This document shows positions 1 through 64,000 of a stretch of DNA of 64,000 bases, in pieces. Positions within the stretch are counted from its first letter, which is position 1. The number at the start of each line of letters is the position of its first letter. A program made the translations under genes and the position numbers. Under the pieces are notes generated by a model. It saw nothing but the letters and a program-made list of their open reading frames with translations, was not told the DNA's origin and ran no database searches. This DNA is from an uncultured Gammaproteobacteria bacterium (GTDB lineage: Bacteria; Patescibacteriota; Microgenomatia; Levybacterales; UBA12049), in contig CAZSQB010000001.1 of the NCBI GenBank assembly GCA_964608945.1, positions 3,211-67,210 on the forward strand, in the 5' to 3' direction.

Positions 1-7
1 AGTTGAG

Positions 8-841
8 TTGATTATCATTGATGATGCTTCAAAAGACGGGAGCGTTTCGTATATTGATTCATTCATTAAGCAAAATAAAACAGACATAGTTATTCACTTA
101 CAGAAGAATGAAAAAAACTTAGGTTTCTCTCCCACGATAAATAGAGCTGTTAAAAAAGCAACAGGCGAGATTGTTTATTTGTTGAACTCCGATGTATTGC
201 CGGAGGATGATTTTCTCTTGCCGCTTCTTTCCCATTTTGCTGATGAGCGAGTATTTGCAGTGGGCTCTATGGATAAAAGTAAGGAAAATGGCAAAATTAT
301 TTTACGAGGGAGAGGAATCGGCAGATGGAAAAAAGGTTTTCTCATTCATAGTCGGGGAGAAGTTGATAAAACGAATACGCTTTGGGTCAATGGGGGAAGT
401 GGTGCATTCAGAAAAGAGACTTGGGATAAGCTTGGAGGTTTTTGCGAATTATATGCTCCTTACTATTGGGAAGATATTGACTTGTCGTACCGTGCACAAA
501 AATCAGGCTATACCGTTATTTTTGAACCGAAAAGTGTAGTCATACATGAGCACAAAAAAGGAGCAATTTTTCGTACGCAAAAACCCCAAAAAATAAAAGC
601 AATAGCATACAGAAATCAGATTTTATTTACCTGGATCAACGCGACGGATGTGGATATATTACTACAGCATGTACTTTGGATGCCGTATTACATTATTGCT
701 GCGATAGTAAAGGGTGACTTGGTATTTCTTGCCGGTCTTGCTCAGGCTTTTATTCGCCTAGCAAATGTTATACAATTTAGAGCAAACATTTCAAAGCATT
801 TCATCAAAAGCGATCGAGAGATTATTTCGACTTTTTCCTAG
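8..841 (+). CDS. Glycosyltransferase family 2 (GT-A). 5'-truncated at the window edge; the frame is open back to position 2 with no credible start.
   Basis: IIIDDASKDGS (DxD-containing GT2 core) appears near the N-terminus of the visible part. A typical GT2 has about 40 aa before this motif, so the true start is upstream of the window. Confidence 0.7.
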   Translation: MIIIDDASKDGSVSYIDSFIKQNKTDIVIHLQKNEKNLGFSPTINRAVKKATGEIVYLLNSDVLPEDDFLLPLLSHFADERVFAVGSMDKSKENGKIILRGRGIGRWKKGFLIHSRGEVDKTNTLWVNGGSGAFRKETWDKLGGFCELYAPYYWEDIDLSYRAQKSGYTVIFEPKSVVIHEHKKGAIFRTQKPQKIKAIAYRNQILFTWINATDVDILLQHVLWMPYYIIAAIVKGDLVFLAGLAQAFIRLANVIQFRANISKHFIKSDREIISTFS

Positions 842-1549
842 ATGAAGTTATCTATAATTATTCCTGCGTTTAACGAAGAGAAAACAATAGGAAGCATAGT
901 AAAAAAAGTTGTATCCGTGAGACTTCCTGGTGTTGAGAGGGAAGTAATTATTGTTGATGATGGCTCAACAGATAACACTATTTCAAAAATCCCTAAAATC
1001 TATAAAAATCTCACCATTATTGTTCATAAAGTAAATCAGGGTAAAGGAGCGGCAATTATGTCGGGGGTAAAGAAAGCAAGCGGGGAATACATAGTTATTC
1101 AAGATGCAGATTTAGAGTATGATCCATCTGATATTATTAATCTCATTGAGCCTCTTAAAGAAAAAAAATATCAAGTTGTCTATGGATCGCGGCTTAAGAG
1201 AATGCCAAATTTCTTAAGAGACGAACGAACAGTTCGTTTTTTTACTCACTATCTCGGAAATAAATTTTTAAGTCTTATTACAAGCATCTTGTATGGACAA
1301 TGGATTACCGATATGGAAACAGGATATAAATTATTTCCTAAATCGTTGGTAAATAACATGAACATCCAGGCAAAGAGCTTTGATTTCGAACCAGAGATTA
1401 CTGCAAAATTCTTAAAGCGAGGTCATAATATTCTTGAAGTCCCCATTAGCACCAATCCGAGAAGCTATGATGAAGGAAAAAAGCTGATCACATTTAAAGA
1501 CGGACCTATCGCGCTTTGGACTTTGTTGAAATACAGATTTATTGATTAA
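842..1549 (+). CDS. GT2 polyprenyl-phosphate sugar synthase-like glycosyltransferase (DPM1/GtrB/ArnC-type).
   Basis: SIIIPAFNEE...EVIIVDDGSTDNT...GKGAA...IQDADLEYDP, the classic Dpm1-like GT2 motif order. The ATG abuts the stop of the upstream gene. Confidence 0.8.
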   Translation: MKLSIIIPAFNEEKTIGSIVKKVVSVRLPGVEREVIIVDDGSTDNTISKIPKIYKNLTIIVHKVNQGKGAAIMSGVKKASGEYIVIQDADLEYDPSDIINLIEPLKEKKYQVVYGSRLKRMPNFLRDERTVRFFTHYLGNKFLSLITSILYGQWITDMETGYKLFPKSLVNNMNIQAKSFDFEPEITAKFLKRGHNILEVPISTNPRSYDEGKKLITFKDGPIALWTLLKYRFID

Positions 1550-3042
1550 TGAATAATTTATTGTTAACCGTGCAGAAGAACAAGTATTTACTTATTTGTA
1601 TAGCTATTATTCTTCTTGCAACTTTTTTGCGTTTTTACAACTACGAAAACAGATGGGGACTTGCATATGACCAGGCACACGATGCGTTAGTTTCCAGATA
1701 CGCGGTTGAGGAGAAAAAATTACCACTCTTGGGCCCTTTTTCTTCTGCGGGTCCGTTTCAAACAGGAGGACAATGGTATTGGTTAATAATGATTCCAATT
1801 TTTATCTACCCTTATTCGGTTTTATCACCATGGATTTTTATAACACTTCTTTCTGTAGCATTTGTGGGAGTAATGATTTTTATAGGAAATAAGCTTGAAG
1901 GAAGATTCTTTTCTGTTATTGTCGGGTTATTTGCATGTGTTTCTACCGCACAAATTGCCCAGGCAGTCAGCCTGACGAATCAGTCGCCGCATGCTCTCCT
2001 AAGTGCTTTAGGCATTGCATCAATGATTTATTTTATTAAAACAAAAAAAACAAAATTCTTATTTTTGATTGGAGTTCTTGTAAGCTTGTCTGCAACCATT
2101 CATCTGCAGGGAGTAGCCCTTATTTTATTATTGGTAACTACGATTCTTTTTACCAAGACATTTTCTTTGAAAAAGATTACTATTGTTGCTCTTGGCGCGT
2201 GCACTGCGCTTATACCCATTCTCTTATATGATTTGCAACATGATTTTTTTAATATAAAAAACATGTATCAGTATTACTTATTCGATCAATATAAGATTTC
2301 ACTTGATGTATTAGGAAGAAGATGGTTAACCTATGGTGGAATATTTATCCCACGATCATGGGCTTATGTTATTGGCGGTTTTCCACCTGTTGGATATGTA
2401 GGAATAATTGGATCTGGATTGATGATTGTATATGCTGTTTTCAAAAAAAAACTTTCAAAAGAATGGTTTATCTTAGCGGTAGCTTTTGCTGGAATGGTTG
2501 GTATTTTAAAATATACCCGAACGCCCCTTTTTGACAGTTATTTGGTTTTTTTGCACCCATTTATTATTCTTTTAACTTCTCTTTTTGTACTCGATATGTA
2601 TAGATTTAATAGAATTGTAGGTTTGACTCTTTGTATCGGCATCGTGACCACGAGCTTATATAAAGACATCCCAGAATTAAAAGGCAGCTTTAATTATGCC
2701 GCGTTTATATCGAATAATTTTAAAAACGCTCTAACTGAAAAATATCCAAACGAAAAATTTGCAATATATGATCATAGATATTCGCAGAAAGATAAAAGTC
2801 TACCGCTCGTTTTATTTTTAGATGGTGAAGGTAAAATTAACGATAATGGACATAAAATAGGGATATACATACAAACTATGCAGTATGTAGCAAATAGTCC
2901 AGTTATTAAGGGAGAAAAAGGTGAATACCAATTAGTTGATTTAGATAGTTATTCAACTTTTGATTTATCGAAAGATCAATGGGTATTTGTTAATCCAAGT
3001 GAAATTTATCGGACAACAGAAGAATGGTATACTAAAAAATAA
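1549..3042 (+). CDS. Polytopic membrane protein, putative GT-C-fold glycosyltransferase. Unnamed family; paralog of 10994..12493.
   Basis: About 12 hydrophobic segments. The N-terminal loop motif AYDQAHDALVSRYA...LLGPFSSAGPF is shared with IDQGRDMMAV...LIGPYTSLQG in 10994..12493. Start overlaps the upstream stop (ATGA-type). Confidence 0.6.
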   Translation: MNNLLLTVQKNKYLLICIAIILLATFLRFYNYENRWGLAYDQAHDALVSRYAVEEKKLPLLGPFSSAGPFQTGGQWYWLIMIPIFIYPYSVLSPWIFITLLSVAFVGVMIFIGNKLEGRFFSVIVGLFACVSTAQIAQAVSLTNQSPHALLSALGIASMIYFIKTKKTKFLFLIGVLVSLSATIHLQGVALILLLVTTILFTKTFSLKKITIVALGACTALIPILLYDLQHDFFNIKNMYQYYLFDQYKISLDVLGRRWLTYGGIFIPRSWAYVIGGFPPVGYVGIIGSGLMIVYAVFKKKLSKEWFILAVAFAGMVGILKYTRTPLFDSYLVFLHPFIILLTSLFVLDMYRFNRIVGLTLCIGIVTTSLYKDIPELKGSFNYAAFISNNFKNALTEKYPNEKFAIYDHRYSQKDKSLPLVLFLDGEGKINDNGHKIGIYIQTMQYVANSPVIKGEKGEYQLVDLDSYSTFDLSKDQWVFVNPSEIYRTTEEWYTKK

Positions 3043-4286
3043 TGAAGAGTGTTCAGCTTGATTCGGTTCTCCTTTTTACATTTGTTATTCCCTTTGTCAT
3101 GGCCGTGCGAATCGGTCCCGGAGATACGCCATATTGGTTATTTGGAATAATCTTTTTTTTACTGTTCGGAAACATAGTATTGGATATAGTGTCGGTAAAA
3201 GAGAAACTACGTTCTTTACTAAAGCAAATAGTATTGTGGACAACCATTATCGTTGTTCTTGGTAGCGCTTTTGCTTCTGCAATTATGGTAAGACATCAGG
3301 TAGCCCCTGTCTATATGATTCATGACATAATATTGCAGCAAGAGTCAGCACTTCGCTTTTTATTAGATGGGATAAATCCATACGCGGTTACATATTTTGG
3401 AACTCCACTGGAGCAATGGAATTATTCTCCAACAGAGGTTAATCCTGCTTTGTACCACTTTGTCATGCAGCCTTTCTATCTATTGTTCGCCTTACCATTT
3501 TATTTTATCAGCAATCATACCATCGGTTACTTCGATGGAAGAATTCCGTTATTGTTTCTCTTTTTCTCGCTTCTTGTTCTTTCAAGTGCTTTGATAAAAG
3601 AAGAAGAGCGCAAACGATTATTCCTAGTTCTTCTTGCTTTCAACCCTGCGGTTCTTCCCTACACACTTGAGGGTAGATCGGATTTGTTTATGTATCCATT
3701 TCTTTTCTTAGGATTTTTCCTTCTCTATAAAAAACGCTATGTATGGGCAGGGATCCCGATCGCGCTTGCGTTTGCTGTGAAGCAGTCAGCGTGGTTGATA
3801 TTTCCATTCTATGTCGCGTATTTATTTTTTAATACAAAAAGCATCAAGGCAACAGTCCTCTCTCTTCTGCCATTTGCACTTGTCTTTGGCGCTATCGTCC
3901 TGCCTTTCTTCCTTTGGGACCAGAACGCATTTATCGATAGCACTGTACGATATCTATCAGGCGATACAAAGCACAGCTATCCGATTTCAGGATATGGTCT
4001 TGGTAGATTACTTCATGAGATTCACGTGATAAGGGACCTTAAGGGGCAATACCCATTTTTATACTGGCAAGCTGCAGCCGGTTTACCTCTCCTTATTGGG
4101 CTCCTCTATTACTTAAAGAAACGGCCGAGTGTTTCTCGCCTTATACTTGTTTACGCAATTTTTTCGTTCGTGTATTGGTATGTATCACGATACTTTAACA
4201 ACAGTCATCTATCGTACATCTCAATGGTTTTTATAACTGCATACTTCTGGCCGGAAACAAAAGATAGGAGTCATGAAAAGACTTAG
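3042..4286 (+). CDS. DUF2029/GT87-like polytopic membrane protein (putative mannosyltransferase-type GT-C).
   Basis: Multi-TM protein. The motif HDIILQQESALRFLLDGINPY matches YDIFNYIATAKVLFLYWENPY in 17902..19041 (D..(x)n..NPY loop motif typical of DUF2029 proteins). Confidence 0.5.
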   Translation: MKSVQLDSVLLFTFVIPFVMAVRIGPGDTPYWLFGIIFFLLFGNIVLDIVSVKEKLRSLLKQIVLWTTIIVVLGSAFASAIMVRHQVAPVYMIHDIILQQESALRFLLDGINPYAVTYFGTPLEQWNYSPTEVNPALYHFVMQPFYLLFALPFYFISNHTIGYFDGRIPLLFLFFSLLVLSSALIKEEERKRLFLVLLAFNPAVLPYTLEGRSDLFMYPFLFLGFFLLYKKRYVWAGIPIALAFAVKQSAWLIFPFYVAYLFFNTKSIKATVLSLLPFALVFGAIVLPFFLWDQNAFIDSTVRYLSGDTKHSYPISGYGLGRLLHEIHVIRDLKGQYPFLYWQAAAGLPLLIGLLYYLKKRPSVSRLILVYAIFSFVYWYVSRYFNNSHLSYISMVFITAYFWPETKDRSHEKT

Positions 4287-5943
4287 TATTTTTCTCCTCA
4301 TTTGTATTTTTCTCTCAGCTTTTTTTGTGCGCCTATATAAAGCTGGAGAAGTTCCATCAGGATTTCATCGCGATGAAGCGTTCTTAGGTTATAACGCATA
4401 CGCCATCTATAAAACCGGAAAAGATATGACCGGGAAGTTTCTTCCTCTTCATCTCGCATCATATCTCTACAGTCCAGCAGGGTATTCGTATTTAGCTATT
4501 CCCTCAATCGCGATATTTGGACTCAATGAATTCTCTATCCGATTACCATCCGCATTTTTTGGCGCACTCTCCATTCCCCTTCTTTATATTATGCTCAAAA
4601 AGCTATTTATACATAATCGATATAAAGAGCAGTTATCCATAATAGCTTCAGTTCTTTTTGCTATTACACCATGGCATATTAATCTCTCAAGAACGACGAC
4701 TGAAAATCCAGTTGTTTTGTTTTTCTTTCTCCTGGGATTAGTCTTTTTTTTCCACTGGAGAGCAAAACAAACTCTCCCCTTTTTACTGTTAAGTTTTCTA
4801 TCTTTTTTTGTGACAGTTTTTTTATATCAGGCTCCGCGGGCATTTCTCCCGTTTTTTCTCCCTTTTCTTTTTCTATCTTTGGCATATAAGCAAGCGCGTA
4901 AGCATATAAAAGTATTGCTGATGTTGTTTATCCTTATTGTTTTGCCCATTGGATATGTTATAAGCTCTTCTCATCTATCATTGCGAATTACATCGCTTAG
5001 TCTTACAAGCTCTCCTGAAGCGTCACTCATATTAACAGAAGCTATCCACCGTGATGGTGAGGAGGGAATACCGTCTCATATTGTACGAGTATTCCATAAT
5101 AAGCCACTTTTTTTTCTTGATAAATTTCTCACAAACTATTTTTCTCACTTCGATTACTCATTCCTTTTCGCAGACGAAGGGTATCCTGATAGATATCGAG
5201 TTCCAGGGGCAGGGTTGCTTTTGGTGACGCTGCTTCCGTTTCTATTGTTCGGTTTTTTTGAACTTTTAAAATCAAACAGACAGGAAGGATTACTCCTTTT
5301 AGGGTGGATCATTTTGACCCCGATCGGATCTGCGTTGACATTTGATGATGTCCCAAACCTTCAGCGGGCACTTTTTATGCTCCCTCCGTTATTAATTGGA
5401 GCATCGTTTGGAGCCGTGTCATTTTTCCATATAGTGCAAAAAAATAAAACACTCTCCACAATATTATTATTCGTTTTTGTCTTTTTTACTTCATTTTTAT
5501 TTGTCCGCTACCTTCATCAATACTATGTGCACGGGAATCCATACCGGCCATGGTATCGGCAAGACGGATATAGGGAGCTAGTTGCGAAGGTGAACAAGTA
5601 TCTACCAGGTTTCAAAAAAGCCATAATTACCGATAGGGAATCTGCTCCAACGATATTCTTTCTGTTTTACAGTCAGTATGACCCGGCAAAGTTTCAACAG
5701 GAAACGCAAAATTCTCCAATGCGAGATTTTGATAGGATAAACTTTGGAAAATATGAATTTTCTCAAGAAGAATGTCCATTTCCAACAGCGAAAACGCCAC
5801 CTGCTAAGAAGAAAGTAATAGTAGAGAAGGACGTGTTATATGTCAATAGCGGTCTGTGCGATAAGGCAGAAAAGGCCGAATACCTTGATATGATAAAACG
5901 AGAAGACAATTCTACTGTATTTGAGATTATCAATAAATTGTAG
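4273..5943 (+). CDS. PMT_2/ArnT-like GT-C glycosyltransferase (GT39/GT83-type). Tandem paralog 1 of 4.
   Basis: N-terminal TM then FHRDEAFLGYNAYAIYKTGKDMTGKFLPL (DE motif in first extracytoplasmic loop), ITPWHINLSRTT, many TM helices, and a C-terminal soluble domain of about 150 aa. Confidence 0.8.
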   Translation: MKRLSIFLLICIFLSAFFVRLYKAGEVPSGFHRDEAFLGYNAYAIYKTGKDMTGKFLPLHLASYLYSPAGYSYLAIPSIAIFGLNEFSIRLPSAFFGALSIPLLYIMLKKLFIHNRYKEQLSIIASVLFAITPWHINLSRTTTENPVVLFFFLLGLVFFFHWRAKQTLPFLLLSFLSFFVTVFLYQAPRAFLPFFLPFLFLSLAYKQARKHIKVLLMLFILIVLPIGYVISSSHLSLRITSLSLTSSPEASLILTEAIHRDGEEGIPSHIVRVFHNKPLFFLDKFLTNYFSHFDYSFLFADEGYPDRYRVPGAGLLLVTLLPFLLFGFFELLKSNRQEGLLLLGWIILTPIGSALTFDDVPNLQRALFMLPPLLIGASFGAVSFFHIVQKNKTLSTILLFVFVFFTSFLFVRYLHQYYVHGNPYRPWYRQDGYRELVAKVNKYLPGFKKAIITDRESAPTIFFLFYSQYDPAKFQQETQNSPMRDFDRINFGKYEFSQEECPFPTAKTPPAKKKVIVEKDVLYVNSGLCDKAEKAEYLDMIKREDNSTVFEIINKL

Positions 5944-6000
5944 CATAGTAACCTTACGCAATAAACTCTGCAATAATGATAAATAGTGCATGATTACGCT

Positions 6001-7638
6001 ATGAAATCAAAAACCCTAGTATTTCTCTTAAGCATTGTAATTCTCGCTTCTTTCTTGCGTTTTTACCAATTGGGCAGTAACCCGCCCTCGCTCACGTGGG
6101 ACGAGGTAGCCTGGGGGTACAATGCGTATTCTCTTGGGATTGACGGGAGGGACGAATTTGGAAAATTTTTGCCTGTAACCTATCTTGAATCCTTCGGCGA
6201 TTTCAAGCCACCACTCTATGCGTACCTGACAATACTTCCGGTTAAAATTTTTGGCCTTACGGAATTTGCAGTCCGGTTTGCGTCAGCATTCTTTGGTGTA
6301 CTGACAGTACTGGTTACATTTTTTCTGACAAAGAGGATTTTCTATAAATCCCCCCACGCAACGCCTATAGCGCTTGCTGCAGCATTTGTTATGAGTATTT
6401 CTCCCTGGCATATCAATCTATCCCGAGCAGCATTTGAGGCCAATGTCGCAACATTTTTTTTGGCAAGTGGGGTCTTCATGTTTTTAGGAGGAGTACAGGA
6501 TAAAAAATGGTATTTTGTTGGTTCGGCAGCGGCATTTGCTCTCTCTTTCTACACATTTAATACTGCCCGTATTGTCGCACCCCTCTTGGTGCTTGTTCTC
6601 GCTGTTGGTTTTTTCAAAATACTGATAAAACAAAAAAAAGAATCTATTATTTCGGGAATTGTAGGCGTTATTCTCTTGCTGCCGCTTCTTCCTTTTCTTT
6701 TCTCTCCCCAAGCGAGCCTTCGATTTAAAGAAGTGAATATTTTTTCAGATAGTGGTACAGTTGAGAGAGCAAATACACAGATTGCAAATGATAACAATGC
6801 TTTCTGGTCAAAGATTATTCACAATAGAAGATTTGCGTATTCTCGGGAATATCTGCATCACTACTTTGATAACCTTAACCCCCACTTCTTATTCATAAAA
6901 GGAGATGGTAATCCTAGATTCTCAACTCGCGACGTAGGGCAATTATATCTATGGGATCTACCTTTTCTGATTGTGGGATTGGTGTTGCTACTTAGGAAAA
7001 GAGAAGGACACTTTTGGATCATTCCCGTATGGCTTCTTATCGGCATTGCTCCTGCCGCGGTTGCTCGCGAAACTCCCCATGCGCTTCGAATAGAAGCAAC
7101 ACTCCCGACGTTTCAGATACTTGTCGCGTATGGATTTGCCTATCTATTACCTTTTAACGACGCATTAAGATCCAGAAAATTGCGATACTACCTCGTAAGT
7201 GGAGCAGTGCTCTTGTTATTTTTTAATTTCTTATACTATTTTCATGGATACCATACTCACTACCCAAGGAAATACTCAGGGGAGTGGCAATACGGATACA
7301 AGGATTCTATTCAATACGTAGAGTCGGTGCAGGATGAGTATGATGGTGTTTTTCAAACTTCGGCGCTTGGAAGACCATATGCTTACTACGCTTTCTATAC
7401 GCAAGAAGATCCAAACAAGTTTCGGGCATCAGCGCAGGTAAAGCGTGATGTTTTTGGTTTTGTTACTGTTGAGGGGTTTTCCAAATATCATTTTGCAAAA
7501 GATATTCATGCTGTAAAAGCTGATTCAAAAAATATACTGTATATTAATACGCCAGATAAAGTCCCGGATAACGCAACTGTCTTTAAGGTCTTTACGCTTA
7601 AAGATGGAAAACCTGTCTTTGTAGCATATACGTTGTAA
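6001..7638 (+). CDS. PMT_2/ArnT-like GT-C glycosyltransferase. Tandem paralog 2 of 4.
   Basis: TWDEVAWGYNAYSLGIDGRDEFGKFLPV, ISPWHINLSRAAFEANV. ATG at 6001 is preferred over the GTG at 5986 used by the ORF track. Confidence 0.8.
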   Translation: MKSKTLVFLLSIVILASFLRFYQLGSNPPSLTWDEVAWGYNAYSLGIDGRDEFGKFLPVTYLESFGDFKPPLYAYLTILPVKIFGLTEFAVRFASAFFGVLTVLVTFFLTKRIFYKSPHATPIALAAAFVMSISPWHINLSRAAFEANVATFFLASGVFMFLGGVQDKKWYFVGSAAAFALSFYTFNTARIVAPLLVLVLAVGFFKILIKQKKESIISGIVGVILLLPLLPFLFSPQASLRFKEVNIFSDSGTVERANTQIANDNNAFWSKIIHNRRFAYSREYLHHYFDNLNPHFLFIKGDGNPRFSTRDVGQLYLWDLPFLIVGLVLLLRKREGHFWIIPVWLLIGIAPAAVARETPHALRIEATLPTFQILVAYGFAYLLPFNDALRSRKLRYYLVSGAVLLLFFNFLYYFHGYHTHYPRKYSGEWQYGYKDSIQYVESVQDEYDGVFQTSALGRPYAYYAFYTQEDPNKFRASAQVKRDVFGFVTVEGFSKYHFAKDIHAVKADSKNILYINTPDKVPDNATVFKVFTLKDGKPVFVAYTL

Positions 7639-7644
7639 CAATTT

Positions 7645-9321
7645 ATGAGAAAATACACATATCTTCTCGTTTTTATTCTCCTTTTAGCTTCTGCATTACG
7701 GCTTTCAGCTCTTGGAAATGTGCCTCCCTCACCGGACTGGGACGAAGCATCACTGGGATACAATGCTTATTCGATACTAAAAACCGGAAACGATGAATAT
7801 GGGAAATTTTTGCCGGTCGTCCTTCGCTCTTTTGACGATTACAAACCCGCACTGTATATCTACTTTACTATCCCGTCAATCATTTTTTTTGGCGTGAATA
7901 CATTTGCCGTACGGCTACCGTCAGCGATCTTTGGTATCCTCACGGTTTTTGTTACCTACCTTTTTGTCAGGGAATTATTCGGGAGGGAAATAACAATACG
8001 AGGAAAGAACATCCAGACAGAGTATCTGGCACTCCTCTCCGCGTTCGTTTTAGCAATCTCACCCTGGCATATACAATTCTCTCGAATTGCTTTTGAGTCA
8101 AATGTCGGGATGGGGTTAAACCTTCTTGCCGCTTTCTTTTTTCTCAAAGGATTAAAGTCTCCATGGTTTCTTCTCGGGAGCGCTTTTGTTATGGGAATAA
8201 ATATTTATATGTATCAAAGCGAGAAAGTGTTCACGCCGCTTCTTCTCCTTGTTCTCGTTGCAGTCTATATAAAGCAACTGCAGAAGATTCCAAGAAAATA
8301 CATGATTCTTTCATGTATTGTTGGCTTTATCACAGTTATACCAATGGGGTATTATTTGCTCACTAATACTGAGGCCCTTTCAAGAGCACGGGGAGTCAGC
8401 GTTTTTGCTGACCAAACAGCGTTTTTGAAAGACAATGCAGAAAAAATTCTTCAGGATAAAAAATCAGGCGATATAGTGGGGCTGGTTCTTGATAACCGGA
8501 GAGTAGAGTATGGAAAGGCAGTACTGGCAAATTACATATCGCACATGGACTTAAATTGGCTATTTATAACTGGAGATATCGCTCGCCACCATGCTCCAGG
8601 CATGGGCCTGCTGTATCTTTTTGAATTACCATTTTTATTTCTTGGTATGTATTTTCTTTTGTTTGAGAGGATTGATAAAAAAATAAAACTATTACTTTTT
8701 CTCTGGTTGTTTATTACCCCTATTCCGGCATCAGTGACAAGCGGAGTGCCACACGCGGTACGCGCATTAAATTTCCTTCCAATCCTGCAAATTATTACTG
8801 CACTGGGACTGTTCACAGCTTTTGTAGAAGTATTAAGTATAAAGTATAAAGTATCAAGTATTCCGATGAGGTATTTTATATTTTCTCTATCATTCCTGCT
8901 TTTTCTTTTTAACTTTTTATATTACTTAAATCAATACTTTGTCCAGCAAAACTTTTACAACTCACTAGACTGGCAATATGGATACGAGAAAGCAATACCT
9001 GAGATACTGAAGGTTGAAGGGAGATATAAGAAAATCATTGTTTCAAACCAAGCACCGCTTGATCAGTCATATATATTTTTCTTGTTCTATCTTCTTTATC
9101 CACCAGGTCAATATCAAAAAGAGGCTCTGGAAGCGTCAGGTGGATTTCGTGAAGATCACCAGTTTGGCAAATACGAGTTTCGGCCGATAAGATGGGAGAG
9201 TGAGGAAAAGACTGAAGACACATTGTATATCGGACGGCCAGGTGATTTTCCTGATATTCCATCGATTAAAACTATCTACTATCTTGATAATACCCCTGCG
9301 ATCAAAATTGTAAGCGGTTAA
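7645..9321 (+). CDS. PMT_2/ArnT-like GT-C glycosyltransferase. Tandem paralog 3 of 4.
   Basis: DWDEASLGYNAYSILKTGNDEYGKFLPV, ISPWHIQFSRIAFESNV. Same architecture as its neighbours. Confidence 0.8.
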   Translation: MRKYTYLLVFILLLASALRLSALGNVPPSPDWDEASLGYNAYSILKTGNDEYGKFLPVVLRSFDDYKPALYIYFTIPSIIFFGVNTFAVRLPSAIFGILTVFVTYLFVRELFGREITIRGKNIQTEYLALLSAFVLAISPWHIQFSRIAFESNVGMGLNLLAAFFFLKGLKSPWFLLGSAFVMGINIYMYQSEKVFTPLLLLVLVAVYIKQLQKIPRKYMILSCIVGFITVIPMGYYLLTNTEALSRARGVSVFADQTAFLKDNAEKILQDKKSGDIVGLVLDNRRVEYGKAVLANYISHMDLNWLFITGDIARHHAPGMGLLYLFELPFLFLGMYFLLFERIDKKIKLLLFLWLFITPIPASVTSGVPHAVRALNFLPILQIITALGLFTAFVEVLSIKYKVSSIPMRYFIFSLSFLLFLFNFLYYLNQYFVQQNFYNSLDWQYGYEKAIPEILKVEGRYKKIIVSNQAPLDQSYIFFLFYLLYPPGQYQKEALEASGGFREDHQFGKYEFRPIRWESEEKTEDTLYIGRPGDFPDIPSIKTIYYLDNTPAIKIVSG

Positions 9322-9329
9322 AGGCGTTC

Positions 9330-10997
9330 ATGAAAAATTGGAACCCCAAAAGAACATTGCTTTTTTGCATCCTTATACTTGCATCGTTTCTGCGATTGTA
9401 TCAACTATCATCTGTTCCCCCAAGCCCGTCGCTTGATGAAGTTTCAATAGGCTATAATGCCTATTCTATTCTTCAGACCGGAAAGGATGAGTACGGGAAT
9501 AGTATTCCTGTACTCCTTCGAGCGTATGATGACTGGCGGCCAGGGCTCTACGTGTATTTTGTCATTCCTTTTTTGCCTATTTTTGGCCTGACAGCGCTTG
9601 CTGTCCGATTGCCATCAGTATTATTATCGATTTCTACTGTCTATCTTTCATATCTATTGGTCAGAGAATTTTTGGGAAACAAAAAATCGTCAGTTTTTAA
9701 TAAGGAGCTAGATACAAATTATCTTGCGCTGCTTACTTCTTTTTTGCTCGCGATTTCACCGTGGCATATTTATTTGTCAAGACTAGGTCATGAGGTAAAT
9801 CTTGGGCTAACTGCTTTCTTACTTGGTATATACTTTTTTGTAACAGCAGTGCAACATCCGAAGAGAAAAGGGTTGTACATTGTGTCGTCAATCTTCCTCG
9901 TTCTTTCTCTGTATGGTTATCAAAGTCAAAAATTCATTGTTCCTGTAGTGCTTTTCGGAGCAGTAGCATTGTTTTACAGGAACATAATGCAGCAGCTACG
10001 AGAGGTTACGCTCGCAGCGGTAATAGGAATTGTCCTCCTTATTCCGCTCATCATCGCATCATCAAATCCACAAGCGCTTATTCGATTTAACGCAACATCT
10101 GCATTTTCAAGTATTGACAGCAAATACCAGGAGAGCGCAGAAAACATACTTACGGCACGGGAGAAAGGAGATGTTATCGGTAAACTCCTCAATAATAGAA
10201 GATTCATTCTCCCGCAGGTATTTATAGCAAATTACGCTTCACATTTTAACCCACTCTGGTTATTTAGCGGCACAGAAAACGAGCAGCATAAAGTCCCAAA
10301 CCTCGGGCTCATATATATGTGGGAATCAATTTTTATTGTCGTCGGTATGCTTGTGTTTTTCTTCCTGAAAATAGACCGACGATACAAAATATTTGTTGTG
10401 CTTTGGTTTCTCTCCTCTCCCTTGGCCGCTGCAATCACAACTGGGGCGCCGCATGCAATGCGGTCGTATACATTTCTACCTCTCTGGCAGATGTTTTCGG
10501 CAATAGGTCTTATTTCCGCATATTTCTATTTTCAGAAATATCTTTCAGGAAAAATCCTTATCTTTCTCTTTTCGGTTGTATCACTTCTCAGTGTTATTTA
10601 TTTTGCTTACAATTATTATGTCGTTTTTCCAAAAACGCATTCTTCCTCTTTCCAATACGCTCTCTCAAAAGCTATTGCTTACACGATGAAACATGAAGGG
10701 AGATACCGCGAGGTTATTATTTCAAATAGAGAAAATCTCCATCAATCGTATATGTTTTTTCTGTTTAATTCTAAATACGACCCAAAACTCTATCTCTCTG
10801 AAGGCGGGACAAAGTCAGGTGGTTTTGCAGAAGAGCATAGTATTGGAGACTATCAATTTAAACCAGTTGAATATAGTATTATTCCAGATGGAGCGCTCGT
10901 GATTGGAAATAAATATGAAATTCCGAGCACTGCTAGCATTTTGCAAACACTTTCAAATCTTGATGGGATAGATGTGATATCAATCTCTGAAAAATGA
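9330..10997 (+). CDS. PMT_2/ArnT-like GT-C glycosyltransferase. Tandem paralog 4 of 4.
   Basis: SLDEVSIGYNAYSILQTGKDEYGNSIPV, ISPWHIYLSRLGHEVNL. Confidence 0.8.
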   Translation: MKNWNPKRTLLFCILILASFLRLYQLSSVPPSPSLDEVSIGYNAYSILQTGKDEYGNSIPVLLRAYDDWRPGLYVYFVIPFLPIFGLTALAVRLPSVLLSISTVYLSYLLVREFLGNKKSSVFNKELDTNYLALLTSFLLAISPWHIYLSRLGHEVNLGLTAFLLGIYFFVTAVQHPKRKGLYIVSSIFLVLSLYGYQSQKFIVPVVLFGAVALFYRNIMQQLREVTLAAVIGIVLLIPLIIASSNPQALIRFNATSAFSSIDSKYQESAENILTAREKGDVIGKLLNNRRFILPQVFIANYASHFNPLWLFSGTENEQHKVPNLGLIYMWESIFIVVGMLVFFFLKIDRRYKIFVVLWFLSSPLAAAITTGAPHAMRSYTFLPLWQMFSAIGLISAYFYFQKYLSGKILIFLFSVVSLLSVIYFAYNYYVVFPKTHSSSFQYALSKAIAYTMKHEGRYREVIISNRENLHQSYMFFLFNSKYDPKLYLSEGGTKSGGFAEEHSIGDYQFKPVEYSIIPDGALVIGNKYEIPSTASILQTLSNLDGIDVISISEK

Positions 10998-12493
10998 ATA
11001 AGATAACTATTTTCCTTTTCGTCGCCCTATTTATTCTCGGCTTTTTATTACGAGCACAAGAGACAATTTCCAGAAATTTTATTTTTCTGATTGACCAAGG
11101 TCGCGATATGATGGCGGTTAAGAACATAGTCTTTGACCATCATCTAACACTCATTGGGCCATACACAAGTTTACAGGGGGTATTCCAGGGTCCCTTGTGG
11201 TATTACTTACTCGCTATTCCGGCATTTCTTGCGGATGGAGATCCCTGGGGTAGTGTCGTGCTTATGCTACTGATCAGCCTTGCAATACTCGTGCTTGTTT
11301 TCTTCTGGCTCAAAACAGATTTCGGAAAGGCAACAGCGCTTTTAACTGCATTTTTATTCGCCGTTTCTCCGGAAGCTGTAGCTGCAGCGACATACAGCTG
11401 GAACCCGCATCCGATGTGGCTTTTAATTCCGATCTCAGCACTATCTTTCTATGAGGTTACAAAGAAGAGGTTTAGATTTCATCTTGTTCTTTGGCCCTCT
11501 CTTAGCCTGATGTTCCATTTTGAGACAGCACTTGCGGTATTCTTGTCTATTGCCAGCCTTATTGTTTCGGTAGTATTTTACAGAGCAAATTTGAAAAATA
11601 AATTCTTTTTGTATGGACTGCTTATCGCAGGTATATTTTTTCTTCCGCAGGTACTGTTTGATCTGCGACATGACTTTCTCATGAGCCGCTCGGTGTTAAA
11701 CATTTTTGCGGGAGAGGACCAAGGATTAATAGTAAAAGGTGAGAGCCTGCAGTATATACACGTAATGCAAAACCATGTCGTAGTATTCTTTGAAAACTTC
11801 CGCTCTTCATTTAGCGATGGGAGAAAAATTGTTTTATTTGCAAAGCTATTATCACTCGTTATTGTATTTTTTCTTTTTTTTGGTAAGAAATATAAATTTT
11901 TTTCAAAGGATGAAGACATCTTTGGCATATTGCTGGCAAGAATACTTATCGTTGTCTACTTGTTATCATTTCTTTATCCTTTTCCAATTCGATATTGGTT
12001 TCTCACTGGTTTTCAATCCTATTATCTGCTTCTGTTTGGGTTAGTATTAGGTGCTCTTTGGAGATTTAAAAAGGGAAGAGTATTTGTTTTAGTAACAACA
12101 TTTCTTTTTCTATCTCTTGCCTTACAGAGATTGTACCCACTTTATATTGCTCCACCAAATGATGGAGGAGTGGCAAAAATAAAAGGAAAAATTGATGCAA
12201 TAGATTATATTTATAGTAAAGCTCAGGATAAAAACTTCGGGTTACTAGTTTTTACGCCTCCCGTGAGTACTGACGCATACGACTATCTGATCTGGTGGCA
12301 GGGGAAAAAGAAATATAACTACGTACCGCATAAAGATAAGAAGGGAGAGTTTTATTTGCTGATTGAGCCTGATCCGGGCCAACCCTGGACCTATCAAGGA
12401 TGGCTTGATACTGTAATAAAAACAGGTAAGATTAAAAATACGGTAACTCTGCCGAGCGGATTTATTATTCAACAACGGTACGAAGCTTTATGA
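10994..12493 (+). CDS. Polytopic membrane protein, putative GT-C-like. Paralog of 1549..3042.
   Basis: Shares the IDQGRD...LIGPYTSLQGVFQGPLWYY motif with 1549..3042. About 12 TM segments. Start overlaps the upstream stop. Confidence 0.6.
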   Translation: MNKITIFLFVALFILGFLLRAQETISRNFIFLIDQGRDMMAVKNIVFDHHLTLIGPYTSLQGVFQGPLWYYLLAIPAFLADGDPWGSVVLMLLISLAILVLVFFWLKTDFGKATALLTAFLFAVSPEAVAAATYSWNPHPMWLLIPISALSFYEVTKKRFRFHLVLWPSLSLMFHFETALAVFLSIASLIVSVVFYRANLKNKFFLYGLLIAGIFFLPQVLFDLRHDFLMSRSVLNIFAGEDQGLIVKGESLQYIHVMQNHVVVFFENFRSSFSDGRKIVLFAKLLSLVIVFFLFFGKKYKFFSKDEDIFGILLARILIVVYLLSFLYPFPIRYWFLTGFQSYYLLLFGLVLGALWRFKKGRVFVLVTTFLFLSLALQRLYPLYIAPPNDGGVAKIKGKIDAIDYIYSKAQDKNFGLLVFTPPVSTDAYDYLIWWQGKKKYNYVPHKDKKGEFYLLIEPDPGQPWTYQGWLDTVIKTGKIKNTVTLPSGFIIQQRYEAL

Positions 12494-14142
12494 AAATTAC
12501 TAATAGGCTTTTGCTATCAGTGCTTTTTGTTCTCTCTTTACTTCCCCTTTATGACTTGACTCATCCAGGCCTGCCTGTTACACATGATGGACAGGATCAT
12601 GTCATTCGAATTGCAAATTTTTATCAGAATTTAACCGAGGGGAACATTATTCCCCGCTGGAGTAGTAACGTGAACTATAGATTTGGTCATCCGGTACTGA
12701 TGTTTTTCTATCCGCTACCGTATTACGTTGCTTCACTGTTTCATTTTTTTGGGCTTTCTTTGATTGACAGCACGAAAATCGTATTTGCTCTAGCCTATGT
12801 CCTGAGTGGTTATGCGATGTATCTATTCATAAAATCGTTGTTAAACAAGGAAGCAGGATTTGTGGCAGCCATGCTTTACTTATTTGCTCCGTACAGATTT
12901 GTTGATTTTTATGTTCGAGGTGCAATCGGAGAGCATGTCGCTTTTCTCTTCCCACCGCTTGTACTTTATTTTCTTCTTAGATTGTATAAAAAGCAGACAT
13001 ATTGGAGTTTCTTGGGCGGAGTCCTATCGATTGCTGGGCTTATCCTCTCTCACAACGCCATGAGCCTCATGTTTTTGCCGCTCATTTTATTTTTTGGGTG
13101 CTTTTTGCTTTGGAAGGCAAAGTTTCAGAGAAAACTCCTTTTTCAGTTTTTGGCACTCCTTACGCTTGGTTTTGGTGTATCTGCATTTTTTTGGTTTCCT
13201 GCTATGTTTGAGGCAAAATATACGCTTCGAACAATTGTAACAGCTGGTGAGTATGCAAAGAGATTTATCGATCCTTTTGCTCTTTTTGCAGGACCATGGA
13301 GTTATGGTGGATCAGGCGAGCTGAGCGTACAAATCGGCTTAGTGCAAATTGCTCTCGCAGTCGCGGCAGCATTATTTCTCCTAAGCTCTCGTAAAAAGCA
13401 TCGAGAGCAATTTCTGTTTATGCTCGCATTATTGACATATTCGTTAGGAGCAATATTCCTCATGCTGCCAGCCTCAGATTTTATCTGGAGACACATCTCG
13501 ATTTTACAGAGTTTCCAGTTCCCCTGGCGATTTTTATCTGTTATCGTATTCACGACCGCTGTTCTTGGAGCACTCTTTTTTCATACACTCCCCAAAAAAA
13601 TTACCCCCCTTTTTTTAGTCGGTATCGTAATTATCCTTTTGCTAACCACGTATACCTTCTGGAAAGCAAAAGATTTTCTCATAGAGAGTGACTCTTTCTT
13701 TACTCGTGTACAGAGAACAACTACCAATGATACCGGCGAAAGCAGTCCGATCTGGTCGGTGCGATTCATGGAGACAAAGCCAAAAGCCGCAATCGAGGTG
13801 ATTGACGGGAAGGCAGAAGTAAGAAAGCTTGAAAGAAATATTACAAAACACTCATACGAAATTACCACAGATAGTAGGGCGAGAATTCGTGAGAATACGT
13901 TATATTTTCCTGGATGGCAGGTTCTTATTGATGGGACGCCCGTATCTATTGAATTTCAAGATCCGAGAAGCAGAGGGTTAATCACGTTTTTCGTTGAGAG
14001 AGGAAAACACACTGTCTCACTGGTCTTTTCAGAAACAAAACTGCGCCACTTTGCCGATATACTTTCACTTTTCAGTACACTTGTTTTAGTGTTGTTATAT
14101 TTCATCCCTAAGAAATGGATATATGTTCAAAAAACTCGATAG
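12490..14142 (+). CDS. Membrane protein with PTPS-related domain (pfam10131-like). Paralog 1.
   Basis: LTHPGLPVTHDGQDHVIRIANFYQNLTEGNIIPRWSSNVNYRFGHPVLMFFYPLPYY, followed by many TM segments and a C-terminal YFPGWQVLIDGTPVSIE beta-rich domain. Paralogous to 19017..20657. Confidence 0.65.
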   Translation: MKITNRLLLSVLFVLSLLPLYDLTHPGLPVTHDGQDHVIRIANFYQNLTEGNIIPRWSSNVNYRFGHPVLMFFYPLPYYVASLFHFFGLSLIDSTKIVFALAYVLSGYAMYLFIKSLLNKEAGFVAAMLYLFAPYRFVDFYVRGAIGEHVAFLFPPLVLYFLLRLYKKQTYWSFLGGVLSIAGLILSHNAMSLMFLPLILFFGCFLLWKAKFQRKLLFQFLALLTLGFGVSAFFWFPAMFEAKYTLRTIVTAGEYAKRFIDPFALFAGPWSYGGSGELSVQIGLVQIALAVAAALFLLSSRKKHREQFLFMLALLTYSLGAIFLMLPASDFIWRHISILQSFQFPWRFLSVIVFTTAVLGALFFHTLPKKITPLFLVGIVIILLLTTYTFWKAKDFLIESDSFFTRVQRTTTNDTGESSPIWSVRFMETKPKAAIEVIDGKAEVRKLERNITKHSYEITTDSRARIRENTLYFPGWQVLIDGTPVSIEFQDPRSRGLITFFVERGKHTVSLVFSETKLRHFADILSLFSTLVLVLLYFIPKKWIYVQKTR

Positions 14143-15544
14143 GTATTCTCTCTGTTTTGTACTTGTCCTCATTTTGTTTTCCTTCCTGCTTTTTTTTAGA
14201 CTGTCGGACACCTATCTGACAAATTGGGATGAAGCGTGGTATGGGGATATTATCCGAAATATGGCAAAGAATGGGGATCTTTTGACGCCTATTTGGAATA
14301 AAGAACCCTTTTTTGATAAACCGCCACTGTATTTTTGGTTTTCAGCCCTTTCATACAAACTATTTTCGTCTCATGAGTTTGCAATACGGTTTTTTTCGGC
14401 GCTTTCCGCTGCGGGTACTGCGGTTGTGTTATTTTTCCTCGCAACATTACTTTTTAATAAGAAAGTCGCATTGATTTCCGTAGCGGTTCTCATTTCAACG
14501 GTCGGATTTCTGTATCGGGCGAGAACGGGAAATTTGGATGTATTTCTCGCTTTCTGGCTTCTTTTTGCAATTTTTTCTTTTTACAAAGGTTATAAAGAAA
14601 ATAGGCCACGATGGTATTTGATGATGGGTTTTACTACCGCAATGGCTTTTTTAACAAAAGGGGCAATTGCCTATGTTTTTCCTGTCTTTGCGGCTTTGTT
14701 TTTATTGGTGCGAAAGGATCTCAAACAAAATTTTTTTTGGGTAAGCCTTTTATTAAGCATTTCCACTGTTGGGGTGTGGTATGTTGTTAGTTATCTTGTC
14801 AATGGTCCGGAATTTCTACGGACATTTTCAACACACCAATTTATAAAAATATCAAATTCTTATGTGTTCTGGGAAAATTTTTCACTCGATTTTGTTTCCT
14901 ATCTGAAGAGTGGATTAAAAGTATGGTTTCTCTTTTTTGTTCCTGCCTTTCTTTACAGCGTGTACAGATTGAGAAAGACCCCTGTTGTACTACTTTTAGT
15001 CTATCTTTTATTTTTTCTTATTCTTTTGAGTTTCTCGGAGAACAAAAGCAATTGGTTCTTGGTGCCGTTCTACCCCATTATTGCACTTATTGTCGGATAT
15101 AGTATTTCTAACTGGATAACAAAAACTTTGCGAAATAAGTACTCCTTACTTGCCGTGATTGTCGTATTTCTACTGGCCGTTATACAACTCTACATGTATA
15201 AACCTGAGTACATTGTTCCCGATATTGCAGGGAACGAAGCAAGACTCGCCTTGTACGCAAATGAGCACACAAAAGACTCCGATATTCTTTATTTAACAAA
15301 CTATTACTATCCAACGACTATATATTACAGTCGGCGGAGGGTGTATGCGGTATATAGTGATTTTGAGAAGGGAAATGCTTCCTGGATAAAGCCGAAATCG
15401 GACTGGAAGAGAATTTTTCAGAAAGACGATGTGTATATTATTACGACAAAAAATGAATATGATGAACTGCTGCACGCATTTCCAAAGCAGAAATTTACTA
15501 TACTCTTTCAGTCTGGTGATAAATTGTTTGTAAAAAAGATATAA
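14123..15544 (+). CDS. ArnT/PMT-like GT-C glycosyltransferase (undecaprenyl-phosphate-sugar dependent).
   Basis: TNWDEAWYGDIIRNMAKNGDLLTP...FFDKPPLYFWFSA is the classic ArnT N-terminal signature. Multi-TM. Confidence 0.75.
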   Translation: MFKKLDRYSLCFVLVLILFSFLLFFRLSDTYLTNWDEAWYGDIIRNMAKNGDLLTPIWNKEPFFDKPPLYFWFSALSYKLFSSHEFAIRFFSALSAAGTAVVLFFLATLLFNKKVALISVAVLISTVGFLYRARTGNLDVFLAFWLLFAIFSFYKGYKENRPRWYLMMGFTTAMAFLTKGAIAYVFPVFAALFLLVRKDLKQNFFWVSLLLSISTVGVWYVVSYLVNGPEFLRTFSTHQFIKISNSYVFWENFSLDFVSYLKSGLKVWFLFFVPAFLYSVYRLRKTPVVLLLVYLLFFLILLSFSENKSNWFLVPFYPIIALIVGYSISNWITKTLRNKYSLLAVIVVFLLAVIQLYMYKPEYIVPDIAGNEARLALYANEHTKDSDILYLTNYYYPTTIYYSRRRVYAVYSDFEKGNASWIKPKSDWKRIFQKDDVYIITTKNEYDELLHAFPKQKFTILFQSGDKLFVKKI

Positions 15545-15613
15545 TAGTCATATGCCCATTCGACTCTCCGCCAACTGGCGGATCGCTCAGGGCAATAGTG
15601 AGTTTATCGAACT

Positions 15614-16372
15614 ATGAGTCTTTCGGTCGTGCTTGCAACATACAATGAGGAGAAAAACCTTCCTAAATGCCTATCCTCGGTAAAAGACATTGCGAATGAG
15701 ATTATTATTGTAGATGGCGGCTCACGTGATAAAACTTTGGAAATAGCAAAATCTTTCGGAGCTCAGGTTATTAGCACTGATAACCCACCGATTTTTCATA
15801 TCAACAAACAAAAAGCGATTGATAAGGCAACGAAAGATTGGGTGTTACAGCTTGATGCGGATGAAAAATTAACTCCACAGTTGCGAGCGGAGATTAAAGA
15901 AGTGATTCACAGTAAATCAGCAGCAGATGGCTACTGGATCCCCCGAAAAAACTGGTTTCTTGGTCGTTACCTTATGAAGGGTGGGCAGTATCCTGACTAC
16001 ACACTCAGGCTTTATAGAAGAGGAAAGGGTAGGTTGCCGCAAAAAAGCGTACATGAGCAGGCGGTTGTGGACGGGAGCGTTTCGTATTTACAGCATCCCT
16101 TATTACACAACGCAGACCCAAGCTTTAGGAGGTATTTGCTTCGTTTTGGAAGATATACCGACCTTATAGAGAAAGAGCTCAGGAAAAAAAAGGTAGGATA
16201 CAATCCGCTACATGCAGTAAATAATTTAGCGCTCTTGCCAACGTGGTGGTTTTTTCTGACCTACATTCGTCATAAGGGATTTATGGATTCCTGGCAGGGG
16301 TTTATCTTTTCTTTTTTTTCCTCTTTAAGATTTCCAGTTGCTTATATAAAATATATAAAGAGGAGGAAATAA
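15614..16372 (+). CDS. GT2 glycosyltransferase (WaaE/KdtX-like).
   Basis: LSVVLATYNEEKNLPKCL...IIVDGGSRDKTLEIA...QLDADEKL. Confidence 0.75.
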   Translation: MSLSVVLATYNEEKNLPKCLSSVKDIANEIIIVDGGSRDKTLEIAKSFGAQVISTDNPPIFHINKQKAIDKATKDWVLQLDADEKLTPQLRAEIKEVIHSKSAADGYWIPRKNWFLGRYLMKGGQYPDYTLRLYRRGKGRLPQKSVHEQAVVDGSVSYLQHPLLHNADPSFRRYLLRFGRYTDLIEKELRKKKVGYNPLHAVNNLALLPTWWFFLTYIRHKGFMDSWQGFIFSFFSSLRFPVAYIKYIKRRK

Positions 16373-16373
16373 T

Positions 16374-17387
16374 ATGCGAGTACTCGTTACTGGTGGGGCT
16401 GGATACATTGGTAGCTTCATGACAAAGAGACTGCTGAATGAAGGGTATGATGTCATTGTGCTCGACAGCCTTGAAAATGGTCATAGAGAAGTAATTGACG
16501 AAAAAGCGACCTTTGTACAAGGTAATACTCTTGATAAGAAATTTCTTATTGGAGTGTTTGAGAAATACTCATTTGATGCAGTATTTCACTTTGCTGCGTA
16601 TATATCCATGGGAGAGTCTATGGAGAAGCCAGGAATGTATATTGAGAACAATGTATTTGGAGCCATGCACATCCTTGATGCCATGGTCAAACACAATGTT
16701 AAGACATTTATTTTTTCCTCAACTGCCGGTGTGTACGGTAATCCGGAGGTGGTTCCGATTCCTGAAGATCACCCAAAGCACCCGACAAATCCGTATGGAG
16801 AAAGCAAGCTGTTTGTTGAAAAAATCCTTCATTGGTATCATGTCATTCACGGTATTAATTTTGCTTGTTTACGGTATTTTAATGCCGCGGGCGCAGCATT
16901 AGATGGTTCTTTAGGGGAAGATCATACTCCTGAGACGCATATTATATCCAATATCATAAACGCTGTCCTTAACAATGAAGAGTTCACGCTCTTTGGTACT
17001 GATTACAATACAGATGATGGCACATGTATTCGCGATTATATTCACGTTGTTGATTTGGTTGAGGCGCATATGTTATCCCTAAAAAAATTGCAGAATGAAA
17101 AAGGAGCCTTGTATTACAATGTTGGTACAGGTAAAGGCTACTCTAATAAAGAAGTTATAGAGATGATTAAGAAAGTTTCTTCCAGTGAAATAAAAATAAA
17201 ACATGCAGAAAGAAGACCGGGTGATGCACAGATCCTGGTTGCAAATCCAGACAGGATAAAAAAAGATATAGGTTTTATCCCGAAATACTCAGATCTTGAA
17301 ACGATAATTATAACTGCATGGGAATGGCACAGACGCAAGTCTCGTCCAAAGGACGATCAGCCTTTGGCTGAAAATAATTCAAAATGA
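16374..17387 (+). CDS. galE: UDP-glucose 4-epimerase.
   Basis: MRVLVTGGAGYIGS...SSTAGVYG...NPYGESKLFVEK...LRYFNAAGA...FGTDYNTDDGTCIRDYIHV. End-to-end GalE motif order. Strong SD AGGAGGA 7 nt upstream. Confidence 0.9.
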   Translation: MRVLVTGGAGYIGSFMTKRLLNEGYDVIVLDSLENGHREVIDEKATFVQGNTLDKKFLIGVFEKYSFDAVFHFAAYISMGESMEKPGMYIENNVFGAMHILDAMVKHNVKTFIFSSTAGVYGNPEVVPIPEDHPKHPTNPYGESKLFVEKILHWYHVIHGINFACLRYFNAAGAALDGSLGEDHTPETHIISNIINAVLNNEEFTLFGTDYNTDDGTCIRDYIHVVDLVEAHMLSLKKLQNEKGALYYNVGTGKGYSNKEVIEMIKKVSSSEIKIKHAERRPGDAQILVANPDRIKKDIGFIPKYSDLETIIITAWEWHRRKSRPKDDQPLAENNSK

Positions 17388-17911
17388 GAATACATCTCCT
17401 GATTCTCATCGCAACTCTCTTTTTTCTCTTTCTTCCTAAACATATATCATACGCCGAGTCGAGTTATGTTCTACCCTATCCTTCTGAAATGCCTGGTAGC
17501 AAGTTTTATCATGCATTTGCTCTGTGGGACAAAATTATGGAGTATTGGCACTTTGGAAGCTTAAGTCAATTCCGTTACAACCGGGAGCAATCTGATAAAT
17601 ATTTGGTTGAGGCAAAGACGCTTTTTGAATATAAGCAGTATCTTCTGGCGCTGCCAGCGCTTAAAAAATCGGATACATATTTTGAACAAGCAAAATTTTG
17701 GCTTGAAAAAGCAAAAAAAGAACAAAAAACTGATTCAAGAATAACATCACTGTTCCGAGAAGCAGCGTTAAAACATATTGAAGTATTGTTGTTGGTAAAG
17801 AAACAAAGTCCGGAAACATTTGTGTGGCAGCCGGAAAACAAACAGTCAACAGCCCTCTATTTAAAAAATGATATCGAAAAGGCAATCCTGGTTCGACAAT
17901 CATGTCTGTAA
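17384..17911 (+). CDS. Hypothetical secreted protein (N-terminal signal peptide, predicted helical).
   Basis: MRIHLLILIATLFFLFLPKHISYA then a hydrophilic Lys/Glu-rich sequence. Overlaps galE's stop by 4 nt. No recognisable family. Confidence 0.5.
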   Translation: MRIHLLILIATLFFLFLPKHISYAESSYVLPYPSEMPGSKFYHAFALWDKIMEYWHFGSLSQFRYNREQSDKYLVEAKTLFEYKQYLLALPALKKSDTYFEQAKFWLEKAKKEQKTDSRITSLFREAALKHIEVLLLVKKQSPETFVWQPENKQSTALYLKNDIEKAILVRQSCL

Positions 17912-19041
17912 AACAAATATTGTTTATTAGTTACGCGCTCTTTTTGTTATCCGTAACAGTATTTTCGTATACGTTTGTTGATAGCAACCTCTCCTACTTA
18001 AACTTCTTATATTCCGGTTTTGCAACGCAAAAAAGAGCAATAGTGACGATCTTGTTTATTTTCATTATTTCTCTTTCATTTGTTTATTATTTTCTTTTCC
18101 TTCGTCTTTTACAAAAAAAACAACTATCTCTCACTGAAGTAAAAATTCTTATCGGCATAGCCATTGGCTTGTTATTCTTTTCTTATCCTGCAATGCTTTC
18201 CTATGACATTTTCAACTATATCGCAACGGCAAAAGTCCTTTTTTTATATTGGGAGAACCCATATATTTTGATGCCAATCGATTTCCCTCATGAACCGCTC
18301 CTTGCTTTTATGCACGCCGCAAACAAAACAGCGTTGTATGGGCCAAGCTGGCTCGTGATCAGCGGAGTACCACATAGTATTGGGGTAGGAAATTTTCTAC
18401 TAACACTTTTCAGTTTTAAGCTATTCATAGTTCTATTCTTTCTTGCAACGGTTCGCCTTATTTGGAAAATATCAAATAACACTTTCTCTGTTTTGTTGTT
18501 TTCTCTCAATCCGCTTATCATTGTTGAAACAATCGTTAGTGGTCATAATGATATCGTCATGATATTTTTTGCTCTCATGGCATATTATTTATTGGTAAGA
18601 AAAAAAATATGGTTGGCAATACCATTTTTTTTACTCTCCGTGTTTATTAAGTATGCAACGTTATTTCTTGTGCCGGTTTTTGCTTACGCGTTATGGAAAA
18701 CATATAGAAAAGAAAAAGTGCATTGGAGTGGCATTTTTTACTACTCATGTCTTTCCCTCTTTGTAATTTTCTTTCTTTCACCAATCCGCGAGGAAATATA
18801 TCCTTGGTACGCGCTGTGGTTTTTGCCCTTTGCATTTTTGATTCCTGAAAGAAAACTGCTTCTTTTTATTTCTCTCATTTTTTCCTTTAGTCTGCTGTTT
18901 CGGTATATTCCCTTTATGCTTACGGGAAACTATTTTGGCATGACGCCTGTTTTGAAGATAGCACTTACTTTTTTTCCTCTTTGTATCGGCTTGGTGTTAC
19001 TTATGATTAATAAACTATGGCGAAAAACGTACTTCCGATAA
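17902..19041 (+). CDS. DUF2029/GT87-like polytopic membrane protein.
   Basis: YPAMLSYDIFNYIATAKVLFLYWENPY motif shared with 3042..4286. About 10 TM segments. Confidence 0.5.
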   Translation: MSVKQILFISYALFLLSVTVFSYTFVDSNLSYLNFLYSGFATQKRAIVTILFIFIISLSFVYYFLFLRLLQKKQLSLTEVKILIGIAIGLLFFSYPAMLSYDIFNYIATAKVLFLYWENPYILMPIDFPHEPLLAFMHAANKTALYGPSWLVISGVPHSIGVGNFLLTLFSFKLFIVLFFLATVRLIWKISNNTFSVLLFSLNPLIIVETIVSGHNDIVMIFFALMAYYLLVRKKIWLAIPFFLLSVFIKYATLFLVPVFAYALWKTYRKEKVHWSGIFYYSCLSLFVIFFLSPIREEIYPWYALWFLPFAFLIPERKLLLFISLIFSFSLLFRYIPFMLTGNYFGMTPVLKIALTFFPLCIGLVLLMINKLWRKTYFR

Positions 19042-20657
19042 TCATCTGTCTAGTTTTTGCCTTTATTGCTGGATTTGCCTTACTGCATCCAGGTCTCCCG
19101 CCAACCCATGATGGAGAATCTCATGTCATACGGTTCTATGAGTTTGATAAAACATTAAGGGATGGAAACGTTTATCCAAGGTGGGCACCTGACTTAAACA
19201 ATGGATATGGCGTACCATTATTTAACTACGTTTATCCGCTTCCCAATTACATAGCCTCATTTTTCCATTTCTTTGGGTTTAGTTTTATCGATGCGCTTAA
19301 ATTAAATCTTTTTTTTGCAACGATGTTTGGGGCAGTGTTTTTTTATGCTTGGTCAAAAGAATATTGGGGCAATCTTGGAGGTATTGTATCGTCAGTTTTT
19401 TATACTTTTTCTCCCTATCGATTCGTTGATATCTATGTCAGAGGATCTGTTGGGGAAGTGTGGGCGCTTGCTTTTTTTCCTGCATTTTTGTGGTCATTTG
19501 ATCAGGTTGTTAAAAGGGAAAAAAATATATATATACCTCTTTCTGCAGTATTTTTGTCACTTATTATTTTTTCTCACAATATTTTGGCAGTAATGTTTTT
19601 TTGTTTTGTTATTTTTTATGCTCTGTATTATCTATTACAACAAAAAAATAAAAAATCTTCTGTCATACCAGTGTTCACTATTGTATTTATTGGTCTTGGC
19701 ATGTCTGCGATTTTTTGGCTGCCTGCCCTGCTGGAGCAAAAATATGCAACAGGCTTGCAGATATTTGATATAAGACAAAATTTTCCGGAAGTTTATGAAC
19801 TATTAATTCCTTCTTGGGGATCAGGTTTTTCTAGAGAAAGCTTAGGGAATAAAATGTCTTACCAGATAGGTGTGTCAAACCTCATTGCGACTTTCATCTC
19901 ATTTATTGGCTGGATTGTTTTATTAAAACGTAAAGATAAAAAAACAGCAAATCTATTACTGTTTTTCCTTGTATCGTTTGCAGTTATATGCTTTCTTATG
20001 CTTAAACAATCACTCTCGATTTGGGAAAAGGTTTCGATTATGCAGTATTTTCAATTTCCATGGCGGTTTTTGAGCCTCATTATTCTTATAACTTCTTTTT
20101 TGGCGGGGAGTATATACAAGTTTTGGACAAATAAAATACTCTTTTTTATTATGATCGGATCTACCGTGCTACTTACGATCGGATATACAAAACCTGCCTA
20201 TTACCACCGCAGACAGGACGCCTACTATCTCACAAGAAGCAATTTTATTGACGGAACAAATAGTCCCGGAAATTTCTTCAATACGATATGGTTTGACAAG
20301 ACGCTGAAAAAACAGACGGCAAAATTAAAGCTGACAGACGCGAAGGATGGACGCATTGCTCAGAATACTGTACAATCGCAATACCATTCGTTTACAGTGG
20401 AAACTGCTAGTGCCACGTCTGCTTCCTTGCAAACCGCTTATTTTCCCGGCTGGAAAGTTTTTCTTGATGGAAAACCAACGGTTATAACAGAGAAGAACGG
20501 TATAATTATCTTTCATCTACAAAAAGGGAGACATATTGTTGAAGCAAAGTTTACTGATACAATAGTAAGAAGGGTTGCTATGATGATTAGTCTTTTGTCG
20601 TTCGCTGTTTTACTGTATATAACGTATAGATCTTTAAATCTTTCCAAGCAAAGATGA
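19017..20657 (+). CDS. Membrane protein with PTPS-related domain. Paralog 2.
   Basis: LLHPGLPPTHDGESHVIRFYEFDKTLRDGNVYPRWAPDLNNGYGVPLFNYVYPLPNY. C-terminal YFPGWKVFLDGKPTVI domain. Same architecture as 12490..14142. Confidence 0.65.
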   Translation: MAKNVLPIIICLVFAFIAGFALLHPGLPPTHDGESHVIRFYEFDKTLRDGNVYPRWAPDLNNGYGVPLFNYVYPLPNYIASFFHFFGFSFIDALKLNLFFATMFGAVFFYAWSKEYWGNLGGIVSSVFYTFSPYRFVDIYVRGSVGEVWALAFFPAFLWSFDQVVKREKNIYIPLSAVFLSLIIFSHNILAVMFFCFVIFYALYYLLQQKNKKSSVIPVFTIVFIGLGMSAIFWLPALLEQKYATGLQIFDIRQNFPEVYELLIPSWGSGFSRESLGNKMSYQIGVSNLIATFISFIGWIVLLKRKDKKTANLLLFFLVSFAVICFLMLKQSLSIWEKVSIMQYFQFPWRFLSLIILITSFLAGSIYKFWTNKILFFIMIGSTVLLTIGYTKPAYYHRRQDAYYLTRSNFIDGTNSPGNFFNTIWFDKTLKKQTAKLKLTDAKDGRIAQNTVQSQYHSFTVETASATSASLQTAYFPGWKVFLDGKPTVITEKNGIIIFHLQKGRHIVEAKFTDTIVRRVAMMISLLSFAVLLYITYRSLNLSKQR

Positions 20658-21718
20658 ATATTGCTATTGATATATCGCCGCTTACAACCGGACACTATCT
20701 CAAGCATAGAGTGCGGGGGACTGGGTTTTATCTCGAAAACCTGCAGAAAAGTTTAAAAAAATATTTCCCGCAGCATACATACATGTCATTTCATCAGGGT
20801 TTGCAGGAACCAAAGAACGCTGACCTCGTTCATTATCCGTATTTTGAACCGTTTTTTCTTACCTTACCTCTTCTGAAACGTAAAAAGCGCGTTGTCACAG
20901 TTCATGATTTGACACCACTCGTTTTTCCGAAGCATTTCCCACCTGGCATAAAAGGAAATATCCGCTGGTGGATACAAAAAAAAGCGCTTGCTGGATCTGA
21001 TGCGATTATTACCGATTCTGAATCGTCAAAGAAAGATATTATCCGCTTTGTTGGCGTCCCGACTACAAAAGTTCACACAATATATCTGGCAGCAGGAAAG
21101 GAGTTTGGGCAAGTTGATAAGCGCAAAGCAAAAAACGCACTGCAGGACGAATATGGTCTTCCTGACAAATTTGCGCTGTATGTCGGAGATGCTACGTGGA
21201 ACAAAAATTTACCGAATTTGATAAAAGCAATAAAAAAAACTGACATTCCACTTGTTATGACTGGAAAGGCACTCGTTGATGCAAATATTGATCATAATAA
21301 TCCTTGGAACAGGGATTTGATAGAGGTGCAACAACTGGTGAAAGAAGATAGGCATATTGTGCGTTTGGGTTTTGTTCCGATTGATGATCTTGTCAGTCTG
21401 TATAATGCGGCAACGGTTTTTGTTATGCCATCCTCATATGAAGGATTTGGGCTTCCTGTCCTTGAGGCTATGCAGAGCGGATGTCCTGTTGTTACGAGTA
21501 GGAACGGCTCGATCCCCGAAATTGCTCAAGACGCAGTTTACTTTGTTGATGCTGATAACGATGAGAGTATTGCTGAGGGTATTTCGACTGTTTTTCATAG
21601 TGAAAAACTTCGTCATACGTTGAGTACGAAAGGGCTTGGGCAGGCAGCTTTGTTTTCATGGAAAAAATGCGCTTCACAAACTCTGGATGTATATAAAGCT
21701 GTATTAAAAACCTCATGA
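20654..21718 (+). CDS. GT4 family glycosyltransferase (GT-B, retaining type).
   Basis: C-terminal VMPSSYEGFGLPVLEAMQSGCPVVTS (the E-x7-E region of GT4), and an upstream FALYVGDATWNKNLPNLIKA. Confidence 0.85.
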   Translation: MNIAIDISPLTTGHYLKHRVRGTGFYLENLQKSLKKYFPQHTYMSFHQGLQEPKNADLVHYPYFEPFFLTLPLLKRKKRVVTVHDLTPLVFPKHFPPGIKGNIRWWIQKKALAGSDAIITDSESSKKDIIRFVGVPTTKVHTIYLAAGKEFGQVDKRKAKNALQDEYGLPDKFALYVGDATWNKNLPNLIKAIKKTDIPLVMTGKALVDANIDHNNPWNRDLIEVQQLVKEDRHIVRLGFVPIDDLVSLYNAATVFVMPSSYEGFGLPVLEAMQSGCPVVTSRNGSIPEIAQDAVYFVDADNDESIAEGISTVFHSEKLRHTLSTKGLGQAALFSWKKCASQTLDVYKAVLKTS

Positions 21719-22959
21719 TTAAAACATTACTCTCTAATCGTTTCGTTCATGCAGCTTTGTGGATGTATGTCGCTGTTGGCGTTACAAGTATTGGGAATTA
21801 TATCTATCATCTTCTTATGGCGCGGATGCTCAATCCATCTTCTCTGCTTGGGGAACTAGAAGGCGTCATATCTTTTATGTATATTTTGTCTGTGCCTCTT
21901 CTTACTGTCTCGTTGGCAGTCGTTAAGTTTGTTTCTGTATATAAAGGGAAAAATAGAACTCAGGAAATAAGTGGTTTTTATTTTTTTCTTCGCAGTAAGG
22001 TGTTGCTTTTTGGTGGCGTTGCGAGTGTCATACTACTTCTTTTCTCGCCTTTTCTAAAAAGCTTCCTCCATCTTTCATCCTATTCTCTTGTTTTGTTGCT
22101 AGTTATTAATTTTGTTGTTGGGACATATGTTGTTGTTGGTCGGAGTATATTGCAGGGACTTTCGGATTTCTTTGGTTTTGCAATATCGACTAGTGTCGAA
22201 ACCATTGTCAAACTCGTCCTTGCAGTGTTACTGGTTTCTGTTGGTTTTAAAGTCGTTGGAGCGTTTGGAGCAATAATTATTGGGAGTGTCATTGGAGCGT
22301 TTGTTTTGTATGGCTTGCTGAAGTCGTTTCAGGCAAAATCTACGGAATTTATAGACGCATCGGCATTTTATCGGTACATAGTACCGGTATTTTTTACCAT
22401 GTTGGCTGTCACTTCTTTGTACTCAACTGATGTCATCTTGGTACGGCATTTTTTTCCGGGTAATCAGTCTGGTGATTATGCTGTGTTATCGATTATGGGT
22501 AAAGTTATCTTTTTTGCAGTATCTCCTATTTCTATAGTTTTGTTCCCATTGATATCTGAACGTCACACAAAAGGGGAAAAATATGATCGATTTTTGTGGA
22601 CAGGGTTTGGGTTGACTTTTGTAGGAGCTGCAATAATCACTGCGATTTATTTTTGGCAAGGAGAATTAATGATATTACTTTTGCCTGGAGAGAACTACCT
22701 GCATGTTGCTTCACTTTTGGGTCTTATGGGGATTTTTATTGGGTTCTATTCTCTCTGTGTTCTTATGGCGAATTTCTATCTTTCTATTCATAAAACGAGG
22801 CAAAATTTTTTTATTGTATCCGCAGCGATAGCGCAAATACTAGGCATCTATTTTTTTCATAGAGACCTGTCTCAGGTGATTCAGGTTTCTATTATCGTAT
22901 CGTTTGTACTCCTTATTTCCCTTTTGCTATACTACCCCTATGTTTGGGACAGGAAATAG
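21715..22959 (+). CDS. Wzx-like oligosaccharide/polysaccharide flippase (MOP superfamily).
   Basis: 414 aa with about 12 evenly spaced TM helices. Located inside a GT cluster. No strongly diagnostic motif, so the call rests mainly on topology and context. Confidence 0.5.
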   Translation: MIKTLLSNRFVHAALWMYVAVGVTSIGNYIYHLLMARMLNPSSLLGELEGVISFMYILSVPLLTVSLAVVKFVSVYKGKNRTQEISGFYFFLRSKVLLFGGVASVILLLFSPFLKSFLHLSSYSLVLLLVINFVVGTYVVVGRSILQGLSDFFGFAISTSVETIVKLVLAVLLVSVGFKVVGAFGAIIIGSVIGAFVLYGLLKSFQAKSTEFIDASAFYRYIVPVFFTMLAVTSLYSTDVILVRHFFPGNQSGDYAVLSIMGKVIFFAVSPISIVLFPLISERHTKGEKYDRFLWTGFGLTFVGAAIITAIYFWQGELMILLLPGENYLHVASLLGLMGIFIGFYSLCVLMANFYLSIHKTRQNFFIVSAAIAQILGIYFFHRDLSQVIQVSIIVSFVLLISLLLYYPYVWDRK

Positions 22960-22974
22960 CCGCTTATTTTCTCT

Positions 22975-23775
22975 ATGAAAAAGAAGATGCATCTTATCTC
23001 CGTCATTATTCCTGCATACAAACAGGAAAAAACAATTAAAGATGATTTAATACGCATTAAACACGTCCTGGATCAACTCCGATATGATTATGAAATCATT
23101 CTTGTTGTCGATGGTAACGTTGATAAGACTTTGCAGAACGTCCAAAAAATGAAATTTAACAAAATTGTTGCAACTGGATACAACGTCAACAAAGGAAAAG
23201 GGCATGCTGTCAGATTTGGGATGGCAAAGGCAAAAGGAGATATTATCGCCTTCATTGACGCCGGTATGGATATAAATCCGAATGGACTTTCGATGCTCAT
23301 GGAACATTTTGAGTGGTACAATGCTGATATTATTGTAGGAAGTAAATTACATCCTGTATCAAAAGTTGACTATCCAGTTACGAGAAAGATCCTTTCTTGG
23401 GGGTATAGGACATTAGTAAGGTTGCTATTCGGCTTATCAGTCAGAGACACACAAGTGGGTATGAAATTTTTCAGAAAAAAAGTATTAGAAGATGTTCTTC
23501 CCCGACTGTTGGTAAAAACGTATGCGTTTGACATAGAAATTATTGCTGTTGCGCATTACTTAGGATACAAACGAATATTTGAAGCTCCCATCGAACTTGA
23601 TTTTACTGGCGTATCTTCAATAACCTCAAAAAATTTTTGGAACACTATCTTTTTTATGTTACGGGATACTATTGCTGTATTCTATAGATTGAAAATTTTG
23701 CATTATTATGACCGTGGTAACAGACGAAAATGGAAGTTTGATCCCGAGTTAAACTTTCGCATTAATGTTCCATAG
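22975..23775 (+). CDS. GT2 polyprenyl-phosphate sugar synthase-like glycosyltransferase.
   Basis: ISVIIPAYKQEKTI...IILVVDGNVDKT...GKGHAVRFG...AFIDAGMDINP. Confidence 0.75.
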   Translation: MKKKMHLISVIIPAYKQEKTIKDDLIRIKHVLDQLRYDYEIILVVDGNVDKTLQNVQKMKFNKIVATGYNVNKGKGHAVRFGMAKAKGDIIAFIDAGMDINPNGLSMLMEHFEWYNADIIVGSKLHPVSKVDYPVTRKILSWGYRTLVRLLFGLSVRDTQVGMKFFRKKVLEDVLPRLLVKTYAFDIEIIAVAHYLGYKRIFEAPIELDFTGVSSITSKNFWNTIFFMLRDTIAVFYRLKILHYYDRGNRRKWKFDPELNFRINVP

Positions 23776-25105
23776 AAATTTTAAGATGAAAAGATATCTT
23801 CATAGTATGCGATACGCTCTTCTCATCATTCTTGTGATCGGATTTTTGCTTCGATTGTACAACTTTACTGTATGGCCACGGCACGGAGCAACGTTTGATG
23901 AGTTTGCCTGGACATGGCTTGGCATAAATTTGATACAAAAAGGAGTACCTATTTCATGGTCCCCACATCCTCAGTATACATATCGCGAACACGTACGATA
24001 TCAAGGTGCGGCATTTTGGGTGGTAAAACCATACCTTGAGCACCCTCCTTTATTTGGACTAATAGCAGGATCTTTTTCTCTATTGAATGGTGCAAAAGAC
24101 ATGTACGAAGTAACGCTTCATACTATGCGACCTCTTGCGCTTCTTTTTGGCACGGTATCAATTCTCGCAATATTTCTTTTGATGAATCAACTATACGGCG
24201 TGTATGTTGGTTTATTGACTAGCTTATTATACGCTACAATCCCAACGATTGTGGTCGGATCTCGAATTGTCCAGAACGAGAATTTCTTGATACCAGTCTG
24301 GCTGTTTGCATTATTTTTTATCACTAAATACTTAAAAACCAATAAGAAAAGATACAGAAATATAGCAGCAATAATTGCTGGGTTATTATCGCTTGCAAAG
24401 GTACCATGGCTGGTTGCCGGTTTTTCGTTATCGATAATAATGGCATATAGGGGAAAATGGAAAGACACATTTATTGTAGGAAGCATTAGTTTTTTATTAT
24501 TTTCACTGTATATAATCTATGGAGTTTATTATGATAAAGAACTTTTCATAAAACTTTTACAACTTCAGACTGCGCGGTACGATATTAGTTTTAATGGTTT
24601 TTTCTCTATCTTCACCTCACCGCTACTTGTAGATAGGTACTATCTAGATGGATGGATTCTTTTTGGATGGATTGCAATAGCACTTCTTTTCAGAGATATA
24701 AAAAAGCATTTCTTAATTATTTTTCCATTCCTAGCATACTTAATAATTTATATAGCGGGAATACCTGACGAGCCAGGACATGGATGGTATCGGTATCCAT
24801 TTTATCCATTTTTGGTTGCAAGTATAGCATTGTTTCTTAAGGAATATTTTGTTAAAAATAGAATATTAACGTTTTTATTCCTAGTTTTTATTGGCTTTTC
24901 TCTATTTCATTCTTCTTGGGTGAATATGTTCGGTTTTTCTTATACTCTATATAGGTTGATTATTCTAGGATTTTTATTCGTGCTAACGCCATTATTTATA
25001 AAATCTAGTTCCCTCACAAAAATTACAAAAGTCATATCATACATCTGGCTTTTCTTTTTTATTCTTTTGAATATTTGGTCAGTAATACTCTATAATGAAC
25101 AATGA
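23765..25105 (+). CDS. PMT/ArnT-like GT-C glycosyltransferase.
   Basis: GATFDEFAWTWLGINLIQKGVPISWS...EHPPLFGLIAGSF (DE motif plus the HPPL box). Multi-TM. An alternative start at 23786 (MKRY...) is possible. Confidence 0.7.
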   Translation: MFHRNFKMKRYLHSMRYALLIILVIGFLLRLYNFTVWPRHGATFDEFAWTWLGINLIQKGVPISWSPHPQYTYREHVRYQGAAFWVVKPYLEHPPLFGLIAGSFSLLNGAKDMYEVTLHTMRPLALLFGTVSILAIFLLMNQLYGVYVGLLTSLLYATIPTIVVGSRIVQNENFLIPVWLFALFFITKYLKTNKKRYRNIAAIIAGLLSLAKVPWLVAGFSLSIIMAYRGKWKDTFIVGSISFLLFSLYIIYGVYYDKELFIKLLQLQTARYDISFNGFFSIFTSPLLVDRYYLDGWILFGWIAIALLFRDIKKHFLIIFPFLAYLIIYIAGIPDEPGHGWYRYPFYPFLVASIALFLKEYFVKNRILTFLFLVFIGFSLFHSSWVNMFGFSYTLYRLIILGFLFVLTPLFIKSSSLTKITKVISYIWLFFFILLNIWSVILYNEQ

Positions 25106-26625
25106 GCTTTTTTCTTTTATTGCTATTTTCGTTTCCGCTCACTTTTGTTGCTTTTATCTATGAAAGTTATCCTCGTTTCATCAATAGAGAATTTGGGGTT
25201 GATATATGGACTCACCTTTTATATCTACAGGAGTATCATAAGCAGAAAGAGATACCAAAGAATATAGAAAATGGATTTCTCATTAAAGGAATCTATGATT
25301 ATCCCCCAGCATTTATTTTTATTCTTTCTAAATTTTCTTACCCACTCGTTGAAAAGTACGAATTCCTATTCTCGCCATTTTTTGATGCAATTCACCTTAC
25401 TATCATATTTTTTGCCTCATTTTATCTTACTGGAAATTTGTATATAGCATTTTTGGCGCAGGCACTCTATGTTCTAACACCTATAATAATTCTTGAAAAT
25501 GCAAGCGCAACACCGAGATCTTTAGGATATACACTTTTTACTATTGTGTTTATGAGTTTATTTTTTTACTCAGTTTATTCAAATATATTATTCCTTCCTA
25601 TTGCGTTTATCGCAGGAACATTCATATTTATTTCACATCGATTTACAACACAGGGATACCTTTTTTTTTCACTGTTTTTTACGATCATTACTAAAGATTT
25701 ATTGTATATCGGTGTGTTCATTTTTACATTTTTGACTGCAATTATCCTGACTAAGGGATTTTATGTAAAGGTTCTTAGAGGACATATAGGGAACTTGAAA
25801 TTTTGGTATAAAAATATTGATGTCAGATTTGCCCATCAAGTAAAAGGGAATTATAAAGAGCATAAAACAAAAGATTTTGTATTTCTAGTTTACAATGAAT
25901 TCTTGAAGTTTCCACCTTTTGTTCTCGCAATTACTAATCCCTGGACACTTCCCGTGCTTTTTGTCGCGATAGTATTTCAAGTTCCTTTTCTACAACTTCG
26001 ATCAGTGAATGATTATATCGGGATGTGGGTTCTTTTTTCGTATGTTCTGGCACTTCTGACAATTTGGGTGCCAAAACTTCGGTTTTTGGGAGAAGGGCAA
26101 AGGTATCTTGAATTGTCTGCATTTCCAACTGCCTTCCTCTCAGCTTCAATTCTTTTAGGAACTAATGGCGTTTTGAAACCAATATTCGTCGTGGTGTATA
26201 TCCTTATGGGAATTGGGGCATTTTTAACAGTTGTTGTCGTTCAACGAAAAGCAATTATTAAAGATACGCTTCGAAGTTTGACACCGGCAATGCAACAAAT
26301 GTTTCGTTATCTTAAGAATTTACAAGACAAGCCAAAGTTACTATGTATTCCTCATCAAATAACGACAAATACTATTTATCACACAGGATGTCAAGTCTTG
26401 GTAAATGCCGACTATACAAATATCGAAAAAATTTCAGATATCTATCCGTACATTAAAAAACCCATATCAGATATTATGAGCAAGTATAATTTGAATATGA
26501 TTTTATTAAATCAAGATTATGCCCAAATCTCCGATTTAAAAATAGCTCGTTATAGAATTATTAAACACTATGATAATTTTATTCTTATACAAGTTATAAA
26601 AACTGATAATCGGACTAATCGCTAA
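25102..26625 (+). CDS. Uncharacterised polytopic membrane protein. + strand member of an inverted paralog pair.
   Basis: ESYPRFINREFGVDIWTHLL...GIYDYPPAFIFILSKF and C-terminal LLCIPHQITTNTIYHTGCQVLVNADYTNIEKISDIYPYIKK. Both regions recur in 29416..30930 (-). Confidence 0.6.
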   Translation: MSFFLLLLFSFPLTFVAFIYESYPRFINREFGVDIWTHLLYLQEYHKQKEIPKNIENGFLIKGIYDYPPAFIFILSKFSYPLVEKYEFLFSPFFDAIHLTIIFFASFYLTGNLYIAFLAQALYVLTPIIILENASATPRSLGYTLFTIVFMSLFFYSVYSNILFLPIAFIAGTFIFISHRFTTQGYLFFSLFFTIITKDLLYIGVFIFTFLTAIILTKGFYVKVLRGHIGNLKFWYKNIDVRFAHQVKGNYKEHKTKDFVFLVYNEFLKFPPFVLAITNPWTLPVLFVAIVFQVPFLQLRSVNDYIGMWVLFSYVLALLTIWVPKLRFLGEGQRYLELSAFPTAFLSASILLGTNGVLKPIFVVVYILMGIGAFLTVVVVQRKAIIKDTLRSLTPAMQQMFRYLKNLQDKPKLLCIPHQITTNTIYHTGCQVLVNADYTNIEKISDIYPYIKKPISDIMSKYNLNMILLNQDYAQISDLKIARYRIIKHYDNFILIQVIKTDNRTNR

Positions 26626-26629
26626 CTTT

Positions 26630-28363
26630 ATGAAAATCAAAAAATTTATTAAATTTCTCAAGCTTCATAAATATATTTTTTTATTAACAATATTTTCATT
26701 TGGTTTTTTAGCAAGCGTCGTTCGGTATGGACTAAGAACGTACCAAATTCCAGTATGGGATGAGCAGCACTACATGCGTATGGCAACGGAGTTCTATAGA
26801 TTGCTTCAAAATCCAACACTTTCTACTCCAAGTGACATGCTGCAAGTTGTACCCTTCAGACAGCCAGGGTATCCTTTGCTCATGCAACCATTTTTATTTT
26901 TTTTTGGATTGTCAAACTCTTATTTTTGGGCACAGATAACCAATGGAGTTCTCTATGTTGTTAGTATTTTTGGGATATACTTTATTGCTAAAAACTACCT
27001 AAGTAAATTAGCTTCATTTTTAGCAGCGTTTATCTTTGCTTTTTATGGTTGGACTCTTCTTCATGTTCACCTTACCTATTCAGAAACAGCAACGTCTGCA
27101 ATGTCCATACTAACTATTTTATTTTTAATAAAATCCAATTATTTCCAAAATAGAAAATATTCTATTCTTTTTGGTATTTTTTTGGGCTTAGGACTTTTGG
27201 TAAAGTGGATAATCCTAGTATTTGTTTCAGGACCGCTGTTATATGTTTTGTATCACATTTTCAAAAAGCGCTTATTTACACACAAAGAGGTGTTACTCCA
27301 CGGAGTGACTGCAATCGTTATTGCGTTTGTATTATCTTTCTATCCCTATAGTAAGAATTCATATTGGATATTTAACTATTTTTACGGTCATAGAGTAGGT
27401 GGTCCCATGTGGCAAATAGTTCCAGAACAAGAAAGAAATCCTCTTTCAGTCTACTCTCTTACATTTTATCTAAATTCTTTTGCACAACTTGGTATTGTTC
27501 AGTTTATTTTATTTATTTCCGGATTTATCTTAGCCTTCAGACAGAAAAGCACGTTAAAGCCTATCTTCCTTACTGTAATAATCTCCTATATATTCTATTG
27601 CTATGCGCTATTAAAAGCAGAACGACACATTGTCCCCATTTTTCCATATCTTGCTATTTTGTCTGCTGGGGTATTTGATGCTATTAAACACACACGTTAT
27701 AAAACAATATTAGTCGTTGTTACTGTAGTAGTATCAACCTTTACATTCTTGGGAAGTGTATGGGGAAGAGGACCGATGAGGGAGAGTTTGTATGCACTTC
27801 CTCTTCAGCTTCCGTTTGGTCAGTGGAATAAAATATATCTTACTTCCATTTCCCGACCACCATATATTTATAAAATTAGCGGGAGGGAAGTTTTGGATTT
27901 TATCGCTGGAGATAGTAAAAGTAATGGGATAGTAGATCCGCAAATATTAGCCCTATTTTACTATCGTCCTCTTGATGAGCCTCTCATGGTTTACAATCTC
28001 TATAATCAGGAAAACCCATTACAGATTAATAATTATCTTGGAACAATCATTCAAGACCCAGAGAAGGAGTCAGGTATTCTTATACAACAAATATTTAAAA
28101 ATACTGATTATCTTTTAATAAAAAGTGGCAAAAAAACAGATGATTATTTTGCAGCGAACAATTATCAAACCTTAAAAGCACTAATTGCGTTATTTGATAA
28201 CCATGTTTCTCTTTCAGATTATTATGAAAAAAGGGCAGAGATTTGGATATATCAAGATAGTAGCATAGTAACAATATTAAAGAAAAAAAAGGAGATACCT
28301 GATGAAGAGTTGGAGAAAATGAAAGTAGAGTTTGTGAAGCTTTTGAGGGTAGAGAAAAAATAA
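26630..28363 (+). CDS. ArnT/PMT-like GT-C glycosyltransferase with a C-terminal soluble extension.
   Basis: YQIPVWDEQHYMRMATEFYRLL...FRQPGYPLLMQPF, then multi-TM and a Lys/Glu-rich tail. Confidence 0.7.
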   Translation: MKIKKFIKFLKLHKYIFLLTIFSFGFLASVVRYGLRTYQIPVWDEQHYMRMATEFYRLLQNPTLSTPSDMLQVVPFRQPGYPLLMQPFLFFFGLSNSYFWAQITNGVLYVVSIFGIYFIAKNYLSKLASFLAAFIFAFYGWTLLHVHLTYSETATSAMSILTILFLIKSNYFQNRKYSILFGIFLGLGLLVKWIILVFVSGPLLYVLYHIFKKRLFTHKEVLLHGVTAIVIAFVLSFYPYSKNSYWIFNYFYGHRVGGPMWQIVPEQERNPLSVYSLTFYLNSFAQLGIVQFILFISGFILAFRQKSTLKPIFLTVIISYIFYCYALLKAERHIVPIFPYLAILSAGVFDAIKHTRYKTILVVVTVVVSTFTFLGSVWGRGPMRESLYALPLQLPFGQWNKIYLTSISRPPYIYKISGREVLDFIAGDSKSNGIVDPQILALFYYRPLDEPLMVYNLYNQENPLQINNYLGTIIQDPEKESGILIQQIFKNTDYLLIKSGKKTDDYFAANNYQTLKALIALFDNHVSLSDYYEKRAEIWIYQDSSIVTILKKKKEIPDEELEKMKVEFVKLLRVEKK

Positions 28364-28441
28364 CTAAAATATTCACGACCTGAATGAAGATTGGCAATTC
28401 CACCTGATGATTTTAAGTGGTGCACATTTCAATGAGAAAAC

Positions 28442-28460
28442 GATGCGTTCGGATCGCATC
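28442..28460 (+). terminator. Candidate intrinsic terminator hairpin downstream of 26630..28363.
   Basis: GATGCG-TTCGGAT-CGCATC (6-bp GC-rich stem) followed by the A/T-rich ATTATTAAATCAATTCTTTT. It sits in the only sizeable (about 290 nt) + strand intergenic gap. Confidence 0.35.
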
Positions 28461-28651
28461 ATTATTAAATCAATTCTTTTCAAATTGACCGATAGAGTGA
28501 AGACATTTATGGATGATATACAATCTCTGTTTGACCACTTGTTAATTCTCTTGTAACAGGGGAAGAATTATAACATAAAATAAAATGTAATAAATGCGTT
28601 TTATGGAAATTTATAGCAGAGTATTATATACTTGCTCGTACTCTTCAGCAT

Positions 28652-29404
28652 ATGAGTTATTCATGGGAAATTTCATCATTTGATAGCGAAATCTTCGGAC
28701 AAAAAGTTGCAAGGATTACCTCTAATAACAAAGTGAAAACGCGTCTTCATAAAACACTTAAAAGTTTAATTGAAGATTTAAAAGAAAGTAAAATTTGGTA
28801 TGCAACATACAGAGTAAACGCTAACTTTTATCATATTATTCACGAACTTGAAAAGTACGATTTTTTGCTTGTTGATGGACTTATCACTTTGGAGACCATG
28901 CCTGATAATAAACAAATAGAATATCTGCCAAAACAAATACGACACGCAAAGACAAAAGACATTAAACAACTTTTAAAAATCTCAGGGTCAGTATTTGCTG
29001 TAACTCGCTATTACCATGATCCACTAATTCCTAAAGAGAAAGCAGATATTGTTTATCAAAAATGGGTTACTAATTCACTGAGCGAAAAATCATCAAAAAT
29101 GGTTTTGGTCTGGGAAAAAAATAAAAAAATCCTGGGACTTACGACTCTTGATAAAAAAGGACAGATTATTCTTCTTGGTGTATCTGAGAAAGTAAGAGGG
29201 AAAGGAATTGGTAGAGAACTCATCAAAGGAGCATTGAACAAGTTTAGAGAGTTAAAAAGAGAACGAGTAATCGTTGAAACACAGATTACGAATATTCCAG
29301 CCCTTCGACTTTATCAATCTTTGGGTTTTAAAATAATTGACTCGTTTTTGACATATCGATGGTATAGACCAGATAAACCTAAAGAAAATATTAACAAGAA
29401 ATAA
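28652..29404 (+). CDS. GNAT N-acetyltransferase, WecD-like (dTDP-4-amino-4,6-dideoxy-sugar N-acyltransferase-type).
   Basis: C-terminal GNAT core ILGLTTLDKKGQIILLGVSEKVRGKGIGRELI...ETQITNIPALRLYQSLGFK, with an N-terminal domain of about 120 aa as in WecD. Context supports the call (RmlB and a sugar aminotransferase lie nearby). Confidence 0.65.
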   Translation: MSYSWEISSFDSEIFGQKVARITSNNKVKTRLHKTLKSLIEDLKESKIWYATYRVNANFYHIIHELEKYDFLLVDGLITLETMPDNKQIEYLPKQIRHAKTKDIKQLLKISGSVFAVTRYYHDPLIPKEKADIVYQKWVTNSLSEKSSKMVLVWEKNKKILGLTTLDKKGQIILLGVSEKVRGKGIGRELIKGALNKFRELKRERVIVETQITNIPALRLYQSLGFKIIDSFLTYRWYRPDKPKENINKK

Positions 29405-29415
29405 TCATGTCGAAA

Positions 29416-30930
29416 TCAATTTCTGCTTTTCATTTCAAAATGTATGGCAACAAGTAAAATATCTCCTGATTTGTAGAGTATGTTTGGATATTTTATTTTG
29501 AGATCATTAAGGGTTGCATAACTTTCACGGAGAAGTAAGTAGTCGAGATTATATTCTCTCGAGAGCTCGGAGATAGATTTCTTAAGGACTGGATAGATAT
29601 CCGCAATTTTCATAAGACCTGCGTTATCTGCATTGACAAGTACATAGGCTTTTGTATTGTAAACTGTCATTGTAGTTATCTGATGCGGAATACATAAAAT
29701 TCGGGGTCTGCCAGGGAGCTTATTGATAAACGCATACATTTTAGTAAGCTCTTTTGTAAGTGATCGATTTTTATCTTTTATTATACCTTTTATCTGTAGT
29801 GCCAAAATCATAGCGAGATTGCCTAAGAGAACAATTAAAAAAACTATCAATACCGGTAATCCCCATTTCTCATAGCTGTAGTAGAAAAAAATGGCTGAAA
29901 GTATACTAGCCGGAACAGACGCCATCTCAAGATAGCGCTGTCCTTCACCAATTGGGATAAGTCGTTTTATACGTAAAATAATAGATCCAATAATATAAAA
30001 AAATACTATCCATAAACTCATTTTAAAAAAGATACTATTCTGAGGAAAACCAGAGGTTTTATTATAAAATATGTATAGATAGATAAAGGCAGAAAGTATC
30101 CAGCAGTTCGTTATAATAATCATAAGCGGCGACAATGCTGAAAGCAGTGGATAAATTTTCGCTACCCAGTCTTGTTTTTTCGGTTTCACATTTCCATATA
30201 TTTGATGAGCAAATCTAAATTCATAATTTTTTACCCAGAAATAAATGTTATACAGATGACCTTTGGCTACCCGTAAATAAAATCCATTTGTAAATAATAC
30301 AGCAGATATAAACGCAAATAAAAATGTCAATATGTATATGAGTGATTTATCAACAAAAGTAAAAAAGATTGAAATAAATAGAAGTGATTGGAGAGCAAAA
30401 CGATGGACTAGAAAAAGCATCGTACTAAACAAAAATCCAGCGAAGAGATAACGAAGGTCATTATTAATATGAAACATCATAAGAGGATAAAATGCTAAAG
30501 TAAACATGAAATAGCCAAATGATCGAGGAGTAAGATAACTATTCTCAATAGGAATTATGGGAATTGAAGCATATATTAATTGCGAAACAAGAGATATCGT
30601 CACATTCCCCGTTAGTTGGAATGTTATAGCATAAACAAGAATATTTTGTAAAATATCGAAAAATGGAGAAACGAATCCTTGTACTGAAAGTAAAAATTTT
30701 TTTGAGAAAAAAGAAAACAGCCAAGGAAAGATTATCGGATAATCAAAATATCCCTGAATAATAAAACCCTTCTTAATTTTACCTGGTATTCTACGCTTTG
30801 CTTTTTTAACATGTTCAATCTCAAGGAGTCTTGTCCAAACATCGACACCGAAATACCGATTAAAAAAACGCGGGTACGACTGAAGAAAGAAGCTGAAAAG
30901 TGGAATGATAAGCGCTAAAAAATAATGCAT
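29416..30930 (-). CDS. Uncharacterised polytopic membrane protein. - strand member of the inverted paralog pair.
   Basis: QSYPRFFNRYFGVDVWTRLL...GYFDYPIIFPWLFSFF and ILCIPHQITTMTVYNTKAYVLVNADNAGLMKIADIYPVLKK. Colinear with 25102..26625. Confidence 0.6.
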   Translation of the reverse strand: MHYFLALIIPLFSFFLQSYPRFFNRYFGVDVWTRLLEIEHVKKAKRRIPGKIKKGFIIQGYFDYPIIFPWLFSFFSKKFLLSVQGFVSPFFDILQNILVYAITFQLTGNVTISLVSQLIYASIPIIPIENSYLTPRSFGYFMFTLAFYPLMMFHINNDLRYLFAGFLFSTMLFLVHRFALQSLLFISIFFTFVDKSLIYILTFLFAFISAVLFTNGFYLRVAKGHLYNIYFWVKNYEFRFAHQIYGNVKPKKQDWVAKIYPLLSALSPLMIIITNCWILSAFIYLYIFYNKTSGFPQNSIFFKMSLWIVFFYIIGSIILRIKRLIPIGEGQRYLEMASVPASILSAIFFYYSYEKWGLPVLIVFLIVLLGNLAMILALQIKGIIKDKNRSLTKELTKMYAFINKLPGRPRILCIPHQITTMTVYNTKAYVLVNADNAGLMKIADIYPVLKKSISELSREYNLDYLLLRESYATLNDLKIKYPNILYKSGDILLVAIHFEMKSRN

Positions 30931-31027
30931 GAGCTACATTTTATATTGATGAATTAAAAGTTATTATACAACAATTTTCTTGTGATATTGCCAAAAAAGA
31001 TTTTTTGCATTATCATGTTGAGAAATT

Positions 31028-31726
31028 ATGAATATACCAAAACCAATGTCATTTTCAGAGAAGGTTGATGTCACTGAGGCAAAAGGGGAACATAAGTTCT
31101 ACTATTCATTTACAAAAAATTATATAAAAGGTAAAAATGTTCTTAACATTGGATCATGGACAGGTCCATATGAATTACTCATTTATAACACTGCAGCATC
31201 TATTACTGCAACAGATATAGAGAAGAAAGCATTACGGGTACTCAAAAAAAAATTACCAAAAGTAAAAACTATTTATGCATTCTCACATAAGCTTCCCTTC
31301 AAGGATAATACATTTGATGTTGTAACGTTCTGGGACGTTATTGAACATATTCCTATTGGATATGAACTCACATCATTACAGGAAATTAATAGAGTCCTCA
31401 AAAAAAATGGATATTTTTTCCTCGCAACAGTAAGTAAGAATTTTTGGAGCGATTTATTAGATCCAGCATACTGGCTGGCAGGGCATAGGCATTATACAGA
31501 ACAACAATTACTTTCAATGCTTACTGATGCCGGGTTTCGAACTGAAAAATCGGTACAAGTCGGTTCTTTTTTTAGCTCTTTTTATGCTTTGAGCTTCTAC
31601 TTTTTTAAACATATTCTCAGAATGAAGATGCCAACAATACAGTATGTTGAGGAAAGAATGGAGAAAAATATCTCTTCACCAGGATATATACAAATCGCAA
31701 TTAGGGCAAAAAAAGTTTATAGATAA
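31028..31726 (+). CDS. Class I SAM-dependent methyltransferase (Methyltransf_11-like).
   Basis: VLNIGSWTGPYELLIYN (motif I-like)...FDVVTFWDVIEHIP...LKKNGYFFL. Confidence 0.65.
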   Translation: MNIPKPMSFSEKVDVTEAKGEHKFYYSFTKNYIKGKNVLNIGSWTGPYELLIYNTAASITATDIEKKALRVLKKKLPKVKTIYAFSHKLPFKDNTFDVVTFWDVIEHIPIGYELTSLQEINRVLKKNGYFFLATVSKNFWSDLLDPAYWLAGHRHYTEQQLLSMLTDAGFRTEKSVQVGSFFSSFYALSFYFFKHILRMKMPTIQYVEERMEKNISSPGYIQIAIRAKKVYR

Positions 31727-32844
31727 ACAGCTTCCTTTACTTTTTTTGTAATATAATTTACTTCTTTATTGGTAAGTTTTGAGTAGAGAGGCAGTGATAT
31801 TTCTCTTCTTCCAATATCCTCTGCAACTGGAAACTGCCCTTCTTTCGTGCCATATTGGGTGCGATAAAATGAAAATAGGTGAATCGCTGGGTAATTGATA
31901 ACTGCTCCCACACCTTTTTCTTTTAAATAATCAAGAATTGTATCTCGTTTTTTAGGATCAACCCAAATCGGGAAAATATGTCTACCATGCTTTGATTCTT
32001 TATATTCATGAGGAAGTGTTATACGATCCACGTTCTCAAATGCTTTCCTGTATCTTTGCGCTATCAATTCCCGTTTCTTCCAAAATTTCTCTGCTTTTTT
32101 AACTTGGTGGAGAAGTAGTGCAGCCTGAAGATTATCCATATTATATTTCCATCCTAGAACATCAACATCGTATCCTCTTAACCCGGTTCTCACTCTCTGG
32201 GCCAATTCACTCGTAATACCATGAGAGCGAAATTTCTTTATTAACTTAGCTATTTCTTGGGAGTTTGTTGTAAATGCTCCTCCTTCTGCAGAAGTAATAC
32301 TTTTCGTGGCATAGAAACTGAAACAGGAGCCAAATGACCTTTGGCCTGGTTTTATTCCATCACGCTTTGCTTCAAGTGCATGAGCAGCATCTTCTATTAC
32401 TACAAGGTTATGTTTCTTTGCAATTGAGAGGATCTTTTTCATATCGACCATCTGACCGTACAGATGGACAGGAAGAATTGCTTTTGTTCGTTTTGTTATT
32501 GCTTTTTCAATAAGATCAGGGTCAATATTTCCCGTTTTTTCTTCTACATCGACAAATACTGGTGTTGCCCCTGTCATAACAATTGCATTTGCTGTTGCGA
32601 CAAAGGACATTGGTGTCGTTATGACCTCATCACCTCTTCCAACTCCAGCTGCAAGGAGCGCTAAGTGAAGTGCCGCTGTGCAACTTGTTAGTCCAACTGT
32701 ATATTTTGTCTCTAAATACTTCGCAAAAGCATTTTCGAATTCATCAACGTATTTTCCCGTTGTAAGAAAAAGGGAGCGCAGTACCTTTACAGCCTCGTTA
32801 ATTTCTTGAGAACCGATATTATGTTTGTAAAATTCTACCTTCAT
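31717..32844 (-). CDS. DegT/DnrJ/EryC1-family PLP-dependent sugar aminotransferase (WecE/ArnB-like).
   Basis: GDEVITTPMSFVATANAI...AILPVHLYGQMVDM...FSFYATKSITSAEGG. The conserved Schiff-base Lys is present in the SxxK-type motif. Confidence 0.85.
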   Translation of the reverse strand: MKVEFYKHNIGSQEINEAVKVLRSLFLTTGKYVDEFENAFAKYLETKYTVGLTSCTAALHLALLAAGVGRGDEVITTPMSFVATANAIVMTGATPVFVDVEEKTGNIDPDLIEKAITKRTKAILPVHLYGQMVDMKKILSIAKKHNLVVIEDAAHALEAKRDGIKPGQRSFGSCFSFYATKSITSAEGGAFTTNSQEIAKLIKKFRSHGITSELAQRVRTGLRGYDVDVLGWKYNMDNLQAALLLHQVKKAEKFWKKRELIAQRYRKAFENVDRITLPHEYKESKHGRHIFPIWVDPKKRDTILDYLKEKGVGAVINYPAIHLFSFYRTQYGTKEGQFPVAEDIGRREISLPLYSKLTNKEVNYITKKVKEAVYL

Positions 32845-32848
32845 ATTG

Positions 32849-33919
32849 TTAATGATATTCTATTGTCCCATCGTGTAATTGGATTGGAACTTTTCTAAGC
32901 CATGTTTGTTGTTCCCACACATTTTGATTATTTCTATACCATTTGATAGCCTCTTTGAGGCCTTTACTAAAGCTCTTTTTGGGCTCCCAGTTTAACAGCT
33001 TTTTAATTTTTCTATAATCACATGCAAATGTCGATACCTGGCCTGGTCTTTCTTTCACGAATTTAATTTGTGATACTGGTATCTTCATATATTTTGCTAT
33101 TTTTTTTGCGATGTCTAAGATTGAGATTGCCTTTCCTGATCCAACATTAAATACTTCACCTTTTATTTTAGATAATGGCGCGTGCATAATCAAGTCAATT
33201 GCATAGGCAACATCGCTTACGTGCATATAATCTCTTTCTGATTTTCCGCTTCCATGGACAGTTAATGGCTCGTTGAGAAGCGCACTAGTTATAAATCGTG
33301 GTACAGCCTTTTCTAAATGTTGACGAGGTCCATAAATATTAAAAGGTCGAACAATCGTTGCAGGAATATCATATGTTACAAAATAGGAATAGACAAGACG
33401 ATCTGCCCCTGCTTTTGCTGCGGCATAAGGGCTATGTGGATTAAGTTGATGTTTTTCATTCATTCTTTTTGTGAGACCTGCTCCATATACTTCACATGTT
33501 GAAATATGAATTAGTCGTTCTACGTTTTTTTTATGATGGTATATGGCGTTCACAATAGATTGTGTTCCCAAGACATCGGTTTCAAAAAACTTTACGTTAT
33601 CGTAGATGGAACGTGTTACATGTGTTTCTGCTGCAAAATGGATAACAATGTCAGATTTCTCCACAAGGTCATCAACTACAGAAACGTTGCGAATATCGCC
33701 ATACTCGAAGCGAAATCGAGAACTTTTTCGCATCTCTTGAGAAAAGTTCTTCAAATTTCCCGCATAAGTTAATGCATCAAGAACGATAAAAGAATAATTA
33801 GGGTAAGTGGTGAAGAGATATTCAAGGACATTACTTCCAACAAAACCAGCCGCTCCAGTTATTAGAATTTTTTTCGTTTTTCTATCTCTTTTTGTTATAT
33901 TTTTATTTTCTTTAGCCAC
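32849..33919 (-). CDS. NDP-sugar 4,6-dehydratase, RmlB-like (dTDP-glucose 4,6-dehydratase family).
   Basis: ILITGAAGFVGSNVLEYL...LDALTYAGNLKN...HFAAETHVTRS...ISTCEVYG...YAAAKAGADRLV. Cys replaces the usual Asp in the STDEVYG motif, so substrate assignment is tentative. Confidence 0.75.
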   Translation of the reverse strand: MAKENKNITKRDRKTKKILITGAAGFVGSNVLEYLFTTYPNYSFIVLDALTYAGNLKNFSQEMRKSSRFRFEYGDIRNVSVVDDLVEKSDIVIHFAAETHVTRSIYDNVKFFETDVLGTQSIVNAIYHHKKNVERLIHISTCEVYGAGLTKRMNEKHQLNPHSPYAAAKAGADRLVYSYFVTYDIPATIVRPFNIYGPRQHLEKAVPRFITSALLNEPLTVHGSGKSERDYMHVSDVAYAIDLIMHAPLSKIKGEVFNVGSGKAISILDIAKKIAKYMKIPVSQIKFVKERPGQVSTFACDYRKIKKLLNWEPKKSFSKGLKEAIKWYRNNQNVWEQQTWLRKVPIQLHDGTIEYH

Positions 33920-34024
33920 ATGTACAATTAAAAATGTCTCAATTAATGTATTTATACACTAGTTTTTTTTATTTAGCAATAGGGAGGAAAAGCAATTTCT
34001 ATAGTTGAAGATTCAGTCTTCTTA
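33920..34024. promoter_or_regulatory. Divergent intergenic region between the RmlB-like gene (-) and the RfbF-like gene (+). Presumed to hold divergent promoters.
   Basis: 105-nt AT-rich spacer separating oppositely oriented genes. Contains TTTATACACT and TATAGTT -10-like hexamers. No experimental evidence. Confidence 0.3.
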
Positions 34025-34813
34025 ATGTATAGTTATACCATGAAAATGCCAGTAGTAATTTTTTGCGGGGGGACAGGGACGAGGATGAAGGAAGAGACAG
34101 AATTTCGGCCCAAACCCATGGTATCCTTGGGTGGTAAACCAATCCTTTGGCATATAATGAAAATATATAGCCACTTTGGACTTAACGAATTTATTATTGC
34201 CTTAGGATATAAAGGTGATTACATCAAAAATTACTTTCTCGATCAAGATTATTTTCAACACGATTTTTTTATTAACACAAAAACAGGAAAAAAACTTTTA
34301 TATAGAAAAAGTAGGCGTAGACACGACGATTTTAAAATCACGTTTGTTGATACGGGAGCGGAAACTCCAACTGGAGACAGACTCGTAAAAGTCAAAAAAT
34401 ATATAAAGGGAGAAAAATTTATGGTGACCTACGGAGACGGAGTTTCGGATGTTGATATAAAAAAAATTTTAGATTTTTTCGAAGAAAAAAAAGTGACAGG
34501 TGTTATAACAGGAGTTCACCCTAAATCAAAGTGGGGACTTATTATTTCAGGGAAAGACGGAATAGTAAAAAGATTTCAAGAAAAACCAAGATTTAATCAA
34601 TATGTGAATGGCGGGTTTATGGTGTTTACAAAGAAAATTTTCGAGTATTTAAGACCTGGGGACATGATCCATGATGCTTTTCCAAGACTAAGCCACGACC
34701 GTCAGCTTGCCGTTTACATTCACGAAGGATTTTGGGCTGCAATGGATACTTATCAAGATATGGAAGAATTAAATAAGCAGTGGAAAAAAGACCCCAAATG
34801 GAAGGTATGGTAA
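34025..34813 (+). CDS. Glucose-1-phosphate cytidylyltransferase-like sugar nucleotidyltransferase (RfbF/DdhA-type).
   Basis: VVIFCGGTGTRMKEETEFRPKPMVSLGGKPILWHIMKIYSHFGLNEFIIALGYKGDYIKNYF closely follows the RfbF N-terminal signature. The start may be the internal Met at 34040. Confidence 0.8.
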   Translation: MYSYTMKMPVVIFCGGTGTRMKEETEFRPKPMVSLGGKPILWHIMKIYSHFGLNEFIIALGYKGDYIKNYFLDQDYFQHDFFINTKTGKKLLYRKSRRRHDDFKITFVDTGAETPTGDRLVKVKKYIKGEKFMVTYGDGVSDVDIKKILDFFEEKKVTGVITGVHPKSKWGLIISGKDGIVKRFQEKPRFNQYVNGGFMVFTKKIFEYLRPGDMIHDAFPRLSHDRQLAVYIHEGFWAAMDTYQDMEELNKQWKKDPKWKVW

Positions 34814-34850
34814 CTATAATTTTCAATTTTCAATTTGAAATAAAACTTAA

Positions 34851-35909
34851 ATGTTTAAAACTAAAAATTTAACAATGAAGGTTTTAGTTACTGGCGATAG
34901 AGGCTATATAGGTTCGGTACTTGTTCCGTTATTGCTTAAGAAAAAATACCAAGTTGTCGGGCTTGATTCTGACTTCTTTAAGAATAATCTTGCATTTAGG
35001 GTCCCTGAACCTAAATATAAAAAAATCACAAAAGATATTCGAGATATTAAAGAAAAAGACTTGGAAGGAATTGAAGCTATAATTCATCTTTGTGCTCTTT
35101 CAAACGATCCAATGGGAGAGATTGATCCTGCTCTAACAGAGGAAATAAATTTCAAGTTGAGTATAAAATTGGCAAAACTTGCTAAAAAGCTTGGTGTCAA
35201 AAGATTTTTATTTTCCTCCTCATGTAGTATTTATGGTATTGCAAAAAAAGATTTCGTTGATGAGCAATCTGAGGTAAATCCGCTAACAGCCTATGCAAAA
35301 TCAAAAATTGACACAGAGAAAGAACTCTTAAAGCTTTCTGATAAAAACTTTTGCGTAGGAATTTTGAGAAATTCAACTATATATGGATTTTCTCCAAATT
35401 TTAGAAGTGATTTAGTAGTTAACAACCTTGTTTGTTCTGCTCTTGCATATGAGCGAATTAGCATTATGAGCGATGGCAGTCCATGGAGACCGTTTATTGA
35501 TGTAAGAGATCTTGCTGGGATATTCATTGAGTTTGTAGAAGCCCCTAAAAAGCTCATTAACGGTAAAATAATTAATATTGGTTTTTCAGAAAACAATTTT
35601 CAAGTAAAAGATATTATTTCCACAGTTCAAAAATATGTGCCAAACTGCGAGGTAGTTTATACAGGAGAACACGGAAAAGACACGAGAAGTTACAGGGTTA
35701 ATTTTGCCAAATTTAAATCACTTTTCCCAAAAACCAAGCAAGAATGGAGCCTGGATAAGTCTGTTAAAGACATGGTGGAAAATCTTAAGATGTTAAAGTT
35801 TTCAAAAAAAGATTTTGAGTCGGGGAATTTCACAAGACTAACAATCCTTAAAAACTTAATGTCAAAAAATTTGATAAACTCAAAGTTGTTTTGGATTAAG
35901 ACTAAATAA
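34851..35909 (+). CDS. NAD-dependent epimerase/dehydratase (extended SDR). Candidate CDP-sugar 4,6-dehydratase or epimerase/reductase.
   Basis: MKVLVTGDRGYIGSVLV Rossmann motif, YAKSKIDTEK (YxxxK). An alternative start exists at 34875. Confidence 0.7.
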   Translation: MFKTKNLTMKVLVTGDRGYIGSVLVPLLLKKKYQVVGLDSDFFKNNLAFRVPEPKYKKITKDIRDIKEKDLEGIEAIIHLCALSNDPMGEIDPALTEEINFKLSIKLAKLAKKLGVKRFLFSSSCSIYGIAKKDFVDEQSEVNPLTAYAKSKIDTEKELLKLSDKNFCVGILRNSTIYGFSPNFRSDLVVNNLVCSALAYERISIMSDGSPWRPFIDVRDLAGIFIEFVEAPKKLINGKIINIGFSENNFQVKDIISTVQKYVPNCEVVYTGEHGKDTRSYRVNFAKFKSLFPKTKQEWSLDKSVKDMVENLKMLKFSKKDFESGNFTRLTILKNLMSKNLINSKLFWIKTK

Positions 35910-35914
35910 TTGAC

Positions 35915-36451
35915 ATGAAATATAAACAGACAAAAATTAAAGGAGTATATATTATTACAATTGAACCTAGGGAAGATTCAAGAGGTTACTTCTCTCGGGT
36001 ATTTGCAAAAGAAGAACTTAAAAAGCAAGGTATACCGTACTCTATTGTTCATATTAACAGATCCTTAACGCATGCAAAGGGAACGATTAGGGGAATTCAT
36101 TACCAAACAAAACCTTACCAAGAAGACAAAATAATACAATGTCTTTCGGGCAGGGTTCTTGATGTAGCGGTAGATATCAGGAGGACGTCTCCTACTTTTG
36201 GAAAATGGGTAGGAATTGAGCTTTCGGGAACAAATAAGAAAATGATTCTTATTCCTCGCGGTTGCGCACATGGATTTCAGACGCTTGAAAAAGATTGTCT
36301 TATTGAGTATTTTGTTTCAGAGTATTATGCGCCGGAATATGAAAGAGGAATTCACTGGAAAGATCCATTTTTTAAAATAAAATGGCCAATAAAAAAGGCA
36401 ATTCTTTCAGAAAAAGATCAAAATTGGCCAGATTTTCACCCTGTTAAATAA
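35915..36451 (+). CDS. rmlC: dTDP-4-dehydrorhamnose 3,5-epimerase-like cupin.
   Basis: 178 aa. IKGVYIITIEPREDSRGYFSRVF...GIHYQ...QCLSGRVLDVAVDIRRTSPTFGKW matches the RmlC fold motifs. Confidence 0.8.
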   Translation: MKYKQTKIKGVYIITIEPREDSRGYFSRVFAKEELKKQGIPYSIVHINRSLTHAKGTIRGIHYQTKPYQEDKIIQCLSGRVLDVAVDIRRTSPTFGKWVGIELSGTNKKMILIPRGCAHGFQTLEKDCLIEYFVSEYYAPEYERGIHWKDPFFKIKWPIKKAILSEKDQNWPDFHPVK

Positions 36452-37320
36452 TGAAAATTTTACTTATTGGAAAAAACGGACAACTTGGAGCAGAAATTAA
36501 TAAACAATCAGTTGAAAGAGGATATAGTATTCGTTCTTTCGGACATGAAAGACTTGATATTACAGATAATGAGAAAGTCAAATTAGAAATAGATAAATTC
36601 AAACCGGATGTGATTATTAACGCCTCTGCATTTCATGTTGTCCCGGAGTGTGAAGATAAACCAGACCAAGCTTTTTTAGTAAATGCAACCGCACTTAAAC
36701 CGGTTGCACAAATTTGTTCAGAGCAAAATATAAGATTTGTGCATTTTTCAACTGATTACGTTTTTGACGGACTAACAGGATCGCAATATCTTGAGGAAGA
36801 TAAGCCCAGTCCCGTACAAATGTATGGTATATCAAAAGTAGCGGGAGAATACATTATGCTTGCCTACTCTCAAACAAGCGTTGTAATAAGAAGCTCTGGA
36901 GTTTATGGAGGGGAAAAAGGAAGCAGGTCAAAAAAAGGAAATTTTGCTCTCAATATATTGAAACAAGCAGAAAAAGAGAATGTGATTGAAGTGGCATCAG
37001 AACAGATTGTTAATCCAACTTATGCGTTGGATTTGGCAAAAGCGACATTTGATCTTTTAGAGAGTAAAGACACCAGTGGTATTTACCATTTGGTTAATGA
37101 GGGCTATTGTTCTTGGGCGGATTTTGCGAAGGAAATTATTAAAATTAAAAATATGTCAACAAAAATCATTCCTGTTGATAGAGGAGGATTGGCAGGAACA
37201 CTGCGAAGACCGCTTTTTTCAGCGCTTAAAAACAATCGAGCGGCAAAACTCGGAATTAAACTCCCGATATGGCAAGACGCAATTAAAAGATACTGTCAGA
37301 CCATTAGTAAAGATGAATAA
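36451..37320 (+). CDS. rmlD: dTDP-4-dehydrorhamnose reductase.
   Basis: MKILLIGKNGQLGAE...PDVIINASAF...HFSTDYVFDG...YGISKVAGE. The start overlaps the rmlC stop (ATGA). Confidence 0.8.
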   Translation: MKILLIGKNGQLGAEINKQSVERGYSIRSFGHERLDITDNEKVKLEIDKFKPDVIINASAFHVVPECEDKPDQAFLVNATALKPVAQICSEQNIRFVHFSTDYVFDGLTGSQYLEEDKPSPVQMYGISKVAGEYIMLAYSQTSVVIRSSGVYGGEKGSRSKKGNFALNILKQAEKENVIEVASEQIVNPTYALDLAKATFDLLESKDTSGIYHLVNEGYCSWADFAKEIIKIKNMSTKIIPVDRGGLAGTLRRPLFSALKNNRAAKLGIKLPIWQDAIKRYCQTISKDE

Positions 37321-40039
37321 CAAATTACTTAAGACATTATTGATTCCATTTATAATTACGGCTGTTTTTTTTGTGATCCAAGCTTTTTCCTTAATCAAGG
37401 ACTTTGGATTCTTCTCTGTCATTGAAGAGAATCGGGTTAGTTTTCAAAGAGATAAACCTTTACAGTCGCCTCTCTTAAAGAGTGAAAAAATAGTCGGAAG
37501 ATTTAAAGGTGCAGAGAACAACTTTGGTGTCATACTCTTGAGATTTGTTAAATTTGGGAAAGGTTCGGATACTCTAATATTTAGACTTAAGGAAAAGGGG
37601 AGTAGAGACTGGTATTATGAAAATAAATACGATGGCGAACTATTTCAAAACAATGAATATTATCCATTTGGTTTTCCATCTATTTCTAGTTCAAAGAATA
37701 AGTCTTATCTTTTTGAAATAAAATCAACTTCAGGAAGTGATAAGAATGGTGTTGCTTTAAGCGATGCTAAACCTCAGTTAGCACTAGTTTATACATATTC
37801 CCAAGATCAAATTAGGAATCCTGCATCTCTACTTTCATTCGTTTATAAAAAAATGATCTACGTCATTGGAAACACTAATTATTTGATGATGTTGGGCGTG
37901 TTTTTTCTTTTCTTACTTATTAGGCTTTCAGCAAAGAGAATTTCAAAACTGTTTTTCAAATTTAAGAAAAATCCCAGAAAATTCGCTGATGAAATTATAG
38001 CCGCTATAAATATAAAGAATTTCACCGGGCGTTCTAAAGAGAGAGGGTTCCAATTTAATAAAGTCAAAATCTATCAGTATCTATTAAATACAAATACGAA
38101 GAGAAGAGTATTAATCGCAATACTACTATTTCTCATCGCATTTTTATTTAGATATTCTTCGTCGCTAGTTAATCAGTCTAGCATATTTTATTACACGTTG
38201 GGTGGAGGAGGAGACTATGATCAATTTATGAGAGCATCTACTTGCGCTTTAAATTTTTGTTCGTGGATTATACACCAAAATCTTCTCATTGAATCACTTA
38301 TTTTAGGTTCTTTTTATCAACTTTTTGGATTTGTAGGAGGTCTTAAGACGTATTCACATCTCATGTTACTTCTCTCCTCAATAGTTGCTACTCTTCCATA
38401 TGTCCTTCTTTCAAGGAAGACTTGGTTCTCAATTGGTGGAATTGTGGGCTCATTATTTCTTACAACCTCAGACTTTTTAACTACCGTTGCGTTAAACTTC
38501 CCCCCCGACAACGGATCTGCCTTTATCTTCTCAATGTTCTATATAGTTTATTTGTTGACTATGCATTATGGAACAATTCGTTGGCTAGCAGCTCTGGGGT
38601 TGACAGGATTTTTTGATGGGATGTTTAAAGCATTCTTTCTAATCAATGACCTTGCGGCATTGGCTCTTTTTGCTCCCGCCTTCTTTTATGAGAAAACAAG
38701 GAAAACGGCCCTACCGCGAGCTAAACAGTTAAGGGTAATTCTTAAGCGAAAAAATATTAAAATACTACTTTTAGCTTTATTACCATTCCTAATTTTCTTG
38801 ATTTTGTACTCGGCTTGGGAATATTTTGTGCAAATAAAATTCTCAGCACCCTATTTTCTAAGAATGTTAGTTGAGACTACGGGATCGAATTTCAGGTCTG
38901 AAACGTTATTCTATGATAGAAATTCTGGAAAAGCAGAACAGGATCTCTTACTGCAATTATTTTACCTTTTAATCTCAGGATTAGTTATGATTAAGCGAAT
39001 GATTAGTATCTCTGATTTACAGGTAATTTTTCTAGCGCCAATTTTCTTCGGACTTCTACTCTTTTCCTTTATAAAATCAAGCTCCAAAATTAAACTCTCT
39101 CCTCTAAAGCTCGGTACGATATTCGTTTTTTCGTTTATAAATATCGTTTTACTAGTAAGTGTTAAAAATAATTACTTAGGTATTCATCAAATCTTTCCCG
39201 GAGAATATATTTACGCCAATTGGACTTTAAAGACTTATATCTCTATCTTCCTCTTTGCATCTATAATTTTTCTTTTTATACTAAATTTTAGGTATCAAGC
39301 TTTTAAACTTGCTCTTCCAATAGTGCCTTACGTTATAATGCTTATTATCCTGACCAAGAATGCTCCCTGGGAAAGGCTTTTGGCGCACGTTATTGTATGG
39401 AGTATAATTTTATTTTCCTTCCTTATTGATTGGATTTTAAGCAATACTAAGAAGAACCTGCCTGCCCTGCCTGCCGGCAGGCAGGGCGGCAGGCATGGTT
39501 ATGCATTAAAAAGATTATGGATTGGTCCTATCCTTCTAGTTCTATTCATCTTTTTTTATACAATTCCTAAAACATCGAGTATGGTAGCGCAACTGCGTTC
39601 AGGTATTAACAACACAAGAGGCGAAGTTGAATACTTAAAATGGGTAAACTCAGAATTACCAAAAAATGCCATAATTCTTGCAGGAGGGAAAAGTGATCTA
39701 GTAACTGTTACCGAAAATATAAATAGACCTATTATTTATAATACTTTGTGGTCCACCTCTTTACTAATTCGTCCAAATAGAATTCCTGGAGTATCACCGC
39801 AAGATTTCACTCTCACAGGGGAATTGAGGAATAAAGAAAATTTTAATAAAAAAAGATATTTTGTTTTAGAGAGCGATGTCTATTTATGGAGGGGAAGGCT
39901 TCAAGGTGTAGGAGATAACGTCTTTACAACAGAGCCAAAATCTAATATTGCTCTTCACGCGCAAGATTTCTCAATAAAAGTTTACAAAACAAGTCAAGAA
40001 CTTAATAAAAACATCTATGAGTTGAGACCAAAAGAATGA
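37313..40039 (+). CDS. Giant polytopic membrane protein A (about 908 aa): N-terminal TM, extracytoplasmic beta-rich domain, multi-TM core. Putative GT-C-type glycan polymerase/transferase.
   Basis: The ATG at 37313 overlaps the rmlD stop by 8 nt; the ORF-track start at 37076 is an in-frame read-through of rmlD. Colinear homology with 42253..45111 throughout (KGAENNFGVILLRF / KASENNFGILLFRF, GGDYDQFMRA / QGDYDQFIRA), with about 167 aa of 100% identity near the C-terminus. Confidence 0.7.
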   Translation: MNNKLLKTLLIPFIITAVFFVIQAFSLIKDFGFFSVIEENRVSFQRDKPLQSPLLKSEKIVGRFKGAENNFGVILLRFVKFGKGSDTLIFRLKEKGSRDWYYENKYDGELFQNNEYYPFGFPSISSSKNKSYLFEIKSTSGSDKNGVALSDAKPQLALVYTYSQDQIRNPASLLSFVYKKMIYVIGNTNYLMMLGVFFLFLLIRLSAKRISKLFFKFKKNPRKFADEIIAAINIKNFTGRSKERGFQFNKVKIYQYLLNTNTKRRVLIAILLFLIAFLFRYSSSLVNQSSIFYYTLGGGGDYDQFMRASTCALNFCSWIIHQNLLIESLILGSFYQLFGFVGGLKTYSHLMLLLSSIVATLPYVLLSRKTWFSIGGIVGSLFLTTSDFLTTVALNFPPDNGSAFIFSMFYIVYLLTMHYGTIRWLAALGLTGFFDGMFKAFFLINDLAALALFAPAFFYEKTRKTALPRAKQLRVILKRKNIKILLLALLPFLIFLILYSAWEYFVQIKFSAPYFLRMLVETTGSNFRSETLFYDRNSGKAEQDLLLQLFYLLISGLVMIKRMISISDLQVIFLAPIFFGLLLFSFIKSSSKIKLSPLKLGTIFVFSFINIVLLVSVKNNYLGIHQIFPGEYIYANWTLKTYISIFLFASIIFLFILNFRYQAFKLALPIVPYVIMLIILTKNAPWERLLAHVIVWSIILFSFLIDWILSNTKKNLPALPAGRQGGRHGYALKRLWIGPILLVLFIFFYTIPKTSSMVAQLRSGINNTRGEVEYLKWVNSELPKNAIILAGGKSDLVTVTENINRPIIYNTLWSTSLLIRPNRIPGVSPQDFTLTGELRNKENFNKKRYFVLESDVYLWRGRLQGVGDNVFTTEPKSNIALHAQDFSIKVYKTSQELNKNIYELRPKE
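39251..39751 (+). repeat. Copy 1 of a perfect 501-bp direct repeat inside giant membrane protein gene A.
   Basis: Base-for-base identical to 44275..44775 on manual alignment (offset 5,024 bp). Flanks diverge immediately on both sides. Confidence 0.9.
39457..39495 (+). repeat. GC-rich near-perfect palindrome (CCTGCCTGCCCTGCCTGCC|GGCAGGCAGGGCGGCAGGCA) in-frame within gene A, encoding LPALPAGRQGGRH.
   Basis: About 77% GC over 39 nt in an approximately 30% GC gene. The arms are reverse complements of each other apart from a single base. Confidence 0.8.
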
Positions 40040-40063
40040 ATCTTCTTGTGATAAAATTGGGAA

Positions 40064-41107
40064 ATGTTAAAATCGAATCCTAAAGTTTCCATAGTTATTC
40101 TTAACTATAACGGTAAGAGGTGGCTTGAAAAGTTGCTTCCTACGATTGAGAAAATAAAATATAAGCCTCTTGAAGTTATTATTGTAAATAACGGATCAAC
40201 AGATGACAGTGGAGAATTTGTAAAAAATAAATATCCCCATTTCCGTTTAATTGAGATAATGCCAAACAGAGGGTTTGCCGGAGCAAATAATTATGGAGTA
40301 AAGCATGCGAAAGGAAAATACGTGCTACTTATTAATAATGATACTCAGGTTCCACCAGATTTTCTTGCTCCAATGGTTGGCCGAATGGAAGTCGATAAAA
40401 CTGTAGGCGTAATACAACCAATGATAAGGAGTTTAAGAAATAGAAATGTTCTTGACGCTGCATGCTCTTTCTATACTTCAACTGGTTTTCAATATCACTA
40501 TGGGTATTACCAACCATATAAGAAGAAGCAATATAATAAGGAACATTACGTTTATTCTGCTAAGGGAGCGTGTTTATTTACCCGTCGAGATCTTTATTTA
40601 AAACTTGGGGGACTGGATGAGGACTTTGTGTGCTACGTAGAGGAGTCCGATTATTGTCATCGCATTTGGTTGTCGGGTAAAAAAGTTTTGTATTTTCCAC
40701 AAAGCTATATTTATCACTGGGGCGGTGGAGATATGTCAGTAATGGAAAAAAGCGAGACCACAATTTTCCGCTCTTTTAGGAATAGATATTACTCATACAT
40801 TAAGAATCTAAGCTTTGTAGAGCTTATCAAATTATTACCAGCCCACTTTGTGTTTTCTGAAGCAATGATTTTCTCAGCACTTGCAAGAGGCATAATTCGT
40901 TATGGACTTTCTGCACAACTTGGAACTTTATGGTGGATTTTCCATCTTCCTCGGATCCTTAAAAAGAGAAGATACATACAAAGGAAAATTAGGAAAGTGT
41001 CTGATGCTGACTTCATACCACTGATAAAACATGATCCACCTTTATCATACTACCCGCACTTTCTAAGAAATCCTGAAGCAAAATATAATGAATCGCCGAT
41101 AGACTAA
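40064..41107 (+). CDS. GT2 glycosyltransferase (tandem paralog a). Rhamnosyl/galactofuranosyl-transferase-like long GT2.
   Basis: VSIVILNYNGKRWLEKLLPTIE...VIIVNNGSTDDS...PNRGFAGANNYG...LLINNDTQV. Confidence 0.75.
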   Translation: MLKSNPKVSIVILNYNGKRWLEKLLPTIEKIKYKPLEVIIVNNGSTDDSGEFVKNKYPHFRLIEIMPNRGFAGANNYGVKHAKGKYVLLINNDTQVPPDFLAPMVGRMEVDKTVGVIQPMIRSLRNRNVLDAACSFYTSTGFQYHYGYYQPYKKKQYNKEHYVYSAKGACLFTRRDLYLKLGGLDEDFVCYVEESDYCHRIWLSGKKVLYFPQSYIYHWGGGDMSVMEKSETTIFRSFRNRYYSYIKNLSFVELIKLLPAHFVFSEAMIFSALARGIIRYGLSAQLGTLWWIFHLPRILKKRRYIQRKIRKVSDADFIPLIKHDPPLSYYPHFLRNPEAKYNESPID

Positions 41108-41178
41108 AATGGCAAAGCCGTTTCGACTATTAAATCTGGCTGGTGGGGAGCATGACCAAAAAACAGAATTATTAGAAA

Positions 41179-42237
41179 ATGAATTTAAAAATTGTTGAAA
41201 GTTCTAAGGTTCCAAAAGTGACCGTACTTATACCCAACTACAATGGAAAAAAGTGGCTTGAAAAGTTGCTTCCTACTGTTGAAAAAACAACTTACCCAAA
41301 CAAAGAAATTCTCGTTGTAAACAACGGATCTACAGATAACAGTGGTCAGTTTCTTAAAAAAAACTATCCCAATGTTCGTGTTGTAGAGGTTAAAAAGAAC
41401 AGAGGTTACGCAGGGGCGAATAATTTTGGCGTAAAGTTTGCCAAAGGTAAATATATTTTATTTCTCAATAATGATACTCAAGTTACTCCAAGCTTTTTAG
41501 AACCTTTGGTTGAAAGGATGGAAAAAGATAATACCGTAGGTGCTGTTCAGCCTCAGATAAGACACATGGTTAAAAAAGACGTCATTGATTCAATAGGCTC
41601 CCTTTTTACGTTTACAGGATTTTTATACCACTATGGGTATTTTCAATCCTACAAAGAAAGGAAATATCAAAAAGAACTATCTGTATATTCTGTCAAAGGA
41701 GCATGTTTTCTTATGAGTAAAGAAGATTATATAGATCTTGGGGGAATTGATGAGAGCTTTGTAACCTATGTTGAGGAATCAGATCTTTGCCATAGAATTT
41801 TGTTAAGTGGTAAGAAAATAGTTTACGTTCCAAAAAGCGTTGTTTACCATTTTGGGGGAGGGGATATGAACATCATGACAAAAAGTGAAGTAGTGATATT
41901 TCGATCCTTTAGAAATAGATTTGTGTCTTATTTAAAAAATTTAGGGGTGAAAAAACTTATCCTTGTTCTGCCGGTCCATTTTGTTCTATGCGAAATGCTT
42001 ATTTTCATGAGCCTTCTGCGGGGAAAGTTCAAACAGGCCATAGCGTCTCAAGTTGGAGTCGTAGGATGGATCCCAAATTTCTTTTCGATTTTAAAACAGA
42101 GAAAATATATACAGTCGCGTATAAGAAAGATAAGTGATGATGAACTCTTCGCATCCGTTGAACATAACCCCAGTTTCGGATATTACTCTCATTTCTTTTT
42201 TGACCCTTATGGCAAATTTAGCGAAAAAGAGCTATAA
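41179..42237 (+). CDS. GT2 glycosyltransferase (tandem paralog b).
   Basis: VTVLIPNYNGKKWLEKLLPTVE...ILVVNNGSTDNS...KNRGYAGANNFG...LFLNNDTQV. Colinear with 40064..41107. Confidence 0.75.
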   Translation: MNLKIVESSKVPKVTVLIPNYNGKKWLEKLLPTVEKTTYPNKEILVVNNGSTDNSGQFLKKNYPNVRVVEVKKNRGYAGANNFGVKFAKGKYILFLNNDTQVTPSFLEPLVERMEKDNTVGAVQPQIRHMVKKDVIDSIGSLFTFTGFLYHYGYFQSYKERKYQKELSVYSVKGACFLMSKEDYIDLGGIDESFVTYVEESDLCHRILLSGKKIVYVPKSVVYHFGGGDMNIMTKSEVVIFRSFRNRFVSYLKNLGVKKLILVLPVHFVLCEMLIFMSLLRGKFKQAIASQVGVVGWIPNFFSILKQRKYIQSRIRKISDDELFASVEHNPSFGYYSHFFFDPYGKFSEKEL

Positions 42238-42252
42238 TTTTTTACGTTTTCG

Positions 42253-45111
42253 ATGAAGCACTTTAAATTATTTATCATTTCATTGTTTTTGGTATTTGGA
42301 TATTTAATATTGATTTCGTATCCTTATTTTTTTTCCAAGATTACGCGTTTTGATTCACTCGGACCTCTTTCATTAGTGGAAGAAAAATCGGTAAATATCC
42401 AAAAAACGTTCAGTCCAGACCGCAGAACCGATCAATTTGACAATCACTTGCTTAAAGGAGAAAAGGTCACTGTTAAACTTAAAGCTTCCGAAAACAATTT
42501 TGGTATTTTATTGTTTAGATTCGCGCAACTATCTGACAATGTAACAGATACGGTTGTTTTTAGAGTAAAAGAAGAAGGAAAAGAATGGCACTATGAAAAT
42601 AATTATAAGGCAAACCAATTTCAGCCAGATCAGTATTTTACTTTTGGTTTTCCTCCTTTTAAAAATTCCAAAAACAACACCTACGTTTTTGAGATAGAAT
42701 CTCTTTCAGGCACATACAAGAATGGAATTGGGGTGAGTTTGAGAGAACCGCAAGTCGCGTTAGTTTATAAATACACACGAGCCGATCTAACGAATTTTAA
42801 TACGCTTTTCCCTTTTATTTTTAAAAAATTTGTTTATGTAGCAAGAAACGTAAATTTCCTTCAAGATAGGCAGTTATTTATAATATTTTTTTCGTCATTT
42901 CTTTTTACTCTTTATTTGAAAAATAAAAGAAAAATAAAATTGCCAAAGCCTAAAAAGAAGTATCGTAAATTTTTAAAAATGGTTGTCGGTGAAATAATCT
43001 TCGATTATGTATTATTTGAAAAGAAGCTATTTAAACCTTTAAAAAAATCAGTCCTCAGATTTACCAGATCCAAATTTTATTTAAAATACTTAGATACAAA
43101 TGCTAAAAAAAGATTAGCAATTGTTTTATTAGTATTTTTAATCGCGATTCTTTACCGATTTTCCGCAGCTTCAGTTGATCAATTAGGTGTGTTCTCATTT
43201 TATGCGGGTTTAGGTGGTCAGGGTGATTATGATCAATTTATAAGAGCTGCAACATGTGCAGTAAGAAACTTTTGCCCTGCCATCTTAGGACAAAACTTTC
43301 TTATTGAATCATCTATCTTAGGGACGTTTTACGAAATATTCGGATTTGCGGGGGGACTTAAAGCATATCTATATTTCATGATTATTCTAAGCTCAATTGT
43401 TGCTACTCTTCCTTACGTTCTTTTGTCTCGAAAACACTTTATCACAATAGGTGGAATAATCGGCAGTCTTTTTCTTGCAACTTCAGATTATTTAACTCAT
43501 ATGGCCCTTAATCTTCCACCAGACAACGCGTCTCTATTTGCCTTCTCAATGTTCTTTATAGTTTATCTAATTACGATTCATATTGGAACCATTCGTTGGC
43601 TTTTATTTTTTGGCTTGATAGGTTTAATAGATGGATTAAATAAATTATTATTATTAATAAATGATTTAGCAGTATTTATGCTATTTGTTCCGGTTTTCTT
43701 CTATGAAAAGGCAAATAAGACTAAGAAGTTTCCTTTTGTTAAATTAAACCCAAAATTGATCTTCTATTCTATACTGCCACTTTTAGTTTTCCTCGTGATT
43801 TATTCGGCATGGGAGTATGTTGTACAAATGAAATTCTCAACTCCCTACTATTTGAGAGCATTGATAGAAGGAGGTTCTACCTATCAATCATCCACTGACG
43901 CAGGATCTATGTCCATCAATGAAAGTCTTTCACAAGGCAATATATTGGAAAAATTATTTTATTATGCAGGATTGTCTGTCGTTATGCTAAAACGAGTAAT
44001 TCAGAATGCTGGTCTTAATGATATCTTTCTTATTCCCATTTTATTCGGTTTATTATTCGCGACTTTCAGAAAGTCCCCATTCGATGGATTCGACAAGCTC
44101 ACCACAAGTAATCTCAGGGCAAGAAAATTTTCTGTCACGAAATTAATATCTATGGTAATTTTTGCAAGCCTTGCTTTTACGACCCTACAATTATTCAAAG
44201 AAAACTTTCTGGGCATACAAGATATTGGACAATATGTCTATGCATGGTCCAATGATATTTATGTTAATGTATTTCTCTTTGCATCTATAATTTTTCTTTT
44301 TATACTAAATTTTAGGTATCAAGCTTTTAAACTTGCTCTTCCAATAGTGCCTTACGTTATAATGCTTATTATCCTGACCAAGAATGCTCCCTGGGAAAGG
44401 CTTTTGGCGCACGTTATTGTATGGAGTATAATTTTATTTTCCTTCCTTATTGATTGGATTTTAAGCAATACTAAGAAGAACCTGCCTGCCCTGCCTGCCG
44501 GCAGGCAGGGCGGCAGGCATGGTTATGCATTAAAAAGATTATGGATTGGTCCTATCCTTCTAGTTCTATTCATCTTTTTTTATACAATTCCTAAAACATC
44601 GAGTATGGTAGCGCAACTGCGTTCAGGTATTAACAACACAAGAGGCGAAGTTGAATACTTAAAATGGGTAAACTCAGAATTACCAAAAAATGCCATAATT
44701 CTTGCAGGAGGGAAAAGTGATCTAGTAACTGTTACCGAAAATATAAATAGACCTATTATTTATAATACTTTGTGGACAGCGGCGTTACTGATTATACCAA
44801 ATGAAATTCCAGGAGCAAAACCCACTGATTTTGCTATATTAAATCAGTTGAAAATCAATGAGATACCAGGAGTAAGCCCAAGTGATTTTAGTATAATACG
44901 GGAGTTGAGAAACAAGGATAATTTCGGGAAAAACAAGTATATGATTTTAGAAGATGACGTTTATATATGGCGAGATAGAGTAGCAGGAGTAGGAGATAAT
45001 CTTTTTTCTACATCTTCTGCTGCGTTGCTTAATGGAGAGGATTACTTAATCAAAGTCTATAAATCCAATCCAATTCTAAAAAAAGCTATCTACGAATTAA
45101 AGCTTAAGTAG
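42253..45111 (+). CDS. Giant polytopic membrane protein B (952 aa). Paralog of 37313..40039.
   Basis: Same domain order as protein A. Carries the second copy of the 501-bp identical segment. Confidence 0.7.
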   Translation: MKHFKLFIISLFLVFGYLILISYPYFFSKITRFDSLGPLSLVEEKSVNIQKTFSPDRRTDQFDNHLLKGEKVTVKLKASENNFGILLFRFAQLSDNVTDTVVFRVKEEGKEWHYENNYKANQFQPDQYFTFGFPPFKNSKNNTYVFEIESLSGTYKNGIGVSLREPQVALVYKYTRADLTNFNTLFPFIFKKFVYVARNVNFLQDRQLFIIFFSSFLFTLYLKNKRKIKLPKPKKKYRKFLKMVVGEIIFDYVLFEKKLFKPLKKSVLRFTRSKFYLKYLDTNAKKRLAIVLLVFLIAILYRFSAASVDQLGVFSFYAGLGGQGDYDQFIRAATCAVRNFCPAILGQNFLIESSILGTFYEIFGFAGGLKAYLYFMIILSSIVATLPYVLLSRKHFITIGGIIGSLFLATSDYLTHMALNLPPDNASLFAFSMFFIVYLITIHIGTIRWLLFFGLIGLIDGLNKLLLLINDLAVFMLFVPVFFYEKANKTKKFPFVKLNPKLIFYSILPLLVFLVIYSAWEYVVQMKFSTPYYLRALIEGGSTYQSSTDAGSMSINESLSQGNILEKLFYYAGLSVVMLKRVIQNAGLNDIFLIPILFGLLFATFRKSPFDGFDKLTTSNLRARKFSVTKLISMVIFASLAFTTLQLFKENFLGIQDIGQYVYAWSNDIYVNVFLFASIIFLFILNFRYQAFKLALPIVPYVIMLIILTKNAPWERLLAHVIVWSIILFSFLIDWILSNTKKNLPALPAGRQGGRHGYALKRLWIGPILLVLFIFFYTIPKTSSMVAQLRSGINNTRGEVEYLKWVNSELPKNAIILAGGKSDLVTVTENINRPIIYNTLWTAALLIIPNEIPGAKPTDFAILNQLKINEIPGVSPSDFSIIRELRNKDNFGKNKYMILEDDVYIWRDRVAGVGDNLFSTSSAALLNGEDYLIKVYKSNPILKKAIYELKLK
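44275..44775 (+). repeat. Copy 2 of the perfect 501-bp direct repeat inside giant membrane protein gene B.
   Basis: Identical to 39251..39751. Confidence 0.9.
44481..44519 (+). repeat. Second copy of the GC-rich palindrome (inside the 501-bp repeat).
   Basis: Same 39-nt sequence as 39457..39495. Confidence 0.8.
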
Positions 45112-45172
45112 ACTGAAAATCTTTGACATATGTTTGACATTCACTCACAATTAACATAAACTTCATTTACAA

Positions 45173-45796
45173 ATGATGGGTAAAAACAATAATCTTTATC
45201 GTAAAAAAGCAGAAACGCATTTAACCGAAAGCATCAAAGTTAAACAGGCAACGCTTGAAAAATGCATGAATTCAATTCTTGCTGCAGCTCAATTAATTGT
45301 GGATACTTTTTTATCCGGGGGTAAGGTTTTACTCTGCGGCAACGGTGGGAGTGCTGCCGATTGCCAGCACATGGCGACAGAACTTGTTAATACACTAGAT
45401 AAGAATTTTATTCGTCCCAGTCTGCCTGCCTTTGCCCTCACTACCGATACGTCAGTAATGACATCTTTTGCCAATGACTTTGGTTTTGATGGAGTCTTTG
45501 AACGCCAAATTCAAGGTTTGGGTAAGCCTAACGATTTATTAATAGGTCTCTCAACCAGTGGAAATTCCAAAAACATCATCAGAGCCATGACAGCGGCCAA
45601 TACTATCAAAATGCACACCCTGGCTTTAACCGGCAATTCCGGTAAACTACAAAAAATAGCAGATGTGGTAATTTCTATCCCTAGTAAAAATACACAATAC
45701 ATCCAAGAAGCACACTTGACTGTTGAACATATCCTTTGCGAATTGGTTGAGCATTATCTTTTTGTGGGTATAAAGAAAAAAGAACTATGGTCATAA
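45173..45796 (+). CDS. gmhA: Phosphoheptose isomerase (sedoheptulose-7-phosphate isomerase, SIS domain).
   Basis: LLCGNGGSAADCQHMATELV...LLIGLSTSGNSKNI...HTLALTGNSGKL, the diagnostic GmhA SIS motifs. Confidence 0.85.
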   Translation: MMGKNNNLYRKKAETHLTESIKVKQATLEKCMNSILAAAQLIVDTFLSGGKVLLCGNGGSAADCQHMATELVNTLDKNFIRPSLPAFALTTDTSVMTSFANDFGFDGVFERQIQGLGKPNDLLIGLSTSGNSKNIIRAMTAANTIKMHTLALTGNSGKLQKIADVVISIPSKNTQYIQEAHLTVEHILCELVEHYLFVGIKKKELWS

Positions 45797-46812
45797 GCAG
45801 AACTCCTTTTCGAATTTCTTTCTTTGGTGGAGGTACGGATTATCCTGCCTGGTATCGCAATAATGGTGGTGCAGTTCTCGCTACAACAATCAATAAGTAC
45901 TGCTACCTGAACGTAAGATTCCTGCCCCCTTTTTTTTGGCATAAATTTCGTATTGTCTATTCAAGGATAGAGAGTTGTAATACAATCGACGAAATTACTC
46001 ATCCAGCTGTGCGCGAAATTTTACGTTTCTTAAAGATTAATCAAGGATTAGAAATCCATCATGATGGTGATTTACCAGCCAGATCGGGACTCGGCTCTAG
46101 CTCTGCTTTTACAGTGGGACTTCTTAATGCACTTTATGCTCTGCTTGGGCATATGCCCAATAAGCACAACTTAGCAAAAGAAGGTATATACCTGGAACAA
46201 GAGGTTTTAAAAGAAACAGTTGGTTCTCAGGATCAAATCCTTGCGGCACATGGGGGTTTCAATCATATAACTTTTCATAAAAATGGGGAGATTACACTTA
46301 AACCTATAACCCTTTCTTCTAAGCGTATTAAGGAACTTGAAAATCATCTAATGTTATTCTATACAGGAATTCCTCGTATTGCTTCAAAAGTAGCTAAAAG
46401 CTATGTAAAAAAAATTAAAACCCGAGAAAAACAACTTAGCATTATGCAAGATTCGGTAGAAGAAGCTCTCTCCATTTTAACGGGTAAGCGCGATATGAAA
46501 AGTTTTGGTGAACTCTTAAACAAGTTTTGGCAAATAAAGAGAACCTTAAGCCCTCAAGTTTCCAATTCCACTATCGATGAAATTTATAAAAAATCCCTAT
46601 CTTCAGGCGCTATTGGGGGAAAGCTAATAGGTGCAGGCGGCGGCGGATTCTTACTTTTGTTTGTTCCTCCACGAAGTCAAAAAAAGGTAAGAGAAAGCTT
46701 AAAAAAACTTATTTATGTCCCTTTCAAATTTGAATCCCAAGGATCTCAAATTATCTTTTTTGACAGACAAGAAGATTACACAAACGAGATTAAACGCAAA
46801 CTCAGAACATGA
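45787..46812 (+). CDS. GHMP-family sugar kinase, HddA-like (D-glycero-D-manno-heptose 7-phosphate kinase-type).
   Basis: RTPFRISFFGGGTDYPAWY N-terminus typical of HddA/WcbL-like kinases. PARSGLGSSSAF is the GHMP ATP-binding motif. Overlaps the gmhA stop. Confidence 0.7.
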   Translation: MVISRTPFRISFFGGGTDYPAWYRNNGGAVLATTINKYCYLNVRFLPPFFWHKFRIVYSRIESCNTIDEITHPAVREILRFLKINQGLEIHHDGDLPARSGLGSSSAFTVGLLNALYALLGHMPNKHNLAKEGIYLEQEVLKETVGSQDQILAAHGGFNHITFHKNGEITLKPITLSSKRIKELENHLMLFYTGIPRIASKVAKSYVKKIKTREKQLSIMQDSVEEALSILTGKRDMKSFGELLNKFWQIKRTLSPQVSNSTIDEIYKKSLSSGAIGGKLIGAGGGGFLLLFVPPRSQKKVRESLKKLIYVPFKFESQGSQIIFFDRQEDYTNEIKRKLRT

Positions 46813-47813
46813 ATAAAAATCGTCATATCAGATGTGTACTTATCATTGGGATAAGTGGGTCTGGAGGTAGCTACCTTGCAGAGTATATAGTAAATAATCA
46901 CCCAAAAGTGGAAGTACATGGAATTTCCCGATGGCACTCAACCACAATAGATAATTTAGATAAGGTTCAAAGACAGGTTATCGTGCATGAAGCTGATTTA
47001 ATGGATATGGCTTCTGTAATTGAGGTTTTACAAAAAGTAAAACCTGACGCCATTTTTCATTTAGCAGCCCATGCAAATGTCAGAACTTCTTTTATAACAC
47101 CTACTTCGGTTTTAAGTAATAATATATTAGGTACCAGCAATCTTTTGGAAGCAATAAGGATTCTAAATATAAAGCCTATTGTACAAATTTGTAGTACTTC
47201 TGAAGTTTACGGCCAAGTAAATCCCAGAGATGTTCCAATCAAAGAGTTGTGCCCTTTAAATCCGATGAGCCCTTATGCCGTTTCCAAGACGACACAAGAT
47301 CTTTTAGGCGCTGTTTATTTTCGCGCGTATGATATGAAAATAATTCGCACCAGAATGTTTGCCTATATTAATCCTCGTAGAGAAGATCTTTTTGCTACCT
47401 TCTTTGCTATGCAGGTCGCACGTATTGAGGAAGGATTGCAGAAAGAACTTTTGCACGGCAACCTTGACTCTATCCGAACCCTGATTGATGTCCGTGACGC
47501 AATGGGGTCCTATTGGGTTGCGGTCGAAAAGTGCCGCTTCGGGCAGGTGTACAATATTGGGGGAAATACTGTAATTACAGTAGGAGAATTTCTAGATTTC
47601 TTAAGAAAGAAAGCGAAAGTTGCGATTCCCCTGCGCCTTTCTCCTAACTTACTTCGTCCCACTGACGTAACACTTCAAATCCCCGATGTTACAAAATTTA
47701 CTAAGGAAACTGGTTGGAGGCCGAAATATAGTTTTGAAGAGAGCGTAGAATTTTTATTGAATATTTGCAGGAGTACGGTGGCACGGAAAAACAGCGCGCG
47801 AAGCGCTAATTAA
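46809..47813 (+). CDS. NDP-sugar 4,6-dehydratase of the GDP-mannose dehydratase (GMD/DmhA) family.
   Basis: LIIGISGSGGSYLAEYIVNNHPKVEVHGISR, STSEVYG, SPYAVSK. The motif order and spacing match GMD. Confidence 0.75.
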   Translation: MNKNRHIRCVLIIGISGSGGSYLAEYIVNNHPKVEVHGISRWHSTTIDNLDKVQRQVIVHEADLMDMASVIEVLQKVKPDAIFHLAAHANVRTSFITPTSVLSNNILGTSNLLEAIRILNIKPIVQICSTSEVYGQVNPRDVPIKELCPLNPMSPYAVSKTTQDLLGAVYFRAYDMKIIRTRMFAYINPRREDLFATFFAMQVARIEEGLQKELLHGNLDSIRTLIDVRDAMGSYWVAVEKCRFGQVYNIGGNTVITVGEFLDFLRKKAKVAIPLRLSPNLLRPTDVTLQIPDVTKFTKETGWRPKYSFEESVEFLLNICRSTVARKNSARSAN

Positions 47814-47816
47814 ACA

Positions 47817-48992
47817 ATGTATAGATATAAATTAGCTGAAAGAATTATTGATAAAGAAGATATAGCTGCGTTCACTGCTTGGCTTAGTACAAAAGACAAT
47901 TCCCTGCCGCAGCTTACCAAGGGCCAATTGACCAATAAGCTTGAAATGAGTTGGGCTAAATGGGTTGGTACTAAATATGCGGTTTTTGTAAATTCCGGGT
48001 CCTCAGCTAACTTCCTGATGGCATATGCGGCTCTTCTTACAAAAAAGCTACGCAACAAAAAAGTTATTGTACCGAGTGTGGGATGGGTTACAACAATAAG
48101 CCCTTTTATGCAGCTTGGTTTCGAGCCCATAATGTGCGGAGCAAATCCCGATACTTTAGGGTTTGATCCCAATCACCTCGAAGCCTTGTTGAAAAAACAC
48201 CGACCGGCGCTGGTTATTATGGTTCATGTTCTAGGTGTACCTGATAATATGGACGTATTAAAGCATTTCCAGAAAAAGTATAAATTTATGCTATTGGAAG
48301 ACGCCTGTGCTGCTTTGGGTGCGGAATACGATGGTAAAAAGGTAGGAACGTTTGGTGATATGTCCTCCTTTTCTTTTTATTTTGGACACCAGCTCTCAAC
48401 TATTGAAGGCGGGATGATAAATACTAATAACAAAAAACTCTATGACCTGCTTGTGCTTTTACGAAGCCATGGGTGGGGCAAAGATTTGGACGAGAAAACT
48501 CACTTAAGATTAATGAAAAAATATAAGATAGATGGCTCCCATAAATCCTTCACGTTTTTTGTGCCGGGACTTAATCTGCGAAACACCGAGGTCGGTGCAT
48601 TTTTAGGGCTTCGCATGATGAAAAAAGCTGATCTGGTCACGAGAATTCGCAAGCGTAACCATTTAATATATGCCGCAAGCCTTAAAAATGTTACTTTTCA
48701 GAGGTGGAATAATAAGTCTGTGCCCTGTAGCATTTCGTTTGCTGTTCTCGCAAGAGATGGGGCACACCGAAAGGCATTAGTCAAGGAGCTTAACCGTAAC
48801 GGAATAGAGATACGCATATTTACGGCGGGGAATCTTGGCTTGCATCCTTTCTGGTTTGAAAATTATGGAAGATTTCATCATCCAGTTTCTGATGCAGTGT
48901 ACAGTCGTGGATTCTTTTTGCCAAACCATGAGTCGCTTGCGCCGCAAGATGTAAAATCAATTTGTAAGGTGGTGAACAAAGTAAATCTATGA
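47817..48992 (+). CDS. DegT-family PMP/PLP enzyme with His in place of the active-site Lys. Predicted NDP-4-keto-6-deoxy-sugar 3-dehydratase (ColD/E1-like).
   Basis: FSFYFGHQLSTIEGG. The His codon CAC at 48387..48389 aligns with the Lys of the aminotransferase FYATKSITSAEGG encoded at 31717..32844. The remainder is a typical DegT fold. Confidence 0.7.
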   Translation: MYRYKLAERIIDKEDIAAFTAWLSTKDNSLPQLTKGQLTNKLEMSWAKWVGTKYAVFVNSGSSANFLMAYAALLTKKLRNKKVIVPSVGWVTTISPFMQLGFEPIMCGANPDTLGFDPNHLEALLKKHRPALVIMVHVLGVPDNMDVLKHFQKKYKFMLLEDACAALGAEYDGKKVGTFGDMSSFSFYFGHQLSTIEGGMINTNNKKLYDLLVLLRSHGWGKDLDEKTHLRLMKKYKIDGSHKSFTFFVPGLNLRNTEVGAFLGLRMMKKADLVTRIRKRNHLIYAASLKNVTFQRWNNKSVPCSISFAVLARDGAHRKALVKELNRNGIEIRIFTAGNLGLHPFWFENYGRFHHPVSDAVYSRGFFLPNHESLAPQDVKSICKVVNKVNL

Positions 48993-49921
48993 AAGTTTTA
49001 GTTACCGGCGGTGCCGGCTACATCGGTTCTATACTAGTTCCTATGCTGCTTGAGAAAGGTGCCGCGGTAACGGTAGTGGACAATTTTTTTTATAACCAAA
49101 ATTCACTTCTAGACGTGTGTTATCATCCGAGACTAAAGGTTGTACGGGCAGATGCGCGGGGGGATAAACTCATGGCATCTTTAATGAAAGGACAAGACTA
49201 TATTTTGCCCCTGGCGTGTCTTGTGGGTGCGCCCCTTTGCGAGAAATTCCCGCAGGAAGCAAGAGCCGTAAATCTTGAAGCGATAAAAATGATTTTAAAA
49301 CTCCGAAAGCCTGGCCAGAAAATTATCTTTCCGAATACAAACAGCGGCTACGGCATTGGTAAGGCCGGGATTTATTGTAATGAGGCAACACCCCTTAGGC
49401 CGATTTCTTTATATGGACGGTTGAAAGTAGAAGCTGAAGAGGCGATACTTGCCGCCGGGAACGCCATTACTCTTCGCCTTGCGACCGTTTTTGGCATAAG
49501 TCCTAGAATGAGACTCGATCTTTTAGTGAATGACTTTGTTTACAGGGCTGTGCACGACGGCTATGTAGTCCTTTTTGAGGCAGGTTTTAAGCGAAATTAC
49601 ATTCACATTCGGGATGTAGCACGCGCATTTATCCATTGCATAGATAATTTCAAGAATTTGAAAAATGAACCCTACAATGTAGGACTAACGGATGCCAACC
49701 TTTCCAAACTAGAGCTTTGTGAGGAAATTAAAAGGCAGATTCCGGATTTTACTTTCGTTGTTTCTCCTATCGGTCGCGATCCGGATCAACGCAATTACAT
49801 TGTTTCAAACGTTAAGATAGAAAAGACTGGCTTTATGCCACAGATTTCTTTGCGAGACGGCATAACAGAGCTAATAAAGGGATATCAGATTATAAGGAGG
49901 CATGATTTTACCAACTTATGA
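48989..49921 (+). CDS. NAD(P)-dependent epimerase/dehydratase (extended SDR).
   Basis: MKVLVTGGAGYIGSILV...YGRLKVEAE (YxxxK). Confidence 0.7.
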   Translation: MKVLVTGGAGYIGSILVPMLLEKGAAVTVVDNFFYNQNSLLDVCYHPRLKVVRADARGDKLMASLMKGQDYILPLACLVGAPLCEKFPQEARAVNLEAIKMILKLRKPGQKIIFPNTNSGYGIGKAGIYCNEATPLRPISLYGRLKVEAEEAILAAGNAITLRLATVFGISPRMRLDLLVNDFVYRAVHDGYVVLFEAGFKRNYIHIRDVARAFIHCIDNFKNLKNEPYNVGLTDANLSKLELCEEIKRQIPDFTFVVSPIGRDPDQRNYIVSNVKIEKTGFMPQISLRDGITELIKGYQIIRRHDFTNL

Positions 49922-50871
49922 AGTTGCTGGAAATTTATAGAAAGCTTTATCTTATTCGGAGGAGCGAAGAATTGATTATTAAGCATTATAAAGAAAATGA
50001 AATGAAGACGCCCATGCATATGTCCATGGGTGAAGAAGCCATTGTAGTAGGAGTAGTCGCGGCTCTTCAAAAAAGAGATCAGGTGTTTGGTACTTATAGA
50101 AGTCATGGTTTATATCTGGCGAAGACCGATGATACGGATAAATTTTTTGCCGAACTTTACGGTAAGGTGACCGGTAGCGCTCGCGGAAGGGCGGGGTCAA
50201 TGCATCTTGCCTCGCCCAAGAATTGGATGATGCTTACCTCCGCAGTAGTAGGAACAACCATTCCCGCCGCAGTCGGAGCAGCACTGGCAAATAAATTTCT
50301 AAAGAACCAAAAGGTGGTTGCCTCATTTTTCGGCGATGGTGCGCTTAATGAGGGTGTTTTTTGGGAGAGTTTGAATTTCGCCTGCCTTAAAAAACTGCCA
50401 GTTCTTTTTGTATGCGAAGACAATAATTTTGCTATACACTCGCCAGTTGGCGAGCGCATAGGATATAAATCCATAGTGCAGGTGGTGTCGCAATTCTACT
50501 GTCATGTAGCTGGCAGTGATACTACCGACGTCTTTGAGATTTGTAGGGAAACTTCCGAGATGATTAAGAAAATGAAACAGACCGGCAAGCCGGGATTTCT
50601 TCACTTAAAATACTATCGGTATCTTGAGCATGTAGGCGTGGAGGAGGATTTTCATTTCGGTTATAGGTCAAGACAGGAATTTTTAAAGTGGAAAAGAGTC
50701 GATCCGCTGCTTGTCGCCCGAAGATATTTACTTCGCGCCCGCGTGAAAGAAAACGATATAACCGCCGAAGAATTTATTGTTGACCAAAATCTAGCTCAGA
50801 GTCTTAACAAAGCGCGAAAAGCGCCGTATCCAACCGATGCGGAGTTATTTGCTGATATATATGGCTCGTAG
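49918..50871 (+). CDS. Thiamine-diphosphate-dependent dehydrogenase E1 component, alpha subunit (PDH/acetoin-DH E1-alpha family).
   Basis: FFGDGALNEGVFWESLNFACLKKLPVLFVCEDNNFAI is the GDG-x(25-30)-NN TPP-binding motif. YRSHG. Confidence 0.8.
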   Translation: MKLLEIYRKLYLIRRSEELIIKHYKENEMKTPMHMSMGEEAIVVGVVAALQKRDQVFGTYRSHGLYLAKTDDTDKFFAELYGKVTGSARGRAGSMHLASPKNWMMLTSAVVGTTIPAAVGAALANKFLKNQKVVASFFGDGALNEGVFWESLNFACLKKLPVLFVCEDNNFAIHSPVGERIGYKSIVQVVSQFYCHVAGSDTTDVFEICRETSEMIKKMKQTGKPGFLHLKYYRYLEHVGVEEDFHFGYRSRQEFLKWKRVDPLLVARRYLLRARVKENDITAEEFIVDQNLAQSLNKARKAPYPTDAELFADIYGS

Positions 50872-51907
50872 AATCATTACCTTTGAAAAAGCGGTTAACG
50901 AAGCTATTTTTTTGGAAATGAAACGCGACAAACGCGTTTTCCTTTTCGGTCTTGACGTAACAGATCATAAGAGAATTTTTGGTACAACTGAGGGGTTGGA
51001 GATATTCGGCAGGAACAGGTTTTTTGGAACGCCGCTTTCTGAGGACGCTATGATCGGCGTCGCGCTCGGAGCGGCGATAACGGGGTTAAGACCAATCCAC
51101 GTTCATATACGCGTTGACTTTCTCCTTTTGGCAATGAATCAACTTATAAATATGGTTGCCACAACGGCCTTTGGCAGCGCTGGAAAGTTAAAAGCACCTC
51201 TGGTTATTAGGGCAATTATTGGGCGCGGATGGGGTCAGGGATTTCAACATTCTAAATCATTGCAATCAGTATTTGCTCATATGCCTGGTCTTAAAGTCGT
51301 AATGCCGTCTCGGCCGTCGGACGCCAAGGGATTATTAATATCGGCAATTCGGGACGATAATCCCGTAATTTTTTTGGAGCATCGATGGCTTTATTGGCTG
51401 CAAGGAGATGTGCCGTCGAATGCATACACCATACCGCTTGGGGAATCGTGCATTTTGAGAGCTGGCCGCGACATTACCATCGTGGCAACATCATGGATGA
51501 ACGTTGAGGCCGCGAAAGCTGCGGAGATTCTTTCACGCATACACGGCGTCGAAGCAGAAATCATTGATGTTAGAACAATATACCCCCTTGACGACGAAGC
51601 AATCGTAAAGTCCGTGATAAAGACAGGTCGCTTAATCGTGGCCGATTACGATTGGGAATTCTGTGGATTTAGCGCCGAAGTTGCAGCACGTGTCGCTGAG
51701 AAATGTTTTAATAAATTGAAGTCACCTGTAAGTAGAATCGCCTTTCCTCATACGTCATGTCCCACCACGCGTCCGCTGGAAAACGCATTTTATCCCAATG
51801 CTGCAACTATCATTCGCGAGGTTGAAAAGAAATTGGGGCTCGCGAGAGCGGACTTGCGAAGCGAGGATTTTTATAGTTGGGAGAATAGGTTTAAAGGACC
51901 TTTTTAA
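50861..51907 (+). CDS. TPP-dependent dehydrogenase E1 component, beta subunit (transketolase-like Pyr plus C-terminal domains).
   Basis: FGLDVTDHKRIFGTTEGL...FGTPLSEDAMIGVALGAAITGLRPI...GQGFQHSQSLQSVFAHMPGLKVVMPS. ATG at 50861 is preferred over the track's 50837; it overlaps the alpha stop by 11 nt. Confidence 0.75.
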   Translation: MARRIITFEKAVNEAIFLEMKRDKRVFLFGLDVTDHKRIFGTTEGLEIFGRNRFFGTPLSEDAMIGVALGAAITGLRPIHVHIRVDFLLLAMNQLINMVATTAFGSAGKLKAPLVIRAIIGRGWGQGFQHSKSLQSVFAHMPGLKVVMPSRPSDAKGLLISAIRDDNPVIFLEHRWLYWLQGDVPSNAYTIPLGESCILRAGRDITIVATSWMNVEAAKAAEILSRIHGVEAEIIDVRTIYPLDDEAIVKSVIKTGRLIVADYDWEFCGFSAEVAARVAEKCFNKLKSPVSRIAFPHTSCPTTRPLENAFYPNAATIIREVEKKLGLARADLRSEDFYSWENRFKGPF

Positions 51908-51908
51908 A

Positions 51909-53096
51909 ATGAAAAAATTAAACTGGCCACTCATGAAAAAAAATATTTTAAGGGAAGATTTAGATGCTGTTGTAAAATTTCTTAAAGCTAAAGATGATCT
52001 AATTCTTACCCAATCTAAGAATGTGCGAAAATTTGAAGAAGAATGGTCCAAGTGGCTAGGGGTCAAATACAGTGTTTTAGTTAACTCCGGTGCATCAGCC
52101 AATCTTTTAAGCATCTTAGCAATTCGGCAAATGTATGGTTTGGGTGAGATAATTGTTCCTCCGTTAACTTGGGTATCTGATATTGCATCTGTTATCCAGT
52201 GTGGTTTCAAACCAGTGTTTGTGGATATCAATCCAAGGACACTTGGGATGGATAATGAGCTAGTTTTGAGAAAAATTACCCGTAATACAAAGGCTGTTTT
52301 TTTGACCCATATCTTAGGAATAAACGGCCTCAGTCAAAAATTGTTGGACGAATTGCGCGCAAAAAAAATTCCGCTTGTTGAAGACGTTTGTGAATCATAC
52401 GGAGCAACTTTTAAAGGAAAAAAGCTAGGCACATTTGGCCTTATATCAAATTTTTCTTTCTACTATGCTCATCATATGAGTAGTATTGAAGGAGGAATGA
52501 TTTCCACAAATGATCCTGACATATACGAGATGATCCGTATGGGGCGTAGCCATGGAATGGTACGTGAGGCTGATTCGGAGTCACTAAAAAAATCTTATCA
52601 AAAAAAATATCCTGATCTAAATCCAGATTTTATATTTGCATTTCCAGCATATAATATGCGCTCTACTGAAATAAATGCTGTCATAGGATTATCTCAACTT
52701 CGAAGGCTTTCTAAAAACAATAAAATTCGTTCAAAAAATTTAAAAATATTTTTATCAAATCTGAATCCTAACATATACCAAACAGACTTTGAGACCCGCG
52801 GTAGTTGTAACTATGCATTTGTTTTAGTTCTGAAACAACCTAGTCCCTTACTTGCAAAGAAAGTTATGAGGACGCTTAACGCTTATGGTGTCGAGTTTCG
52901 TAGGGGAACTTCAGGTGGAGGAAATCAGTTAAGGCAACCCTATTTAAGAAAGATTGTTGGCGATAAAGAGTATAAAAAATATCCAAATGTTGAGCATATA
53001 CACTTTTATGGCCTTTATATTGGTAACTACCCTACCTTAGAAGAGAAGAAAATTTACAAGTTGTGCGATGTTCTAAATAATCTTAAGAAGTCGTAG
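51909..53096 (+). CDS. Second DegT-family enzyme with His in place of Lys. Predicted sugar 3-dehydratase (ColD/E1-like).
   Basis: FSFYYAHHMSSIEGG (His codons at 52470..52475). ATG at 51909 lies immediately after the E1-beta stop; the track start at 51798 is a read-through. Confidence 0.7.
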   Translation: MKKLNWPLMKKNILREDLDAVVKFLKAKDDLILTQSKNVRKFEEEWSKWLGVKYSVLVNSGASANLLSILAIRQMYGLGEIIVPPLTWVSDIASVIQCGFKPVFVDINPRTLGMDNELVLRKITRNTKAVFLTHILGINGLSQKLLDELRAKKIPLVEDVCESYGATFKGKKLGTFGLISNFSFYYAHHMSSIEGGMISTNDPDIYEMIRMGRSHGMVREADSESLKKSYQKKYPDLNPDFIFAFPAYNMRSTEINAVIGLSQLRRLSKNNKIRSKNLKIFLSNLNPNIYQTDFETRGSCNYAFVLVLKQPSPLLAKKVMRTLNAYGVEFRRGTSGGGNQLRQPYLRKIVGDKEYKKYPNVEHIHFYGLYIGNYPTLEEKKIYKLCDVLNNLKKS

Positions 53097-53097
53097 C

Positions 53098-54051
53098 ATG
53101 AAAAAGAATAAAGTCTTAGTTTGCGGAGCCAGTGGATTCATTGGTCGCAATATTGCAGAAAGGCTAGGTAAACGCCCTGATATGAAGGTTTATGGAACCT
53201 ATTTTGAAACAAAGCCCAGTATAAAAGGTATTTCTTTGATTAGAGTTGATTTAACAAATAAATCAGAAGTTAGCCAAATTGTCAGGGGTATGGATATTGT
53301 AATCCAGGCGGCTGCAGTAACCTCAGGATCAAAAGATATTGTTACAAAACCATACATTCATGTTACAGATAATGCTATTATGAATAGCCTAATTTTTAAG
53401 TCATGCTTTGATAATCGCGTTAAACATGTTGTATTTTTTAGTTGCACAGTAATGTATCCAAGCAAAAATAATCCTGTAAAAGAGGAGGATTTTAATTATG
53501 AAATTACGGATAAATATTTCGGTGTTGGATGGACAAAAGTATATTTGGAAAAGATGTGTGAGTTCTACTCAAGGATTGGTAATACAAAATATACGGCCAT
53601 AAGACACACAAATATTTATGGTCCCTTTGATAAATACGACTTAGATAAATCTCATTTTTTTGGAGCAACAATAACTAAGGTTTTACGAGCCCGCGATAAC
53701 GAGATTGTTATTTGGGGAGACGGATCTGAAGAAAGAGATCTACTTTATGTTTCAGATTTAGTCGATTTTATTGAGATAGTTTTAAAAAAACAAAAAGAAC
53801 CATTCGAGTTAATTAACATAGGACTAGGAAAGAGTTTTTCTGTAAAAGATGTGATAGGCAAAATTATTGAAATTTCCGGTAAAAATAAAAGCATGGAATT
53901 TGACACCTCAAAGCCCACAATTAAATTTAATTTGGCTGTTAATATTGAGAAAGCACGAAAAAAATATAACTTTAGACCAAAGATTTCTCTTGAAAAAGGA
54001 ATAAAAAAAACAATATCTTGGTATAAGAAAAGCTTTTTAGAAAAAAAATAA
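53098..54051 (+). CDS. NAD(P)-dependent epimerase/reductase (GDP-fucose-synthase-like SDR).
   Basis: KVLVCGASGFIGRNIA...YLEKMCEFY. No 4,6-dehydratase signature, hence a reductase/epimerase call. Confidence 0.65.
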   Translation: MKKNKVLVCGASGFIGRNIAERLGKRPDMKVYGTYFETKPSIKGISLIRVDLTNKSEVSQIVRGMDIVIQAAAVTSGSKDIVTKPYIHVTDNAIMNSLIFKSCFDNRVKHVVFFSCTVMYPSKNNPVKEEDFNYEITDKYFGVGWTKVYLEKMCEFYSRIGNTKYTAIRHTNIYGPFDKYDLDKSHFFGATITKVLRARDNEIVIWGDGSEERDLLYVSDLVDFIEIVLKKQKEPFELINIGLGKSFSVKDVIGKIIEISGKNKSMEFDTSKPTIKFNLAVNIEKARKKYNFRPKISLEKGIKKTISWYKKSFLEKK

Positions 54052-55074
54052 ATGAGAAATACCAAACACAACTTCTATAGAGGTAAAAATGTACTTGTTA
54101 CCGGTGGGACTGGTTTAATAGGAAGACCCTTGGTGGAAATGCTTATTGAGGCCCAAGCTAAGGTAAGGGTTGTTTCTTTGGATGCTCCCTCAAGAGCCCA
54201 TCCTGCGGCGGAATTTTTAAGGTTGGATCTTACTGATGTCAATAATTGCCTAAAAGCTGCTCGGGGAATGAATTACGTGTTTCACCTTGCTGGTATAAAA
54301 GGGTCTCCGAAAATGACCAAAGAGCGTCCAGCAAGTTTCTTTGTCCCGACAATTCTTTTCAATACCAATATGATGGAGGCGGCAAGGCGAACAGGCGTCA
54401 AACACTATCTTTATACAAGTACTATTGGGGTATATGCTCCGGCCGAAGTATTTTATGAAGATGATGTATGGAAGAGTTTTCCTTCTGAAAATGACAAATT
54501 TGCTGGATGGGCAAAGCGTATGGGAGAACTTCAGGCGCAGGCATATAGAATAGAATACGGCTGGAATAAGATTTCCATTTTGAGACCTGCGAATGTGTAC
54601 GGACCTTACGACAACTTTGATCCGGAAAACGCCATGGTAATACCTTCAATCATCGCGCGCTCGCTTGGCGGAGAAAATCCGCTCGTGGTATGGGGTGACG
54701 GAACGCCTATTCGCGATTTCATTCATGCCAAAGACGTAGCGCGAGGAATGATGATGGCTATTGAAAAACGAGTTAATGTCCCAGTTAATTTAGGTAGTGG
54801 TACCGGAGTAACAATAAAACAGATTGCAGAAACAATTGCAAAGTTTGTTCCGGGAGAGCCTATTAAAATTGTTTGGGATAAAAGTAAGCCGATGGGTGAC
54901 AAGAAAAGATTGATGGATATAACAAGGGCAAAAAAACTTCTTGGATTTAAGCCAATAATGTCGCTTGATGAGGGAATTAAAGAAACCATAGATTGGTATC
55001 TAAAAAACAAATCTCTATTGAATAAAAGATATAATATTTTCAATGAACCCAAATCTAAAAAGAAAAAAAAGTAA
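54052..55074 (+). CDS. NAD(P)-dependent epimerase/reductase (GDP-L-fucose synthase family-like SDR).
   Basis: NVLVTGGTGLIGRPLVE...YAPAEV...WAKRMGE...RPANVYGPYDNFDPENAMVIPS. Confidence 0.7.
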   Translation: MRNTKHNFYRGKNVLVTGGTGLIGRPLVEMLIEAQAKVRVVSLDAPSRAHPAAEFLRLDLTDVNNCLKAARGMNYVFHLAGIKGSPKMTKERPASFFVPTILFNTNMMEAARRTGVKHYLYTSTIGVYAPAEVFYEDDVWKSFPSENDKFAGWAKRMGELQAQAYRIEYGWNKISILRPANVYGPYDNFDPENAMVIPSIIARSLGGENPLVVWGDGTPIRDFIHAKDVARGMMMAIEKRVNVPVNLGSGTGVTIKQIAETIAKFVPGEPIKIVWDKSKPMGDKKRLMDITRAKKLLGFKPIMSLDEGIKETIDWYLKNKSLLNKRYNIFNEPKSKKKKK

Positions 55075-55813
55075 TTATTTGATTACCGGTTCTGGAAGTG
55101 GTCTAGGTAAGTATTTTCATGATCAATTAGGGGGGACTTCCTTTAATAGAGATTTTGGGAATGTCGACGAAACAGAAGTACTTATTCATTGCGCTTTTAA
55201 TCTAGCAAGAGAAGTTAATTCCAAAGATCTTTACCAATACCTTCTTGATAATTTTTTTTTAACAAAAAAATTAGCTATAATTCCCCATAAAAAATTTATT
55301 TACGTATCATCAGTGGATGTGTACCCAAAAAATAACAAAAAACATTCTGAAAACGAAATAATAGATGTCAATCAAATATCTGGTTTTTACGGGGTAACCA
55401 AGCTTATGTCAGAAAGCCTAATTCAAAATCTTTGTCCGAACTTTTTGATACTAAGATGCTCAGCACTTCTTGGGAAGGATGCACGCACAAATAGTTTGAA
55501 AAAAATAATAAGAGAAGAGAATCCTACTTTAACTTTATCTTCCGAATCTGTATTCAATTTTATTTTACACAAGGACGTTTTAGAATTTGTAAAGATAGCA
55601 ACTGAAAAAGATCTACAAGGAGTATATAATTTAGTATCATCAGAAAATATCACCCTTTTCCAAATAGCAGAATTACTTGGAAAAAAAGTTAGCTTTGGAA
55701 GTTATATGTACAACGTAGGAGAAATAGATAATAAAAAGGCTTCTTTGGTGGCTTCGTCTTTTAAAAAGACCTCGCGGGAGATAGTAATTGAATTCATGGA
55801 TTTAATATCATGA
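55043..55813 (+). CDS. Short NAD-dependent epimerase/dehydratase-like protein (divergent SDR).
   Basis: YLITGSGSGLGKYF Rossmann motif, YGVTKLMSE (YxxxK). 256 aa. The start overlaps the upstream gene by about 30 nt and may lie further downstream. Confidence 0.5.
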   Translation: MNPNLKRKKSNYLITGSGSGLGKYFHDQLGGTSFNRDFGNVDETEVLIHCAFNLAREVNSKDLYQYLLDNFFLTKKLAIIPHKKFIYVSSVDVYPKNNKKHSENEIIDVNQISGFYGVTKLMSESLIQNLCPNFLILRCSALLGKDARTNSLKKIIREENPTLTLSSESVFNFILHKDVLEFVKIATEKDLQGVYNLVSSENITLFQIAELLGKKVSFGSYMYNVGEIDNKKASLVASSFKKTSREIVIEFMDLIS

Positions 55814-56472
55814 AAACGACTCTTTTTATCCCAACTTTAAATGAAATAGACGGCATGAAAGCTATCATGCCGCGCGTAAAAAAACAGTGGGTCGATGAAA
55901 TCTTGGTGCTCGACGGCAACTCTTCGGACGGCACGGTAGAATATGCTAAATCACTGGGCTATCGAGTCGTCATGCAAAAATCAAAAGGCATCACAAATGC
56001 TTATCGTGAAGCCTTAAAAATCGCTAAAGGCGACATCATTGTGGCTTTTAGCCCGGATGGAAATTCACTGCCAGAGGTCATACCCGAACTGGTCCGGAAA
56101 ATGAAGGAAGGTTACGACATGGTAATCGCCTCCCGGTACATAGGGGGAGCAAAAAGCGATGATGATGATCCGGTCACGGCTTTCGGTAATTGGATGTTTA
56201 CAACATTAATCAATATAGCTTTTGGTGGGAACTATACGGATTCGCTTGTAATGCTCCGAGCATTTAAGAAAGATATCGTTCAAGAACTTCACATCGATGT
56301 TCCGCGGGCCGGAATGGAACCGATTCTATCGATTCGATGCGCCAAGCAAAAACTAAAAGTCGCCGAAATTCCGGCCTCTGAGCCCAAACGCATTGGCGGC
56401 ACACGCAAGATGAATCCCCTTTTAAACGGCTTGGATATTCTCCGCTTGATCTTTGCGGAGCTGATGCACTAA
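55810..56472 (+). CDS. GT2 polyprenyl-phosphate sugar synthase (GtrB/ArnC/DPM1-like, short form).
   Basis: TLFIPTLNEIDGMK...ILVLDGNSSDGT...AFSPDGNSLPE. Noticeably GC-richer than the flanking genes. Confidence 0.75.
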   Translation: MKTTLFIPTLNEIDGMKAIMPRVKKQWVDEILVLDGNSSDGTVEYAKSLGYRVVMQKSKGITNAYREALKIAKGDIIVAFSPDGNSLPEVIPELVRKMKEGYDMVIASRYIGGAKSDDDDPVTAFGNWMFTTLINIAFGGNYTDSLVMLRAFKKDIVQELHIDVPRAGMEPILSIRCAKQKLKVAEIPASEPKRIGGTRKMNPLLNGLDILRLIFAELMH

Positions 56473-56543
56473 CCCAGACGCAGAAAAAATTCTAATCTGT
56501 GCCGCCGCCGCTATGTATTGCGCATTTCCAATTTTTAGGTATA

Positions 56544-58937
56544 ATGATCCAATTGGAGATTATAGGTTTAAGGAAATTAAAAAGGGCAAACAAAATTCTT
56601 GCTTTGATCGAGAATCGGCCATGGATTGTTTTTGTCGCGCTTTTAGTAGTCATCCTCTTTTTATTCCGCGGACTTTTTAATTCGTATTTTGAAGCGGATG
56701 AATGGTTTCATTTTACATATTACTTTCCGCTTACAAAAAGACCCGATGGGTTTTTAACAGCAATAATATCGACAATTATTAACTCGGGTCCCTTATCCGC
56801 GGGACAACATGTTGTTCCCGTTGCTTCCGCAATATATTTCCTGAATACAAAATTTTTTGGCATGAATTATGCACCTTATGCGTTTATGTCTTTGTCTCTT
56901 CATGCAGTAAATAGCTTTTTGGTATTCGTATTTATAAAAACTTTGTTACATAGAAAAGATATAATAACTAAAAATGTTTTCGCGCTTCTAGGCGCTGTTT
57001 TTTTTGCTCTTTCTCCACAGCATTCTCATACAATAACAGGCGCAGCCCCGTTTTACGGTCAGAATATTTTGTCTGTGACCTTTTTCCTATTATGTATTAT
57101 TTCATTTAAGCTTGCATATCTTCGTGAAAATAAAAAATTCATATACCTTTCTATACTTTTTCTTTTCTTATCACTTTTCACTAAGGAAACGGCAGTCTTT
57201 CTTTTTGTGCTCCTTCCGTTTATGGCTATAATCGAAAAAAAGGGTCTGCCTGCCAGCAGGCCCCGCACCGCTCTGGTGCAGGGCAGGCAGGTTTTTCCTC
57301 TGAAATTTTTAGGTAAACTGTTCATCCTAAGTTTAATTATATATGCGACATTTAGATTTTTAGTTCCGAATATTTATTATGGTGTTGGCCCGCTTGTTGA
57401 CAAACTAGTTGGAAATTATGTTTCGTCATCACTTCCGTCTTGGCAACAGCAGTCGCGCGAAACACCAAAAGTTCCTGATACTGGAACAATTGTTAGCACC
57501 GATCTTTCGATTCACAAGAATCTTCTGGGAGAAATTTTGTTTCGCAGCGTGACTTTTCCTGTAAAAATGACAGGAACTCTTTTTTTGCCAAGACAAACAG
57601 TATTTTCTATTGTCCAGTTTATTACGCCAATTGTTCAACCTGTGCCGCCTGGTGGAGATAGCGCGGATATGTCTCAAGCCCGACTTACATTTTTGTACGG
57701 TCCGGGAAATGGCTTCATTATTTACATAGTAGGTATTGGTATTATTATTTTTTGTGCAAGAGAGTATTTTAGCTTTGTTCGAGGGAAAAAGATAGAGGAG
57801 GCAAGAACACTCGCAACAGGATTTGCAATGATTGTTTTAAGCTCGCTGCCTTTGGTTGCAATTATATTTTCCTTTCCTCGTTGGGGATATGATTTTTATT
57901 TTGACTCGCGGTTTTATTATAATCCCAATGTCGGCGCGGCTATTATTTTCCCGTTTTTACTCTTGGGTTTTTCGGAGTTTATTTCCAAATCGTTTCAAAA
58001 GAAGACAGTTGTTCCCCTGATAGCTTTTACACTTTTCACTCTTTGGCTGATTAATAATATTGCTGTACTAAATGTAAGTATCAGGTATTTCACCCAGAAT
58101 TTTCAACCGGATCGACGGGAGGTCGTAGAACAGTTGAAAAAATATCTTCCAAGCCTTCCTAAGATTACTGTTTTCTATATTGAAACAGATGGTCTGAGTG
58201 CTTATGGTCCGAGTCTTCCATTTCAGACAGGCGTTGCCCCAGCGCTTAGCGTAGTTTATTATGATAACAACCCCTTACCGAATAGTTTTTTTAATAAACC
58301 ACTTTTTGATGGCAAGAAAGAAGGTTATTTATATTCGCAAGGTCGTGGATTTGGATATTATATATCTAAGAAGACGCTTGCAGAAGCGCTTCTTGCAAGT
58401 AAATTTAAGGTTTCTGATATCCGCGCTTTTTACTATAAAGCACAAGATGTAAAACTTATCGATACAACAGGCGAAGTTAGGGCAGAAATGGATAGCTATC
58501 TTACAGCTGCAAAAGAAAATTCTGATTGGAAAAACTACCTTGATCTTTCAACAGGGTTATCATTTTATTACCCTTCTCAAGCGGATATAGAAGAAGTGCC
58601 GCAAGATAGCGCGCAAAGCACAGCAACGTCGTTTGCAATTATTAGTCCAATATTTACCATAAGAATGACAATTTTCAATGTAACGCCTGCTTTTGCAGTG
58701 AATGAATACTCACAAATTCTGACAAACGGTAAATTAGGTATTGTTAATTCGCGAAAAGTTTCATATGATAAGTTTCATTATAATGACAGCCTAATTGTAA
58801 ATAACAATGGAAAAATTGAGTATTTAATTAAGCTTAATGATAGGTTAATAATAGTTGAAACAGAAAACCAGGACGCTGAGTCAATTTTAGCAGTAGAAAA
58901 GATTGCAGGTTCAGTTGAAATTATTAAGAAAGAATGA
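56544..58937 (+). CDS. Large GT-C-like membrane protein (about 797 aa) with a C-terminal extracytoplasmic domain. Probable partner transferase of the upstream GtrB-like GT2.
   Basis: FRGLFNSYFEADEWFHFTYYFPL (DE-type loop motif) and many TM segments. ATG at 56544 has AGGT 6 nt upstream; the track's 56499 start is less likely. Contains the GC-rich palindrome at 57246..57290. Confidence 0.65.
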   Translation: MIQLEIIGLRKLKRANKILALIENRPWIVFVALLVVILFLFRGLFNSYFEADEWFHFTYYFPLTKRPDGFLTAIISTIINSGPLSAGQHVVPVASAIYFLNTKFFGMNYAPYAFMSLSLHAVNSFLVFVFIKTLLHRKDIITKNVFALLGAVFFALSPQHSHTITGAAPFYGQNILSVTFFLLCIISFKLAYLRENKKFIYLSILFLFLSLFTKETAVFLFVLLPFMAIIEKKGLPASRPRTALVQGRQVFPLKFLGKLFILSLIIYATFRFLVPNIYYGVGPLVDKLVGNYVSSSLPSWQQQSRETPKVPDTGTIVSTDLSIHKNLLGEILFRSVTFPVKMTGTLFLPRQTVFSIVQFITPIVQPVPPGGDSADMSQARLTFLYGPGNGFIIYIVGIGIIIFCAREYFSFVRGKKIEEARTLATGFAMIVLSSLPLVAIIFSFPRWGYDFYFDSRFYYNPNVGAAIIFPFLLLGFSEFISKSFQKKTVVPLIAFTLFTLWLINNIAVLNVSIRYFTQNFQPDRREVVEQLKKYLPSLPKITVFYIETDGLSAYGPSLPFQTGVAPALSVVYYDNNPLPNSFFNKPLFDGKKEGYLYSQGRGFGYYISKKTLAEALLASKFKVSDIRAFYYKAQDVKLIDTTGEVRAEMDSYLTAAKENSDWKNYLDLSTGLSFYYPSQADIEEVPQDSAQSTATSFAIISPIFTIRMTIFNVTPAFAVNEYSQILTNGKLGIVNSRKVSYDKFHYNDSLIVNNNGKIEYLIKLNDRLIIVETENQDAESILAVEKIAGSVEIIKKE
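57246..57290 (+). repeat. Third GC-rich imperfect palindrome (CTGCCTGCC...GCACC...GGTGC...GGCAGGCAG) in-frame, encoding LPASRPRTALVQGRQ.
   Basis: The outer arms CTGCCTGCC / GGCAGGCAG are identical to those of the 39457 and 44481 elements. The sequence context is also the same (KK-x-LPA ... GRQ). Confidence 0.7.
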
Positions 58938-59611
58938 AGAAAAATAAAAAGAATTTTGAGAAATATTACTTTGAGGGATATTACAAAGGGATAGGGGATT
59001 TTAGTGTCAAACGAGATCGCGAGCTTTCAAATTGGTTTCGCGGGATGCTCGAATACATTAATAAATTTTATCCTATAAAGAATGGTAGAGGTAGAAAGTT
59101 AATTGAATTTGGTTGTGCAACAGGAGCAGCCGCAAATTTACTTGCCGATTATGGATTTAGTGTTTTCTCAAGCGATGTATCAAAATACGCTGTAAATTTA
59201 GCAGCGAAAAATTATCCGGATATAAAATTCATCGTCCATGATATGCAAAAACAATTCATGAAGGATGAGAATTTTGATGTAGCCGTTGCATTTGATGTAA
59301 TAGAACACTTGAAAGATCCAGAAATGTCTCTTAGGAATACTTATAAGATATTAAAACATGGTGGGACTATAATTCTAACAACACCCAATGATTACAAACA
59401 CATGTCAAATGATCCGACCCACATAAGCGTCAAGAAGCCTAATGAGTGGAGAAAAATTATGAGGAGGGTTGGCTTTAAGAACATTATGATTAAGCAAGTT
59501 GCATTTATTCCTTATTTTTACAGATTCCACTGGAGGTTGAATTACGCACTGCCGATAGCAATTTCATCGCCTTATGTAATTTCACCGGTTGTAATTATTG
59601 CTAAAAAATGA
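58934..59611 (+). CDS. Class I SAM-dependent methyltransferase.
   Basis: KLIEFGCATGAAANLLADYGFSVFSSDVS...FDVAVAFDVIEHL...LKHGGTIILT. Confidence 0.7.
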   Translation: MKKNKKNFEKYYFEGYYKGIGDFSVKRDRELSNWFRGMLEYINKFYPIKNGRGRKLIEFGCATGAAANLLADYGFSVFSSDVSKYAVNLAAKNYPDIKFIVHDMQKQFMKDENFDVAVAFDVIEHLKDPEMSLRNTYKILKHGGTIILTTPNDYKHMSNDPTHISVKKPNEWRKIMRRVGFKNIMIKQVAFIPYFYRFHWRLNYALPIAISSPYVISPVVIIAKK

Positions 59612-62600
59612 GAAAAAGAATTATTTTTGATCTTATTATCATATTCATTATTGGTTGTCTTCCTATTCTTTGGTTTAGAGACGGTTCGATTCTTTTAGGA
59701 CATGATGCGGGACTTGCGCTTGATCCGATCATGCATTTTCTTGACCGTATACATGTTTGGTCTCAAAGATTTAGTCTTGGGACAGATCAGAACGGAGCGC
59801 TCCTTGGAGCCTTCGCGATTCATGGATTCGAGGCTTTGCTCGCGTACTTAGGTTTCAATTTACACTGGGGTCAAATAATACAATTCATAGTTTGGTTTAC
59901 GCTACCAGGGCTCGCAATGTACTTTTTTGCTTCAAGAACTTTCCCGGACAAGACATATCTTCCGCTTATTGCATCCATCATTTACATGTTGAATTTTTAT
60001 CTTTTGCAAGGGTGGTTTATTGCCGAGCGTACCAAATTCTCAATTTATGTTGCATTTCCACTAGTTTTGTATTTTTTGATTATATATTTAAGAAAAAAAA
60101 CAAGTTTTCTTACGACTGTCGTCGTAACTGGAATTATACTTGGAGTATTTAACGGAGGAGGAAGTTTGCCCCTATATGGAGGACTTGCTCTTGGGGTTCT
60201 TCTTGTTTTTGTTTATATAAACGCAATTAACTTAAACTTGGAAACGGTCAGGAGGACTATTTTCTATTCAGTGGGGGTCTTCTTCTTCTATATTCTTCTA
60301 AACGCTTATTGGGTTATTCCCTATGCATTTTACCTTTTCGGTTTTGCAAGTCGTGATTTGGCAATAGCGGGTGGGACAGAAGGAGCTCTATCATGGGCAA
60401 GGTATCTATCTTCAGGGTCAACATTCATCAATTTATTCCGGGGACAGGGAATACCCGATTGGTATCTTAACCCTTACCACGCTTATTCAGCGGGGTATCT
60501 TTCAAATCCGATCCTAATAATCTCCTCATTTCTTTTCCCAATTCTAGCATTTGCATCTTTCTTAATTCAAAAAACAAGAAAAGAAGCATATATCATTTAT
60601 CTTATTTTTCTAATTTGTTTGGTCGGAATACTATTTTCATCGGGTCCAGAATCTCAATTCGGTTTTATCTTTGAGTTTATGGTGAACTATGTTCCCGGAT
60701 TCGCAATCTTTAGATCTGCATTTTTCAAATTCAACTACATGGTATGGTTTTCATACGGACTTCTCATTGGGTTCACGCTTGACCATATACTTTCGCGTAT
60801 TGAATTTAAATATTTCAAAAAAAACGCACTTGCCTTCTCAAAAATTAGCTTGCTCTTATTCGTTGTTCTCTACGTGTTCTACCACCAGCAGGTTTTAAAT
60901 GGTTCTTTTCTCGATTATTCCAAAGAACCCGGTAAAGAATTAACTACTCGTATCAAAGTTCCCGATTATATATTTGAGTTTGGAAAATGGGCAAATCAGC
61001 AGGATCCAAACGTTAGATTTCTTGTAATGCCTCAACTTGGGAATACAAGCTATATCTCTTATGATTGGCATTACTGGAGTATTGCTCCAGTTACTAGTTT
61101 GCTTTCAATAAATTCATTCGTTCATAATACTGCACTTGTTCCTGAGAGCGAAAGGGTACTTATGAGTGAAATGTACGCAGCATTTTTGCGGGGAGACATG
61201 GAAAGTTTTTCTGACTTTACTGAAGTTTTCGCTATTGATGCTATCGTACTTCAAAAAGACTATGATTGGAAGAATCCTTCCTGGGGTACTGTAAACCCGG
61301 AAAAATATGAAGAAGTCTTAACGTCTCATCCGGAATTATTTATTCGCGAAAAGACATTTGGAAGATGGAATGTGTATAAGATTGCAGAAAGGACACAATC
61401 TTTAAGAATAAATTCCAGCACAAAACTAAGTTTTCTGCAAGGAAAACTGGGCAAAGTTGTTTCATTTCCATTCTTTGCTCCTAAAACTCCATTGTTCATG
61501 AGTGATGTTGAGCAGAAAAATATTGACTATTACGCCCAAAACGCCAGCGATATGTATCTGGCGCCTGAATGTATTCAATGTGATCTTGAATATAAAGAAG
61601 AAACATTTAAATATTATAATCCTAAGCTTCTTCCTGGATCAATTCTATATCCCATCATCGTTTTACGTGAGCAGCAAGTCAAAGCTTTATCGCGTGACTT
61701 TTTGTCCCTTATCAATTTCTATATAACAGCTTCAAATAGAAGAATCACTGAGATTAAATGGATGGTTGATACAAAAAATAGAATAGAGCAAATACTTCCA
61801 ACAATTGAAAGGTATAGACAAACTCTGCGAGAACTTGCACAAGAACTAAAACAAAAAGATAGCGCCATAATTGAGAACAGAGCAGCACAGAGGGTAATGA
61901 ATAATATTATCCAGCAAGTAAACCTTATTGACTCAGTGTATAGCGAACCAATAATGAGCATTTACCAACGTCAAGCGCTGTCTCAATCCTACAATGAAAT
62001 TACTGAGATTGAGAGACTCGCAAAGGAGAAAATGTGGGTAACAGAGGACATGACGAATAAAAGATATATCTATGACCTTCCTCTTACGGGAGAGTATGAA
62101 ATATATGTAAAGCGCGGAAGCTTGACGAATCACGTGAGCGATCCCAAAGAGACAACCATCACATTCAAAGATTCACCGAATGTCTTAAAACCCATTACAA
62201 CAGTTGGTGACTGGCTATCATTTGGAAAGATTAACCTGACTAATAAAAAAACTTTTATAGGTCTAAAAGATGGAACAATGGCAAATCTGATTGATTCTAC
62301 ATCTCCTACTTTTCTAGATGGGAAAGAGGGGATAATTGTGGATAAAAATAATGTGACCTTTACAGTTGATAGTCTAAATAAATGTTTTTATTATCAATTC
62401 CATGATCTTGAATATTTAAATACTCAATATGTTGTCTCCTTCTCCTACAGGAATTTCTCAGACAAGAATACTTTAAGTTTCTTCAATCAAGCTGAGGGAG
62501 ATGAGTTCTTAAGGTACAGCGCAAAAAACTCTTCACTTGCAAGTTTTAGATATCTTAATAAATTTATCAAGTTAATTACACCAAAAGACGGAAATGTAAG

Positions 62601-63114
62601 ACTCGTTTTCTGTAATGGATTTTTATCAATAAATGAAATCGGCAATTTCCAGAAACAATTTGACGCTGATCTATTACCGGGAAGCCAAACATTAATCGAA
62701 ATTAAAAATATTACCTTTCATAAAGTAGCTTATCCTAATATTGTTTTTTATAAAAAACAGAAAGATGTGGATGATTCAAATACTGTTCAAAACTTTGTTA
62801 AAAAAGACCCTGTTACGTATGAGGTAGATTTGGCAAAAAATAATACTCCGGCTTCTCTTATCATGCGCGAAAGTTTTGGAAAATATTGGAGAGTATGTGA
62901 TGAGAAAAGTGTTTGTCTTCCATTTGGTGATCAGTCACATTTTCAGACCGGAGGTTTTGCAAATGCTTGGTACTTAAAAGATCATTCTCTTGGTGAGAAA
63001 TTAACAATTTATTATTATCCCCAAAGATGGTATGAAATCGGAACAATTATTACCATTGGTTCTATCGTGGTAATATTAGGAGGAGTATGTTTACGTTTAT
63101 TTATAAGAAAATAA
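59608..63114 (+). CDS. Giant membrane protein (1168 aa): N-terminal multi-TM GT-C-like domain, extracytoplasmic region of about 750 aa, C-terminal TM anchor. AftD-like architecture.
   Basis: LGHDAGLALDPIMHFLDRIHVWSQRFSLGTDQN... in the first loop, then about 12 TM segments, a long hydrophilic region, and a terminal IGTIITIGSIVVILGGVCL helix. Confidence 0.6.
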   Translation: MRKRIIFDLIIIFIIGCLPILWFRDGSILLGHDAGLALDPIMHFLDRIHVWSQRFSLGTDQNGALLGAFAIHGFEALLAYLGFNLHWGQIIQFIVWFTLPGLAMYFFASRTFPDKTYLPLIASIIYMLNFYLLQGWFIAERTKFSIYVAFPLVLYFLIIYLRKKTSFLTTVVVTGIILGVFNGGGSLPLYGGLALGVLLVFVYINAINLNLETVRRTIFYSVGVFFFYILLNAYWVIPYAFYLFGFASRDLAIAGGTEGALSWARYLSSGSTFINLFRGQGIPDWYLNPYHAYSAGYLSNPILIISSFLFPILAFASFLIQKTRKEAYIIYLIFLICLVGILFSSGPESQFGFIFEFMVNYVPGFAIFRSAFFKFNYMVWFSYGLLIGFTLDHILSRIEFKYFKKNALAFSKISLLLFVVLYVFYHQQVLNGSFLDYSKEPGKELTTRIKVPDYIFEFGKWANQQDPNVRFLVMPQLGNTSYISYDWHYWSIAPVTSLLSINSFVHNTALVPESERVLMSEMYAAFLRGDMESFSDFTEVFAIDAIVLQKDYDWKNPSWGTVNPEKYEEVLTSHPELFIREKTFGRWNVYKIAERTQSLRINSSTKLSFLQGKLGKVVSFPFFAPKTPLFMSDVEQKNIDYYAQNASDMYLAPECIQCDLEYKEETFKYYNPKLLPGSILYPIIVLREQQVKALSRDFLSLINFYITASNRRITEIKWMVDTKNRIEQILPTIERYRQTLRELAQELKQKDSAIIENRAAQRVMNNIIQQVNLIDSVYSEPIMSIYQRQALSQSYNEITEIERLAKEKMWVTEDMTNKRYIYDLPLTGEYEIYVKRGSLTNHVSDPKETTITFKDSPNVLKPITTVGDWLSFGKINLTNKKTFIGLKDGTMANLIDSTSPTFLDGKEGIIVDKNNVTFTVDSLNKCFYYQFHDLEYLNTQYVVSFSYRNFSDKNTLSFFNQAEGDEFLRYSAKNSSLASFRYLNKFIKLITPKDGNVRLVFCNGFLSINEIGNFQKQFDADLLPGSQTLIEIKNITFHKVAYPNIVFYKKQKDVDDSNTVQNFVKKDPVTYEVDLAKNNTPASLIMRESFGKYWRVCDEKSVCLPFGDQSHFQTGGFANAWYLKDHSLGEKLTIYYYPQRWYEIGTIITIGSIVVILGGVCLRLFIRK

Positions 63115-63485
63115 TCAAAATTTACGATCAAGCGTCTATATTTGTTCGTGCAAACACTACGCAAATAGTTATTATTGTTGGCACATTTGTTTTTTTTGAA
63201 GTAATTCAGTCATTTCCATATATAAATATTGTCCCCAACTATCAGTTTTTAGTAATAGGTTTTACACTTCTCTTATCTATGGTCTTACTTAGAGTTTCTA
63301 TTTCTAATAAAAAAATAATGCTGGCTGTATTAATTCTTTTCTTTCTGGCCGCAATCATAACAATATTCGACATTAAACGTATTTTAGACCTGATCGGATT
63401 TATAATCTTCGTTCTAATAGCGCTCGTTGTAATCCGACAGATTATAAATGATCGAGAAAAACTGAAAAAACTCGATCTAGAATAA
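63087..63485 (+). CDS. Small membrane protein (3-4 TM), function unknown.
   Basis: 132 aa, hydrophobic. Overlaps the end of the giant gene by 28 nt, so the start is uncertain. Confidence 0.4.
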   Translation: MFTFIYKKIIKIYDQASIFVRANTTQIVIIVGTFVFFEVIQSFPYINIVPNYQFLVIGFTLLLSMVLLRVSISNKKIMLAVLILFFLAAIITIFDIKRILDLIGFIIFVLIALVVIRQIINDREKLKKLDLE

Positions 63486-63531
63486 GTGAGAAATAATGCA
63501 CCTATCCTCCTGCCCATTATAATTTTATTGC

Positions 63532-64000
63532 ATGAAGAGAAGAATTTTTTTTGATCTTGCCCTCATCTTAATTCTAGGGCTTATTCCGCTGTTGTGGCTT
63601 CCAAATGGCACAATTATCTTAGGGCATGACGCCGGATTAACATTGGATCCGGTAGCAAATTTTTTAGATAGACTTTATGTTTGGACCCAAAGATTCGGAA
63701 TAGGAACAGATCAAAGTTTTGCGCTCCTCGGAGCATTTTTGATTCACGGGCTTGAAGCATTCCTCGCATACATCGGACTTAATCTTCACTGGGGACAAAT
63801 AATCCAATTTATTTTTTGGTTTGTTTTGCCAGGATTAACAATGTACTTTCTGGCATATAAGCTCTGGCCGGAGAAAAGATATTTGCCTCTGATTGCCGCA
63901 ACCGTCTACATGATCAATTATTATCTCGTTCAGGCATGGTTTATTGCTGAGCGTACAAAATTTTCAATTTATGCAGGATTCCCAATATTTTTATATTTTC
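63532..64000 (+). CDS. Tandem paralog of the 59608..63114 giant membrane protein, 3'-truncated by the window end.
   Basis: Reading from the ATG at 63532 gives MKRRIFFDLALILILGLIPLLWLPNGTIILGHDAGLTLDPVANFLDRLYVWTQRFGIGTDQSFALLGAFLIHGLEAFLAYIGLNLHWGQIIQF, colinear with the N-terminus of the preceding gene. Confidence 0.7.
   Translation, partial: MKRRIFFDLALILILGLIPLLWLPNGTIILGHDAGLTLDPVANFLDRLYVWTQRFGIGTDQSFALLGAFLIHGLEAFLAYIGLNLHWGQIIQFIFWFVLPGLTMYFLAYKLWPEKRYLPLIAATVYMINYYLVQAWFIAERTKFSIYAGFPIFLYF

Follow-up and report, generated by a model that had tools for sequence, protein, structure and literature searches.

Thiamine-dependent E1 alpha/beta enzymes (alpha-KADH2) add C2 branches from pyruvate onto keto sugars (PMC4753412, PMC12247030), and E1 pairs of this kind are so far known solely from antibiotic pathways. 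The characterized alpha-KADH2 sugar enzymes appear limited to pyruvate and C2 branches (PMC12247030), while YerE-type enzymes use varied donors (PMC9306805). A described heptose system is that of C. jejuni, in which Cj1427 functions as GDP-heptose C4-dehydrogenase and, together with a C3-dehydratase of this organism, generates GDP-3-deoxy-4-keto-heptose in vitro (PMC10680097). The C. jejuni HS:3 and HS:4 clusters contain both a 4,6-dehydratase and a C4-dehydrogenase, and both 6-deoxy and 6-hydroxy heptoses are made (PMC10680097). In the literature searched we found no description of a natural C4-branched heptose.

Here we analyze a gene cassette within a window of 64 kb, the whole stretch of DNA under study. 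With a probability of roughly 0.55, the block 45173-63114 constitutes a single operon through which an uncultured CPR (candidate phyla radiation) bacterium of Microgenomates type builds a C-branched deoxyheptose and exports it for use in a surface glycan. Its most probable function is the conversion of GDP-heptose to a sugar that lacks the 3-OH and carries a branch of two carbons.

Results

Thirteen genes, all on the + strand, are closely packed at 45173-58937, as affirmed by checking the ORF coordinates in the window, and the conserved block extends beyond 58937 to 63114, adding a methyltransferase and an AftD-like GT-C gene. Neighbouring genes overlap by 4-32 nt (45787/45796, 46809/46812, 48989/48992, 49918/49921, 50837-61/50871, 55043/55074, 55810/55813, 58934/58937 and 59608/59611), and cassette genes without overlap are 0-3 nt apart. 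A previous sequence-only reading had described these ORFs as lying back to back on the + strand; all were present with tight spacing, and the gene families it stated were upheld by the Pfam, NCBIfam and PDB searches that we used for assignment. Its core, comprising heptose entry, PMP-dependent 3-dehydration, a TPP-dependent C2 branch, a polyprenyl-phosphate GT2 and a GT-C enzyme, withstood all refuting checks that were applied and was retained, while the 3,6-dideoxy product, the weight of the two dehydratase genes, the supposed rarity and the undecided nucleotide carrier required revision as detailed below. Synteny with the cassette was found in the close relatives L090, L091, L096 and L097. 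Since the gene order is repeated in L090, L091 and L097, the arrangement is not due to chance.

The first gene (45173..45796, +) encodes a GmhA-like sedoheptulose-7-P isomerase (SIS_2, 8e-24) with the motif CGNGGSAADCQH (GNGGSAADCQH), which scored 208 bits against the NCBIfam phosphoheptose isomerase model and 187 bits against gmhA, both under the equivalog cut-offs. The second (45787..46812, +) encodes an HddA/WcbL-like heptose-7-P (anomeric) kinase with GHMP N and C domains, whose top PDB matches were the heptose-7-P kinases 4n3o, 4usk (WcbL) and 3k85 (E 1e-36), compared to 1e-13 for other GHMP kinases. Based on homology, both enzymes would convert sedoheptulose-7-P to D-glycero-D-manno-heptose 1,7-bisphosphate. 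GmhB and HddC, which would complete the route to GDP-heptose from outside the window, were absent from its entire 64 kb, in line with their reported lack in the block. The sequence-only reading had left the nucleotide carrier undecided on this ground; because of the enzyme families, and because HddC and GmhB genes sit inside the cassettes of relatives, GDP can now be inferred.

Directly upstream of the E1-alpha gene and overlapping its start by 4 nt, an SDR gene (48989..49921, +) encodes a protein with ~58% identity (E 8e-108) to PDB 6VO6/6VO8, the sequence of a 313-aa C. jejuni protein. Previously designated simply as SDR, this fifth gene product is more precisely a Cj1427-type GDP-heptose C4-dehydrogenase, predicted to oxidise C4 of GDP-heptose to yield GDP-4-keto-heptose. 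The 58% identity to Cj1427 implies that the 4-keto acceptor can form without 6-deoxygenation. Thus, from the 3,6-dideoxy product proposed earlier the 3-deoxy part is kept, but 6-deoxygenation is not established, since the enzyme coupled to E1-alpha is Cj1427-like and retains the 6-OH.

Another SDR of the GMD/Rmd family, GMD-H (46809..47813, +; GDP_Man_Dehyd 1e-66), matched Rmd (2pk3, 4.7e-53) and the C. jejuni heptose 4,6-dehydratase (7us5, 5e-50) in PDB. It is 46% identical to DdahA-like proteins, with which it has in common an RW..DN insert of the dehydratase type as well as the PRR motif. GMD-H is probably a GDP-heptose 4,6-dehydratase paralogue of ambiguous role, which may also open a 6-deoxy series. 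With both a GMD-like and a Cj1427-like enzyme in this cassette, more than one order of steps is conceivable, and 6-deoxygenation may or may not take place.

Two genes encode ColD-like PMP-dependent 3-dehydratases. ColD1 (47817..48992, +; DegT 1.5e-66) has ColD 2gms as best PDB match (E ~1e-54 to 1e-55), and the His of its SFYFGHQ motif aligned with ColD His188. ColD2 (51909..53096, +; 51909 being the most likely start) likewise matched ColD best (E ~1e-57 to 3e-57), with the His of FYYAHH at this position. This grouping with ColD in the PDB searches agrees with the earlier notion that the His-type DegT proteins are not aminotransferases. ColD1 and ColD2 share 32% identity. Orthologues of ColD1 were found in L090, L091, L017, L027 and L034; ColD2 is absent from L090 and L091, and its 89% identical orthologue is the sole DegT protein in L097. 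Because close relatives have one or the other, both are interchangeable, and are best regarded as alternative or redundant genes and not as evidence for two deoxygenations. Hence, the dehydratase assignments of the sequence-only reading hold without implying two distinct dehydrations. Either enzyme would remove the 3-OH, giving GDP-3-deoxy-4-keto-heptose.

Downstream of ColD2, two GDP-fucose-synthase-like SDRs are epimerase/reductase candidates: 53098..54051 (+; Epimerase 2e-41, Fcl model 134 bits, GFS-type PDB matches) and 54052..55074 (+; Epimerase 2e-48, Fcl 153 bits, GFS PDB 1e-33). The first has homologues in 47 and the second in 57 of the 83 E1 loci surveyed below. A short RmlD/SDR-like reductase (55043..55813, +; RmlD_sub_bind and Epimerase, ~34 bits each), a candidate for acting on the branch ketone, is syntenic in L090, L096 and L001. 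At its position L097 has an aldo-keto reductase gene directly after the SDR10 orthologue, and a 49%-identical homologue of the short SDR further downstream. These SDRs may serve as epimerases of the sugar, as reductases of the ring or branch ketone, or as both.

The following gene encodes an AglJ/DPM1/GtrB-like GT2 polyprenyl-phosphate glycosyltransferase (55810..56472, +; Glycos_transf_2 1.5e-20) without TM segment, scoring 122 bits against AglJ and 79 bits against the Dol-P hexose transferase model, both under cut-offs. It is syntenic in L090, L091, L096 and L097, and homologues with ~50% identity occur in other phyla. An 812-aa membrane protein (56499..58937, +; probable start ~56544, giving 797 aa) had no significant Pfam match. 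However, full-length Foldseek matches to its AlphaFold (AF2) model (pLDDT 86, pTM 0.83) were exclusively GT-C enzymes, with STT3, PglB, ArnT, Pmt4 and ALG12 on top, which supports a GT-C fold as previously claimed. This family has 83 members, and those named at the source are from CPR (Patescibacteria, Roizmanbacteria, Levybacteria). A SAM-dependent methyltransferase gene (58934..59611, +; Methyltransf_23 6e-23) and an AftD-like GT-C gene (59608..63114, +; GT-C_AftD 27.8 bits, cut-off 26) have the same positions in L090, and a second AftD-like GT-C copy is located just past the window end. The GT2 would load the sugar onto polyprenyl phosphate for transfer outside the membrane by the two GT-C enzymes, and the methyltransferase may decorate it.

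This inventory might alternatively reflect two interleaved pathways, with GMD-like, ColD-like and GFS-like enzymes making an unbranched GDP-3,6-dideoxyheptose in the manner of C. jejuni HS:5, and the Cj1427-like enzyme and the E1 pair separately making a branched 6-hydroxy heptose. The presence of both 4,6-dehydratase-like and C4-dehydrogenase-like genes, as in HS:3/HS:4, together with two each of the ColD-like and GT-C genes plus three terminal SDRs, would fit two products instead of one branched 3,6-dideoxy sugar. Nevertheless, we consider this less likely, as close relatives manage with one ColD gene, there is a single polyprenyl-phosphate GT2, and GMD-H, seen solely alongside Cj1427-like genes (7 of 18 such loci), never occurs without these and the E1 pair, which suggests one integrated pathway.

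E1-alpha (49918..50871, +; E1_dh 1e-47), a subunit of the proposed sugar-branching carboligase, carries the TPP-binding GDG...NN motif and the subfamily motif YRYLEHVG, and also scored against the DXP_synthase_N model. E1-beta (50837..51907, +; probable start 50861, MARRIITF) has Transket_pyr and Transketolase_C domains. The best NCBIfam models for the pair are PDH E1 alpha/beta, yet scores were under the equivalog cut-offs (PRK09212 for E1-beta: 296 bits, cut-off 321). E1-alpha is ~30% identical to solved PDH/BCKDH E1-alpha and ~35% to plasmid-borne AcoA-type homologues, overall about 30-37% to PDH, BCKDH and AcoA proteins, compared to at least 49% throughout its own subfamily, which shares a conserved gene context. 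In the GTDB species-representative collection (185,579 species) this subfamily matched at least 562 stretches, so that E1 pairs in sugar loci, previously thought rare, are common in genomes and rare in the literature.

A survey of 83 non-redundant loci with this E1 pair subfamily showed that it accompanies GDP-heptose genes, a synteny kept across many bacterial phyla and archaea. E1-beta is present in 81 loci, and HddA/WcbL-like kinase homologues, mostly 50-57% identical, in 45. Of the 83 loci, 54 have a DdahA-like GDP-heptose 4,6-dehydratase without a Cj1427-like dehydrogenase, 18 have the latter without the former, 1 has both and 10 have neither; the two enzymes are alternative routes to a GDP-4-keto-heptose. 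DegT proteins occur in 16 of the 18 loci having a Cj1427-like but no DdahA-like gene, and across all surveyed loci 26 of 30 DegT proteins have the ColD-type His.

Neither the window nor 97 related loci (1.7 Mb in total) contained E2/E3 (AceF/Lpd) homologues, and E2/E3 Pfam families were not detected among the window ORFs. The sequence-only reading had proposed such partner genes and a catabolic PDH/acetoin/BCKDH placement as tests, and both results speak for its view. An ordinary catabolic E1 placed in a glycan locus by chance, as the best NCBIfam models might suggest, is effectively refuted by subfamily spread, conserved synteny and the absence of E2/E3 from the 1.7 Mb; the sub-cut-off scores, the low identities and the overlaps with neighbouring genes also speak against it. 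Instead of modifying the sugar, the pair could also make a precursor, providing sedoheptulose-7-P in transketolase fashion or, like PDH/acetoin enzymes, acetyl units for O-acetylation. The transketolase-type domains of E1-beta, split transketolases in 24 of the 54 DdahA-type loci and source annotations of homologues as acetoin or pyruvate dehydrogenase are compatible with this role, which we nonetheless judge very improbable: true split transketolases accompany and do not replace the E1 pair, the E1 genes are coupled with those for keto-sugar-forming SDRs and not with that for GmhA, the block contains no acyltransferase, and E2/E3 or lipoyl proteins were not found in the 1.7 Mb.

A lesser but real possibility is that the pair performs other TPP chemistry on the same substrates, with a different donor or carbon, acting on the GDP-heptose-derived keto sugar or its de-nucleotidylated form. 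Examples are hydroxypyruvate or 2-oxobutyrate as donor, aldehyde attack with DXP synthase-like chain extension, or AcoAB-like C-C cleavage of an alpha-hydroxyketone. Because a NUDIX hydrolase gene lies between the dehydratase and E1-alpha genes in ~12 DdahA-type loci, the acceptor there may not be nucleotide-linked. A CMP-sugar-type cytidylyltransferase in 6 of the 83 loci, the DXP_synthase_N score and the donor range of YerE-type enzymes (PMC9306805) point in the same direction. However, the window has neither a NUDIX nor a CMP-transferase gene, the E1 neighbours are specifically C4-keto-forming enzymes, and the apparent restriction of known alpha-KADH2 sugar enzymes to pyruvate (PMC12247030) favours a C2 unit.

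Discussion

In the best reading, the product carries a pyruvate-derived C2 branch at C4 of GDP-4-keto-(3-deoxy)heptose. The E1 alpha/beta heterotetramer would decarboxylate pyruvate on TPP, and the hydroxyethylidene carbanion would add to the C4 ketone, forming a 4-C-acetyl tertiary alcohol; this branching reaction we infer from gene context and precedent. Hundreds of uncultured species, bacterial as well as archaeal, have the same module. A cultured carrier of the minimal gene set is Azospirillum lipoferum 4B, whose plasmid AZO_p6 harbors an LPS-type locus with an HddC-GmhB fusion, Cj1427-like, E1-alpha, E1-beta and ColD-like genes.

C4 oxidation and 3-deoxygenation have been shown in vitro for the C. 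jejuni enzymes, whereas the window counterparts are assigned by homology. For the proposed branching, AviB1/B2, Pau11/12 and KbDH provide the precedent.

Organization of the cassette and its setting

The window is a glycan super-locus with a GC content of about 0.35, most of its genes lying on the + strand, and it encodes more than a dozen PMT_2/GT-C membrane proteins. Between positions 45173 and 63114 the genes are tightly packed, with neighbours either overlapping by 4-32 nt or separated by gaps of 0-3 nt. All protein families that the sequence-only reading had named for the cassette (45173-58937) were recovered by profile and PDB searches. On the + strand, these comprise GmhA (SIS_2, motif GNGGSAADCQH), a GHMP kinase whose closest solved relatives are the heptose-7-phosphate kinases 4n3o, WcbL and 3k85 (E 1e-36 vs 1e-13 for fucokinase), a GMD/Rmd-family SDR (46809-47813) with matches in both searches, two DegT-fold proteins with ColD as best PDB match (ColD1, 47817-48992; ColD2, 51909-53096), an E1_dh alpha subunit with the GDG...NN motif (49918-50871), an E1 beta subunit composed of Transket_pyr and Transketolase_C (50837-51907), three further SDRs, two of them GDP-fucose-synthase-like, a GT2 with similarity to AglJ and Dol-P-hexose transferases (55810-56472), and a membrane protein of 812 aa that is a GT-C by structure model (56499-58937). 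A promoter and terminator scan gave the same counts as shuffled sequence.

Elsewhere in the window, at least 10 paralogous PMT_2/YfhO-type GT-C glycosyltransferase genes with GT2 and GT4 genes between them were found at 4273-15544, 19017-20657 and 23765-28363. A separate deoxyhexose module is located at 31717-37320. Its + strand genes code for an RfbF-like glucose-1-P cytidylyltransferase, an SDR, RmlC and RmlD, and those transcribed divergently for an RmlB-like dehydratase and a true aminotransferase of the Lys type. The GC content is mostly 0.44-0.47 over the Cj1427-like SDR and E1 alpha/beta genes (48800-51800, one 600-nt bin at 0.40) and 0.33-0.38 over ColD2 and the next SDR (51800-54200), as in the remaining window. 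The higher value of this core module may reflect strong constraint or lateral origin.

The E1 alpha/beta pair and its genomic company

By homology, the E1 pair has a predicted competent TPP site: E1-alpha carries the TPP motif GDGALNEG...CEDNN and E1-beta the sequence GTPLSEDAMIG with the cofactor-activating Glu. E1-alpha has thousands of close relatives, but is only about 30% identical to solved PDH/BCKDH E1-alpha proteins and at most 37% to plasmid-borne AcoA-type proteins. A search for YRYLEHVG and F[VI]CEDN, two motifs of the subfamily, in a genome collection of 185,579 species returned at least 562 stretches. The best 80 of these are 49-64% identical and derive from CPR phyla, Nanoarchaeota, Thermoplasmata, Omnitrophota, Planctomycetota, Nitrospirota, Desulfobacterota, Chloroflexota, Acidobacteriota and others. 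All ORFs of the related loci (numbered with the prefix L) were classified against the window proteins and a few seeds, and counted over 83 non-redundant loci. Alpha and beta subunits were paired in 81 of these. E1 pairs had been regarded as rare in sugar loci from the sequence alone, a view that the size of the subfamily contradicts.

The E1 pair is accompanied by a heptose kinase in 45/83 loci, an HddC-GmhB fusion in 36/83, an RmlC-like cupin in 38/83, and GFS-like SDRs in 57/83 and 47/83. Directly upstream of E1-alpha, the commonest gene is one with a match to 7us5, the GDP-heptose 4,6-dehydratase of C. jejuni (E 1e-89). A maker of GDP-4-keto-heptose, either DdahA-like or Cj1427-like, is encoded in 73/83 loci, and the two types are nearly mutually exclusive (DdahA-like only, 54; Cj1427-like only, 18; both, 1; neither, 10). 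Cj1427-type loci usually contain a DegT gene (16/18), no split transketolase (0) and rarely a cupin; in DdahA-type loci, a split transketolase directly follows E1-beta in 24/54 and a cupin is present in 33/54. The surveyed E1 loci encode 30 DegT proteins, of which 26 have the ColD-type His.

Assignment to a catabolic PDH or acetoin E1 was rejected on the basis of the low identity, the conserved synteny and the lack of E2/E3 partners: tblastn with E. coli AceF and Lpd (E<=1e-3) retrieved no match in the window and 97 loci (1.7 Mb), and no E2/E3 Pfam family was detected among the window ORFs. Two E1 systems proved unsuitable for comparison. The Thermus acoA plasmid was not useful as a catabolic contrast, E2/E3 being absent there too, and the E1 pair of a Streptomyces griseofuscus plasmid lies in a PKS/NRPS rather than a sugar setting. 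A search of a phage collection yielded distant AcoA-like matches only.

Among cultured organisms, the core is present in Azospirillum. In a setting of LPS-type genes, plasmid AZO_p6 of Azospirillum lipoferum 4B encodes E1-alpha (41% identical), E1-beta (50%), a Cj1427-like protein (58%), an HddC-GmhB fusion and a ColD-like protein (FSFFFSHHISTMEGG). The core recurs in A. thermophilum.

Several loci deviate from the common arrangement. An ORF of about 200 aa is situated between the DdahA-like dehydratase and E1-alpha in L020, L022, L026, L035, L038, L042, L045, L066, L082 and L083. About 12 DdahA-type loci have such an ORF, and the three submitted to Pfam (L022, L026, L083) are NUDIX hydrolases. 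In this variant, GDP may be removed before the TPP step, and the acceptor may there be a free or phospho-sugar. Split transketolases (Transketolase_N plus pyr/C) follow E1-beta in L006, L008, L010, L012, L014, L018, L024 and others, and in none of the Cj1427-like-only loci. A role in adding hydroxyacetyl branches has been proposed for such enzymes, and all those found bioinformatically in BGCs came from Streptomyces (PMC12247030). Beside the subfamily pair, L036, L052 and L055 encode a second, divergent E1 alpha/beta pair (23-40% identical).

Predicted heptose entry and probable nucleotide carrier

Homology of GmhA and the kinase shows a predicted heptose-phosphate entry. From the four-enzyme GDP-heptose set (GmhA, HddA, GmhB, HddC), only GmhA and the HddA-like kinase are encoded in the window. 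That the block has no cognate nucleotidyltransferase or GmhB had already been noted and held for the whole 64-kb window, which gave no match to a GmhB-like HAD phosphatase and contains a single, RfbF-like nucleotidyltransferase. HddC and GmhB were likewise not found in the 6 kb past the window's 3' end (Logan contigs). The RfbF-like gene (34025-34813) is unlikely to provide the missing HddC, since it scores 251 bits with the CDP-glucose model vs 69 bits with HddC and heads its own RmlC/RmlD group. In the relatives L091, L001 and L092, HddC/GmhB are located inside the cassette. Because all modifying enzymes belong to GDP-sugar families and relatives encode HddC, we infer that GDP is the nucleotide carrier.

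Predicted formation of the 4-keto-heptose

The SDR encoded at 48989-49921 overlaps the E1-alpha start codon and matches PDB entries 6VO6/6VO8 over its full length (E 8e-108); the alignment with 6VO6 spans 308 residues, scores 363 bits and shows about 58% identity. The 6VO6 sequence is a Campylobacter jejuni protein of 313 aa, which from its entry name we take to be Cj1427. By homology, the SDR is thus predicted to oxidize C4. This assignment matters because GDP-4-keto-heptose could then be formed with the 6-OH retained. Cj1427 has a tightly bound NAD(H), recycled by alpha-ketoglutarate, and C4 regiochemistry (PMC10680097). Together with the ColD-like C3-dehydratase of C. jejuni it yields GDP-3-deoxy-4-keto-heptose, as reported by Raushel's group (PMC10680097; see also PMC10440746).

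The GMD-like protein (46809-47813) scores 184 bits with the reductase Rmd and 174 bits with the dehydratase DdahA. It is 46% identical to DdahA-like proteins and has the RW..DN insert and the PRR motif in common with them, with AYIN in place of the dehydratases' THxG. Proteins of this type are confined to loci with Cj1427-like genes, occurring in 7/18 of them. The window protein probably provides another point of entry, leading to 6-deoxy sugars, similar to the situation in C. jejuni HS:3/HS:4 (PMC10680097).

ColD-type 3-dehydratases

Both DegT proteins had been read as 3-dehydratases from a His replacing the Schiff-base Lys. This His (FYFGHQ in ColD1, FYYAHH in ColD2) falls in the column of ColD His188, fixed by the H188N mutant entry 3b8x, and the PDB scores agree: ColD reached 189 and 197 bits, well above the Fe-S E1 dehydrase RfbH/DdhC (111-115) and true aminotransferases (<=119). 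Homology thus shows both to be ColD-type enzymes with predicted 3-dehydratase activity.

ColD1 and ColD2 are only 32% identical to each other, and two dehydratases could be taken to mean two deoxygenations. The relatives do not support this. In L090, whose E1-alpha is 85% identical, the gene order agrees exactly with that of the window up to and including the AftD-like GT-C (59608-63114), except that ColD2 is missing. L091 (75% identical) also lacks ColD2; its GDP-heptose route is completed by a nucleotidyltransferase of 240 aa encoded upstream and a GmhB-like HAD of 163 aa encoded downstream. Conversely, L097 (87% identical) has a small GIY-YIG ORF at the ColD1 position and a second one before E1-alpha, and its sole DegT protein, encoded after E1-beta, is 89% identical to ColD2. 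The ColD1 type alone is thus found in L090, L091, L017 and L027 and the ColD2 orthologue alone in L097, implying that one ColD-type gene suffices. Judged by these gene contents, the window's two DEHYDRATASES (ColD1, ColD2) are predicted alternatives, both of which the window happens to hold.

The two GIY-YIG ORFs of L097 (4305-4583 and 5517-5804, about 93 aa each) flank its Cj1427-like gene and may be mobile elements shuffling the cassette. About 5 kb past the window's 3' end, as covered by L087, an opposite-strand DegT-fold gene (L087 11222-12454) has an apparent His at the Lys position (FFGSHILTAAGNGG), and the same region encodes a second AftD-like GT-C of 1170 aa.

Predicted GT2 and GT-C transfer

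The GT2 (220 aa) lacks a TM segment and scores 122 bits with AglJ (cut-off 325), 79 bits with the Dol-P hexose transferase (cut-off 375) and 46 bits with ArnC. A Pfam search with the following 812-aa membrane protein, whose probable start gives 797 aa, returned no significant match. An AlphaFold (AF2) model built on 45 homologues (pLDDT 86, pTM 0.83) matched STT3, PglB, ArnT, Pmt4 and ALG12 in Foldseek with E values of 1e-5 to 8e-2 and no other full-length fold. As the model matches only GT-C enzymes, the earlier call of a GT-C membrane transferase stands on the predicted fold, not on Pfam. The family shares a near-invariant FEADEW close to the N-terminus, in keeping with the acidic motif that GT-C enzymes have in their first external loop.

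A palindromic, GC-rich element (CTGCCTGCCGGCAGGCAG...) occurs in frame within three large membrane-protein genes (39467-39484, 44491-44508 and 57246-57296), with 5 matches vs a chance expectation of 0.12. The copy in the GT-C gene contributes about 16 extra residues, which the family consensus lacks and which lie in a low-confidence loop of the model.

Proposed pathway and implications

Altogether, the cassette is best described as a putative E1 alpha/beta sugar-branching module acting on GDP-heptose in surface-glycan operons, very widespread in uncultured lineages. In the proposed mechanism, the E1 pair would decarboxylate pyruvate and add the C2 unit at the C4 ketone of GDP-4-keto-(3-deoxy)heptose, the downstream SDRs would reduce or epimerise the branched product, and the GT2 would load the sugar on polyprenyl phosphate for transfer by GT-C enzymes. 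We consider this specific mechanism as a whole slightly better than an even bet (about 0.55). The interpretation initially drawn from the sequence is partly supported and has become more specific: the families, the ColD-type His, the GT-C fold and the lack of E2/E3 agree with it, the supposed rarity of E1 pairs does not.

More tentatively, and at slightly less than even odds, the cassette would belong to a large, so far undescribed cross-domain family for C-branching of GDP-heptose, in which an E1 pair fed by a Cj1427-type or a DdahA-type enzyme would produce nine-carbon branched (deoxy)heptoses for cell-surface glycans. Its hosts would include CPR bacteria, archaea of the DPANN and Thermoplasmata, and also Omnitrophota, Planctomycetota, Nitrospirota, Desulfobacterota and Azospirillum, and it would represent the first role of this enzyme class beyond secondary metabolism and a new class of natural monosaccharides. 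A literature search retrieved nothing specific on an E1 pair in heptose loci and no paper on a natural C4-branched heptose. If the proposal is true, many uncultured lineages would commonly build their surface glycans with a two-carbon-branched heptose, among them the ultra-small CPR and DPANN organisms, whose envelopes are chemically almost unknown. The enzymatic route would be testable, since C. jejuni enzymes for preparing the substrates are available; Azospirillum lipoferum 4B would then serve as a culturable test organism, and the E1 pairs as new carboligases for chiral tertiary alcohols.

Comparison with known branching and heptose systems

The transfer genes resemble GtrB/ArnC/DPM1-type GT2 and GT-C (ArnT, PMT, STT3/PglB) systems in that a Dol-P/AglJ-like GT2 is followed by GT-C fold proteins. 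However, the GT2 of 220 aa has no membrane anchor, and the family of the 797-aa GT-C, with 83 members, has no Pfam model, its named proteins being from CPR. ColD, the GDP-4-keto-6-deoxy-D-mannose 3-dehydratase of colitose synthesis, is the best match of both DegT proteins and shares the His for Lys replacement, but identity is only about 33-35%, the likely substrate is a heptose, and the window's one operon encodes two paralogues that substitute for each other in relatives.

The C. jejuni capsular GDP-heptose pathways comprise GmhA, HddA, GmhB, HddC, the C4-dehydrogenase Cj1427, the 4,6-dehydratase DdahA, the C3-dehydratase of HS:5 and GFS-like C4-reductases. Except for GmhB and HddC, the window has homologues of these enzyme classes, with matches to Cj1427 (58%), the DdahA family, a ColD-like C3-dehydratase, GFS-like SDRs and the heptose kinase. 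The C. jejuni heptose-modification enzymes described in PMC10680097 include no TPP enzyme, in contrast to the E1 pair of the window, and C. jejuni uses cytoplasmic GTs and ABC-type capsule export instead of the predicted polyprenyl-P GT2 and GT-C.

Branched LPS sugars have been attributed to YerE-type enzymes (PMC9306805). The YerE/YerF yersiniose pathway and the YerE-like ErwE and MygE share with the window the surface-glycan context and the expected order of steps, in which a PMP-dependent 3-dehydratase provides a 3-deoxy-4-keto NDP-sugar, TPP-dependent acyl addition takes place at C4, and reduction follows (PMC9306805). YerE, however, is a single-chain decarboxylase/ALS-type enzyme acting on CDP-3,6-dideoxy-4-keto-glucose, whereas the window encodes an E1 alpha/beta pair with enzymes of the GDP family, and the Fe-S E1/E3 system of the YerE pathway contrasts with the ColD-type dehydratases.

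The precedent in subunit make-up and gene context, from which the class likeness is drawn, is the alpha-KADH2 class, comprising AviB1/AviB2 (avilamycin), Pau11/Pau12 (paulomycin), the aldgamycin pair and KbDH-alpha/beta (kibdelomycin); in vitro assays of the latter used pyruvate and cyclic ketones (PMC4753412, PMC12247030). This class is known from about 120 BGCs for secondary metabolites, mostly of actinomycetes (PMC4753412, PMC12247030), and a review describes E1 alpha/beta sugar-branching enzymes only in this role, assigning branched LPS sugars to YerE-type enzymes (PMC12247030). Common to these pairs and the window are an E1_dh alpha and a transketolase-type beta subunit without E2/E3, which adjoin enzymes forming an NDP-keto-sugar and are followed by ketoreductase candidates; the aldo-keto reductase following in L097 and in many DdahA-type loci recalls Pau7. 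As in that class (PMC4753412, PMC12247030), the expected chemistry would attach a C2 unit from pyruvate to a ketone of the sugar ring. The substrate family differs, with GDP-heptose predicted for the window vs dTDP-deoxyhexose, as do the setting, a predicted polyprenol/GT-C surface-glycan operon vs a secondary-metabolite cluster, and the hosts, with CPR, DPANN and many uncultured phyla in place of actinomycetes.

Follow-up and report, generated by a model that had tools for sequence, protein, structure and literature searches.

Two ColD-like DegT-family paralogs in a predicted branched deoxy-heptose operon

A His in place of the catalytic Lys is reported to be characteristic of nucleotide-sugar 3-dehydratases such as E1, ColD and SpnQ (PMC8987622). 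A ColD-type enzyme has been demonstrated experimentally to dehydrate both GDP-6-deoxy-4-keto-heptose and GDP-4-keto-heptose (PMC10440746, PMC10680097), and Cj1427 of C. jejuni is a GDP-heptose C4-dehydrogenase (PMC10680097). Carbon branches can also be introduced into such sugars: YerE attaches a C2 branch to CDP-4-keto-3,6-dideoxyglucose (PMC9306805), and deoxy-keto sugars receive C2 branches from E1 alpha/beta-type "alphaKADH2" enzymes (PMC12247030, PMC4425429).

The stretch of DNA analysed here (64,000 nucleotides, hereafter the window) contains three DegT-family genes, designated P1, P2 and P3 (Table 1). The best explanation of the locus as a whole, to which we assign a probability of about 0.6, is that P1 and P2 are ColD-type 3-dehydratases serving the same step in an operon for a branched deoxy-heptose, a predicted and so far undescribed pathway.

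Table 1. Positions and assignments of the relevant genes in the window
Feature	Coordinates	Strand	Assignment or supporting match
WecD-like N-acyltransferase	28652..29404	+	NCBIfam dTDP-4-amino-4,6-dideoxy-D-galactose acyltransferase, E = 4e-26
P3	31717..32844	-	Predicted Lys-type DegT sugar aminotransferase, separate pathway
RmlB-like NDP-glucose 4,6-dehydratase	32849..33919	-	TIGR01181 dTDP-glucose 4,6-dehydratase, 319 bits
GmhA, sedoheptulose-7-phosphate isomerase	45173..45796	+	Pfam SIS_2; NCBIfam phosphoheptose isomerase, E = 1e-61
HddA-like GHMP heptose-7-phosphate kinase	45787..46812	+	Pfam GHMP_kinases N and C domains
DH46, GMD/RMD-family GDP-sugar enzyme	46809..47813	+	TSE and YxxxK motifs kept
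P1	47817..48992	+	Predicted ColD-type (His) PMP-dependent nucleotide-sugar 3-dehydratase
SDR310, putative GDP-heptose C4-dehydrogenase	48989..49921	+	phmmer against 6vo6/6vo8
ThDP-dependent E1 alpha subunit (alphaKADH2 type)	49918..50871	+	Pfam E1_dh; NCBIfam PDH E1 alpha, E = 1e-74
E1 beta subunit	50861..51907	+	Pfam Transket_pyr and Transketolase_C; PDB PDH E1 beta, E = 3e-69
P2	51909..53096	+	Predicted ColD-type (His) 3-dehydratase, second widespread subfamily
SDR317, Fcl/ColC-like epimerase/reductase	53098..54051	+	NCBIfam GDP-L-fucose synthase, E = 5e-39
SDR340, Fcl/ColC-like epimerase/reductase	54052..55074	+	NCBIfam GDP-L-fucose synthase, E = 9e-45
SDR256, conserved short SDR-like protein	55043..55813	+	Pfam Epimerase, profile positions 64-238 only
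GT2 polyprenyl-phosphate sugar transferase-like (AglJ/dolichyl-P-hexose/ArnC type)	55810..56472	+	Pfam Glycos_transf_2

Catalytic position of the three DegT-family proteins

An earlier sequence-only reading had proposed that P1 and P2 carry His in place of the Schiff-base Lys retained by P3, and that this exchange marks 3-dehydratases. The translations contain FSFYFG-H191-QLSTIEGG in P1, FSFYYA-H188-HMSSIEGG in P2 and FSFYAT-K-SITSAEGG in P3, and the meaning given to the exchange agrees with a published review (PMC8987622). All three proteins match Pfam PF01041 (DegT_DnrJ_EryC1; E = 1e-64 to 5e-121, the latter for P3). The positions compared are homologous: a joint MAFFT alignment places the P1 and P2 His residues in one column with ColD His188 and the P3 Lys. 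PDB chains of three ColD mutants, H188N (3b8x), H188K (2r0t) and S187N/H188K (3gr9), fix the register independently, as the sole residues that change in their alignments lie opposite the P1 and P2 His residues. At this column, His is present in 120/120 relatives of P1 and 120/120 relatives of P2. No compensating Lys was found in the 15 residues to either side of the P1 or P2 His. The only family-conserved Lys in the vicinity, K175 in P1 and K172 in P2, was ruled out as a replacement Schiff-base residue because the same Lys occurs in Lys-type P3. The P1 and P2 starts at 47817 and 51909 match the N-terminal consensus of their respective families; the longest P2 ORF starts at 51798 and would overlap the E1-beta gene. 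P1 and P2 share only 32% identity and belong to two deep subfamilies. It had also been expected that annotation pipelines would call all three proteins DegT aminotransferases, which is true of the NCBI labels on relatives but not of those of JGI ("CDP-6-deoxy-D-xylo-4-hexulose-3-dehydrase" or "E1").

P1 and P2 are ColD-like, not E1-like. The [2Fe-2S] Cys motif of E1, suggested earlier as the feature to check, is absent from both: Cys251, 253, 257 and 261 of E1 lie opposite a gapped, Cys-free stretch of P1 in the alignment, and the only Cys residues of P2 are at positions 98, 161, 300 and 386, all outside the cluster region. Fer2/FNR-type domains, as in an E3-type reductase, were absent from all Pfam scans of the window ORFs. 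The top PDB sequence match of P1 is ColD 2gms (E = 1e-55 to 1e-54, versus 3e-32 for E1), and that of P2 is also ColD (E = 3e-57). By searching with the AF2 model of P1 (pLDDT 90.6), ColD chains were retrieved at all of Foldseek ranks 1-9 (TM 0.84-0.87); ColD was likewise rank 1 for the predicted structure of P2, and GDP-perosamine synthases followed as the next structural neighbours of both. Moreover, ColD and the P1 and P2 families grouped together, with E1 outside, in 96/100 bootstraps. ColD residues D159, S183, N248, R250 and R331 are kept in both families and R219 additionally in the P2 family. Fixed differences set the P1 family apart from ColD and P2 (Ala at aligned position 162, Gly at 187, Gln at 189 and Lys at 219) and may point to another substrate preference. 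Characterised ColD-type enzymes share 62-67% identity with each other (PMC10440746); the identity of P1 and P2 to ColD is just 31-33%, so their substrate, and even the reaction outcome, could differ. The best NCBIfam model for P1 and P2 is RfbH (188-191 bits), far under its 423-bit cutoff.

P3 had been considered a genuine sugar aminotransferase, and its retained Lys and its RmlB-like and WecD-like neighbours, as expected for a 4-aminotransferase, point to an ordinary Lys-type enzyme. Its top NCBIfam model is PseC (362 bits). P3 lies directly downstream of the RmlB-like 4,6-dehydratase, which would supply its 4-keto substrate, and the WecD-like N-acyltransferase, encoded ~2.3 kb away, is its probable partner.

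The heptose operon and its predicted pathway

In other genomes, P1 and P2 are each linked separately to a common module comprising heptose activation, a GDP-sugar 4,6-dehydratase family gene, an SDR310-type gene, ThDP E1 alpha/beta and Fcl-like reductases. In 39/61 genome loci, the gene immediately preceding the P2 orthologue is E1-beta; E1 alpha/beta went undetected in 17/61, which are heptose loci with a P2-type gene. The top NCBIfam model of the HddA-like kinase is HddA (E = 5e-44, under cutoff), and 43 of the 49 P2-type loci with sufficient sequence encode a homologue. Neither GmhB nor HddC was found in the window, whose sole nucleotidyltransferase is RfbF-like; related loci additionally encode GmhB and an HddC/ManC-like guanylyltransferase. 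DH46 matches GDP-heptose 4,6-dehydratases, GDP-mannose 4,6-dehydratases and Rmd; it is probably a GDP-heptose 4,6-dehydratase and may alternatively be an RMD-type 4-reductase. SDR310 matches PDB 6vo6, which we take to be Cj1427, over its full length (phmmer E = 8e-108, 363 bits) and is probably a C4-dehydrogenase of that type acting on GDP-heptose. DH46 and SDR310 would offer two routes to a 4-keto sugar, with room for two dehydratase specificities.

E1 alpha has an intact GDG...NN ThDP motif at residue 139, and its top PDB matches are BCKDH and PDH E1 alpha. The E1 beta ORF can begin at 50837; the gene call in L001, a separately assembled locus (Logan SRR12113384), is 348 aa long. No PDH-type E2 or E3 partner was found in the window, and the pair is predicted to be a sugar C-branching enzyme. 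GDP-fucose synthases are among the best PDB matches of SDR317, as is GDP-fucose synthetase for SDR340 (E = 1e-33). The Epimerase-domain match of SDR256 is confined to the C-terminal two thirds of that domain, and the protein is 93% identical to its counterpart in L005, a related locus. For GT2, the NCBIfam matches include AglJ (E = 4e-35) and dolichyl-phosphate hexose transferase (E = 3e-22).

In the proposed pathway, GmhA and the HddA-like kinase would begin heptose activation, and the phosphatase and guanylyltransferase known from related loci would be encoded outside the window. DH46 and/or SDR310 would produce GDP-4-keto-heptose, and the PMP of P1 or P2 would form a Schiff base with its C4 keto group. 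The active-site His would take the PMP C4' proton and the 3-OH would be expelled; enamine hydrolysis would release the 3-deoxy-4-keto sugar and ammonia, and PMP would be regenerated from PLP with L-glutamate, all without an iron-sulfur cluster or a reductase partner. The Fcl-like SDRs would complete the sugar, and GT2 is predicted to provide the exit by transferring it to polyprenyl phosphate, after which the island's many GT-C transferases would act. The substrate is apparently GDP-heptose rather than a CDP-/dTDP-hexose, and the predicted product is a C-branched 3-deoxy or 3,6-dideoxy heptose.

Sister loci and the roles of the two copies

Every named member of the P1 subfamily is from Patescibacteria (CPR), and relatives of P2 at 63-84% identity occur in many phyla; the hosts of P1/P2-type loci include CPR bacteria, cyanobacteria, Verrucomicrobiota and others. 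Both genes are under purifying selection similar to that on neighbouring genes, with dN/dS values of 0.19 for P1 (against L005) and 0.15-0.17 for P2. Intact copies under purifying selection are also compatible with non-redundant roles.

Among the loci compared, only the window and L001 contain both P1 and P2. L005 and L094-L096 correspond to the window locus without P2 (neighbours 71-93% identical, 84-93% in L005 and L094), while L111 and L112 lack P1 and otherwise match the window locus, with neighbours at 74-95% identity and an E1 alpha/beta pair of the same A type. These sister loci, ~85% identical to the window, share DH46, SDR310, E1 alpha/beta and the SDR set and have one dehydratase each. 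A P1-type gene was found in 0/80 P2-type genome loci, and no remnant of the missing copy was found in the gene-called L005 and L112, where the flanking genes abut or overlap. The flanks inspected reached ~10 kb to either side of a gene, so a "missing" paralog could be encoded at another site in the genome. Since each near-identical sister locus has just one of the two genes, P1 and P2 are most likely redundant enzymes for a single step. The earlier prediction of two 3-deoxygenation enzymes is supported as to enzyme type, but most likely does not amount to two separate deoxygenations. The window locus is most likely a hybrid of two interchangeable cassette versions, caught with both.

A specialised role for each copy is possible but rather unlikely. 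DH46 would then lead to a 6-deoxy-4-keto sugar and SDR310 to a 6-hydroxy-4-keto sugar, with one dehydratase for each, or a later intermediate would be the substrate of P2; two different 3-deoxy sugars would be made, close to the two deoxygenation functions first suggested. Such specialisation is favoured by the co-occurrence of a 4,6-dehydratase-family gene with a gene for a probable C4-dehydrogenase, by the C. jejuni HS:3 and HS:4 gene pair that yields 6-deoxy and 6-hydroxy products (PMC10680097), by the placement of P1 (right after DH46, overlapping SDR310) and of P2 (after E1-beta), by the fixed active-site-region differences of the P1 family from P2 and ColD, and by purifying selection on both copies. 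However, the sister loci combine the same DH46, SDR310, E1 alpha/beta and SDRs with one dehydratase, and a single C. jejuni ColD-type enzyme takes both kinds of 4-keto substrate in vitro (PMC10680097).

It is much less probable that P1 and/or P2 catalyse another PMP/PLP reaction, such as amination of the ketone of an added acetyl branch. In its favour, P2 often directly follows E1-beta, and the acetyl branch is transaminated in kibdelomycin. SpnQ has transaminase activity when no reductase is present, but wild-type ColD and E1 lacked aminotransferase activity under those conditions (PMC8987622). As in ColD, the His, N248 and the Arg residues that bind phosphate are retained, P2-type genes occur in heptose loci without detected E1 alpha/beta, and P1 lies upstream of E1 alpha/beta and can substitute for P2. 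Slightly less probable again is a double arrangement that is non-biological or non-functional, either an assembly chimera of a P1-only and a P2-only strain or a freshly acquired redundant copy being lost. Close relatives do differ by the presence or absence of exactly one gene, and P1 of the window departs at 3/124 near-invariant family positions (at least three deviations in only 7.5% of members). On the other hand, L001 spans DH46-P1-SDR310-E1 alpha/beta-P2-SDR340 at 100% identity, an identical P2 is found on a 94-kb NCBI contig, and both ORFs are intact, tightly packed and constrained like their neighbours (dN/dS 0.15-0.19).

Comparison with known systems

P1 and P2 share their fold and His column with ColD (WbdK), the GDP-4-keto-6-deoxy-D-mannose 3-dehydratase of E. 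coli O55:H7 (2gms, 3b8x). Like ColD and the GDP-heptose C3-dehydratases of C. jejuni HS:5/HS:11 (PMC10440746), they have neither a [2Fe-2S] motif nor a reductase partner, and the likeness extends to the GDP-sugar and heptose context. Where ColD has Ser187, P1 has Gly and P2 has Ala; R219K, H189Q and E162A are further exchanges in the P1 family. A ThDP E1 alpha/beta pair, not a ColC-type reductase, would take the next step after P1/P2, and two divergent copies lie in one operon. The CDP-4-keto-6-deoxy-D-glucose 3-dehydrase E1/DdhC/RfbH (3bcx) has the same His-for-Lys exchange and C3 deoxygenation of an NDP-4-keto sugar, but works with the reductase E3, whereas P1 and P2 lack Cys251/253/257/261 and the scans of the window ORFs revealed no E3-like gene.

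The yersiniose A pathway (E1/E3, YerE, YerF) follows the logic proposed here, in which dehydratases yield a 4-keto deoxy sugar, a ThDP enzyme adds C2 at the ring ketone and an SDR reduces the product; its 3-dehydratase is E1-type, in contrast to the ColD-type found here. The alphaKADH2 enzymes AviB1/AviB2, Pau11/Pau12 and KbDH-alpha/beta share the branching logic, which here we infer from the genes. In the literature covered, this two-subunit donor enzyme belongs to actinomycete antibiotic pathways only, not to cell-surface glycans, and the sugar in the window is apparently a GDP-heptose, unlike the CDP-/dTDP-hexoses of yersiniose A and the alphaKADH2 systems. The C. jejuni capsular toolkit (Cj1427 C4-dehydrogenase, C4,6-dehydratase, C3-dehydratase, epimerases and C4-reductases) lacks a ThDP E1 alpha/beta partner and a second dehydratase paralog, and its exit is a capsule polymerase, whereas a polyprenyl-phosphate GT2 and GT-C transferases are predicted here. 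Common to both are GmhA/HddA-type activation, a homologue of GDP-heptose 4,6-dehydratases, what is probably a close homologue of Cj1427, a dehydratase of the ColD type and Fcl-like reductases.

The catalytic histidine and the class of P1 and P2

The three DegT-family proteins of the window, P1, P2 and P3 (see the table), all match the Pfam family DegT_DnrJ_EryC1 strongly, with E-values for PF01041 of 1e-64 to 2e-67 for P1 and P2. The sequence-only reading had proposed that the Schiff-base Lys is replaced by His in P1 and P2 and kept in P3, and this was confirmed by the motifs, the coordinates and a shared alignment column. The register was set with PDB chains of ColD, the GDP-4-keto-6-deoxy-D-mannose 3-dehydratase of E. 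coli O55:H7 (wild type 2gms, H188N 3b8x, H188K 2r0t and S187N/H188K 3gr9), and the residue that varies among these chains lies opposite the P1 His and the P2 His in phmmer alignments. By using a joint alignment of P1, P2, P3, ColD and 240 database relatives, both His residues, ColD His188 and the P3 Lys were found in one column, which is His in 120/120 P1 relatives and 120/120 P2 relatives. No Lys was detected within 15 residues of either His, and a neighbouring Lys as a substitute for the Schiff-base residue was rejected, the sole conserved Lys nearby being also present in the Lys-type P3. Because of the single shared column and the lack of any Lys within 15 residues, neither a non-homologous His nor a substitute Lys close by explains the replacement.

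Features of the window discussed in the text (window coordinates; a single number is a gene start)
Feature	Position	Strand	Description
P1	47817-48992	+	His-type, motif FSFYFG-H-QLSTIEGG
P2	51909-53096	+	His-type, motif FSFYYA-H-HMSSIEGG
P3	31717-32844	-	Lys-type, motif FSFYAT-K-SITSAEGG
GmhA	45173	+	first gene of the operon list
HddA-like kinase	45787	+	operon, before DH46
DH46	46809	+	GMD/RMD-family, operon, before P1
SDR310	48989	+	operon, after P1
E1 alpha	49918	+	operon, after SDR310
E1 beta	50861	+	operon, before P2
SDR317	53098	+	Fcl-like, operon, after P2
SDR340	54052	+	Fcl-like, operon
SDR256	55043-55813	+	short SDR-like (256 aa), operon
GT2	55810	+	polyprenyl-phosphate-type, operon
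RmlB-like 4,6-dehydratase	32849-33919	-	directly upstream of P3
WecD-like N-acyltransferase	28652-29404		about 2.3 kb from P3
Four sugar genes	34025-37320	+	RfbF-like glucose-1-phosphate cytidylyltransferase (34025), unassigned 352-aa SDR, RmlC, RmlD
PMT_2/PMT array	4273-15544		seven consecutive 473-558-aa genes
YfhO/PTPS-related gene	19017-20657		membrane protein, near the array
PMT_2 genes	23765-25105; 26630-28363		near the array
Three Pfam-less ORFs	37076-40039; 42253-45111; 56499-58937		800-990 aa
1168-aa protein	59608-63114		weak N-terminal GT-C_AftD and DUF5667

It has been described that His in place of the aminotransferase Lys is the defining feature of ColD, SpnQ and E1, the CDP-4-keto-6-deoxy-D-glucose 3-dehydrase also named DdhC or RfbH; E1 and SpnQ also carry a [2Fe-2S] cluster bound by four Cys and require a reductase, and ColD has no cluster, hydrolyses its intermediate and has its PMP recharged by glutamate (PMC8987622). 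The E1 stretch carrying Cys251, 253, 257 and 261 (rdCyCapgCdntC) is opposed in P1 by a gapped stretch without Cys, and P2 has Cys at positions 98, 161, 300 and 386 only, with none between residues 162 and 299. The only cluster Cys of E1 that is kept is the equivalent of Cys193 (EDxC), which is also found in ColD. The E1-type cysteine motif that the sequence-only reading had suggested looking for is therefore absent from both proteins, which points to the ColD-like class. Unlike E1/DdhC/RfbH, which combines cluster ligands Cys193, 251, 253 and 261 with a reductase partner (E3), P1 and P2 lack both, the Cys193 equivalent excepted; Pfam scans over almost every large ORF in the window revealed no ferredoxin, FNR-type ORF or E3-like gene.

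Similarity searches and structural models are consistent with this placement. ColD scores about 189 bits with P1 and about 197 bits with P2, compared with about 115 and 113 bits for E1, and RfbH is the best NCBIfam model for the two proteins at 188-191 bits against a 423-bit cutoff. A neighbour-joining tree joined ColD with the P1 and P2 families, without E1, in 96/100 bootstraps; the sister relation of P1 and P2 themselves was recovered in just 70/100. AlphaFold (AF2) models (pLDDT 90.6 for P1 and 80.0 for P2) have ColD chains as their top structural matches, followed by GDP-perosamine synthases, and their TM scores against ColD (0.84-0.87 for P1 and 0.77-0.81 for P2) indicate the fold type I DegT fold, the P2 model being of low confidence at the active-site loops (residues 186-193, 215-219 and 241-251). 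An assignment to the E1/DdhC type was rejected on the missing Cys cluster and E3, the weak PDB score and the position of E1 outside the clade.

ColD residues D159, S183, N248, R250 and R331 are kept in both families. Among these, D159, S183, N248 and R331, together with R219, are active-site and GDP-phosphate contacts of ColD. The P1 family shows fixed differences at 162 (Ala), 187 (Gly), 189 (Gln) and 219 (Lys; ColD numbering), while R219 is kept in P2 and position 187 (Ala) is the sole difference of the P2 family among the residues checked. ColD Ser187, the residue before the catalytic His, is replaced by Gly in 120/120 members of the P1 family and by Ala in 119/120 of the P2 family; conversion of ColD into an aminotransferase needs S187N together with H188K (PDB 3gr9), and Gly and Ala are both small and neither is the Asn of the converting mutant. 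The identity of P1 and P2 to ColD (31-33%) is below the range among characterised ColD-type enzymes (ColD and those of C. jejuni), where pairs share 62-67% (PMC10440746). Judged from sequence, P1 and P2 are ColD-like proteins with a predicted deoxygenase activity, which would remove the C3 hydroxyl of a GDP-4-keto sugar at the expense of glutamate and set ammonia free, and they are assigned to separate subfamilies within the ColD-like clade because of this low identity.

The operon and the surrounding glycan island

The genes of the operon abut or overlap by a few bases. DH46 carries the S/T-S-E and YxxxK motifs common to dehydratases and RMD-type reductases, and may be either within the GMD/RMD family. 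SDR310 matched PDB 6vo6/6vo8 with E = 8e-108; 6vo6 is presumably Cj1427, a GDP-heptose C4-dehydrogenase using alpha-ketoglutarate. The function of Cj1427 has been described (PMC10680097). E1 alpha and E1 beta (not to be confused with the E1 dehydrase) make up a genuine heterotetramer-type 2-oxoacid E1 whose ThDP motif (GDG...NN) is intact, as compared with metabolic E1s in PDB, and no E2 or E3 partner of a 2-oxoacid complex was found in the window. Neither a heptose phosphatase (GmhB) nor an HddC/ManC-like guanylyltransferase is encoded in the window, where the RfbF-like ORF is the only candidate; both are encoded in related loci. The short SDR256 aligns with the Epimerase profile over profile positions 64-238 alone, and the beginning of that domain is apparently missing; its gene overlaps SDR340 by 32 nt and, at 93% identity to the sister locus L005, is among the best conserved of the operon.

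Elsewhere the window is a glycan-assembly island with many PMT_2/GT-C and GT2 genes, and its GC content is 36.8%. The tandem array of PMT_2/PMT paralogs, each with a match to polyprenyl-phosphate-sugar-dependent glycosyltransferases of the GT-C type, is unusually dense. Three large ORFs gave no significant Pfam match. Related loci have Pfam-less ORFs of similar size in the corresponding places (940, 941 and 767 aa in L005; 986 and 886 aa in L112), and the three may encode membrane glycosyltransferases that have escaped recognition, or surface proteins. The 1168-aa protein, whose weak match is to an arabinofuranosyltransferase-like domain, has an equivalent of 1118 aa with the same Pfam match in L111.

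P3, which keeps Lys in the catalytic column and reaches 362 bits with the PseC model (cutoff 423.5 bits), appears from its sequence to be a Lys-type DegT sugar aminotransferase outside the operon of P1 and P2. Its arrangement with an RmlB-like dehydratase and a WecD-like acyltransferase is standard for making a 4-acetamido-4,6-dideoxyhexose. The four sugar genes on the opposite strand form a second sugar pathway with the RmlB-like gene; the RfbF-like protein (251 bits, slightly below its cutoff) is the sole nucleotidyltransferase of the window.

Cassette variants and the meaning of the pair

The relatives of P1 (60-89% identical) come from metagenomes, and all named ones are Patescibacteria (CPR), namely Roizmanbacteria, Daviesbacteria, Sungbacteria and Parcubacteria. 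Those of P2 show unusually high conservation (63-84% identity) in Cyanobacteria, Verrucomicrobiota, Chloroflexota, Binatia, several proteobacterial classes, Levyibacteriota and Omnitrophota, with 523 matches in a species-level genome collection (best 84%, none identical). Cultured bacteria with the P2-type module include Nodosilinea nodulosa PCC 7104 (L038) and Roseofilum strains (L009/L010). Judging by how the relatives are named, the window itself comes from a CPR bacterium, probably one of the Microgenomates. The closest loci of that collection, L012 (CAYJRY010000001.1) and L013 (CAZWXQ010000003.1), are labelled 'uncultured Gammaproteobacteria bacterium' and have operons 69-84% identical to the CPR-like window; the label of these MAGs looks doubtful.

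By mapping the twelve operon proteins of the window on 113 fetched loci (tblastn), three arrangements were identified. Variant A (L005/L094, L095, L096 and L007/L097) consists of GmhA, kinase, DH46, the block P1-SDR310-E1 alpha/beta, SDR317, SDR340, SDR256 and GT2, and never contains P2. Variant B has kinase and 4,6-dehydratase followed by E1 alpha/beta with P2 and then SDRs. In P2-type genome loci with enough sequence, E1 beta lies directly upstream of P2 in 39/61 and a heptose kinase is present in 43/49, and a P1-type gene was found in 0/80. E1 alpha/beta remains linked in 39-44 of 61 P2-type loci, as it does in those P1-type loci whose sequence reaches far enough (L005, L007 and L094-L097). 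The variant B pair shares only about 44% and 50% identity with that of the window, so the E1 and dehydratase lineages usually switch together.

A third arrangement, in L111 and L112, is the operon of the window with P2 and without P1, the neighbours being 74-95% and the A-type E1 alpha/beta 81-86% identical; conversely, L005/L094 (574-kb contig) have the operon (84-93% identical) with P1 and without P2. No remnant of the missing copy was seen among the listed gene calls of L005 and L112, where the flanking genes abut or overlap. Both genes occur together only in the window and in the separately assembled, 100% identical contig L001 (Logan SRR12113384). In L113, a P2 of similar identity (86%) is combined with B-type E1 alpha/beta; since the P2 of L111/L112 stands with the A-type pair (L012-L091 being also compared), cassette shuffling among close relatives is frequent.

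E1 alpha/beta was not detected in 17/61 P2-type loci with at least 2.5 kb upstream (e.g., L041, L042, L047, L055, L061 and L074), several of them Verrucomicrobiota and often with a heptose kinase. In these loci the pathway may end with a simple 3-deoxy or 3,6-dideoxy heptose, by analogy to C. jejuni. A B12-binding radical SAM enzyme (501-664 aa), absent from the window, follows the P2 orthologue directly in L011 (a metagenomic 2.7-Mb contig) and past one SDR in the Roseofilum (cyanobacterial) loci L009 and L010 (at about 11.4-14.3 kb), which suggests an extra C-methylation or sugar rearrangement in these lineages.

P1 and P2 each stand as the sole dehydratase in operons that are otherwise nearly identical, so they are most simply read as functionally interchangeable and probably serve one step, in which case the window would be a recombinant carrying both copies. 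The earlier expectation of two His-type 3-dehydratases and one Lys-type aminotransferase thus stands, but two His-type proteins probably do not mean two deoxygenation steps. The main rival is specialisation, with P1 and P2 acting on different substrates: two 4-keto intermediates are possible at the locus, the fixed differences of the P1 family lie close to the active site, and both proteins are maintained, against which stands the exchange of one for the other in the same operon context. A PMP reaction other than dehydration is less likely; an example would be amination of the ketone on the branch, which is known from kibdelomycin.

Least likely is an assembly chimera or a dying copy. Against a chimera, L001 spans both genes at 100% identity. 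The decay of one copy is unsupported, as dN/dS is like that of the neighbours: 0.19 for P1 versus L005 (neighbours 0.11-0.29) and 0.15-0.17 for P2 versus L112 and L111 (neighbours 0.11-0.23), at dS values of 0.3-0.7 that indicate unsaturated pairs. The P2 of the window is changed at 1/145 near-invariant family positions and its P1 at 3/124; at least three such departures occur in 7.5% of P1 family members, making this P1 a mild outlier, which hints weakly at slightly relaxed constraint on P1 in the presence of P2. The departures are Q137H, L151F and T332I, the last adjoining the conserved Arg333 (the counterpart of ColD R331 in the alignment).

A proposed pathway and its relation to known systems

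In the proposed pathway, a GDP-heptose would be converted to a 4-keto sugar, by oxidation or dehydration, through DH46 and/or SDR310, and P1 or P2 would remove the 3-hydroxyl. E1 alpha/beta would place a pyruvate-derived C2 unit onto C4, the Fcl-like SDRs would reduce or epimerise the branched product, and the GT2 would attach the sugar to polyprenyl phosphate for use by the island's GT-C enzymes. That ColD-type enzymes dehydrate GDP-heptoses at C3 is known already: with PLP and glutamate, such a C3-dehydratase converts GDP-6-deoxy-4-keto-heptose into the 3-deoxy-4-keto sugar, and in vitro it also takes the 6-hydroxy 4-keto product of Cj1427 (PMC10440746, PMC10680097). For the 3-deoxy-4-keto heptose, an m/z of 616.08 has been reported (PMC10680097). 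Speculatively, the overlapping P1 and SDR310 genes might be coupled through their cofactors, by analogy to the ColD type yielding alpha-ketoglutarate from glutamate and the Cj1427 type consuming it.

Taken as a whole, we give a probability of roughly 0.4 to the reading that the module makes an undescribed C-branched 3-deoxy or 3,6-dideoxy heptose (nine-carbon, yersiniose-like) for surface glycans, that it would be the first alphaKADH2-type sugar branching outside actinomycete antibiotic pathways, and that the window captures a paralogous displacement under way, with two anciently diverged dehydratase lineages swapping in a constant operon. The module (heptose activation, 4,6-dehydratase and/or C4-dehydrogenase, ColD-like enzyme, PDH-like E1 alpha/beta and Fcl-like SDRs) was found in CPR, cyanobacteria, Verrucomicrobiota, Chloroflexota and others. 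No relevant account of a branched heptose, or of an E1 alpha/beta pair in heptose loci, was found in the literature searched, which does not in itself prove novelty.

The inference from Lys to His is textbook knowledge and, on its own, the switch amounts to an annotation correction; the context is more useful. NCBI calls the relatives aminotransferases, as the sequence-only reading had expected of homology pipelines, but not all pipelines do so, JGI already naming them CDP-hexulose E1 dehydrases; neither label is likely to be exactly right. Two uncharacterised, highly conserved ColD-like dehydratase subfamilies are defined here, and in the literature searched we did not find a description of either subfamily, of the conserved coupling to PDH-like E1 alpha/beta in heptose loci of many phyla (CPR included), or of the in-place dehydratase exchange. 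To our knowledge, the envelope glycans of CPR/Patescibacteria are essentially uncharted, and from the link to a heptose module of wide occurrence, a new branched deoxy-heptose is predicted at the surface of poorly known bacteria, this group included. Moreover, the series of P1-only, P2-only and both-copy loci (about 85% identical) offers a clean natural experiment on functional equivalence.

Among known systems, YerE adds a C2 branch to an NDP-4-keto-deoxy sugar (PMC9306805), and so do the two-subunit PDH-like 'alphaKADH2' enzymes (AviB1/B2, Pau11/12 and KbDH-alpha/beta), which in the papers concerned belong to antibiotic pathways only (PMC4425429, PMC4753412, PMC12247030). As in those systems, the two subunit genes of the window stand side by side among deoxy-keto-sugar enzymes, with the ThDP motif intact and no E2 or E3. 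The proposed function, if true, would take this kind of branching enzyme beyond antibiotic sugars and into cell-surface glycans.

Follow-up and report, generated by a model that had tools for sequence, protein, structure and literature searches.

Diverged tandem AftD-like GT-C glycosyltransferase genes in a Microgenomates-group bacterium

The window – the 64,000-nucleotide stretch of DNA analysed here – ends in two large adjacent genes, copy 1 and copy 2, which encode GT-C glycosyltransferases related to mycobacterial AftD and are diverged tandem paralogs of an old duplication in an uncultured, ultra-small bacterium of the Microgenomates group (CPR/Patescibacteria). We regard it as likely that these AftD-type paralogs decorate a surface glycan, and their sequences suggest that they most likely do so by moving a lipid-linked sugar onto it outside the cell. 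AftD itself is an alpha-(1->3)-arabinofuranosyltransferase (PDB 6W98/6WBX/6WBY; PF11847, formerly DUF3367) with actinobacterial hosts, whereas the host here belongs to the Patescibacteria. As far as we know, AftD-type enzymes have been studied experimentally only in the mycobacterial arabinan pathway. The features of the region, in window coordinates, are as follows.

55810..56472, + strand: GT2, 220 aa, no TM segment, candidate polyprenyl-phosphate sugar synthase (Pfam Glycos_transf_2, E=1.5e-20)
56499..58937, + strand: 812-aa multi-TM protein, probable PMT/ArnT-like GT-C (weak PMT_2 in orthologs, synteny)
58934..59611, + strand: SAM-dependent methyltransferase, 225 aa (Pfam Methyltransf_23, E=6e-23)
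59608..63114, + strand: copy 1, AftD-like GT-C glycosyltransferase, 1168 aa (ORF list)
59608..60900, + strand: copy 1 aa 1-431, GT-C membrane domain with 11 TM helices (model secondary structure, invariant columns, joint alignment)
60940..61587, + strand: copy 1 aa 445-660, soluble alpha/beta part of the GT-C super-domain (hhalign, HMMER, shared invariants)
61630..62037, + strand: copy 1 aa 675-810, long helical bundle, DUF5667 (PF18915, model helices 681-808)
62050..63018, + strand: copy 1 aa 815-1137, CBM-like beta-sandwich region
63019..63111, + strand: copy 1 aa 1138-1168, single C-terminal TM anchor equivalent to AftD TM12 (helix 1138-1167, hhalign)
63087..63485, + strand: 132-aa four-TM protein between the copies (ORF list)
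63532..64000, + strand: copy 2, AftD-like GT-C glycosyltransferase, first 156 aa (PF11847, BLASTP to copy 1)

Domain layout and relationship to AftD

The original prediction described copy 1 as a 1168-aa protein with particular first-loop motifs, a multi-TM N-domain, an extracytoplasmic region of about 750 aa and a single C-terminal TM anchor. All of this holds, with the extracytoplasmic region nearer 705 aa: a hydropathy scan, taken with the secondary structure of the AlphaFold model, gives 11 TM helices (aa 1-431), the extracytoplasmic region (432-1137) and one further TM helix (1138-1167). The model contains the GT-C fold on which the prediction depends, with an 11-TM core, two juxtamembrane helices in loop 1, a broken TM3, a long EL4 and an alpha/beta soluble domain past TM11. 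The CBM-like beta-sandwich modules sought in the large extracytoplasmic region are also present, at aa 815-1137, and the helical bundle that matches PF18915 (28.1 bits, cut-off 27) is an insertion in the soluble region that has no counterpart in AftD, in which the CBM region is the longer of the two. An N-terminus with positive charge, an odd TM-helix count and the analogy with AftD suggest that the active site lies on the outer face of the membrane.

The proposed PF11847 search placed both copies above the gathering cut-off of 26 bits, by a thin margin (27.8 bits for copy 1 and 33.3 for copy 2), and most homologs carry a precomputed match to the same family. Profile matches to AftD are colinear, running from the first loop through the soluble domain to the last beta-sandwich and TM12. 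With hhalign in local mode, copy 1 aa 450-586 align to AftD 435-567 (E=4e-4) and aa 1072-1168 to AftD 1194-1284 (E=1.8e-4), which makes the final beta-sandwich a homolog of the one before AftD TM12; HMMER aligns the soluble domain to 6w98. Invariant soluble-domain residues are common to copy 1 and AftD (P452/P437, Y454/Y439, W487/W469 and D551/D535), and in a joint MAFFT alignment of the CPR family with 27 mycobacterial AftD sequences W285, R369 and K374 of copy 1 correspond to AftD W272, R357 and K361. The full-length AftD genes in this alignment came from a metagenome scan; a search of the protein database with 131 aa of AftD gave short fragments only. Copy 1 itself had no match among PDB sequences (phmmer) or in NCBIfam (hmmscan), and the family profile ranked AftD first in the PDB with an E-value of only 0.5.

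The similarity to AftD, at only 10-13% sequence identity, does not extend to most of the active site. Five residues are essential in M. abscessus AftD (K39, D41, E251, K361 and D474) and W272 is 100% conserved (bioRxiv 10.1101/2019.12.22.885152). Only K361 is kept, as the invariant K374; the alignment partners of the others are D33 for K39, G35 for D41, a variable position (F244) for E251 and I492/A493 for D474/E475, the D474 position being I or L throughout the family. HMMER and hhalign support the registers of loop 1 and of the soluble domain; that of the E251 region is less certain. The TM-domain alignment, at about 10-13% identity, may contain local errors. Conversely, AftD lacks two groups of residues invariant in the CPR family: H32-D33, which lies with D46-R47 and W51 in loop 1 (aa 23-84), and E140/R141/K143 at the TM3-TM4 junction. 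Because four of the five essential AftD residues are not conserved, assigning catalytic roles to D33 and E140 draws only on their conservation and position. The same replacements could be taken to mean that transferase activity has been lost and that the copies are membrane-anchored glycan-binding or scaffold proteins. We consider this very improbable, as the 45 positions invariant among 74 family members (28-83% identity) form an active-site-like pattern of purifying selection – clustering in loop 1, the TM3-TM4 junction, EL4/EL5 and the soluble GT-C domain – and the K374/R369 pair is common to AftD.

The AftD-type layout originally proposed is supported by PF11847, the colinear matches and the TM12 equivalent, but copy 1 is not a typical AftD in its altered essential residues, the inserted DUF5667 bundle and the C-terminus. 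Copy 1 ends one or two residues beyond the TM12 equivalent, so the TM13-16 module of AftD is missing, and with it the part that binds acyl carrier protein; a separate, coupled four-TM protein is present instead. The family is large, with about 9,500 cluster representatives at 50% identity, and is already annotated automatically in databases yet unstudied: literature searches on DUF3367, on AftD in CPR and on GT-C in Patescibacteria found nothing relevant, in keeping with the earlier description of these giant transferases as uncharacterised. A short AftD-like paralog family (~610-700 aa), located downstream in the same cassette in many Microgenomates loci, shares the GT-C super-domain, last beta-sandwich and C-terminal TM helix with the copy 1 family (hhalign probability 99.9%, E=5e-31), but has neither the helical bundle nor the first beta-sandwich region. 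No member of it follows the pair in this organism; a DegT gene on the minus strand does so instead.

Duplication history and the small four-TM partner

Copy 2 starts at 63532 (MKRRIFFDL...) and, as first described, has a colinear N-terminus with diverged codons: its 156 in-window residues are 67% identical to copy 1, gap-free. It could be recovered in full from a Logan contig that equals window positions 56200..64000 exactly (0 mismatches over 7801 nt) and may share the window's reads; the complete protein has 1170 aa and its gene would end at window-equivalent position 67044. Full-length protein identity between the copies is 48%, and all 45 family-invariant residues are present in both. The catalytic domains are 56-57% identical, compared with 36-37% in the helical bundle and first sandwich (37% for the bundle itself), the greatest divergence thus falling in the proposed acceptor-side modules.

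The tandem arrangement is the one point in favour of copy 2 being a misassembled duplicate of copy 1, a reading with next to no chance of being correct. Only two long stretches of the two genes can be aligned by blastn, at about 66% DNA identity, and this together with the 48% protein identity shows that the pair is not an assembly artefact. The Logan contig, a second public assembly record although one that may derive from shared reads, is identical over 7.8 kb and carries both copies, and orthologous pairs are known in at least three other MAGs. Among the related contigs, L002, L003 and L004/L005 carry orthologs of both copies, and L006-L008 have one copy that is equidistant from copy 1 and copy 2.

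Between the copies lies the 132-aa four-TM ORF, which was overlooked in the original prediction. It overlaps the 3' end of copy 1 by 28 nt, and AGGAGGAG, a Shine-Dalgarno-like sequence, can be read before its ATG. Copy 2 has a paralogous ORF of 130 aa behind it (27% identity, E=3e-14), and the duplicated unit therefore comprises two genes. Homologs of the small protein follow 41 of 47 AftD-like family genes, often with a 4-nt overlap, and these partner ORFs have four TM helices and 105-135 aa, a GtrA-like size.

The partner may be a membrane subunit or a donor flippase. The 132-aa protein has no PDB or Pfam match, its AF2 model is weak (pLDDT 65, pTM 0.33), and a search of 24 partner-family members against Pfam at E<=1 gave no GtrA, SMR, MATE, Wzx or other flippase family; identification as a GtrA-type flippase or a GacJ-like helper thus has no Pfam or PDB support. 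In actinobacterial AftD, TM13-16 is a regulatory, acyl-carrier-protein-binding module fused at the C-terminus. The small ORF has no profile similarity to this region (AftD 1285-1410, E=0.73), leaving a positional and topological analogy, and a fused AftD-like and four-TM form was not found among the long members P0241, P0328 and L031. A more ambitious proposal, which we think rather doubtful, is that the CPR family represents a 'split AftD' with TM13-16 as a separate, translationally coupled and co-duplicating subunit, and that the pair, the PMT-like GT-C and the methyltransferase build an unrecognised complex wall polysaccharide – possibly methylated or furanose-containing – characteristic of Microgenomates.

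A conserved Microgenomates cassette

Copy 1 is part of a conserved Microgenomates cassette consisting, in order, of a PMT-like GT-C, a SAM methyltransferase, an AftD-like gene and the small protein, which is conserved in 28-36 of 45 related loci. In the window it has an operon structure with overlapping starts and stops. The methyltransferase stop overlaps the copy 1 start (ATGA at 59608-59611, read from the sequence), and in 36 of the 45 loci the AftD-like gene has a methyltransferase homolog immediately before it. Homologs of the 812-aa protein are directly 5' of the methyltransferase in 28. This protein, whose start is uncertain (797 aa in the Logan gene call), has no Pfam match of its own; PMT_2 matches 2 of 12 orthologs weakly (5e-5), and D67-E68-W69 after TM1 is nearly invariant. 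It is not a third AftD-like copy, having no significant BLASTP match to copy 1 and no match to the family HMM. Promoter and terminator scans performed no better than on shuffled sequence.

The GT2 gene upstream is a candidate for forming the lipid-linked donor. Its relatives of solved structure are exclusively polyprenyl-phosphate sugar synthases: dolichol-P-mannose synthase (5mlz, E=1e-14), ArnC (8e-8) and GtrB (5e-4). Among the related loci, 24 contain GT2 homologs, whose distances vary; only in the closest relatives do they adjoin the cassette.

Proposed function and significance

The data above establish the homology, the fold and domain layout, the history of the duplication and the conserved synteny; the donor type, residue roles, acceptor and division of labour are what we infer. 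A nucleotide sugar would be tailored by cytoplasmic enzymes encoded in the locus, namely aminotransferases, dehydratases/epimerases and the coupled SAM methyltransferase, and the small GT2 at 55810 would place it on polyprenyl phosphate. The lipid-linked sugar would then be flipped to the outer side of the membrane, although no recognisable flippase family was found, and each AftD-like enzyme, working with its own four-TM partner, would add it to a growing cell-surface glycan. Transfer would be carried out by the 11-TM GT-C domain and the soluble alpha/beta domain, with R369/K374 predicted to bind the donor phosphate, D33 (loop 1) and E140 serving as putative acidic or catalytic residues, and the helical bundle and CBM-like beta-sandwiches holding the glycan acceptor.

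The sugar need not be arabinofuranose. The copies could be true arabinofuranosyltransferases like AftD that use a decaprenyl- or polyprenyl-phospho-arabinofuranose donor to make an arabinan-like polymer in a CPR bacterium, and we judge this quite unlikely. Other residues take the places of D41, E251 and D474 of the AftD active site, and the adjacent donor-forming enzyme is of the DPM1/ArnC type. The window also lacks a DPA-pathway gene, unlike the AftD system: a Pfam search that took in every ORF down to 150 aa, together with the 132-aa ORF, gave neither a UbiA-type polyprenyl-phosphate phosphoribosyltransferase nor a DprE1-like oxidase. The acceptor, for its part, could be a protein, with the copies acting as oligosaccharyl- or O-glycosyl-transferases on, for example, an S-layer or pilin rather than on a polysaccharide. 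This too is unlikely, because the matches that prompt it reflect the common GT-C core, whereas it is AftD specifically that is matched over the full length, in the soluble domain and in the TM12 region, and the CBM-like sandwiches indicate a carbohydrate acceptor.

For transfer to a surface glycan, a parallel in organisation is EmbC/EmbA/EmbB of mycobacteria, in which large GT-C enzymes with C-terminal CBM-type domains, encoded by tandem diverged paralogs, act at different steps on a wall glycan. In much the same way, copy 1 and copy 2, which differ most in their acceptor-side modules, probably form two distinct linkages or catalyse consecutive steps. The Emb proteins nevertheless belong to another GT-C family, with 15 TM helices and no small coupled partner gene, and no sequence relationship between them and the AftD-like copies was detected. 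There is also a resemblance to multi-component systems (GtrA/GtrB/Gtr*, CsbB/GtcA/YfhO and C. youngae ORF15/14/12), in which a GT-A enzyme loads polyprenyl phosphate, a small membrane protein flips the product and a GT-C, often with a CBM, adds the sugar outside (PMC8035078, PMC11127046). The locus likewise has a GT2, a four-TM protein of GtrA-like size and a GT-C, but here the GT-C is an AftD-type enzyme roughly double the usual size, the small protein resembles none of the GtrA, SMR, MATE or Wzx families, and the cassette adds a methyltransferase and a second, PMT-like GT-C.

An AftD-type enzyme is thus shown to head a large family, whose Microgenomates members belong to a conserved cassette and have a small membrane partner of their own. 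Comparison across the family offers a way to separate the catalytic core of AftD (K361, R357, W272 and the soluble-domain residues W469/D535, all shared) from the lineage-specific D41, E251, D474 and TM13-16, and because the active-site residues differ from those of AftD, the automatic name 'arabinofuranosyltransferase' is probably wrong for the CPR proteins. CPR/Patescibacteria live attached to other cells and their envelope biochemistry is almost unknown; surface glycans are likely to mediate this contact.

The tandem pair and its gene unit

The genes in 56499..64000 form one tightly packed unit, directly downstream of a DegT aminotransferase gene, three NAD-dependent epimerase/dehydratase genes and a gene for a 220-aa GT2 protein. 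The unit contains, in order:

56499..58937, multi-TM protein, 812 aa
SAM methyltransferase, second in the unit, its stop overlapping the copy 1 start (ATGA)
59608..63114 (+), copy 1, AftD-like ORF, 1168 aa
63087..63485, small ORF, 132 aa, four TM helices, overlapping the copy 1 3′ end by 28 nt
from 63532, after a 46-nt gap, copy 2, AftD-like, with 156 in-window residues (67% identity to copy 1, no gaps)

Copy 1 and the colinear N-terminus of copy 2 are present as the original prediction described them; it had missed the small ORF, which has a Shine-Dalgarno-like AGGAGGAG ahead of its ATG. Logan contig L001 matches 56200..64000 exactly (0 mismatches in 7801 nt), encodes the exact copy 1 protein and extends beyond the window end, giving copy 2 as a complete gene of 1170 aa. 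The two proteins are 48% identical over their full length, and their DNA is alignable (blastn) only in two long stretches of ~66% identity; together with L001, this therefore rules out copy 2 being a misassembled duplicate, an alternative raised with the prediction. Copy 2 is likewise followed by a small ORF, a 130-aa paralog of the 132-aa one (27% identity, E=3e-14), and the duplicated unit is thus the big gene plus the small gene. Orthologs of both copies are present in the related loci L002, L003 and L004/L005, and L006-L008 have a single copy equidistant from both; on these comparisons the tandem duplication is lineage-specific.

All 45 invariant residues are kept in both copies. Identity is 36-37% in the helical bundle and first beta-sandwich versus 56-57% in the catalytic super-domain, a concentration of divergence that fits two enzymes with the same chemistry and different acceptor recognition.

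Fold and comparison with AftD

A hydropathy scan and AlphaFold secondary structure place in copy 1 a multi-TM membrane domain (aa 1-431) and a single C-terminal TM helix (aa 1138-1167), in agreement with the predicted layout; the extracytoplasmic region is also present, at ~705 aa rather than about 750. Pfam GT-C_AftD (PF11847) matches both copies (27.8 and 33.3 bits for copies 1 and 2; cut-off 26), and DUF5667 matches at aa 674-763. This helical domain, inserted in the two AftD-like proteins, has a candidate stand-alone form at 17384..17911 (175 aa; sub-threshold, 23.6 bits versus a cut-off of 27). An AlphaFold2 model from alignment A1 (74 family members) has a mean pLDDT of 89.3 and pTM of 0.80, and its top Foldseek matches in the PDB are three AftD cryo-EM entries (E=8e-19 to 4e-17; whole-chain TM-score ~0.45), followed by STT3 and ArnT. 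The modelled helices include the AftD hallmarks of 11 TM, two loop-1 juxtamembrane helices and a broken TM3; as in AftD, TM7 is followed by a long loop, and there is a soluble alpha/beta domain. Both genes are predicted to encode AftD-type GT-C glycosyltransferases, as originally proposed.

An extracytoplasmic CxxC (APECIQCDL; C655 and C658 of copy 1, 61570..61581) is invariant in 74/74 aligned members, and C926 and C1002 are nearly so; possible roles for these cysteines are disulfide bonding or metal binding.

A metagenome scan supplied the AftD sequences for comparison with the Patescibacteria homologs of the two copies (the CPR family): the M. abscessus aftD gene, which matches the PDB fragment at 100%, and 53 homologs from mycobacteria. 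Profile-profile alignment gave three colinear matches:

Loop 1, CPR aa 36-73, AftD 42-78, E=0.095
Soluble GT-C domain, CPR aa 450-586, AftD 435-567, E=4e-4
Last beta-sandwich and TM12, CPR aa 1072-1168, AftD 1194-1284, E=1.8e-4

The CPR protein ends where AftD TM12 ends, and so lacks the TM13-16 module of AftD. A joint MAFFT alignment with 27 mycobacterial AftD sequences shows common invariants (CPR/AftD) in the loop region (W51/W57, G58/G64, H72/H77) and beyond it (G281/G268, W285/W272, R369/R357, K374/K361, P452/P437, Y454/Y439, W487/W469, D551/D535); K361 is essential in AftD, and W272 is 100% conserved among AftD sequences. However, K361 is the only one of five essential AftD residues retained: K39 and D41 align with the CPR invariants D33 and G35, E251 with a variable position, and D474/E475 with I492/A493. 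Two sets of invariants are instead particular to the CPR family: H32-D33 in loop 1, and E140/R141/K143 at the junction of TM3 and TM4, the corresponding AftD residues being S/S/T. By these alignments the CPR family is not a typical AftD: two defining features are missing, TM13-16 and four of the five essential residues, and the family has an insertion and a partner protein of its own. From the residue patterns we infer that R369/K374 form a donor-phosphate site common with AftD within a re-arranged acidic/catalytic constellation, which makes it likely that the sugar, the linkage or both differ from those of AftD.

A conserved cassette and its small partner

An exhaustive profile search at E<=1e-3 returned 9,499 representatives of 50%-identity clusters (1,920 at E<=1e-30). 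The hosts are Microgenomates-group Patescibacteria (Levy-, Roizman-, Davies-, Gottesman-, Woese- and Dojkabacteria) and some Parcubacteria. The family is already annotated in public databases, some members carrying the automatic names 'DUF3367 domain-containing' or 'arabinofuranosyltransferase family protein'; our literature search found no paper on these CPR AftD-type genes. Many cassette-bearing MAG records (TPA assemblies; L003, L008-L010 and others) are titled 'uncultured Gammaproteobacteria bacterium', which looks like a default or mistaken label on Patescibacteria-type cassettes.

Across 45 genome loci with 47 big genes, a homolog of the small ORF lies immediately 3′ of 41 big genes, often with a 4-nt overlap; a methyltransferase is immediately upstream in 36 loci, preceded in 28 by a homolog of the 812-aa protein. 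The latter is probably another GT-C: 2/12 members weakly match PMT_2, and a nearly invariant F64..D67-E68-W69 directly past TM1 recalls the catalytic 'DE' motif found in loop 1 of PMT-family GT-C enzymes. Many loci also have a short AftD-like paralog (~650 aa; range ~610-700) without the helical bundle and first sandwich, often 3′ of the small ORF (L002 16741..18564, L003 9116..10978 and ~25 others; alignment A4); it is absent downstream of the pair in the window organism.

Sequence searches leave the small partner an orphan: 24 diverse members gave no Pfam match, to GtrA or any other family, there is no match in the PDB, and no profile similarity to AftD TM13-16 was detected. Its structure model is weak (pLDDT 65), and no fusion to the big gene occurs among the longest family members. 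Charge distribution suggests an N-in/C-in topology. By analogy, a protein of this size and topology, with four TM helices, could be a detached counterpart of AftD TM13-16 or else a donor flippase of the GtrA kind (reviewed in PMC8035078). Because it was co-duplicated with the enzyme, a specific physical or functional pairing of the two is favoured.

The glycan locus and the donor

The window has ten or more other genes for GT-C-type membrane glycosyltransferases (PMT_2, PMT, YfhO and PTPS_related in Pfam), at 4273..15544, 19017..20657, 23765..25105 and 26630..28363, including four tandem paralogs at 4273..10997 (27-40% mutual identity) and two YfhO-like genes, 12490/19017, that are 32% identical. 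This density in a 64-kb glycan locus is unusually high for a small-genome bacterium. Two further pairs have no Pfam match: paralogous giant multi-TM proteins of 987 and 952 aa (37076..40039 and 42253..45111; 61% identity across ~700 aa), with two GT2 genes in between, and ~505-aa proteins at 25102..26625 (+) and 29416..30930 (-), 38% identical over their full length. The region 45173..51907 (GC 0.42-0.45 versus ~0.35 in the rest of the window) encodes a SIS-domain isomerase, GHMP kinase, 4,6-dehydratase, DegT aminotransferase, epimerase and two-subunit thiamine-diphosphate E1-type enzyme, and may make up a biosynthetic route to a branched or keto-modified (heptose-like) sugar. A dTDP-rhamnose-type set at 34025..37320 (RmlA-like nucleotidyltransferase, 4,6-dehydratase-family gene, RmlC, RmlD) shares the locus, so rhamnose may be a glycan component.

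On the donor side, Pfam searches of all window ORFs of at least 150 aa and the 132-aa ORF found neither a UbiA-type phosphoribosyltransferase nor a DprE1-like gene, so the decaprenyl-phospho-arabinose route is not encoded within the 64-kb window. The solved-structure relatives of the 220-aa GT2 are exclusively polyprenyl-phosphate sugar synthases (DPMS, 1e-14; ArnC, 8e-8; GtrB, 5e-4). The AftD-like enzymes would most likely transfer a polyprenyl-phosphate-linked sugar to a surface glycan outside the cell.
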